Positions 1 to 32,000 of a stretch of 32,000 nt of DNA are shown piece after piece. The first letter of the stretch is position 1; each line of letters opens with the position of its first letter. The translations under genes were made by a program, and so were the position numbers. The notes under the pieces were generated by a model that saw only the letters and a list, made by a program, of their open reading frames with translations, made no database searches and was not told the DNA's origin. The stretch is from Desulfocapsa sulfexigens DSM 10523 (lineage in GTDB: Bacteria > Desulfobacterota > Desulfobulbia > Desulfobulbales > Desulfocapsaceae): positions 1,080,001-1,112,000 of the forward strand of contig NC_020304.1 of assembly GCF_000341395.1 (NCBI RefSeq), written 5' to 3'.

Positions 1-1
1 A

Positions 2-1264
2 AAGATTGCCGTTGTTCTCCTGGCAAACCAGAAATTCGGATTACTCTTTGATGACATCAAAGAAGTACTGCGGGTTGATGATTCCCTCCTTCTCCCGATC
101 CAACCTGCCTTACAATCCGAAGACTATATCATTTCCGATCTGATCACCCTGCGCGACCAGCATCGCACGCTTGAGGTTCTTGATTTAAAACGTCTTTTCC
201 AGGACCCAACCCTCTTGACCGATGGCATCGATAGCTCGTCAGCCATACCTCAATCCACCAAAACACGAACGTATTCCAGATATGTCATATTCTCCTCAGA
301 GGGAAGAGAATATGGTGTTCCGGTGGAAAACTCACGAGAACTCACCTTTATTACTGAAATTGACGATATGTTTAAGACCGACTGCCTCGAGGGTGCCCTG
401 CAGTTACGTGGCCGAACAATACCGGTTATGAACGCCAGTGCGCTCTTAAACGGTGGAACTGCAGTAAAAGCCGGGGAATTAAGTCGTATTCTGGTAATGA
501 CAACAGATGCGCTGAATTTTGGCATGATCATAGATCAAATTGTTGAAATTCTTACTGTCTGCAATGAAGAAATTCTTCAAATGCCATCTGGAGAAAATCA
601 ATCTGTAAGCGGTATATATGAGCCAACAACCGGTCGCAATATCATTCTTCTTGATGTGGCTAATCTCGTCACCAGCCAGATGGAACTTCTTAAATCCATG
701 GCCAGAATAAAGAGCGGTGACAACGACAACGATGTCGAAACACTCACAGTCGCAGAATCAAGACACCTCATTACTGAAAACTGCTACCTGATTTTTTCCA
801 TCGAAAAACACTTTGCTATAGAGTTGAAGGATGTCCAGGAAATCATCGAGCATGACATACTGATGCCAATTCCAGGAGCACGCGGATTCGACTCCAGAGT
901 ACTCAACCTCCGGGGACAGGTAATTCCGGTGGTTGATCTACGCCACTTCTACGACTATCCCGAACAAGAGGCTGCAGAGACATCCTCAAGGCTCATTATC
1001 TGTCGAGACGGCAAGCGTCTTGTTGCCCTACAGGTAGACAGCATTGTAACCATTTACAAACAGGAAGAATTCCACCCAACACCATCCCTGAAACCACAAC
1101 TGCAGCCTAAAAAAGACACCCTGGACCGGCTCATAGAATTCATCGGGGATCTCGGGGTTACAGAACATGTTCTGGTCATTAACACCCACAATCTAATCAA
1201 TAACTATCTGCACCAAAATATTACCACAGAAAACCCAATATCTAATCACCAGGAAACCAATTAA
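2..1264 (+). CDS. Multi-domain CheW-like chemotaxis coupling protein (5' end outside window; at least three CheW-like domains)
   Basis: Frame 2 is open from the window edge ([27 protein letters not shown]...) into the listed 215..1264 ORF, whose listed start is only an in-frame TTG. There are two complete CheW-type modules ([22 protein letters not shown]...[17 protein letters not shown] and [22 protein letters not shown]...[17 protein letters not shown]), plus the tail of a third at the left edge. Confidence 0.85.
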
Positions 1265-1302
1265 ATGCTTTTTCCGTTACCAGAAACTCTACAAGGAGGA
1301 GA

Positions 1303-4300
1303 ATGATGGCCACTTCAACAGCAAATCAAACAAATACAGAAAGGGCAGGTTTTGAACTGTTAACGGATCCAAGCTATCTGGTCAATAATGACATGACCAT
1401 CACCTGGGCCAACGATGCTTTCTTAAAAGAATTTCACCTCAAGAAAACTGAAGTTATCAACAAACTGACCTGTGAAGAGGCATGCCCCTCACATCTTTGT
1501 GGGACAAAAGACTGTCCCATCGTTAAATCAAAACGCATAAAAAAAGCAGCAGAAGGAGACGTATTCTACACAAATAATGGAAGCGCTGCCAACTGGTACC
1601 ACTCCAAAGCAACCCCCATGCCAGCACAGGAGGGCACTCTGGTCTCCATGACAGATATTACCAGGGTCAAGGAGATGGAAGCAAAACTCAGGCAGATGGA
1701 AACAGACCTCAATGTCATCCCAACACCCATCATGGAGATTGATGATAAATTCACCATCACCTTTATGAATCCGGCAGGTGCGGCTGTGGCCGGAAAGATG
1801 CCGGATGAAGTGATTGGAAGCAAATGCTACGATCTCTTCAAGACACCGCATTGTAAAACTGAAAAATGCGCCTGTGCCCGCGCTATGAAAACGGACTCGG
1901 TGGTCACCGACACAACCATCGCCCGCCCCGCTGACGGAATTATTGTGCCTATAAAATACACCGGAGCACCGATAAAAGACGCCAAGGGCAATATCAAAGG
2001 GGCCCTGGAATATATTTTAGATATTACTGAAGAAGCACAGCAAAAACAGGCAGCTGATGAAAAAATAAACAATCTCAATACCATCCCAACCCCCATAATG
2101 TCTATTGATACAGACTTCAATATCACCTTTATGAACCCGGCTGGTGCTGCCGTTGCAGGGATGACACCCGATGAAGTGGTTGGGAAAAAATGTTTCGATC
2201 TTTTCAAAACACCCCATTGTAAAACTAAAAAATGTGCCTGTGCCCGCGCCATGCAAACGGATTCTGTGGTTACTGATGTCACAATTGCACGGCCGGCTGA
2301 AGGGGTGATCGTTCCGATCAAATACACCGGGTCTCCCATTAAAGACGCCAAGGGCAATATCAAAGGGGCCCTGGAATATATTTTAGATATTACTGAAGAA
2401 GCACAGCAAAAACAGGCGGCTGATGAGAAAATAAACAATCTCAACACCATTCCTACACCCATCATGTCCATTGATACAGATTTCAATATCACTTTTATGA
2501 ACCCGGCTGGTGCTGCGGTGGCCGGTTTAACTCCAGACGAGGTGGTGGGCAAAAAATGTTTTGACCTCCTCAAAACACCCCATTGTAAAACTGAAAAATG
2601 TGCCTGCGCCCGCGCCATGAAAACCGATTCGGTTATCACAGAGCACACCATTGCACGGCCTGCTGAGGGTGTGATTGTTCCCATTAAATACACCGGGTCT
2701 CCTATTAAGGATGCTAAAGGCAACATTAAGGGCGCTCTGGAATATATCCTTGATGTCACAGAAGAAGCGGCCCAAAAACAGGCGGCGGAGGAAAAAATAA
2801 ACAATCTCAACACCATTCCTACGCCCATCATGTCCATTGATACAGATTTCAATATCACTTTTATGAACCCGGCTGGAGCAGCTGTTGTTGGCTTGACTCC
2901 AGATGAAGTGGTGGGCAAAAAATGTTTTGACCTTTTCAAAACACCTCACTGTCAAACTGAAAAATGTGCCTGCGCAAACGCCATGAAAACCGATTCAGTT
3001 ATTACAGAGCACACCATCGCACGACCGTCTGAAGGTGTTATTATTCCAATCAAATATACCGGTTCCCCTATTAAAGACGCTAAGGGCAATATCAAGGGAG
3101 CCCTGGAATACATTCTTGATGTTACCGAAGAGGCCAAGCAAAAGCAGGATGCCGATGAAAAAATTGAAAACCTCAATGCCATTCCCACTCCTATAATGTC
3201 CGTTGACACGGATTTCAACATCACCTTTATGAACCCCGCTGGTGCCGGAGTCGTCGGGTCAACCCCTGATCAGGTTATCGGTAAAAAATGCTACGACCTC
3301 TTCAAAACATCCCACTGCCAGACAGAAAAATGTGCGGTTGGCCGTTCCATGCGTGAAGACAGAATTATCCACGAAGAGACCATCGCCCGTCCTCAGGATG
3401 GTATTATAATTCCAATCAAGTATACCGGCGCACCTATTAAAGACGCCAAGGGAAACATTAAGGGAGCCCTTGAATTTGTCCTCGACATTACCGATGAGGC
3501 CAAACAACGCCAGGATGCCAATGAAAAAATAGAAAATCTCAACGTGATCCCCAATCCTATTTATGCCATGGATCTCGACTTCAACATCACCTATATCAAC
3601 CCTGCCGGAGCTGCAATGGCAGGATTAAGTGTGGAAGATGCCCTTGGCAAGAAGTGTCATGAACTCTTCTGCTCAGAAGGTTGTAACACGGAACAGTGTG
3701 GAGTCAGACAGGCTATCAGCGGGAATAAAACAATCTCAAATCAATATATTTCCCGAATCAACGGTATAGACGTTCCTGTCAAAGTAACCAGTGTATCCAT
3801 CAAAGATGCCAAAGGAAACGTCAAAGGCGGACTTGAGTATATGGTCGATGTGACCGCAGAGGCAAAGGTGGAACAGTTGATTAACAGCGCCTCCTCGGAA
3901 GTGGAAACACTGGTTTCCGACTCTCTTTCCAAAATGGCTGAAGCAACCGCAAATATGGCAGCCATGAATGAACTCATTGACAAGGAAGTTGCTTTACTGG
4001 ATGAATCCTCCACAACAATAGATGACATGCTTGAATCCGCTAAAGAGATGGTGGAACTGACAACTCAATCCAGTGAACTCGCACACGGAGTTTCCTTGGA
4101 TGCCGAACAGGGGAAAAAGGCCGGAGCAGATGCAGAAAAGAAAATGCTGGCCATCAACGCATCCATGGAAAGTTCCAACGACATGGTAGGTAACCTTGTC
4201 AATCAACTGGAAAAAATTGGTGGATTCGTAGATATCATCAAGGATATTGCTTCCCAGACAAACCTTCTCGCCTTTAATGCTGCAATTGAAGCAGCTCGTG

Positions 4301-4746
4301 CCGGAGATGCGGGACGAGGCTTTGCTGTGGTTGCAGATGAAATCCGAAAACTTGCAGAAAACTCTTCGAAATCAGCGGTGGATATTGCCAATATCGTGAA
4401 AAAGGTGGAACACGAATCCAAAGACACCATCGTTGCCATGAAAGACGGCATGAAAATGCTTGGAGATGGCAGTGAAGTTATTCAGACAGCTCTTGAAGCC
4501 ATGGACAAAATTTCCACCGGTATTGTTACCATATCTACTGCTGTTGAAGAACTGGACAAGAAGGCCGATATCCTCAGTGACAACGGCCAGGATGTTAAAG
4601 TTCAGATCACCAGTGTGACCAGATCCTCACAGGAAAACAAAGAATCCACGGAGGCTGTGAACTTCTCCATTGACGGTACCATTGAAGCACTGAACAAACT
4701 GGCAACGTCCAGCAAAGAGCTCAGCATCGCTGTAAGTGAAATGTAA
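1303..4746 (+). CDS. Soluble methyl-accepting chemotaxis protein with seven N-terminal Cys-rich PAS-like modules
   Basis: The RBS AAGGAGGAG lies just upstream of ATG 1303. The C-terminal ~270 aa contain the canonical MCP signalling hairpin ([49 protein letters not shown]). The N-terminal ~870 aa are seven ~122-aa modules ([24 protein letters not shown]...[30 protein letters not shown]). I see no hydrophobic TM or HAMP segment. Confidence 0.9.
1717..3912 (+). repeat. Six head-to-tail 366-bp (122-codon) tandem repeats inside the MCP gene
   Basis: Unit starts, read directly at the IPTPIM/IPNPIY codons, are 1717, 2083, 2449, 2815, 3181 and 3547, spaced exactly 366 nt. A 77-nt tract is identical between units (1975-2051 = 2341-2417). 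An 83-nt tract has a single mismatch (2428-2510 vs 2794-2876). Confidence 0.95.
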
Positions 4747-4795
4747 AGGCAATGAACGAACGATACTATTTTCTTTACCTACGGTAAGACTGAGT

Positions 4796-5365
4796 ATGAA
4801 TTTATACGGTGATAAATTATTTACCAGAAGACTCTCTCTTGCAAAAATTCAGGAAGAAAACCTTCCTATTGTTGTAGAGTGGAGTCTTTCTGCAACAGCA
4901 TGCGGTCCCTATCTGACACCGGAAAAGTTCAATCTTGAATGGATGCAGGCCCAGATCCAATCCGGTGTCCTCTGGAGCGACAGGGAGAAAATGTTCTTTG
5001 TGGAGACAAAAGAAACTGGCCGTCCAATCGGGACAGCTCACTACTGGAAGCCCCATGGTGGTGGAAACACCATCACCATGGCTGTGAAGGTTGCCCTGCC
5101 GGAGGAGCGGGGAAAGGGTTATGGTACGGAAATTCAGAAATTTCTCATCATGCACATCTTTGACCGGATGAATACTATCAAAGCCGTCGAAATGTATACC
5201 GATATCAACAATACTGCCCAGCAGCGTTGTCTCAGCAAACTGGGTTTTGAACTCATGGAATCACTTCTATATGACGACCAGCAGGAAAAAAGGACAGGGC
5301 ACCTTTACCGACTGACGGCAGATAAGTATCACAGCCATCCCATCTATCAATTCCATTATGAATAA
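4796..5365 (+). CDS. GNAT-family N-acetyltransferase (RimJ/RimL-like)
   Basis: Acetyl-CoA-binding signature EERGKGYGTEIQKFLIMHIF, and overall RimJ-like length from MNLYGDKLFTRRLSL. ATG 4796 is preferred over the in-frame GTG 4736, which overlaps the MCP stop. The stop overlaps the next gene's start (ATGAATAA at 5358-5365). Confidence 0.8.
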   Translation: MNLYGDKLFTRRLSLAKIQEENLPIVVEWSLSATACGPYLTPEKFNLEWMQAQIQSGVLWSDREKMFFVETKETGRPIGTAHYWKPHGGGNTITMAVKVALPEERGKGYGTEIQKFLIMHIFDRMNTIKAVEMYTDINNTAQQRCLSKLGFELMESLLYDDQQEKRTGHLYRLTADKYHSHPIYQFHYE

Positions 5366-6386
5366 GCTCGGACTCGTTTTTGATAACAGATACCTGCATC
5401 ATTCAATCTCAAATCCGACTCCGGAAAATCCTGATCGGCTGCGCAGTCTCTACCTAAAGCTGCAACAGAAGCTTACAGATGACTGTTTCAGCCATATTCG
5501 GCCGAGGGAGGCAACGGATGCTGAAATCACCGTTGCTCATTCACCCTTTTATATGGAACAGTTGCGTGAACATGCCATAAAAGCCGACCCCTATTCATAC
5601 GACAAAGACACCTACCTCATGGAAGAATCTCTTCCCACCGCCCGCCTGGCAGCAGGTGGTTGTTTTGCGCTCGCTAATCGCATTATGGAAGGTGACATTG
5701 ACTACGGCTTTGGTCTTATTCGCCCTCCAGGGCATCATGCAACTCCTGGCAGAGGTATGGGCTTCTGCATTTTCAACAACGTGGCTCTTACCGCAGAATA
5801 TCTTCGCAATACCTATGGTCTGCGCCGTATCCTGATCCTCGATTTTGACGTTCACCATGCCAACGGTACCCAGGAAATCTTCTACGAAACAGACGAGGTT
5901 ATGGTGTGTTCTATTCACCAAAAGGGCATTTTCCCCTTCACCGGAGAACGGGAAGAAGTGGGAAGCAGACTGGGCGAAGGCTTTACCATTAACATGCCGG
6001 TACACGCTCAGTTTGGTGACAGTGAGTACACCTATATCCTGGGACGAACCCTTCAGGGCCTGGTGGAACAGTACCTGCCACAATTTATTCTCGTTTCAGC
6101 AGGATTTGATAGCCACAAAGATGACAACATCAGCGGTACAAACCTGAGCACTCAGTGGTTTGCCACAATCACTCATATTTTACGGCGGCATGCAGCAGAC
6201 AGCTGTGACAATCGCCTCCTCTTTATTCTGGAAGGAGGATACAATCCGGTAAGTCTTGAAGAGTCAATTTTTGCTACAATCGATGCCCTGCTGCAGAACA
6301 ATTTTGACAGACCTGGTTTTTTACCCGTACCACGAGCCGATAAACTCCTCGACGGCCACCCCATGCGGCAATTCTGGACAATCTGA
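5358..6386 (+). CDS. Histone-deacetylase-family (AcuC / acetylpolyamine amidohydrolase-like) Zn-dependent deacetylase
   Basis: HDAC signatures IRPPGHHATPGRGMGFCIFNNVAL, LDFDVHHANGTQEIF and FILEGGYN (catalytic Tyr). Confidence 0.9.
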   Translation: MNKLGLVFDNRYLHHSISNPTPENPDRLRSLYLKLQQKLTDDCFSHIRPREATDAEITVAHSPFYMEQLREHAIKADPYSYDKDTYLMEESLPTARLAAGGCFALANRIMEGDIDYGFGLIRPPGHHATPGRGMGFCIFNNVALTAEYLRNTYGLRRILILDFDVHHANGTQEIFYETDEVMVCSIHQKGIFPFTGEREEVGSRLGEGFTINMPVHAQFGDSEYTYILGRTLQGLVEQYLPQFILVSAGFDSHKDDNISGTNLSTQWFATITHILRRHAADSCDNRLLFILEGGYNPVSLEESIFATIDALLQNNFDRPGFLPVPRADKLLDGHPMRQFWTI

Positions 6387-6399
6387 CAGGAGACATATC

Positions 6400-6843
6400 A
6401 TGACACTCAATCCCCCCGACCACGACCACCTGAAGACCCTTCTCCAGGAATGTCGACAATGCGGCACCTGTTGCAGAAAGTACAAAAAAGTACTTCTTCA
6501 GGGTGATGAACCAGAGTTTATCAAAAAGATGGGCGGTCATGTTGGTGTTGATGCCACCCTGCGTGAACTTCGGGAAAAACCTCTTGAACAGCTTATTGAA
6601 GAAAACAAACAGAAGGGAAAGGTCTACATGATCCACCCGGATGACAAGGGCTGTATCTTCCTTGAACGTCGCAATGGTCTTTACCGCTGTAAAATTTATA
6701 ATTACCGGCCTTTATCCTGCAAAGGATTTCGCTGCAATCTGGCCGATAACAGTTTTCTCTCACTCTTTGCAACTGATAGCATCCATCTACTCGGTCAGGA
6801 CCGTTTTGGCTTACCGCTGGACAAAAAAAATTCCCCCATCTAA
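6400..6843 (+). CDS. YkgJ-family (UPF0153, CxxCxxCC) Cys-cluster protein
   Basis: RBS AGGAGA (6388-6393) lies 6 nt before ATG 6400. N-terminal CRQCGTCC and C-terminal CIFLERRNGLYRCKIYNYRPLSCKGFRC match the YkgJ pattern. The longer 6256 start would overlap the deacetylase gene by about 130 nt. Confidence 0.75.
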   Translation: MTLNPPDHDHLKTLLQECRQCGTCCRKYKKVLLQGDEPEFIKKMGGHVGVDATLRELREKPLEQLIEENKQKGKVYMIHPDDKGCIFLERRNGLYRCKIYNYRPLSCKGFRCNLADNSFLSLFATDSIHLLGQDRFGLPLDKKNSPI

Positions 6844-7045
6844 GAAAGCACGAGAGACCCGCAGACTTCGAAAGAAGTTCTAATTTACAGGCGATCCGAT
6901 AAACTTTTGTTGATTTCTAGAGTACAAAAAAATCTATCCTTCCAGGCCATTCCTTTACAGTTAACTCTCCACCTCTAAACAGTAGTATTCAGTCATGGAA
7001 AGAGAGAGCAAGACGTGACAGTTCAATCCGTCACGCCCTTCACTC

Positions 7046-9430
7046 CTAGAAATCGACTGGTAGGGATGCCGCGGAGGCCTCATAGAAATAACGATTCAAA
7101 TCAAAGAGACCCGACTGTACCGGTTGCTCCCTGTTAAAACGCTCCTGGAACCAGTCATAATGCTCCCAGAAATTCGTATTGGCCCGGTTAATCCCGTATT
7201 TCCGAAAGCGCATGGACGCTTCCTCCTCACTCAGTTTACTGAGGTTCGCCAACAGATCAAAAAAGTCCGGTAAATCATCCTGTTGAATATCTATAAAATA
7301 ATTGGGGTAGGAACCGTAAAATCCCACAAGAAAATCCGCATTATCCTTTGTGGGATCCAGGGCTTTTTTTTCATTAAACATAAAGGTAACGTTATCATGC
7401 CAGCGATTAATGACTAGAGAAACCACAGCATCGGTGCCATCATTTTTGCGAATACGGACATAAACCACATTGGCATTAAAATCATCGACCAGTGAAAAAA
7501 ATTCGGTCCCGGGTTGAGAAACGGATCGAAAGGCCTGAAGATAATCGGCCATGGTTTCATATTGATCTGGCAGAGGAGGAAACTCCTTCCCTTTAGGGAG
7601 ATAGTTGACCCTGTCAAATTTGATACCGGTTTCCGGGAGGATATAATTATTGACAATCTCTTCTATAAATTCCCGTTTTGGATCATCGGTCTTGAATTGT
7701 ATTTTTGATGGTATACCTGCATCATAGTAGGTAACATTTTTGGGATCAACTCCCTTGTACCAGGATTCCATCATGGATCTACGCTGTTCCTCCGGCATGA
7801 ATCCGAGGAAATAACTCTCCCCTTCTTCCCGCAGGCCATCCATATATAAGCGAACAGCCAATTGGTGGCCCAACGTTCCATAGACATCAAACCCTGCAAC
7901 CAGGGCATAGTAGATCCGCTCTAACTGTGGATAATCCATAACCCACATTGTTCGAGGCAGATCACCAAGAACGCCTTTATGCACCGAGGCACTATCAAAG
8001 TGACGATACACCGTCAGGATGGGACTATCACTGGCCTTATTACCTTTCCAGATTGCATCATAGCCCTGTCCGTCATAATTATGGGTCATATAATAGTTCT
8101 GGCGCGCTTCGTAATATGCCGAAAGGGCCTTATCATACTTATTTCCAACCAAGTCTATTACCGGAAAACGGCTTCCCTTCTCAATGGGCATGATCAGGTT
8201 ATTTTTCTGCAATTTCAGGAAGCCCGGATACTGAACGCTCAAATCATGATCCGGGTCTTGAAACATGACCCAGAAGTGGTCATGGATAACATTTAAAGCA
8301 ATCTGACCACGACAAACCGGGCCACGAATAAACGTCATAATGATGTAATGAGAATTATCGAGAAGAAACTGGTAACGGGAACGAGGTGGAATCTGTCCAA
8401 AACTGTCAAATGGATTAGCGCTGCCAGATTCACTATAGCCTACGAGATGTGGCTCCTCCAGCCAGTCCGGATCGATAAATAAATCTGTATAACGGGCAAG
8501 TGCGGCATCATCAAAATCAAAGACCATATGTGTTTTATGGACAATGGTCGAATGTATTTTTCGAAAACGATAATAGAAGGTTTCTGTTCCAGGATCATCA
8601 TAAGGACGAACCGTATCAATAAGCTCGACTGGACTGCCTGGAGGAGTCGTGGAGCGAAGCAGTTCGTAATACTCATTGGTATCGGAATCAAATTTTATGT
8701 GAGCAAGAAAGAGATGCTCATAGAGATAACGGGCTGTCATTGCATACTTGGGATCCGGATTATTAAAAAATGTTTCCCATTTTACAATTTCAGCAGCATC
8801 CACCACCTTCGGCGAAGTCAACTCCTGCTGTTCAGCATCCGTTGGCCCCCTGGCACCCTGAGCCAGCCACCCCGCAATCAGCTCAAACTCCTGCTGTTTC
8901 AAGGGAGGGAAGCCGAATGGCATACCACGATTAGGATGTTTAGAGAGATAGCCATCGAGCTCTATGGAAGTCTCGGAACAGGTTAAATCTTCCGCCTCAG
9001 AACGGTATTCGCCCGTGGACTCTGGATTTTTCATCTTGTGATTTAAAATCTGGAGCATAAGCGAATTGTTCAGCCCACCTGAAACACTGCTTTCGGTCAC
9101 CGTATGAAAGTCCTTCTGCCGCCATTCCTCTGTGGTTTTAGCATCGACAAACAGCCGGGTTGGATCCATGGTGGTCAACCGGGTTGCGTTGTAGACAGAC
9201 TTCTTGCTCCCTCCTCGTTCAACCCCTTCGTAGGAGTTCAGCTTAAGCTGACAGGGAGAATTATAACAGGAGTGACATACGGCACAGCGTTTATCGAGTA
9301 TCGGCTTAATCTCATGAAGATAACTGACGGAATGGGTAGGGAGTTGCACCGCAATTGGATCTGGAGCCTTCTTAGCACAACCTGCAACAATTAAAAGAAG
9401 AAGAACAAAACTCACAGACAGGTTTTTCAT
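7046..9430 (-). CDS. cti: Fatty acid cis/trans isomerase (Cti family), lipoprotein-type signal, c-type haem motif
   Basis: N-terminus MKNLSVSFVLLLLIVAGCAKK has a lipobox (VAGC). The CAVCH haem-c motif sits in KRCAVCHSCYNSPCQLKLNSYEG, which I recognise as the conserved N-terminal Cti signature. The ~790-aa size fits the family. Confidence 0.7.
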   Translation of the reverse strand: MKNLSVSFVLLLLIVAGCAKKAPDPIAVQLPTHSVSYLHEIKPILDKRCAVCHSCYNSPCQLKLNSYEGVERGGSKKSVYNATRLTTMDPTRLFVDAKTTEEWRQKDFHTVTESSVSGGLNNSLMLQILNHKMKNPESTGEYRSEAEDLTCSETSIELDGYLSKHPNRGMPFGFPPLKQQEFELIAGWLAQGARGPTDAEQQELTSPKVVDAAEIVKWETFFNNPDPKYAMTARYLYEHLFLAHIKFDSDTNEYYELLRSTTPPGSPVELIDTVRPYDDPGTETFYYRFRKIHSTIVHKTHMVFDFDDAALARYTDLFIDPDWLEEPHLVGYSESGSANPFDSFGQIPPRSRYQFLLDNSHYIIMTFIRGPVCRGQIALNVIHDHFWVMFQDPDHDLSVQYPGFLKLQKNNLIMPIEKGSRFPVIDLVGNKYDKALSAYYEARQNYYMTHNYDGQGYDAIWKGNKASDSPILTVYRHFDSASVHKGVLGDLPRTMWVMDYPQLERIYYALVAGFDVYGTLGHQLAVRLYMDGLREEGESYFLGFMPEEQRRSMMESWYKGVDPKNVTYYDAGIPSKIQFKTDDPKREFIEEIVNNYILPETGIKFDRVNYLPKGKEFPPLPDQYETMADYLQAFRSVSQPGTEFFSLVDDFNANVVYVRIRKNDGTDAVVSLVINRWHDNVTFMFNEKKALDPTKDNADFLVGFYGSYPNYFIDIQQDDLPDFFDLLANLSKLSEEEASMRFRKYGINRANTNFWEHYDWFQERFNREQPVQSGLFDLNRYFYEASAASLPVDF

Positions 9431-9466
9431 AACAAACTCAACGGACTAAAGTGTTAAACACTGCAC

Positions 9467-10915
9467 CTATTTCTTTCGTACAATTGGTTTCAGCAGGGCT
9501 TCATTCGGTGTAATACAGGGAAGCGATTCTCCAATATACTCCTCAATATCCATAAGATAAAAGGAACTCTCCTCATCTGCAAAACTGATGGAAATTCCAT
9601 CAGCTCCGGCACGGCCGGTACGCCCGATACGATGCACATAATCTTCTGGTTCGTAAGGAAGGGTGAAATTCACAACATGACTGATGTCATCGATATGGAT
9701 ACCACGCCCGGCAACATCCGTTGCAACCATTGCCTTTATTGTCCCGTTTCGGAAACTCTCAAGACGGGCTGTTCTCTTCTGTTGCGGAACATCTCCCGTA
9801 AGCAGGGTGCAACTTATACCGTCCCGCTGAAGACGATCATGGAGTCGCTTGGCATCCCGTTTCATATTGGTAAAGATGATGACCCGATCACAGTTTTCAC
9901 TGTTGATAATATTATACAATACCAGATACTTTTCATCTCTGGTGAGTGTGTAAACAACCTGCGTTACAGTTTCCACCGCCATATTATCCGCCTCGGTTTC
10001 CACTGAAATGGGATTCACACACCACTGCGATGCCAGACGGGCAACCTCTTCGGTAATTGTTGCCGAAAACATCATGGTCTGACGTTTATCTTTGTTTGGT
10101 ATCTTATGGATAATAGAGCGAACATCGGGGATAAAGCCCATATCAAGCATCCGATCCGCCTCATCGATAACCATAATACCAGCCTGATCCAGCTGTACTA
10201 CCCGTTTACGGGAGAAATCAAGCAGTCGCCCGGGAGTGGCCACCAGAATATCCACCGGACGGTCCCTGATATTCTTCTGCTGCCGTTCATAATCGGTTCC
10301 ACCATAGGCCTCTGCCACACGCATGGGCAGATACTTGGCTATGGCTCTTGCATCCTTGGCGATCTGGATTACCAGCTCTCTGGTTGGTGCAATGATCAAT
10401 GCCCTAGGAGTTCCATTACGACGCTTTTGCTGCTGTTCCCCGAGGAGTCGAGCGAAAATTCCAATAAGGAATACTGCACTTTTTCCGGTGCCGGTGGAGG
10501 CCTTTCCGATAATATCTTTTCCAGCAATAACATCGGGCAATGATTTCTGCTGGATGGGGGTGCAGTATCTGAAGTTCAAATCCGCAATCCCGTGCATAAG
10601 CCCTGGAGAGAGACTGAAATCATGAAAACGGGTTTTTCCCTCTTCCGTTTCCACGGGAAATTGTGAAACAGTCCATTTTCTTGGCTTTCTTTTTCCCTGC
10701 TGATTTCTGTCCAGAGGCGTGGAGGCCGCAGCTTTACCTGCTGGCTGTCTCTGCGGCTTCGGTGCGGGTGCTGCCTTTGCAACAACCGGAATTTCAACTT
10801 TTTCAACCACACTAACGGGCTTTACAGAAGTCATTGTTGAAATGACTCCACATTGTCGAATCGTGCGGAGTCTTTTTCTTCTGTTCTGCCGTTGTTTAAC
10901 TTGTCTTTTATTCAT
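9467..10915 (-). CDS. DEAD-box ATP-dependent RNA helicase (RhlB/RhlE-like) with a basic ~100-aa N-terminal extension
   Basis: Q-motif FHDF...CTPIQ, motif I ASTGTGKSAVF, motif II DEADRMLD, motif III SAT, motif VI HRIGRTGRAG. The ATG at 10915 directly abuts the upstream stop (TAG 10918-10916). Confidence 0.92.
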   Translation of the reverse strand: MNKRQVKQRQNRRKRLRTIRQCGVISTMTSVKPVSVVEKVEIPVVAKAAPAPKPQRQPAGKAAASTPLDRNQQGKRKPRKWTVSQFPVETEEGKTRFHDFSLSPGLMHGIADLNFRYCTPIQQKSLPDVIAGKDIIGKASTGTGKSAVFLIGIFARLLGEQQQKRRNGTPRALIIAPTRELVIQIAKDARAIAKYLPMRVAEAYGGTDYERQQKNIRDRPVDILVATPGRLLDFSRKRVVQLDQAGIMVIDEADRMLDMGFIPDVRSIIHKIPNKDKRQTMMFSATITEEVARLASQWCVNPISVETEADNMAVETVTQVVYTLTRDEKYLVLYNIINSENCDRVIIFTNMKRDAKRLHDRLQRDGISCTLLTGDVPQQKRTARLESFRNGTIKAMVATDVAGRGIHIDDISHVVNFTLPYEPEDYVHRIGRTGRAGADGISISFADEESSFYLMDIEEYIGESLPCITPNEALLKPIVRKK

Positions 10916-11452
10916 CTATTGTGCGACCTTGCGCAGTATATCAATCCCGTCGGGGGTAAAATCTTCATTTTCTGACAATTTGAAAATATCAGAAACACTC
11001 ATAAAACAGCCGGAAGCAACTTCTTCTTCCTGTAGCTGGAAAGGACCATTGTGGACACAGGAAAAAATCCGTCCCCAGACCCGGTTATCATCTTCTTCAA
11101 AGTACTGATCAAAAAGAGGGGTAAAAGAGACCCCTGCAACTCCAAGTTCTTCCGCTAATTCCCTGTGTGCAGATTCTTCGTAGGATTCTCCCGCAAGTAC
11201 AACCCCTCCGGCTGCAACATCCCAGCAGGAAGGATACAAATCCTTGGTGGCTGTTCGTTTTTGGAGAAAGAGCTCTTTCTGTTCGTTGAAAACAAGGATA
11301 TAGGAAGCGCGATGGATGAGACCCTGCTCACGCATAATACGCCTTGGAACTACCTCTGTCTCCATGTTGTTACGGTCAACAATCTGGACGATTTCTTCCC
11401 CGGGGTTATACATCAGGCTTAATCCCTGACCGTTCACAGTGGGGAGTTGCAA
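10916..11452 (-). CDS. NUDIX hydrolase
   Basis: Nudix box GGVVLAGESYEESAHRELAEELGV. An alternative start at ATG 11413 (MYNPGEE...) would give an 8-nt ATGTATAA overlap with the upstream stop, instead of a 47-nt overlap. Confidence 0.8.
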   Translation of the reverse strand: MQLPTVNGQGLSLMYNPGEEIVQIVDRNNMETEVVPRRIMREQGLIHRASYILVFNEQKELFLQKRTATKDLYPSCWDVAAGGVVLAGESYEESAHRELAEELGVAGVSFTPLFDQYFEEDDNRVWGRIFSCVHNGPFQLQEEEVASGCFMSVSDIFKLSENEDFTPDGIDILRKVAQ

Positions 11453-12053
11453 TAGCCGGGGGGCCCTTCAGCAGCATCTGGGCAATGGTCAGTTTCACCC
11501 GTGGATACAAATGAAGCTTTTCGCCCATGAGTTTCCGCTCCACCGCTACCAGCCTTTGCAGGAGCGGTGTTCGCTCCACGTGCGGGGCCTGAGAATCATG
11601 AACAAATTTCTTTTTCACGATTTTTTGGCAGCGAAAACAACCGGGAAAATGCAAGGTCTGCCCATCCGGGCGCCGCATTGAAGCCGGTACTCCGTGAGTC
11701 CTGCAGACCATAAGCCGATGTGTATAGAGGCTACAACGTCCCTCATCAATCAAGGGACACATCACCTGGGGACGCTCCCCCCTGGCTTCAGCCTTCTCAC
11801 ATTCAAGAATATACTGCTTCGAGCGCTCGACAAGTTCCTGCTGCCTCGCTTCATCAAGTTCACAAAAACCCTTCCAGAGATAGGCCCATTCGGCGTAGGT
11901 ATGATGGAGAAAATAGGAATCACAGCAGTTATCCGGGCAGCCGTCACAGCTGAAATTCAGACTGCGCGCCACCACATCATAACTCGATGCCATCTCCTCA
12001 TAGATTCTACGCATCTCTTCGCTGAGTTCGTCACTGAGTACCACTTCCTTCAT
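11406..12053 (-). CDS. YkgJ-like Cys-cluster protein (CxxCxxxCC ... CPLIDEGRCSLYxxRxxxCR)
   Basis: CDGCPDNCC and CPLIDEGRCSLYTHRLMVCRTHG resemble the two halves of the YkgJ/UPF0153 motif. The start overlaps the upstream stop as ATGA (12053-12050). Confidence 0.6.
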   Translation of the reverse strand: MKEVVLSDELSEEMRRIYEEMASSYDVVARSLNFSCDGCPDNCCDSYFLHHTYAEWAYLWKGFCELDEARQQELVERSKQYILECEKAEARGERPQVMCPLIDEGRCSLYTHRLMVCRTHGVPASMRRPDGQTLHFPGCFRCQKIVKKKFVHDSQAPHVERTPLLQRLVAVERKLMGEKLHLYPRVKLTIAQMLLKGPPAIATPHCERSGIKPDV

Positions 12054-12619
12054 TCTTCTTCCTCTTCAAAACATTGCACCTGATAAATTTCAATCTTCGG
12101 GTGATCATTCTTCCAGGCGCTATCAACAAGCCCTGCCTTACGGCAGAGATGACTTAGAAACAGCTCTGGTGCAGGCAGCTGATCCCATACCTGGGGTAAA
12201 AAAGTGGCACCCGCACGCCCGAGTTGCAAAATCACCCCATCTATACCCGGCCGCAGTTTACTGATAAGATCGGCACCATCGCTATATTCAAGCTTTTGCG
12301 GCTGACTGAGCACTGAGATGTCAATTTCCACATTATCAAACTCTGCGGCAGTGAGAGGTGAGAAACGACTGTCATGAAAGGCTGCGCTGATTGCATTACG
12401 TTTCACACCCTCCGCAACCGATCCACTGGGTAAAAGATTACCGATACACCCCCGTAAGTTCCCTCCGATCTTCAGGGTAACAAAAGTACCATATTCAACA
12501 TCAAGTGCTGGATCATTCACAGCTTCCACGTCTGTCTCAACACCCAGCTTCACAGCAATAGTCTGCCTGGCAAGTCGCAGTAAACTCCGCCCCTGTTCCA
12601 CAGTTAAAACTGATTTCAT
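12050..12619 (-). CDS. AMMECR1-domain protein
   Basis: AMMECR1 signature LRGCIGNL, followed by AISAAFHDSRFSPL. ATG 12619 is preceded by AAGGTG about 9 nt upstream. The ORF is open up to 12715, so the start is uncertain. Confidence 0.8.
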   Translation of the reverse strand: MKSVLTVEQGRSLLRLARQTIAVKLGVETDVEAVNDPALDVEYGTFVTLKIGGNLRGCIGNLLPSGSVAEGVKRNAISAAFHDSRFSPLTAAEFDNVEIDISVLSQPQKLEYSDGADLISKLRPGIDGVILQLGRAGATFLPQVWDQLPAPELFLSHLCRKAGLVDSAWKNDHPKIEIYQVQCFEEEEE

Positions 12620-12715
12620 GTTTTTTTTCACCTTAGGACTCATCCCTGAAATGATTGGCCACAGCGTTTCATATGTGTTTTGTCCGGTCTTGGCATAATA
12701 GTTTCTGACTACCAC

Positions 12716-12838
12716 AACTCCTCAGCCTACCCGCCTGAGGAGTTGTTCCGTTTTGATTATATGGGTATCTGCGGTCTGGACGGCCGCAGCAGAGCCCCCA
12801 GGGATGGGTTTATGGCGTCCCATATAATCGACACGGAA
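12716..12838. other. Nested inverted-repeat (structured) element in the fabH-like/AMMECR1 spacer
   Basis: There is a perfect 10-bp hairpin AACTCCTCAG-N9-CTGAGGAGTT (12716-12744). Adjacent are long-range arms TTCCGTtttGATTATATGGG (12746-12765) and CCCATATAATCgacACGGAA (12819-12838), 17 of 20 positions complementary. These arms enclose a CTGCGG-N9-CCGCAG hairpin. Confidence 0.5.
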
Positions 12839-12940
12839 CAGCTCCGGATTGCAAAGCTGAGTTTCGATGGTAATCAGGTAATAGTTTGCCCTAATATGTC
12901 CAAGCCTTATCAGGTGCAGATGCGCCGCTGTGGCCAATAA

Positions 12941-13975
12941 TTACCACTTTATTCCCAGCATCAGGCAGTTAATTCCACTGCCAATCCCCAGCATGGCTGC
13001 CTTTTCACCGGGCCGAAAACAATCCTGTTCCATGGCCATGGCCATGGTAATAGGTGCAGACACAGATCCCACGTTACCCAAGGTCTGTAATGTCTCAAAA
13101 TTCTTTTTCAAATCCAGCCCGAGAGTATCAAAAAGCAACCGCGCATGAGCCGTTCCCACCTGATGACAGAAAAACCTGTCAATATCATCCTCACTCCAGC
13201 CGGGGATGGATGCAAAATCCTCCCAGGTCGCATGAGCCGTCTCGACACCCCGGATCAGCAACTCCTCGGAGTTAGTGTTCATAAGGGTGGTGTCAGCGCC
13301 GCTCTGTGCCCCCTGACAGAGATCGGAATGCCTGGTGTTAGCTTTCCAGGCTCCACGCATCAGGCGCGGTTTATTCATCCCAGGGAGAAGACTGCACATA
13401 TAGAGGGCCACAGAACCGGAACCAATGGTGAGGGAAGCAAAGGCTGGCTTTATTTTTTTCCTGGTCAGACCTTTATCGTCAAGCAGTGCCTGAATTGTTG
13501 ATTCCACAAGTTCCTCGGCCGTTTCACCTGCCACCACCAGTCCAGTACGCACCTGGCCAAGCTCTATCATATTGGCAAGCATCACCATTCCGTCGAGAAA
13601 TCCCAGGCAGGCATTGGACAGATCAAAGAGCAGACAATCTTCCGATAAACCCAGCTGACTATGAACAAAGGAAGCAGTGGCCGGTTCCATCATATCCCTT
13701 GAAACCGAGGTAAAAATAAGACATTCTATGGTGTCGGGATCGATATCACTCTTATCAAGTACTGCCTGTCCAGCAAGTGCTGCCCCCTGACTCGGTCTGG
13801 TTCCCGGCTCCCACAACCGTCTCTCTTTTATTCCGCTCATCAGTTCCAGTCTTCCGGCAGGAAGCTTCAGGCGTTCGTACAATGGAGCCAGGCGTTTCTC
13901 TATGGCATCGGAACCTATAATACGGGGTGGCAGCACGTAGGCAAATGTATGAAGACAGACTTTTGAATAGAACAT
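12941..13975 (-). CDS. 3-oxoacyl-ACP synthase III (FabH-like KAS III) family protein
   Basis: Cys-His-Asn triad contexts SNACLGFLDG, FFCHQVGTAHARL and LGNVGSVSAPI. Length of 344 aa is typical of the family. Confidence 0.85.
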   Translation of the reverse strand: MFYSKVCLHTFAYVLPPRIIGSDAIEKRLAPLYERLKLPAGRLELMSGIKERRLWEPGTRPSQGAALAGQAVLDKSDIDPDTIECLIFTSVSRDMMEPATASFVHSQLGLSEDCLLFDLSNACLGFLDGMVMLANMIELGQVRTGLVVAGETAEELVESTIQALLDDKGLTRKKIKPAFASLTIGSGSVALYMCSLLPGMNKPRLMRGAWKANTRHSDLCQGAQSGADTTLMNTNSEELLIRGVETAHATWEDFASIPGWSEDDIDRFFCHQVGTAHARLLFDTLGLDLKKNFETLQTLGNVGSVSAPITMAMAMEQDCFRPGEKAAMLGIGSGINCLMLGIKW

Positions 13976-14073
13976 ATATTTTCTATATTACTGATATTGT
14001 GGGTAGCAGGGATGAATCAATTCGAGGAGAATGTAGCAGGTATAGCGAAGGAATACAACTTTTAGCGGCTTTT

Positions 14074-14967
14074 TTATAATGAGGCCTCAGCCAGAGAAAT
14101 TTCCAGACGGCGGGCGATAAGTGATACCGCAAAGCAAAGCACAAAATACATAAAGGAGATGGTCAGCCACACCTCATTAGTCCGCTGAGTGGAGGTCATC
14201 ACCTGCATTCCCTGGAAGGTGAGCTCCTGAATTGAAATAATGGAAACAATAGACGAATACTTAATGGTATTTATAAATTCATTGGCGAGCGGTGGCAGCA
14301 CACGTCTGGTCGCCTGTGGCAGGACAATAAACCGCATCTGCTGCAGCCACCTGAGACCGAGTGCAGCCGAGGCCTCCCACTGTTCATTATCTATGGACTG
14401 TATCCCTGCCCGGACAATCTCTGCAATATAGGCTCCCTGAAACAAAGCCACGGTGAACACTCCTGAGACAAAGGCTGTAAAGAGTTCAGGTGAGGCAACG
14501 GTAACACTCAGCCATTGGGCAGTCAGACCTGTTCTGCTGCGGACAAATTCATCCACTCCAAGGGACAGCATCAGCTGATCGGATACAAAAAAATAGAAGA
14601 TAAAGACCAGAACCAGAGGCGGAATATTGCGAATAAGCTCCACATAGCTGCGTCCTATCATACGATACAGGAGACGCTTCCGGGTTCGAAGTATTCCCAT
14701 AAGGACACCAATAATGGTGGCAAAAAAGATTGCCCAGAGACTGAGACGAATGGTGGTCAAAAAACCATCGATTAAAATATTGCTGACCCAGCGCTCATTC
14801 TCACCATCCCAGCGAAAGAGGTAATTAGGAATCACCCCCCAGTCCCAGCGATAGTTCAGTCCAACACTCAGTCGATACGTGATATATCCAATGAATAACA
14901 GGATAACAGACGTCACCGCAATGTCGAGGACAGTACTGCTTTTTCGTATAAGATAAACACCAGTCAT
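14074..14967 (-). CDS. Polar amino-acid ABC transporter permease (HisM/GlnP family)
   Basis: EAA loop EASAALGLRWLQQMRFIVLPQATRRVLPPLANEFINTIKYSS, with multiple hydrophobic TM segments. The start overlaps the upstream stop (ATGA at 14967-14964). Confidence 0.85.
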   Translation of the reverse strand: MTGVYLIRKSSTVLDIAVTSVILLFIGYITYRLSVGLNYRWDWGVIPNYLFRWDGENERWVSNILIDGFLTTIRLSLWAIFFATIIGVLMGILRTRKRLLYRMIGRSYVELIRNIPPLVLVFIFYFFVSDQLMLSLGVDEFVRSRTGLTAQWLSVTVASPELFTAFVSGVFTVALFQGAYIAEIVRAGIQSIDNEQWEASAALGLRWLQQMRFIVLPQATRRVLPPLANEFINTIKYSSIVSIISIQELTFQGMQVMTSTQRTNEVWLTISFMYFVLCFAVSLIARRLEISLAEASL

Positions 14968-15782
14968 ATTCTGTTGATCCTGACCTCACCCCTCTGTACC
15001 GTCCGATAATACTTTACCGCCGGTATACCAAAGGACATCATATAGCCAATGGTATGACCTTCTGGCACATTCAAGCGCTCTAGAACCTCGGGTACAATCC
15101 TGGTCAAAGCCCAGTTGCACAAGCCATTCCACACCGTCCCCAAACCACTTGCTGCCGCCAAAATTTCAAAATAGGTCAGAGCAATCAGACAGTCCTGCTC
15201 AGGCGATGGGCCATTGGCAGGAGTGGACACTATCAGGAGATGCGGGGCATTTCTAAAGAGGATGTCCTCCCCATTATCGGCTGCTGCTACGATTCCTGAA
15301 AAAAACTCGAGTTCCTTGGGCAGGCCTCCCCGTCCATCCACCCGGCGAATCCCCTCAATTGTATCATGACGCAGAGCTGCCATGGAGTCCTGATCTTCAA
15401 CAACAGTGAACAGCAGCTGTCGATTATTCACCCCAGTGGGGCCATTGGCTACCACTTCAAGTAACTCGGCGATAACACTGCTGGCAACCGGCTCATCACG
15501 ATATCTGCGAACAGAGCGTCTCCCCTTAATCAATGTCGCAACCTGTTGTTGGGAAGGGAACGCACTACCCAATTGAAGGGACTCATCAGGATTCAGACCA
15601 AAGATAGAAAGAGCCCCGGTGGGACAAACAGCAAAACAGTGCTGGCAGGCAATACATCTCTCCTCTTGCTCAGCAACTACCGTAGGATAACCATCGTCCA
15701 AAGATAATACATCATATGGGCAGTCTGTAACGCACTCTCCACATTGAACACAACGCTCTTCATCAATACGTAATAGAAGCAT
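14964..15782 (-). CDS. 4Fe-4S dicluster ferredoxin domain fused to a nitroreductase-family domain
   Basis: Two CxxCxxCxxxCP motifs (CVQCGECVTDCP, CIACQHCFAVCP), then the nitroreductase signature RRSVRRYRDEPV. ATG 15782 is preceded by GAGGAG. An in-frame GTG at 15794 is an alternative start. Confidence 0.85.
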   Translation of the reverse strand: MLLLRIDEERCVQCGECVTDCPYDVLSLDDGYPTVVAEQEERCIACQHCFAVCPTGALSIFGLNPDESLQLGSAFPSQQQVATLIKGRRSVRRYRDEPVASSVIAELLEVVANGPTGVNNRQLLFTVVEDQDSMAALRHDTIEGIRRVDGRGGLPKELEFFSGIVAAADNGEDILFRNAPHLLIVSTPANGPSPEQDCLIALTYFEILAAASGLGTVWNGLCNWALTRIVPEVLERLNVPEGHTIGYMMSFGIPAVKYYRTVQRGEVRINRI

Positions 15783-16059
15783 AACTCTCCTCACGAATAC
15801 CTGTAAATACTGTTTTATAATACTATCGACATATCATCATTATTGTTGAACGTTCGAAAAAAAAAGACCACTTGCAATGAACTTATTACAGAAACTGACA
15901 TTAGCCAACCCTGGAAAGTCATGTGACCAAAGGTACCTGCAAAAAAAACTATCGATATATCCTGGTAACCGCGGCAGAGGCTGCCCCCTTGATCAAGATT
16001 GTGGTGGTGCAGGCATATGAGCTGGATATGCAAACATAGTTCGACTGCCCCTTCCCTGT

Positions 16060-17322
16060 TCAGTCCAGCTTTTCTTTCTTGAACGTTTCGGGCAAAGTGA
16101 AAACCGTGACCAGGCTCACTCCTGAGGCAAGCGCCAGATACCACGCAACGGAGATATTATTGTGACTGGTATGAATCAGCCAGGTGGCAATCATGGGAGC
16201 TGTTCCACCAAAAATGGCAAAACAGAGATTAAATGCGATGCTGACAGCACTCATACGTACTTCTTTATCAAAAAGCTCCACCATAACCACTCCCACAACA
16301 CCCATGAAAGTCCCGATAAGAAGAGCAAATAGTGTTTGGCCAAGGAGCAGATGGTAGGTAAGAGAACCTGACATCAAAGTATAGAGGGGAAAGGAAAAAA
16401 GAGTCAGGCCTCCCGTGGAAATTATGAGCATTGGTTTTCGACCAAAGCGGTTCGAAAGGGAACTGGAAATCAACATGGCAAGTATCGCAACAACCAGAGC
16501 CAGGGAATTGATCTCCAGAGCATAGCTATTGGTAGTGTTGGAAAACTTCTGCATCCATAAAGGGTTATAGATAAAAACGGTATAAAAGCCGACTGCAAAC
16601 GTCATATTCAGAAAGAAGACTTTCAAAAAGGCACCAAGGTGATTTCGATAAATATCAACCATGGGTGCCACTGATCTGGACTCATCCTCTGGATGATAAG
16701 ACTCAGGTAGATACTTCCGGATGAGAATGCCTACAAAGGCAATTCCTGTTCCCATGCAGAAGGGAATCCTCCAGGCCCATGCAACGACACTCTCATGGCT
16801 GAAGCAGGTGAATATCGCCACTCCCACCAAACTACCGAGCAAAACCCCCAGTACTGTACCAACAAAAGGGATGACCGCGGCAAAGGAACGGTTATTCGAA
16901 TTTGACAGTTCAGTTAAATACACAACTGAGCCAGTATGTTCTCCGCCAACAGAAAGGCCCTGTAACATTCTCATAAGAATGAGCAGAATGGGGGCAAAGA
17001 TCCCTATAACCGAAAAAGTTGGAGTAATGGCAATAATACATGACGGAAAAGCCATGAGAAAAATTGATGCTGTGAGAACTTTTTTTCTGCCAAAGGTATC
17101 GCCTATATGGCCAAAAACAATGGCTCCCAGAGGCCGCATAACAAAGCCAATGGCAAACGCTGCAAACGCTGCCATAAGAGAGACGAAATGATTTTCTGAA
17201 GGAAAAAATTTCTGAGCAATAATCAATGAGAAAAAACCGTATACAGTAAAATCAAACCATTCCAGGATCTCACCTGTTAAACCAGCAAAATAGATTTTTT
17301 TATTAATTGCTCCTTTTTCCAT
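16060..17322 (-). CDS. MFS transporter, metabolite:H+ symporter (ProP/KgtP-like MHS) family
   Basis: MHS-type N-terminus GEILEWFDFTVYGFF and GHIGDTFGRKKVL, with about 12 hydrophobic segments. ATG 17322 is preceded by AGGAGA. The listed start at 17358 is upstream of that RBS. Confidence 0.85.
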   Translation of the reverse strand: MEKGAINKKIYFAGLTGEILEWFDFTVYGFFSLIIAQKFFPSENHFVSLMAAFAAFAIGFVMRPLGAIVFGHIGDTFGRKKVLTASIFLMAFPSCIIAITPTFSVIGIFAPILLILMRMLQGLSVGGEHTGSVVYLTELSNSNNRSFAAVIPFVGTVLGVLLGSLVGVAIFTCFSHESVVAWAWRIPFCMGTGIAFVGILIRKYLPESYHPEDESRSVAPMVDIYRNHLGAFLKVFFLNMTFAVGFYTVFIYNPLWMQKFSNTTNSYALEINSLALVVAILAMLISSSLSNRFGRKPMLIISTGGLTLFSFPLYTLMSGSLTYHLLLGQTLFALLIGTFMGVVGVVMVELFDKEVRMSAVSIAFNLCFAIFGGTAPMIATWLIHTSHNNISVAWYLALASGVSLVTVFTLPETFKKEKLD

Positions 17323-17359
17323 CCCTATCTCCTGTATCCATATTTCGCGTCCTGCCAAT

Positions 17360-17404
17360 AAGAGACAGTCACGGTTTGTATATTGTGCCCTGTCTCTTTT
17401 TTCT
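17360..17404 (+). terminator. Terminator-like hairpin with T-run, oriented on the + strand
   Basis: Perfect 9-bp stem AAGAGACAG (17360-17368) / CTGTCTCTT (17390-17398), running straight into a T-rich tract (CTGTCTCTTTTTTCTTC). On the - strand, where the flanking genes lie, no U-run follows the stem. Confidence 0.3.
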
Positions 17405-17477
17405 TCAGCTATTCCATCTATCCGCCCTTTTTCCTGTTATCACATCGTTCTGAGGCGTCTTACAGCAAAGCTGGTTT

Positions 17478-18698
17478 TCAGGAAAAACATTCGTCCAGCC
17501 AGTCGAGAATAACACCTGAGGAGTAAGAGAGATTTCCCACCTGACAGTGGGAATCTGCGCCCTGGGCGGCTGTAAAGCGACAACTGTCCAACTTTCCGCT
17601 AACGCCCCGGCAAAAGGCCTCGAACTGCCTCTGAGGTTCTTCCCCTTCCCCCTCTCCCAGCAGAGCCAGGGAGGGACATCTGATCTCTTTCAGATGTTCT
17701 CCTACCCTGAATTCCTGCATATAAACAAAACTCTTTTTCATACTGCCGCGGCCAAAGCGGGTGATGAGGTTGGTGCTCATCAATTTCATCTGTTCATTCA
17801 TAATCTCGGCTGGGATTACAGGAATCTCTGCAACAGTGAAATCATCCTCATCCGGCATCACGGCAGGGTCAAATCCGGCAAAGGCATTCATGTAAGCATG
17901 CAGATCGACAATGGGCGAGTTGGCTATCAGGGCCTTGATTCTCGGTTCATGTGCTGCTGCCTGGGTGGCAAAATAACCGCCAAAGCTGATGCCAAGCAAC
18001 GCTGTCCGTTGAGGATCACTTTCTTTCCTGGCAGTAAGCCAATCAAGAACAGTTGACACCACCCTTTCAAAATCAGGGATAAAACTGCTTTGAGGGATAA
18101 AACGACAACTGTCCATCTGCCCTGGCCCGGCAAAGAGGAGGACATTATAGCCCCGCTTCAGAGCGGCCATACCACGGGCCATGAACTCTTCTTCCAGGGT
18201 TCCGTCAAAACCACTGACAATGAGTAAGGTCTTTTCTTTTCTGGTGTCCTTCTCAGGTGTAAAGAGATAGACAGGCAAGGCCTCTTCTCCAAAGGGAATC
18301 CGGACATGGGTGAGGTTGTAGTCAAAACATTCTGCAGCCTTCAGGAAACAGTCTCTGGAACTCATCCCAAGCCGGGCATGGTCGGGGACGACACAAGAAG
18401 AGTAATATTCTGCGGCCCGAAAGGAGTTGCAGGCCATAAGGAAGAGCTCGCCGCTGCTGATGCGGTGTCCCTTCTCCAGTCTCTGCCTTGCCTCTTCTTC
18501 CTGCTGCCTTGCGAGATTGGAAAATTCTTTTACCCACGCACCGGGATTGCCATCTTCTATCTTTGCGGCAAGGTGGAGGCATTGGCCGATGGATGCCCCC
18601 CCTGTCTGGCAGGAACCAAGCTGACGAATCAGTTGAAAATCCATTTCTTTGTCTTGAAAACCCTGCACCCGAGTAGCACTGCGTTCTAACGATCCCAT
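17478..18698 (-). CDS. Alpha/beta-fold hydrolase with N-terminal helical cap region
   Basis: Nucleophile elbow LLGISFGGYFA (GxSxG). RBS AGGAGA lies upstream of ATG 18698. No finer family assignment is possible by eye. Confidence 0.7.
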   Translation of the reverse strand: MGSLERSATRVQGFQDKEMDFQLIRQLGSCQTGGASIGQCLHLAAKIEDGNPGAWVKEFSNLARQQEEEARQRLEKGHRISSGELFLMACNSFRAAEYYSSCVVPDHARLGMSSRDCFLKAAECFDYNLTHVRIPFGEEALPVYLFTPEKDTRKEKTLLIVSGFDGTLEEEFMARGMAALKRGYNVLLFAGPGQMDSCRFIPQSSFIPDFERVVSTVLDWLTARKESDPQRTALLGISFGGYFATQAAAHEPRIKALIANSPIVDLHAYMNAFAGFDPAVMPDEDDFTVAEIPVIPAEIMNEQMKLMSTNLITRFGRGSMKKSFVYMQEFRVGEHLKEIRCPSLALLGEGEGEEPQRQFEAFCRGVSGKLDSCRFTAAQGADSHCQVGNLSYSSGVILDWLDECFS

Positions 18699-19174
18699 AG
18701 CATCTCCTGTGTTTTATGAAAAAAGCAACAAAGAGAGTTTGTCACTTACCGTAGAGAGAGTCAAGCCTGGACGTAAAGAATTGAGAAGAATGCACATTCC
18801 GCAGGGAAAGCAACATGGCACAGAAAAAGTATCCATTTGATCACCACCGGCTTTCAATCACTACCATAAACCGGCTCGCTATAACCTGGCCAGCATCAGC
18901 ATTGTGAACTGAAATTGAGGATCAGATAGGACTTTTCCTTTCATTTAGATAACTAATAACTTATCCTGCAAGAGTGTTAAGGTTCCAAACGCGCAAGCCA
19001 CGAAAGCTTCGTATTTTCATTTGGGCCAGTCCATTTAGGAGATCATCCCATCATAAAGCTGCGTATTGCTCCTTACAATAGTCACAAAGGATTTTCTCAC
19101 TTCAACCAGCGCACGATACTATGCCTGGATAGCATCTCCAACCACGCCGTTTTGAGTGCGGAACTTGAACTACG

Positions 19175-20338
19175 ATGAAAACCCGATTTATCAACGGCAA
19201 CACTCTCCAGTTGCTGACAAACGGCGCAGCCTACTTCATGGCCCTTGAGCAGGCCATTGATACCGCGCGGAATATTGTTCCCCTCGAGACCTACATCTTT
19301 GCCGACGACGAAACAGGCAGACGCATAGCTGCAGCTCTGACACGGGCCGCAAAGCGTGGGGTGACAGTGCGTGTCCTGGTGGACGGCTTCGGCTCAAACA
19401 AAATATTCGACATTATACGTCGGCAGCTCTTAAGCGACAAGGTGCAGGTGCTGATTTACCACCCAAAGATATCTCCCTTCACTATGAGTCGAAACCGTCT
19501 GCGGCGACTGCACCGTAAGCTGGTAATGATTGACTGTCATCTGGCCTTTATCGGAGGCATCAACATCATTGACGACATGAACTCCCCAGGGGATCTGCCG
19601 ACCCGCTACGATTATGCAGTGCGCATTGAAGGCCCCCTGCTGGGGACGCTAGTAAGAGAGAACGAAAGGTTGTGGAACAGGATAGCCCTGCTCAATTTCA
19701 AGTTGGAATGGCGAATTCGACCACTCCCTATACCCCAAGCCGTTGCCTCTGGCAAGCAGCGTGCCGCTCTGGTGGTACGTGACAATTTGCGCCACCGTTT
19801 CGATATCGAAGATGCCTATCTTGACGCCATTAACCGGGCACAGAAAGAGATCATTATCGTCAACGCTTATTTTTTTCCCGGCAAGCGTTTTCGACGCACG
19901 CTTCGACTGGCAGCCGGACGTGGCGTACGGGTTATTCTACTTTTGCAAGGACGCATGGAATATGCTCTGTTACATTACGCTTCCCGTGCCCTTTACGGAG
20001 CCTTTCTTGATGCCGGGGTCGAAATATACAATTACCGGAAAAGCCTTATGCATGCCAAGGTAGGAGTGATCGATGGACAATGGTCCACGGTCGGCTCCTC
20101 CAATATCGATCCGTTCAGCCTGCTGTTGGCCCGTGAAGCCAATGTCATCGTCGACGATTCGCAGTTTGCCGAGGAATTGCACGCCAGCCTTCGTCAGCAC
20201 ATTGAGGATGGTGCCTTGAAAGTGGATCAGGACTCATGGTACGGCCAGCCACTGTGGCGGCGCATCATCAACTGGAGCGCCTATGGTGTTGCCCGATTAC
20301 TACTTGGTCTGGCGGGACTTCGCAGCAAAAGCTATTAG
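19175..20338 (+). CDS. clsB: Phospholipase D-family enzyme, ClsB-like cardiolipin synthase
   Basis: Two HKD motifs: HRKLVMIDCHLAFIGGINI and HAKVGVIDGQWSTVGSSNID. The ~390-aa size and lack of N-terminal TM helices match ClsB-type enzymes. Confidence 0.8.
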   Translation: MKTRFINGNTLQLLTNGAAYFMALEQAIDTARNIVPLETYIFADDETGRRIAAALTRAAKRGVTVRVLVDGFGSNKIFDIIRRQLLSDKVQVLIYHPKISPFTMSRNRLRRLHRKLVMIDCHLAFIGGINIIDDMNSPGDLPTRYDYAVRIEGPLLGTLVRENERLWNRIALLNFKLEWRIRPLPIPQAVASGKQRAALVVRDNLRHRFDIEDAYLDAINRAQKEIIIVNAYFFPGKRFRRTLRLAAGRGVRVILLLQGRMEYALLHYASRALYGAFLDAGVEIYNYRKSLMHAKVGVIDGQWSTVGSSNIDPFSLLLAREANVIVDDSQFAEELHASLRQHIEDGALKVDQDSWYGQPLWRRIINWSAYGVARLLLGLAGLRSKSY

Positions 20339-20431
20339 CTTTCAAAGTCACGATGAAAAGTAATCCCAGGCATTTGGACCACTTCTCATTAACGTCACGA
20401 ACACTAAATGAGTCAATGTTGATTTCCATTA

Positions 20432-20899
20432 TTATTCGTTTTCTTTCTCTACTTTTTCTATAGTTGCACTTAGCTTTTGATACACACCGAGTGCCACAAT
20501 TAGAACAGCTGATACTAAAATGAGTAAACCTGGATACAGTAAAAGAGTAAGATCTTTCGTTCCTGCTTTAAAGATATAAACCAACCCTTCAATGCTAACT
20601 GCAATAGTTATGATTACAATTATTTTTGTAATTGTTCTTCTTGCTTCTTCAGGATCACGAAGCTGTTTATTTACAAATACTTCTTCTTCCATCATGTATT
20701 GTGCAACATCAATAATGGCTGCAGATATTATTATTGCACCGACAGACTGAAGCATTAATGGAATAAACTCTGTTGATTCCCCAACGCTGGAAATGACCTC
20801 ATACACAGACCATCCCATAGTGACCAGGGATAGGATTATAAGAATTAATGCCGCAAACAAATGAACTCCAGAAAAGATAATATTAAACATTTTTTCCAT
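20432..20899 (-). CDS. Hypothetical small integral membrane protein (about 4 TM segments)
   Basis: Four long hydrophobic stretches and an AT-rich codon composition. ATG 20899 (MEKMFNII...) is preceded by AAAGG. The listed 20923 start is a TTG. Confidence 0.5.
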   Translation of the reverse strand: MEKMFNIIFSGVHLFAALILIILSLVTMGWSVYEVISSVGESTEFIPLMLQSVGAIIISAAIIDVAQYMMEEEVFVNKQLRDPEEARRTITKIIVIITIAVSIEGLVYIFKAGTKDLTLLLYPGLLILVSAVLIVALGVYQKLSATIEKVEKENE

Positions 20900-21002
20900 G
20901 ATTTGACCTTTATAAATTTCCAACTACTGAGGCTCTATCTGCTATCGATATAATACCCATTACGGCCCCGATAACCTGCCGCGAAGAGTGTCATTTGTCA
21001 GT

Positions 21003-22052
21003 TTACTTTCTTTTAGGGATTCGCACGGTAAAGACAGAACCAGTATTCAAACTGCTTTTCACAGAGACACGTCCTCCATGCCCTTGAACAATAGCTTTTA
21101 CAGCCGCAAGACCTAGTCCATGCCCCTTACTGCTTGATTTACTTTGATGAAAAGCATCAAAAATATATGGTAAGTCATCATCTGAAATTCCAAGCCCATT
21201 ATCTTTTATTTGAATGACCACATCTCTGTCATGCTCATTGACGCTGGTGACAATCTCTCCATTTTGATGAATAAATTTTATAGCGTTAGAAAACAGATTT
21301 TCGAACACTCGCTGCAGTTGTCTGCTGTCTGCTAGAATAGGCGATACAGAGTCATACTCCAAACGTATAGTACTTCCTTTTTCTGACGCCTGGGGCTGAC
21401 ATCTCAGAATGAGTTGATTAAGAAGTTCTGGTAAATCGATTTCTTCCAAATTAAGTCTTACCTTATCTGTGACTTGTCTTGAGAATTCCAAAAATTCCAA
21501 CACCAGAGACTCCAACTGTTCTCCAGAGTATTTAATAGTTTTACAATAGGTATCAAGCTTGTCTGCTGACATATCTTCATGGTGTTCCTGGATTCTTTTT
21601 GTCAGACCTAAAATGGCAACCAATGGAGACTTCATGTCATGGGCCAGCATATTTTGAAAGTTGTTTTTTTCGCGCTCTAAGGACTTTTCCCTGGAAAAAT
21701 CTTCAATTATCTCCAAAAAGCCGATGACTTCGCCATCATCATTTTTAATTGAAGCAGCACTTAGTCTTACCGGAATATGTTCATCATAACGGTTTATAAG
21801 TTCGGTCTCAACGCCGGAGGTCGGTACACCGGCTTCCTTTAAAGTTTGTAAAGGGCTTTCTGTGTTACGGCTTTTACTATGTAATATTTCAGAACATGAT
21901 TTTCCCATGACCTCTAAGGCGGAATACCCCGTTAAGTCCTCTGCTGGATTATTAAAAGAGGTGATATTAAAATCTGCATCCATGGTCACTACAGCAACAG
22001 GAATATTTTCTAAAATTAGATGGCAGAAGTGAGGACTAACATGGTCAGACAT
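21003..22052 (-). CDS. Cytoplasmic PAS-domain sensor histidine kinase
   Basis: N-terminal PAS (ILENIPVAVVTMDADFNITSFNNPAEDLTGY), H-box MLAHDMKSPL, N-box FENLFSNAIKF and G-boxes DNGLGI / GHGLGLAAVKAIV. No TM segment is present. Confidence 0.9.
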   Translation of the reverse strand: MSDHVSPHFCHLILENIPVAVVTMDADFNITSFNNPAEDLTGYSALEVMGKSCSEILHSKSRNTESPLQTLKEAGVPTSGVETELINRYDEHIPVRLSAASIKNDDGEVIGFLEIIEDFSREKSLEREKNNFQNMLAHDMKSPLVAILGLTKRIQEHHEDMSADKLDTYCKTIKYSGEQLESLVLEFLEFSRQVTDKVRLNLEEIDLPELLNQLILRCQPQASEKGSTIRLEYDSVSPILADSRQLQRVFENLFSNAIKFIHQNGEIVTSVNEHDRDVVIQIKDNGLGISDDDLPYIFDAFHQSKSSSKGHGLGLAAVKAIVQGHGGRVSVKSSLNTGSVFTVRIPKRK

Positions 22053-22140
22053 ACAGTTCCTTTTGTATCTAATTGTATTCTTTTTTTAAATCAATTTCCT
22101 GTTCCCACATCAACTAAAACCCATGTCCAGCTGTTCATTC

Positions 22141-22818
22141 TTACTCCTTCGATTGCAGCTCTTCTGGCACCGGCTTCGGCTGCCAACGCTCTTCCAGCAC
22201 GGGCATATTTTTACTATGGGTTAAAATCACGATCTCGTCGCCGAAGCAAAATTCTGTTTTTTCATCGGCATGGGAAAACTTACCGTCACGGTAATAGCAG
22301 ATAACCTTCGCTTCGGCTGGTAATTTCAGATCTTTGGCTGCGACCGCATCTTTCTCTGTGGCAATCAAGGTGAAAAAACGTGCTTCATCCTTTATGACCG
22401 TTGAAAGTTCAATGATTTCACCACCACCTGCCATGTCCACCAGAAAACGACTGATGGTTCGGGAGGGATTGATCGTGTCCTTCAGACCCAATTCATGGCA
22501 GATAGTTTCGAACTGGGGATCGCCGATGCTTGTCACTATCCTTACAAAACCAAGGGAACGGCCAACGAGACTGGCGATAAGGTTGACCTGATCACTGTTG
22601 GTCAGACAAAACAGAAAATCTGTTTCCCCGGGATTGACTTCATGCAGGATATTCGGCAGACTGCCATCACCATGAAGAAAGCTGCAGTCCAGCTCTTCAG
22701 ACAATTCATCGATCATATCCTTATCAATCTCGATGATAACGACTTCATGACCCTTTCTGATCAGTTCCTTGGCAGTTTCGATACTTACTTTACCGGTTCC
22801 AATAAATACAATTCTCAT
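22141..22818 (-). CDS. trkA: TrkA/KtrA-type RCK (NAD-binding) regulatory subunit of a K+ transporter
   Basis: Rossmann start MRIVFIGTGKVSIETAKELIRKGHEVVIIE. ATG 22818 overlaps the trkH stop as ATGA (22818-22815). Confidence 0.85.
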   Translation of the reverse strand: MRIVFIGTGKVSIETAKELIRKGHEVVIIEIDKDMIDELSEELDCSFLHGDGSLPNILHEVNPGETDFLFCLTNSDQVNLIASLVGRSLGFVRIVTSIGDPQFETICHELGLKDTINPSRTISRFLVDMAGGGEIIELSTVIKDEARFFTLIATEKDAVAAKDLKLPAEAKVICYYRDGKFSHADEKTEFCFGDEIVILTHSKNMPVLEERWQPKPVPEELQSKE

Positions 22819-24323
22819 GTTTCCTCCATTCTTCTGCCAAACCACGTCCCGGGATAGATCATCATCAGCCAGGCGATGATTTCAAGTCTTCCCATCAGCA
22901 TGTCAACACACAAAACGCCTTTGAGCAGGGCTGGCAAGTTGGCATTTGTCAGTCCCACGGACAACCCAACCGTTCCCGTCGCCGAAACCACTTCAAACAG
23001 AGAGTCGAGCGGGCTGAACCCCATTACCACAAACGGCAGCCAGGAAAATAGAACAACTGCAACGAACAGCACAATAAGTAGAAGGGCCGCGTGAATATCT
23101 TGATCCCGCAACCGGCGGCCTACCAACCGATGCTCGATGACGGCGTGTCTCGGCAGACAGGTTCGTACCAGGATCAGCCGCAACACACTCACCGCAATCA
23201 ACAGCCGCAGCAGCTTGAAGCCACCGGAGGTCGATCCAAAACCGCCACCCACCAGCATCGAGCTGATCAGAACCAGTTTTGAGCCTGCATCGAGCTGATC
23301 ACAGGAAATTGAAGAAAAACCAGCGGTTGTCTGCGCAGAAAAAGCGAGCAGTGGTGCGTGATGGAGTATCTGGGTCCATGCCATGTCGGTACTGAGTCGC
23401 ATTGCAGCACCAATTGTCAGCGAAACGATCAGAATAACGATGATGATGGCCCGCATCTGAAGAAATTCAACGCCAACGCGCCATTTTTCTTTAAACATCC
23501 CATACCAGAACGCAAGCGGGATAGCCCCGGCAAGGCAGAGCAGACTAATCCACACCTGAGCGGGCCAGCCTAAGATCGCGAGGCTGGTGTCATTCGGGGC
23601 AAAGCCTCCGGTCGAAACCGCCGCAAAGGTATACAGAACCCCGTCGAAACACCTCATGCCCACGGCAAGCGAACCGATGATACCGAGGACGGTCAAAATG
23701 ATATAGACTTTCAGGACGCGCCGTGCGTGGGCCCGTGTACCACCGACAAGATCATCACTTTCCGCCTCGGTGACGGCAAGACCCTTTGCATCCAGACCCG
23801 GCTGGATGACGAGCGCCAGGGAAAGAACAACGATACCCAGCCCTCCATACCACTGCATCCAGGCGCGAGCAAAAAGAAATGTCGGCGGCGCGCCAACAAG
23901 CGTCGCCTTCGTGCTCAGTCCAGTGGTCGTCACCCCGGAGACGGCTTCAAAGAAGGCATCGAAAAAGCCAAGTCCCGAGCCCATCATCGGGTAGGACATC
24001 ACCAACGGCGTAAAGAAAAATATCAATGCGACCAACATCATGCCTTCATTGGCCTGTACCCTGGCAGGAGTCCGCAGCCGGGACAGGCTGGCCCCGAGGA
24101 CCGCGAGTCCGCAAATAACCACGCCATACCGCAGGCTGATGTCGATGTCGCCACAGATTACCGACACCACAAACGGCGCCAGCGACAGCGTAGCGAGCAC
24201 TAGGGACATCTGGCCGAAATACTTGCAGACCACACGAAACCGAACCGCGTATCTGAGTTCTGTTGCCTGTTGTACCACCAACGAATCTTCTCCCCTTTTA
24301 AAACCCGTAGTGCAGAACGACAC
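22815..24323 (-). CDS. trkH: TrkH/KtrB-family cation (K+) transporter membrane subunit
   Basis: A polytopic membrane protein with repeated pore-loop-like TTAGF / STGG / SGG / ATGTVGLS segments typical of TrkH. The listed start is a GTG. TTG 24281 or GTG 24278, preceded by AGGGGAG, are plausible true starts. Confidence 0.85.
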   Translation of the reverse strand: MSFCTTGFKRGEDSLVVQQATELRYAVRFRVVCKYFGQMSLVLATLSLAPFVVSVICGDIDISLRYGVVICGLAVLGASLSRLRTPARVQANEGMMLVALIFFFTPLVMSYPMMGSGLGFFDAFFEAVSGVTTTGLSTKATLVGAPPTFLFARAWMQWYGGLGIVVLSLALVIQPGLDAKGLAVTEAESDDLVGGTRAHARRVLKVYIILTVLGIIGSLAVGMRCFDGVLYTFAAVSTGGFAPNDTSLAILGWPAQVWISLLCLAGAIPLAFWYGMFKEKWRVGVEFLQMRAIIIVILIVSLTIGAAMRLSTDMAWTQILHHAPLLAFSAQTTAGFSSISCDQLDAGSKLVLISSMLVGGGFGSTSGGFKLLRLLIAVSVLRLILVRTCLPRHAVIEHRLVGRRLRDQDIHAALLLIVLFVAVVLFSWLPFVVMGFSPLDSLFEVVSATGTVGLSVGLTNANLPALLKGVLCVDMLMGRLEIIAWLMMIYPGTWFGRRMEET

Positions 24324-24383
24324 GATCTACAGTGGTTTCCATCAGGTCGCTTACGCTCTAAGAGACCAGATCTCCAATGTGCA

Positions 24384-25277
24384 TCATTTTTTTTCTTTGC
24401 TCAGTAATTCATAACCGGCGACGACATCGAACAACTCTTCATCTATGGTACTCTGCCGCAGACGATGGAAGGTCCGGCTCAAATCCTCCAGCAGTTCATC
24501 AATATTTTTTTCGGCACGTTGCATCGCGGCCAGACGGCTGGCATTTTCAGCAGCCAGTGATTCAGCGCAAGCCTTGAAGAGCGATACGAAAAGATATTCA
24601 CGGATAAGCGCCGAGAGTGTTGTCTCGCCACCTGCCAGGATATCGGGAAGATTATCAGACGGCCAGCTGACTTCGGTCAGGTGGTGGCGCCATTGCTTGT
24701 CAAGCGGCAGCAACCGTTGATTAACGGACTCATACAACGCCCCGGACTGGGGACGGTTGTGAAAGAGGTAGACCTGCCCGATCTCGCCTTTCCGCCGATG
24801 CTTTTCAAACTCGGTAAGAATCTGACCGACAAGCGGCGTGATGGCTGTGACCGAATTCGGTACCACGAATGTTCCCACCGGTGGCATTCCGGCATCCTTC
24901 AGACGCACGTCAACACGCTCGCCAACCGCCCAGATCCTTTTCTCCCCTGGCAAAGCACTCAGCGCATCCATGGTAAACTCCACCAGCGCCTCATTGAATT
25001 TGCCGACAAGTCCCTGGTCCGAGCCAAAAATGATTGCTCCAATCACACCTTTGTCTATTTGTTCGGCCTGATCCACACCGTAGTCCAGCCCGGCTCCTTG
25101 CTGGAAGTAGGCAACCAACCCCAGTTCCACAGTACGATCATAATCTATCAGGGCACTCACAGCGTTTTCGTACTGCCCCCTGTTTGAGGCAGCTAACGCT
25201 TTCATGGTCCGGACTACGGATCCAAGTTTGCCGGCACCGCTCATCTTACGGCGCAAATTTCCCAGTGTCTCGCTCAT
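24384..25277 (-). CDS. atpG: N-type F-ATPase gamma subunit
   Basis: Gamma-like N-terminus ([25 protein letters not shown]) and C-terminal helix ([17 protein letters not shown]). It is the last gene of the atpDCQRBEFAG order, with an ATGA overlap with atpA. Confidence 0.85.
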
Positions 25278-26809
25278 AGTTCCGTCTGAAAAACTGTAAG
25301 CGCATTGCCGGCGACGCGGAGAACCGCCTCGCGATCCTCGTCCGTCAAGGTGTCAGCCGAGAAAAATCGGCGGCTGACTTCCACCGGAATCTCAGCCGCG
25401 GCCTCACGCAGGGCACCTTCCACTTTTGGCATCATATCGAGCGGTATGGTGTCCAGGAGTCCATCGAGCAGGGCCAGCAGCACGGCTATCTGCTCAGGCA
25501 CGGATACCGGAGCGAACTCCGGCTGCTTGAGACAGGCACGGATTCGTTGGCCATGGGCGATAATTTTCCGGGTATGCTCGTCAAGCCGGGCGCCGAACCT
25601 GGCAAAGGTTTCCAACTCCTCGAACTGCGCATAGGCAAGCTTCAAGGACCCGGCCACCGCGCGATAAGCCGCGAGTTGTGCCTTGCCCCCGACCCGCGAC
25701 ACCGATTTGCCAACATCAACTGCGGGCAGAATTCCCAGTTCAAAAAGCGTCGGCGAGAGATAGATCTGACCGTCGGTAATGGAAATAAGATTGGTTGGAA
25801 TATACGCGGAGATATTCTGCGCCTCGGTCTCGATGATGGGCAACGCGGTGAGCGAGCCGCCACCGAGTTCACTGCGCAAGTGAGTTGCACGCTCCAGGAG
25901 CCGCGAATGGATATAGAAGATGTCGCCGGGAAAGGCCTCTCGGCCGGGTGGTCGACGCAGCAGAAGAGAGAGTTCACGGTAGGACCTGGCGTGGTGGGTG
26001 AGATCGTCATATACGATAAGCACGTCGCGGCCCTGCTCCATAAAATACTCGGCGATGCTGGTGGCGACATAGGGCGCGATATAGGTGAGGCCTGGCGGAT
26101 CGTTGCCCTCTGTTACCACGACGATGGTGTATTCCATGGCGCCTTTTTCGCTGAGATCGGCGACGACCTTGGCCACGGCCGAGGCCCGCTGGCCGATGGC
26201 GCAATAGATGCAGACCATGTCCTGATCACGCTGGTTCAGGATGGTGTCGATGGCAATAGCTGTCTTGCCTGTTTGCCGGTCGCCGAGAATCAACTCGCGT
26301 TGGCCACGACCGATGGGAATAAGGGCATCGATGACCTTGATGCCGGTTTGCAGCGGCATGGTGACAGGAGCCCGGTCCATTATGGGTGTCGCATCCCTTT
26401 CGATGGGCAGACGCCGAGTGCAGGACACCGGCCCCTTGCCATCCAACGGACGACCAAGCGGGTCGATAACGCGGCCCAGCAGTGCATCACCCACAGCCAC
26501 ATCCATGACCCTTCCTGTGCGCTCGACTTCATCTCCCGTGTGCAGGAGCCTGTATTCGCCCAGAAGGACGACACCGATGTCGTCCTCGTCGATATTAAAC
26601 GCAATACCAAACAAGTCGCCAGGGAACTTCACAAGTTCCTCAAAACCGACGCCGGGAAGACCATTAACTCTTGCAATGCCGGTGGCGACACCGGTGATCG
26701 TGCCCACCTCCCGGGGTGTCAGTTGCGGCGTGAATGCTTCCCGTACCTGGCGAATTTCGGTAAAGGCGCTGTCGAAAACGTTTCCGAGGCTCTCCGGTTC
26801 GATATTCAT
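25274..26809 (-). CDS. atpA: N-type F-ATPase alpha subunit
   Basis: Walker A GDRQTGKT. Alpha-type motifs include [45 protein letters not shown]. Confidence 0.95.
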
Positions 26810-27627
26810 TGGTTCCTTGTTTCAGGCATACGTTCTACAGGTTCAGAGTCGGTCTGGGGTGCAGGTTTGTTCTTCTCTTGCAAAAGTTCGGCAACACCCT
26901 GTTCCAGCGACGCCAGATAATCGGCGATGCTCCACGCCACCTTTTGTCCGTCCGTGGTCAATTCAATACCGCTAATCACGTTCGGCGCGGTCTCGAATCG
27001 GACATTGACTTCAGCCGAAAAGGTTTCGTTGAGTCCATTTTGTATTGCCGCGCGATGCTCCGCAGTCAGGTCAAAGGCACTGCGCACCACTACTGGGTCA
27101 GACGCCGTCTTGAAGGTCTCGGCAAAGCCAGCCTTGTGTTCCCCGTCTAAGTCCCGTAACCGACGAACAAAAACATCCACCATCTGCTCTTCCAGATTCG
27201 TTCCGGCAAGATCGGTCAACGCCTTTCGAGCGATGGCAAAAACTTCCTGCTGTGTCCGACGACTGATTGCCTGATGGAGGTCGTGTTCTTCGTCTCTTAA
27301 CGCTTCCTGCCTTTTTGTACTCAAAGCAACGGCGGCATGCCGCGCTTCATTGAGAAGCCGTTGACGCTCAGCCTGCGCCTCGTCTGTCGCCTTGCTCAGA
27401 AGTTCGTTGCGCTGCTGGTCGAATTCCTCGTTTTTGTGCTTGAACTCATCACGTTCCCGCAGAGCTTCGACTTTTTTTGCATCGGCGTCCGCGAGTTCCG
27501 CGGCGATTCGTTCTTCCCGTGCATCGATGGCATTGAGGATAGGTTTGTAGAGGAAACGCTTCATCAACCACACCAGGATGAGAAAATTGAGCACCTGTGC
27601 CAGAATAGTAAACCAATCGATCAACAT
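26806..27627 (-). CDS. atpF: N-type F-ATPase b subunit (long form with delta-like C-terminal region)
   Basis: A single N-terminal TM ([15 protein letters not shown]), followed by a long charged coiled coil. The C-terminus ([26 protein letters not shown]) resembles the end of delta/OSCP subunits. No separate delta gene lies between b and alpha. Confidence 0.8.
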
Positions 27628-27631
27628 GGAT

Positions 27632-27913
27632 TTATTTCCCCGCGGCCTGGGCGATAAAGTGGTTCCAGAAAGGGTTGGCGAAGATAAGAATCATCGAAAC
27701 CACGAAGCAGTAAATGGCCGTGGACTCAACCATCGCCAAACCAACGAAGAGCGTCCGGGTGATAGTGGGAGCGGCGTCGGGTTGCTGGGCCAGTGAACTG
27801 AGCGCCGTTGACACCGCACGGCCTTCACCCAGAGCAGGTCCTAAACATCCAAACCCGGTGGTGATACCGGCGGTGAAGATTGATACAATCGCTATAATCG
27901 TCATACTATCCAT
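27632..27913 (-). CDS. atpE: N-type F-ATPase c subunit with a complete Na+-ligand set (two-carboxylate type)
   Basis: A two-helix hairpin protein with helix-1 GPALGEG and helix-2 LAMVESTAIYCFV. By eye it aligns with the Ilyobacter tartaricus c subunit (GPGVGQG / AVAESTGIYSLV). Confidence 0.9.
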   Translation of the reverse strand: MDSMTIIAIVSIFTAGITTGFGCLGPALGEGRAVSTALSSLAQQPDAAPTITRTLFVGLAMVESTAIYCFVVSMILIFANPFWNHFIAQAAGK

Positions 27914-27934
27914 AGGATCTCCTTTGAAAATACT

Positions 27935-28630
27935 TCAGTGTGTTGTGTCAGTTTCAGGCCTTGGGGTCTGGGCACTTACGGCGCCCGCGATATAAACCGT
28001 TGCCAGAATACTGAAAATGTATGCCTGTACCATGCCGGTGAGCAGACCGAGTACCTGCATAATGATGGGAAAGATAAAAGGAGTGATGCTGAGCAGAATA
28101 CCGATAATCATTGCCCCACTCATCATATTGCCGAACAGGCGGACCGCAAGGGCCAGCGTGCGTGAGATCTCACTGATAATGTTAAACGGCAGCATAATGA
28201 ACGTCGGTTTCAGGTAGGAAGAGATGTAACCGCCCAGCCCCTGCTCTTCTACGCCGAAAAGAGGCACGGCCACAAACACGCACAGGGCGAGGGCCACCGT
28301 GGTCGAAAGCGAACCGGTCGGCGACTCGTAACCGGGAATGACGGTGCAAAGACTGGCTGCGGCGACAAACAGGAAAAGCGTCCCCAGAAAGCCGAGATAT
28401 TTGCGCGGTTGCAGCAGGCCGACCTCTTTAATCTGTTCCTCGATTGTGGTGACGATGATTTCCAGAAGGTTCTGCCAGCGGGAACGTTGCAGATCCATGG
28501 AAAGTTTACGGGTGATGAGTATTGAACCGCCAGCCAGCAAGAGCATCAGCGCCCAGGTAAAGACAATCGTTGCATTGAGTTTGAAAAACCCCAGTTGCCA
28601 GTAGATAATTTGGTCGGGACTAAGCCGCAT
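27935..28630 (-). CDS. atpB: N-type F-ATPase a subunit
   Basis: Essential Arg context LALAVRLFGNMMSG, polytopic. ATG 28630 (MRLSPDQ...) overlaps the atpR stop by 11 nt. Confidence 0.9.
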   Translation of the reverse strand: MRLSPDQIIYWQLGFFKLNATIVFTWALMLLLAGGSILITRKLSMDLQRSRWQNLLEIIVTTIEEQIKEVGLLQPRKYLGFLGTLFLFVAAASLCTVIPGYESPTGSLSTTVALALCVFVAVPLFGVEEQGLGGYISSYLKPTFIMLPFNIISEISRTLALAVRLFGNMMSGAMIIGILLSITPFIFPIIMQVLGLLTGMVQAYIFSILATVYIAGAVSAQTPRPETDTTH

Positions 28631-28937
28631 GGCCAGCCTCCCCTTCCAATGCGGTCGGCTTCTCATCCACCCGGGTGAACCGTGTCACTAGAAAGCGTGC
28701 CATGGCAAATCCGAGGAGACACAGCAGTAGCCTCTGCCAATGACCGCCCCCAACAAAATAAAATCCAGCCACGGTAAGGCCTATCCGCAGCAGCATACTG
28801 CCGAGGAACCAGGCCGCCGGCCGCTTGGAGGCAAGACCCTTGCGAACCGTCCACCAAAGACCACCGAAAAACATCACACCGAGTAAAACACCCGCCACCA
28901 ACGCCAGCAGCAGTGTCAGCATTTCATTCATTATCAT
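28620..28937 (-). CDS. atpR: N-ATPase accessory membrane protein AtpR
   Basis: The small hydrophobic protein MIMNEMLTLLLALVAGVLLGVMFFGGLWWTVRKG carries the FFGGLWWT motif I associate with AtpR. AGGAGG lies 5 nt upstream of ATG 28937. Its position, second after epsilon, fits the N-ATPase operon order. Confidence 0.75.
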   Translation of the reverse strand: MIMNEMLTLLLALVAGVLLGVMFFGGLWWTVRKGLASKRPAAWFLGSMLLRIGLTVAGFYFVGGGHWQRLLLCLLGFAMARFLVTRFTRVDEKPTALEGEAGHAA

Positions 28938-29260
28938 TAGTATCCTCCTGTTCTTCCTGCATTGCCTTGTCTTCTCTGGAGACCCAGTGCCAGGCATTAT
29001 AGCAGCCCATGGCAAGTCCGGCGACCAACAGGGCCAGGGTCCAGGAGCGGCCGCCCGGATAGTGCTTGTCCAGCCAGAGACCAAGTGCTGCGCCGAGCAA
29101 TGTCGGAATCGCCACCGACCAGCCGATAAGCCCCATCATGCCCAGGCCGAACCAGACGGTATGGGTGACGTTACGCCGCGCCTTAAGCTTGCGCTTTTCC
29201 TTTATGCCGACCTCCCGGCTGAACGTTGTCCGGCCTTGGGTGCTTTTTGTTTCCTGCTCC

Positions 29261-29268
<8 letters not shown>
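28924..29268 (-). CDS. atpQ: N-ATPase accessory membrane protein AtpQ (ATPase_gene1 / AtpZ-AtpI-like)
   Basis: WFGLGMMGLIGWSVAIPTLLGAALGLWLDKHYPG matches the ATPase_gene1-type two-TM motif. It sits immediately after epsilon, with an 8-nt overlap. Confidence 0.75.
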
Positions 29269-31130
<1,862 letters not shown>

Positions 31131-31170
31131 TTAAATTAGAACTCCGGTTAATCGTTCGTCTGTCAGGATC

Positions 31171-31199
31171 ATTTTATCAAATTCGTTCTTCTCAGTCAA
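31171..31199 (-). promoter_or_regulatory. Candidate sigma-70 promoter of the N-ATPase operon
   Basis: On the - strand: TTGACT (31199-31194), a 17-nt spacer, then TAAAAT (31176-31171). It lies about 65 nt upstream of the atpD ATG at 31106. Confidence 0.45.
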
Positions 31200-31335
31200 A
31201 CTGGTCCTTGCTGATCTCCCTCCCTGCACAAGGCCTGTTACTCCACCGACAACGAGATACTCCTCATCAAAATAAGGAGTTTCAGGATGGTGCACCTCTA
31301 TTGCCGATCGATTTATTCTGGTTTAAAGGATAGTC

Positions 31336-31647
31336 TCATCGATGCTGCTCAAAAATATCTTTAAATACTGGGGCGACTGCCTTGAATCCCTTCAGAATCG
31401 CGGGATCAAAATGTTCCGGCATGGTTCGGCCGTCCCCCTCGGTGATAATCCTGCAGGCCTCGTGGCCATCCATGATCGGCATCACGATATCGAGGACGAT
31501 CAGGTCCGGTGAGTTTTCCCGCACCTTCCGCACCGCCTCCTCTCCATCGGCGGCAAATTCAACATCATAACCTAAGGGCACCAGCCACTTGGTAAGCAGT
31601 CTGAGATTGCTCTCTTCATCGTCGACCAGCAATATCTTCTCATTCAT
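31336..31647 (-). CDS. Truncated response regulator: N-terminal half of a REC domain joined to an HD-GYP-type C-terminal tail
   Basis: [14 protein letters not shown]...[21 protein letters not shown] is a normal REC up to alpha3. The sequence then jumps to [30 protein letters not shown], which resembles the extreme C-terminus of RpfG-like HD-GYP proteins. Total length is only 103 aa. Confidence 0.65.
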
Positions 31648-32000
31648 TTATCCAGGATCTCCCTCACTTTCACCAAAAGGATTTTTGACTGATACGGTTT
31701 CTGGATGAAGTCAAAACCACCCTCCAGCAATTCCCTGTTAGTAATAATCTCAGTGGAATAGCCACTGGTGAAGAGTATTTTCATCTTTGGGCAGATCTTG
31801 AGGATCGCCTCACCGACTTCTCTGCCGTTTTTCTTCGGCATGATCATGTCAAGTAGAACGAGGTTGATCCGCTCCCGGTTTTCAAGGAATTTTGCGATTG
31901 CCTCTTCACCATCCTCTGCGAAGATAACCGTATAGCCGAAGGACTCGAGCACGATCTTTGACAATTTCCTCAGAGCGACGTCGTCCTCGGCTACCAGGAT
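31644..32000 (-). CDS. REC (receiver) domain protein, 5' end outside window
   Basis: The frame is open to the right edge ([23 protein letters not shown]...[16 protein letters not shown]...ILFTSGY...FIQKPY). The listed start is an internal TTG. The stop overlaps the next start as ATGA (31647-31644). Confidence 0.8.

Follow-up and report, generated by a model that had tools for sequence, protein, structure and literature searches.

A soluble chemoreceptor of Desulfocapsa sulfexigens with seven PAS modules that share a cysteine triad with the redox regulator OrpR

The gene at nucleotides 1303-4746 of the 32,000-nucleotide stretch of Desulfocapsa sulfexigens DSM 10523 DNA analysed here (the window) encodes a soluble methyl-accepting chemotaxis protein (MCP), in which seven aligned PAS modules have in common a cysteine triad, C-x8-C-x4-C. 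On sequence comparison, homology links the module to the PAS domain of the redox regulator OrpR, and its invariant cysteines match C52, C61 and C65 of that protein. By analogy to OrpR, the balance tips slightly towards a cytoplasmic receptor for redox or O2 taxis with multiple Fe-S clusters and an OrpR-type Cys-triad PAS input, although the three-cysteine site could equally bind zinc or act by thiol chemistry.

The protein comprises 1147 amino acids (WP_153304823.1 / AGF77525.1). Pfam identified seven PAS stretches (PAS_4/PAS_9) and an MCPsignal domain at residues 925-1106 (E 6.6e-37), with no HAMP match at E<0.01. There is no transmembrane segment, the 19-residue Kyte-Doolittle mean peaking at 1.09. 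The sequence contains the hairpin tip motif of the MCP signalling domain ([35 protein letters not shown]), and the hairpin extends over about 40 heptads by our arithmetic. A signalling domain with its hairpin tip, the absence of transmembrane segments and an adjacent multi-CheW gene place the protein in the cytoplasmic class of MCPs. Six PAS modules succeed one another at a pitch of exactly 122 residues in the module alignment, and the seventh, at the N-terminus, is divergent (21% identity). Tandem Repeats Finder detected a period of 366 nt at the gene, with approximately 5 copies and 80% matches. A first-pass annotation of this DNA, made from the letters, had described a 1147-residue MCP with neither transmembrane nor HAMP segments, seven consecutive PAS modules of about 122 residues and a 366-nt repeat, all in agreement with these results. 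The features of the gene are as follows, with C1, C2 and C3 denoting the triad cysteines in order.

1303-4746, + strand: soluble MCP gene, 1147 aa (ORF, Pfam, exact-sequence look-up).
1342-1707, + strand: divergent N-terminal Cys-PAS module, aa 14-135 (HMM envelope, module alignment); Cys57/61/66/71 at nt 1471-1515, + strand, with C57, C66 and C71 as the triad and the extra Cys at C1+4.
1699-2064, + strand: PAS module 2 (unit 1), aa 133-254 (HMM envelope, module alignment); Cys175/184/189/191 at nt 1825-1875, + strand (Cys positions).
2065-2430, + strand: PAS module 3 (unit 2), aa 255-376 (module alignment, BLASTP against the OrpR-like PAS); Cys297/306/311/313 at nt 2191-2241, + strand (Cys positions).
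2431-2796, + strand: PAS module 4 (unit 3), aa 377-498 (Cys positions, module alignment); Cys419/428/433/435 at nt 2557-2607, + strand.
2797-3162, + strand: PAS module 5 (unit 4), aa 499-620 (Cys positions, module alignment); Cys541/550/555/557 at nt 2923-2973, + strand.
3163-3528, + strand: PAS module 6 (unit 5), aa 621-742 (Cys positions, module alignment); Cys663/672/677, the triad only, at nt 3289-3333, + strand.
3529-3894, + strand: PAS module 7 (unit 6), aa 743-864 (Cys positions, module alignment); Cys785/790/794/799 at nt 3655-3699, + strand, with 785, 794 and 799 as the triad.
3898-4746, + strand: MCP kinase-control hairpin, ~282 aa, directly after the last PAS without HAMP (Pfam MCPsignal at nt 4075-4620).

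All 27 cysteines of the protein lie in the seven clusters, at the same position of the PAS module, and none is found elsewhere. The alignment places an acidic residue (D/E) at C1+2 in each of the seven. The fourth cysteine varies: units 1-4 have it at C3+2, unit 6 at C1+5 and the N-terminal module at C1+4, and unit 5 lacks it. The first-pass annotation had placed a cluster at one position in every module and had listed the patterns of units 1-6, with that of unit 1 at nt 1825-1875, and both the alignment and the Cys positions bear this out. Its pattern for the N-terminal module, C-x3-C-x5-C-x4-C, was wrong; the Cys positions give C-x3-C-x4-C-x4-C.

The orthologous set covers 79 related loci and contains 396 modules. 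C43, C52 and C57 are present in 392, 393 and 394 of these modules, respectively, the adjacent positions vary, and almost no cysteine occurs outside the cluster. C59, the fourth cysteine of the C-x-C arrangement, and His51, which precedes C2, occur in 68% and 77%, respectively, of the orthologous modules; in diverse modules the figures are 42% and 50%. The conserved core thus consists of three cysteines rather than four. The acidic residue at C1+2 occurs in 367 of the 396 orthologous and 183 of 258 diverse modules (71%); whether D/E45 compensates for an absent fourth cysteine was tested, and no clean pattern emerged. Among 24 modules at 29-55% identity, P10 and the three cysteines are the only invariant columns. 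The first-module type, C43/47/52/57, recurs in 58 orthologous loci.

An exhaustive HMM search was carried out over representatives of clusters at 50% identity. The scan of the 148 best representatives identified triad modules (n=258) in 119, so that at least 119 such clusters lie among the best 150 matches. The 440 representatives at E<=1e-30 are an upper bound for the size of the family, because triad-less multi-PAS proteins reach this threshold too. Modules scoring at least ~90 bits all contain the triad. Above 56 bits, just three modules lack it, two of them being gapped fragments at the triad columns. A few family members have a C2-C3 spacing of x3. Conservation of the triad is near-absolute in the 396 orthologous modules and in distant relatives, and is not due to chance. 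The homologue survey proposed with the first-pass annotation shows the cysteines conserved as a triad (at least 99% of the 396 modules) and MCP output predominant, with transmembrane MCPs, hybrid kinases and a KaiC-PAS protein also represented. The hosts that have names all come from lineages of anaerobes (Desulfobulbales, Desulfuromonadales, Desulfobacterales and Chloroflexi).

The repeats themselves raise the question of whether the array is an assembly artefact or a curiosity of recent duplication with no special function, its cysteines being duplication passengers. The central modules are 89-99% identical within one species, the copy number ranges from 4 to 8, and many metagenomic homologues are broken fragments, as such an origin would predict. 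However, the genome is finished, the exact-sequence cluster of WP_153304823.1 holds three more members of 1146-1147 aa, and the terminal modules retain positional orthology across genera. The triad is also invariant in distant receptors of one to three modules that lie outside this duplication, which effectively refutes the duplication explanation and leaves it a negligible probability. Homologue searches that used a 121-aa unit and, later, a profile of 24 sequences yielded nothing but short, often frameshifted fragments of <220 aa, which were uninformative about architectures.

Structure prediction and profile comparison of a single unit had also been proposed with the first-pass annotation. 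The AlphaFold2 (AF2) model of the module has a pLDDT of 80 and a canonical PAS topology, with the cysteines on the E-alpha/loop/F-alpha face, which is the cofactor-binding face of LOV, FixL and Aer-type PAS domains. The top Foldseek matches of the model in the PDB are all PAS/LOV folds (probability 1.00), including the Aer PAS 8dik; they are generic PAS folds (VqmA, DosP, LOV, MmoS, Aer, NifL), with no metal-cluster PAS among them. Similarly, a PDB sequence search with one unit returned only generic LOV/PAS matches (E >=0.004). A LOV-type flavin PAS is ruled out, as the cysteine alone aligns (GKKCFDLF versus GRNCRFLQ) and the flavin-binding flanks of GxNCRFLQ are absent.

The closest characterised relative is OrpR (DVU2106) of D. 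vulgaris Hildenborough, a sigma54 activator whose PAS domain senses redox and holds a redox-sensitive [4Fe-4S] cluster (Fievet et al. 2021, PMC8359166). Redox sensing by OrpR requires the PAS domain and C52, C61 and C65 (PMC8359166), which are arranged as C-x8-C-x3-C with D/E at C1+2; these cysteines were assigned as ligands on the basis of a triple mutant together with a model rather than a structure, and D/E54 is the candidate fourth ligand. The published OrpR-box palindrome served to locate an OrpR orthologue on metagenome contigs. Of its 120 matches the majority were chance occurrences; the orthologue has C52, E54, C61 and C65 as published, and its gene adjoins both an OrpR palindrome and an orange-protein-type gene. 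In BLASTP, unit 2 and the PAS domain of this orthologue are 28% identical across 109 aa (E 1e-17) and the three cysteines are in register; hhalign gave a probability of 99.35% (E 6e-21). Against two module HMMs, the OrpR-like PAS scored 59 and 81 bits, compared with at most 45 and 67 bits for generic PAS controls, a moderate margin that suggests an OrpR link falling within a broad PAS clade. Membership of the OrpR family proper (PAS, sigma54 AAA+ and HTH_8 domains, beside orp operons) is ruled out, since the output domain is MCPsignal and a sigma54 domain is absent.

The module had been described as unplaceable in any named family. This holds insofar as neither Pfam nor NCBIfam has a model that separates the triad PAS from generic PAS, and fails in that BLASTP and hhalign identify OrpR as a characterised relative. 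The earlier proposal of a metal or Fe-S centre in every module of a cytoplasmic redox or O2 sensor is now partly supported; it is better grounded because the module shows homology to the OrpR PAS with the three cysteines aligned, and OrpR itself was found by experiment to hold a cluster.

The genes surrounding the receptor were also examined, with the following features.

2-1264, + strand: multi-domain CheW scaffold gene, its 5' part beyond the left edge of the window (stop-free from nt 2 to 1264; Pfam, two CheW domains in the window).
4736-5365, + strand: GNAT acetyltransferase gene, overlapping the MCP stop (Pfam; downstream synteny in 61 matches).
5358-6386, + strand: histone-deacetylase-family (Hist_deacetyl) gene, overlapping the end of the GNAT gene (Pfam; synteny in 58 loci).
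6400-6843, + strand: CxxCxxCC (YkgJ-type, putative Zn/Fe-chelating) protein gene (Pfam; synteny in at least 27 loci).

The CheW scaffold gene lies directly upstream of the MCP gene in ~60 loci, and its orthologue at one related locus (L019) has three CheW domains (Pfam). The listed ORF of the CxxCxxCC gene starts at 6256; translation probably begins at M49 (nt 6400). A promoter and terminator scan of nt 1-7100 gave fewer promoter-like sites than the shuffled expectation.

The conserved neighbour encoding a CxxCxxCC 'zinc- or iron-chelating' protein is one of three observations that would suit a different role for the cysteines, in which Zn2+, bound by the triad and a variable fourth ligand, has a structural or regulatory part and does no more than stabilise the long E-alpha/F-alpha loop, with the PAS pockets sensing a small metabolite or acting as dimerisation or spacer modules. 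Three-Cys sites commonly bind Zn, and C-x8-C-x4-C resembles CCCH-finger spacings recovered in a literature search for the motif. Structural Zn sites, however, normally keep four ligands, and only three are universal in the triad modules. A CCCH zinc finger (C-x7-8-C-x4-5-C-x3-H) is itself ruled out, as 389 of 396 modules have R, Q or K at C3+4, none has the defining His there, and the motif lies inside a PAS fold. The sole characterised homologue, OrpR, holds an Fe-S cluster rather than Zn (PMC8359166), and the hosts named so far are anaerobes. OrpR likewise has just three universal ligands, and this number would suit a [4Fe-4S]/[3Fe-4S] site containing labile iron better than structural Zn; we regard the zinc explanation as rather doubtful.

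The cysteines of a module are packed within 15-17 residues, and D. sulfexigens disproportionates elemental sulfur, thiosulfate and sulfite (PMC3739170). Both facts would accommodate a metal-free thiol switch, operating through disulfide, persulfide or polysulfide formation and directing taxis up or down gradients of S0/polysulfide or oxidants. In histidine kinases, a sister type of the module keeps cysteines at columns 43 and 57 only, which would suit a disulfide as well. Such a switch leaves the strict conservation of three cysteines unexplained, because a disulfide needs only two. The triad moreover occurs in many non-disproportionating lineages (Desulfosudis, Chloroflexi, Geopsychrobacteraceae), and the characterised relative OrpR uses a cluster (PMC8359166). 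A thiol switch therefore appears quite improbable.

Most likely, the three invariant cysteines of each module bind an iron-sulfur cluster where the cofactor pocket of the PAS domain opens. C1 lies where helix E-alpha begins, in the place that the photoactive cysteine takes in LOV domains, C2 in the E-alpha/F-alpha loop and C3 just ahead of helix F-alpha. By analogy to OrpR, the cluster may be a [4Fe-4S]2+ center whose variable fourth ligand is a cysteine (at C3+2 or C1+4/5) or the acidic side chain at C1+2. A higher intracellular redox potential, or the entry of O2 or reactive oxygen species, would oxidise or degrade it from [4Fe-4S] through [3Fe-4S] to the apo form. Presumably, the ensuing rearrangement of E-alpha/F-alpha would pass along the inter-module helical linkers to the HAMP-less kinase-control hairpin which, scaffolded by the multi-CheW protein encoded upstream, would modulate CheA so that the cell returns to reduced zones. 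A series of seven sensors whose fourth ligands are of three kinds may provide high sensitivity, a graded response or both. D. sulfexigens inhabits oxic-anoxic interfaces (PMC3739170); this habitat and the anaerobic lineages of the named hosts were counted in favour of an Fe-S redox/O2 receptor. Counted against the Fe-S reading were the x4 spacing where OrpR has x3, the presence of D/E at C1+2 in only 71% of distant modules, the moderate margin of the OrpR-like PAS over some generic PAS domains and the mutant- and model-based assignment of the OrpR ligands. A more far-reaching version, which we consider unlikely, would make the triad PAS the input of a large unrecognised class of anaerobe Fe-S chemoreceptors, with non-redundant clusters whose fourth ligands (Cys at C3+2, none, Cys at C1+4/5) confer differing potentials or stabilities, forming a multi-threshold 'redox ladder', and with the GNAT/deacetylase pair adapting or resetting the receptor by reversible lysine acetylation.

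The known cofactors of redox and O2 chemoreceptors are FAD, haem b, haem c, hemerythrin and zinc (CZB). In the searchable literature, we found no chemoreceptor with an iron-sulfur cluster and no Fe-S PAS chemoreceptor, and searches for the motif spacing (CX8CX4C and similar) recovered only unrelated proteins. The sole Fe-S PAS mentioned in the 2023 PAS classification paper is of the NreB type. An Fe-S PAS is already known from OrpR, and an Fe-S PAS chemoreceptor is probably a receptor type so far uncharacterised. The comparison presented here links a characterised Fe-S PAS to a large family annotated merely as generic PAS. If cluster binding holds true, it would establish the means by which many anaerobes (Desulfobulbales, Desulfuromonadales, Desulfobacterales and some Chloroflexi) navigate redox gradients, extend the PAS repertoire by one class of cofactor and make a naturally multivalent Fe-S sensor available for study. 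Experimental access is easy, as a single 122-aa unit is expressible.

Several known sensors share parts of this design. Aer, Aer2 and AerC are PAS energy-taxis and O2 chemoreceptors that bind FAD or haem b, Aer2 and AerC being soluble or having a cytoplasmic PAS. The present receptor resembles them in joining a PAS input to an MCP signalling domain and in the proposed sensing of intracellular redox or O2 for taxis, and differs in its proposed Fe-S cofactor, the lack of a HAMP after the PAS and the seven PAS modules in series. Among sulfate reducers, Desulfovibrio DcrA is a chemoreceptor with a periplasmic CxxCH haem-c site and DcrH a hemerythrin-domain chemoreceptor; these are likewise metal-cofactor O2/redox chemoreceptors. 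In contrast, Pfam and the Cys positions reveal neither a hemerythrin domain nor a haem-c motif in the MCP. With no CxxC pair there can be no CxxCH, which rules out a DcrA-type haem-c PAS and agrees with the first-pass annotation, as does the departure from the paired CxxC sites of NreB. The cysteine spacing of NreB is C-x2-C-x11-C-x2-C, whereas no x2 spacing, and hence no CxxC pair, occurs anywhere in the MCP, so that an NreB-type Fe-S PAS is ruled out. NreB of Staphylococcus is summarised as an oxygen-sensor kinase with a [4Fe-4S] PAS (Mullner et al. 2008, cited in PMC10468136); its PAS is also cytoplasmic and senses O2 via a labile Cys-bound Fe-S cluster, but its output is a histidine kinase and it falls in a separate PAS cluster of the 2023 classification. 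OrpR differs in having x3 rather than x4 between C2 and C3 (a one-residue gap), an AAA+/HTH output instead of an MCP kinase-control hairpin, and one module where the MCP has seven in tandem, four with an added fourth cysteine (C-x-C). Its cluster was demonstrated by experiment; that of the MCP is a proposed one. The two share the PAS fold, three conserved cysteines at equivalent structural positions, the x8 spacing between C1 and C2 and the acidic residue at C1+2, and both are cytoplasmic proteins of anaerobic Desulfobacterota in which only three Cys ligands are universal.

Translation of the ORF at 1303-4746 (+) yields a protein of 1147 aa, in which Pfam detects seven PAS stretches (PAS_4, E 3e-114; PAS_9, E 2e-103), one MCPsignal domain (aa 925-1106) and no HAMP match at E<0.01. 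The receptor lacks a membrane segment, as its 19-residue Kyte-Doolittle hydropathy reaches a maximum of only 1.09. The ORF, Pfam and hydropathy results uphold the first-pass annotation, which had described a seven-PAS MCP free of TM and HAMP segments. Tandem Repeats Finder resolved a 366-nt repeat unit in the gene, present in about five copies with ~80% matches. Exact-sequence cluster look-up identified the protein as WP_153304823.1 / AGF77525.1 of Desulfocapsa sulfexigens, annotated to date solely as 'PAS domain-containing protein' or 'methyl-accepting chemotaxis sensory transducer with Pas/Pac sensor'. The genome paper of this organism, an inhabitant of oxic-anoxic interfaces, names the adjacent CheW gene along with ten transmembrane MCPs and leaves the soluble receptor undiscussed (PMC3739170).

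The 27 cysteines of the receptor fall into seven clusters: residues 57/61/66/71 in the N-terminal module, 175/184/189/191 in unit 1 and thrice more at +122 in units 2-4, 663/672/677 in unit 5 and 785/790/794/799 in unit 6. No Cys lies outside these clusters in all 1147 aa. The Cys patterns and coordinates reported previously were correct for every module save the N-terminal one, which reads C-x3-C-x4-C-x4-C rather than C-x3-C-x5-C-x4-C. Alignment of the seven modules shows that their common feature is a triad, C-x8-C-x4-C (Cys1, Cys2 and Cys3), accompanied by an acidic residue two positions after Cys1 (C1+2) in 7/7 modules. Units 1-4 have their fourth Cys at C3+2, unit 6 has it at C1+5 and the N-terminal module at C1+4; unit 5 has none.

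The AF2 model of unit 1 (pLDDT 80) exhibits the canonical order of PAS elements. E-alpha begins with Cys1, the loop after this helix contains Cys2 and Cys3, and Cys4 falls within the first turn of F-alpha. In sequence alignment, Cys1 coincides with the photoactive Cys of LOV domains, which together with the model places the cluster on the PAS face used for cofactor binding by LOV, FixL and Aer. A Foldseek search with the model returned generic PAS structures exclusively, and no solved structure for the triad subfamily surfaced.

A scan of species-representative genomes recovered 79 loci, the majority from Desulfobulbales (Desulfocapsa, Desulfopila, Desulforhopalus, Desulfobulbus, Desulfogranum and Desulfofustis) and the remainder from Geopsychrobacteraceae, Desulfuromusa, Desulfobacterales, Desulfosudis oleivorans and one Chloroflexi MAG. 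The orthologues contain 4 to 8 modules each. The survey of Cys conservation advocated in the first-pass annotation found Cys at the triad columns in 392, 393 and 394 of 396 orthologous modules. Also frequent are Thr at C2+2 (388/396), D/E at C1+2 (367/396), His preceding Cys2 (306/396) and Cys at C3+2 (269/396); Cys at C1+4 (60/396) is almost confined to first modules, and outside the cluster Cys is nearly lacking. Contigs L062, L063 and L075 are labelled as Cyanobacteria or Rickettsiales MAGs, yet carry Desulfobulbales-type triad-PAS MCPs, and are probably mis-binned; L063 also has GNAT and HDAC-like neighbours, and L062 has GNAT, at which the contig stops.

Identity matrices revealed positional orthology between genera for the first two and the last two modules, and 89-99% identity among the central modules inside each species (window 2065-3528 and loci L015, L019, L054 and L073), from which it follows that it is the middle of the array that grows, shrinks or becomes homogenised. 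The sequences thus point to concerted evolution or recent expansion there. Almost every metagenomic homologue of the repeat region (P0001-P0023) is a short, truncated or frameshifted fragment. Evidently, the 366-nt repeats break short-read assemblies and leave the family under-represented as full-length proteins.

Genes flanking the receptor gene.
2-1264 (+), multi-domain CheW gene, upstream
4736-6843 (+), GNAT acetyltransferase, histone-deacetylase-family and CxxCxxCC genes, downstream, ends overlapping or abutting

The CheW gene is truncated by the left window edge, as no stop codon occurs back to that edge; its orthologue in locus L019 (3998-5530) encodes three CheW domains in a single protein, an unusual scaffold of a kind that may build cytoplasmic receptor arrays. 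The neighbourhood order recurs in ~58 of loci L001-L074, and the cheW-mcp-GNAT-HDAC order is kept out to Geopsychrobacteraceae and two deeper Thermodesulfobacteriota MAGs (L073/L074), which hints at a reversible acetylation system linked to the receptor. Neither CheA nor CheY is encoded within the 32,000-nt window, the remainder of which comprises housekeeping genes unrelated to the receptor. Among these, ATP synthase genes at 24384-31106 (-) are ordered beta, small ORFs, b/delta-like, alpha, gamma, which we take to resemble an N-type (Na+) ATPase operon; next come TrkH/TrkA genes at 22141-24323. This strict anaerobe also encodes a full-length fatty-acid cis/trans isomerase with an N-terminal CxxCH motif (7046-9430 (-); CTI, E 2.5e-266).

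When 1.84 billion representatives were searched exhaustively with a profile, 440 proteins reached E<=1e-30, an upper bound for triad proteins because triad-less multi-PAS proteins score likewise. Among the best 148 representatives, 119 contain a total of 258 triad modules, typically two or three per protein, so that seven is at the high end. Triad modules have a median score of 102 bits versus 23 bits for non-triad PAS of the same proteins, and every module at ~90 bits or above has the triad. The spacing is 8/4 in 233 of the 258 and 8/3 in a few. The survey of outputs that had also been suggested showed that MCPs predominate (tip motif in 71 of the best representatives by regular expression; MCPsignal in 5/9 further proteins examined with Pfam), some being transmembrane MCPs with 4HB, HBM or Cache sensors and HAMP; one protein is a hybrid histidine kinase and another a KaiC-PAS protein. 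In an alignment of 24 diverse modules (29-55% identity), Pro10 and the three Cys are the only invariant columns. The fourth Cys occurs in 42% and D/E45 in 71% of diverse modules, with no compensating pattern between them. A structural or regulatory Zn site at these cysteines is an unlikely reading, a metal-free thiol/persulfide switch is less likely still, and a repeat array without function is exceedingly improbable.

Large multi-PAS histidine kinases (P0075, P0078, P0121, P0135, P0158, P0144 and others) contain a sister module in which Cys occupies columns 43 and 57 alone (motifs CKC 17, CEC 7, CDC 2), perhaps a two-Cys version of the site. The PAS (GKSCSEILHSKSRNTESP) of a PAS-HisKA-HATPase kinase at 21003-22052 (-) is closely related to the triad module, reaches 45-67 bits with the module HMMs and keeps Cys1 alone.

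Pfam and NCBIfam models do not set the triad subfamily apart from generic PAS; for the receptor itself NCBIfam gave only the generic 'sensory_box' domain plus partial hits below threshold. The earlier view that the module fits no named family holds for these databases and fails with respect to a characterised homologue, the PAS domain of OrpR, a sigma54 activator of Desulfovibrio vulgaris. OrpR carries a [4Fe-4S]2+ cluster, which mild oxidants turn into [3Fe-4S]1+; redox sensing requires its N-terminal PAS domain and the conserved C52, C61 and C65, which are 5-8 A apart in the modelled protein, and D/E54 was proposed as a possible fourth ligand (PMC8359166). For comparison, an OrpR orthologue was found via the published OrpR-box palindrome GGGCGYRTTTTGCGCCC in metagenome contigs. 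The scan gave two loci, L147 and L168, each encoding a PAS-Sigma54_activat-HTH_8 protein whose C52/E54/C61/C65 match the residues published for OrpR. In L147, the regulator gene, whose protein cluster is named sigma-54 regulator, Humidesulfovibrio, adjoins both the palindrome and a gene of orange-protein type (Nitro_FeMo-Co). The orthologue aligns with unit 2 at 28% identity over 109 residues (E 1e-17), with all three Cys paired and a single-residue gap between Cys2 and Cys3, and profile comparison of the triad module with its PAS gave 99.35% probability. Module HMMs score OrpR-like PAS at 59 and 81 bits versus 45 and 67 or less for ordinary PAS of the same genomes, a margin that is real but moderate. 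Judged from sequence, the triad modules and OrpR PAS belong to a broader PAS clade that includes the kinase PAS of 21003-22052 (-).

By analogy, the receptor is best explained, and somewhat more probably than not, as a cytoplasmic redox or O2 taxis receptor with an OrpR-like Fe-S cluster in each PAS and a relay to the kinase-control hairpin. The Cys triad of each PAS would hold the cluster; upon its oxidation or loss, a signal would pass along the inter-module helices to the HAMP-less hairpin, which the multi-CheW protein would scaffold. Three conserved ligands, a characterised homologue and hosts that are anaerobes favour an Fe-S site over the rival explanations; confidence is moderate, as the cluster is predicted and the spacing differs from that of OrpR by one residue.

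No Fe-S PAS chemoreceptor and no account of the triad subfamily turned up in a literature search, and a 2023 PAS classification paper mentions the NreB type (nine domains) as the sole Fe-S PAS, with OrpR absent. OrpR has C-x8-C-x3-C and the window modules have C-x8-C-x4-C, one residue apart, both with an acidic residue at C1+2. With OrpR as its one characterised precedent, the sensor type is not categorically new.
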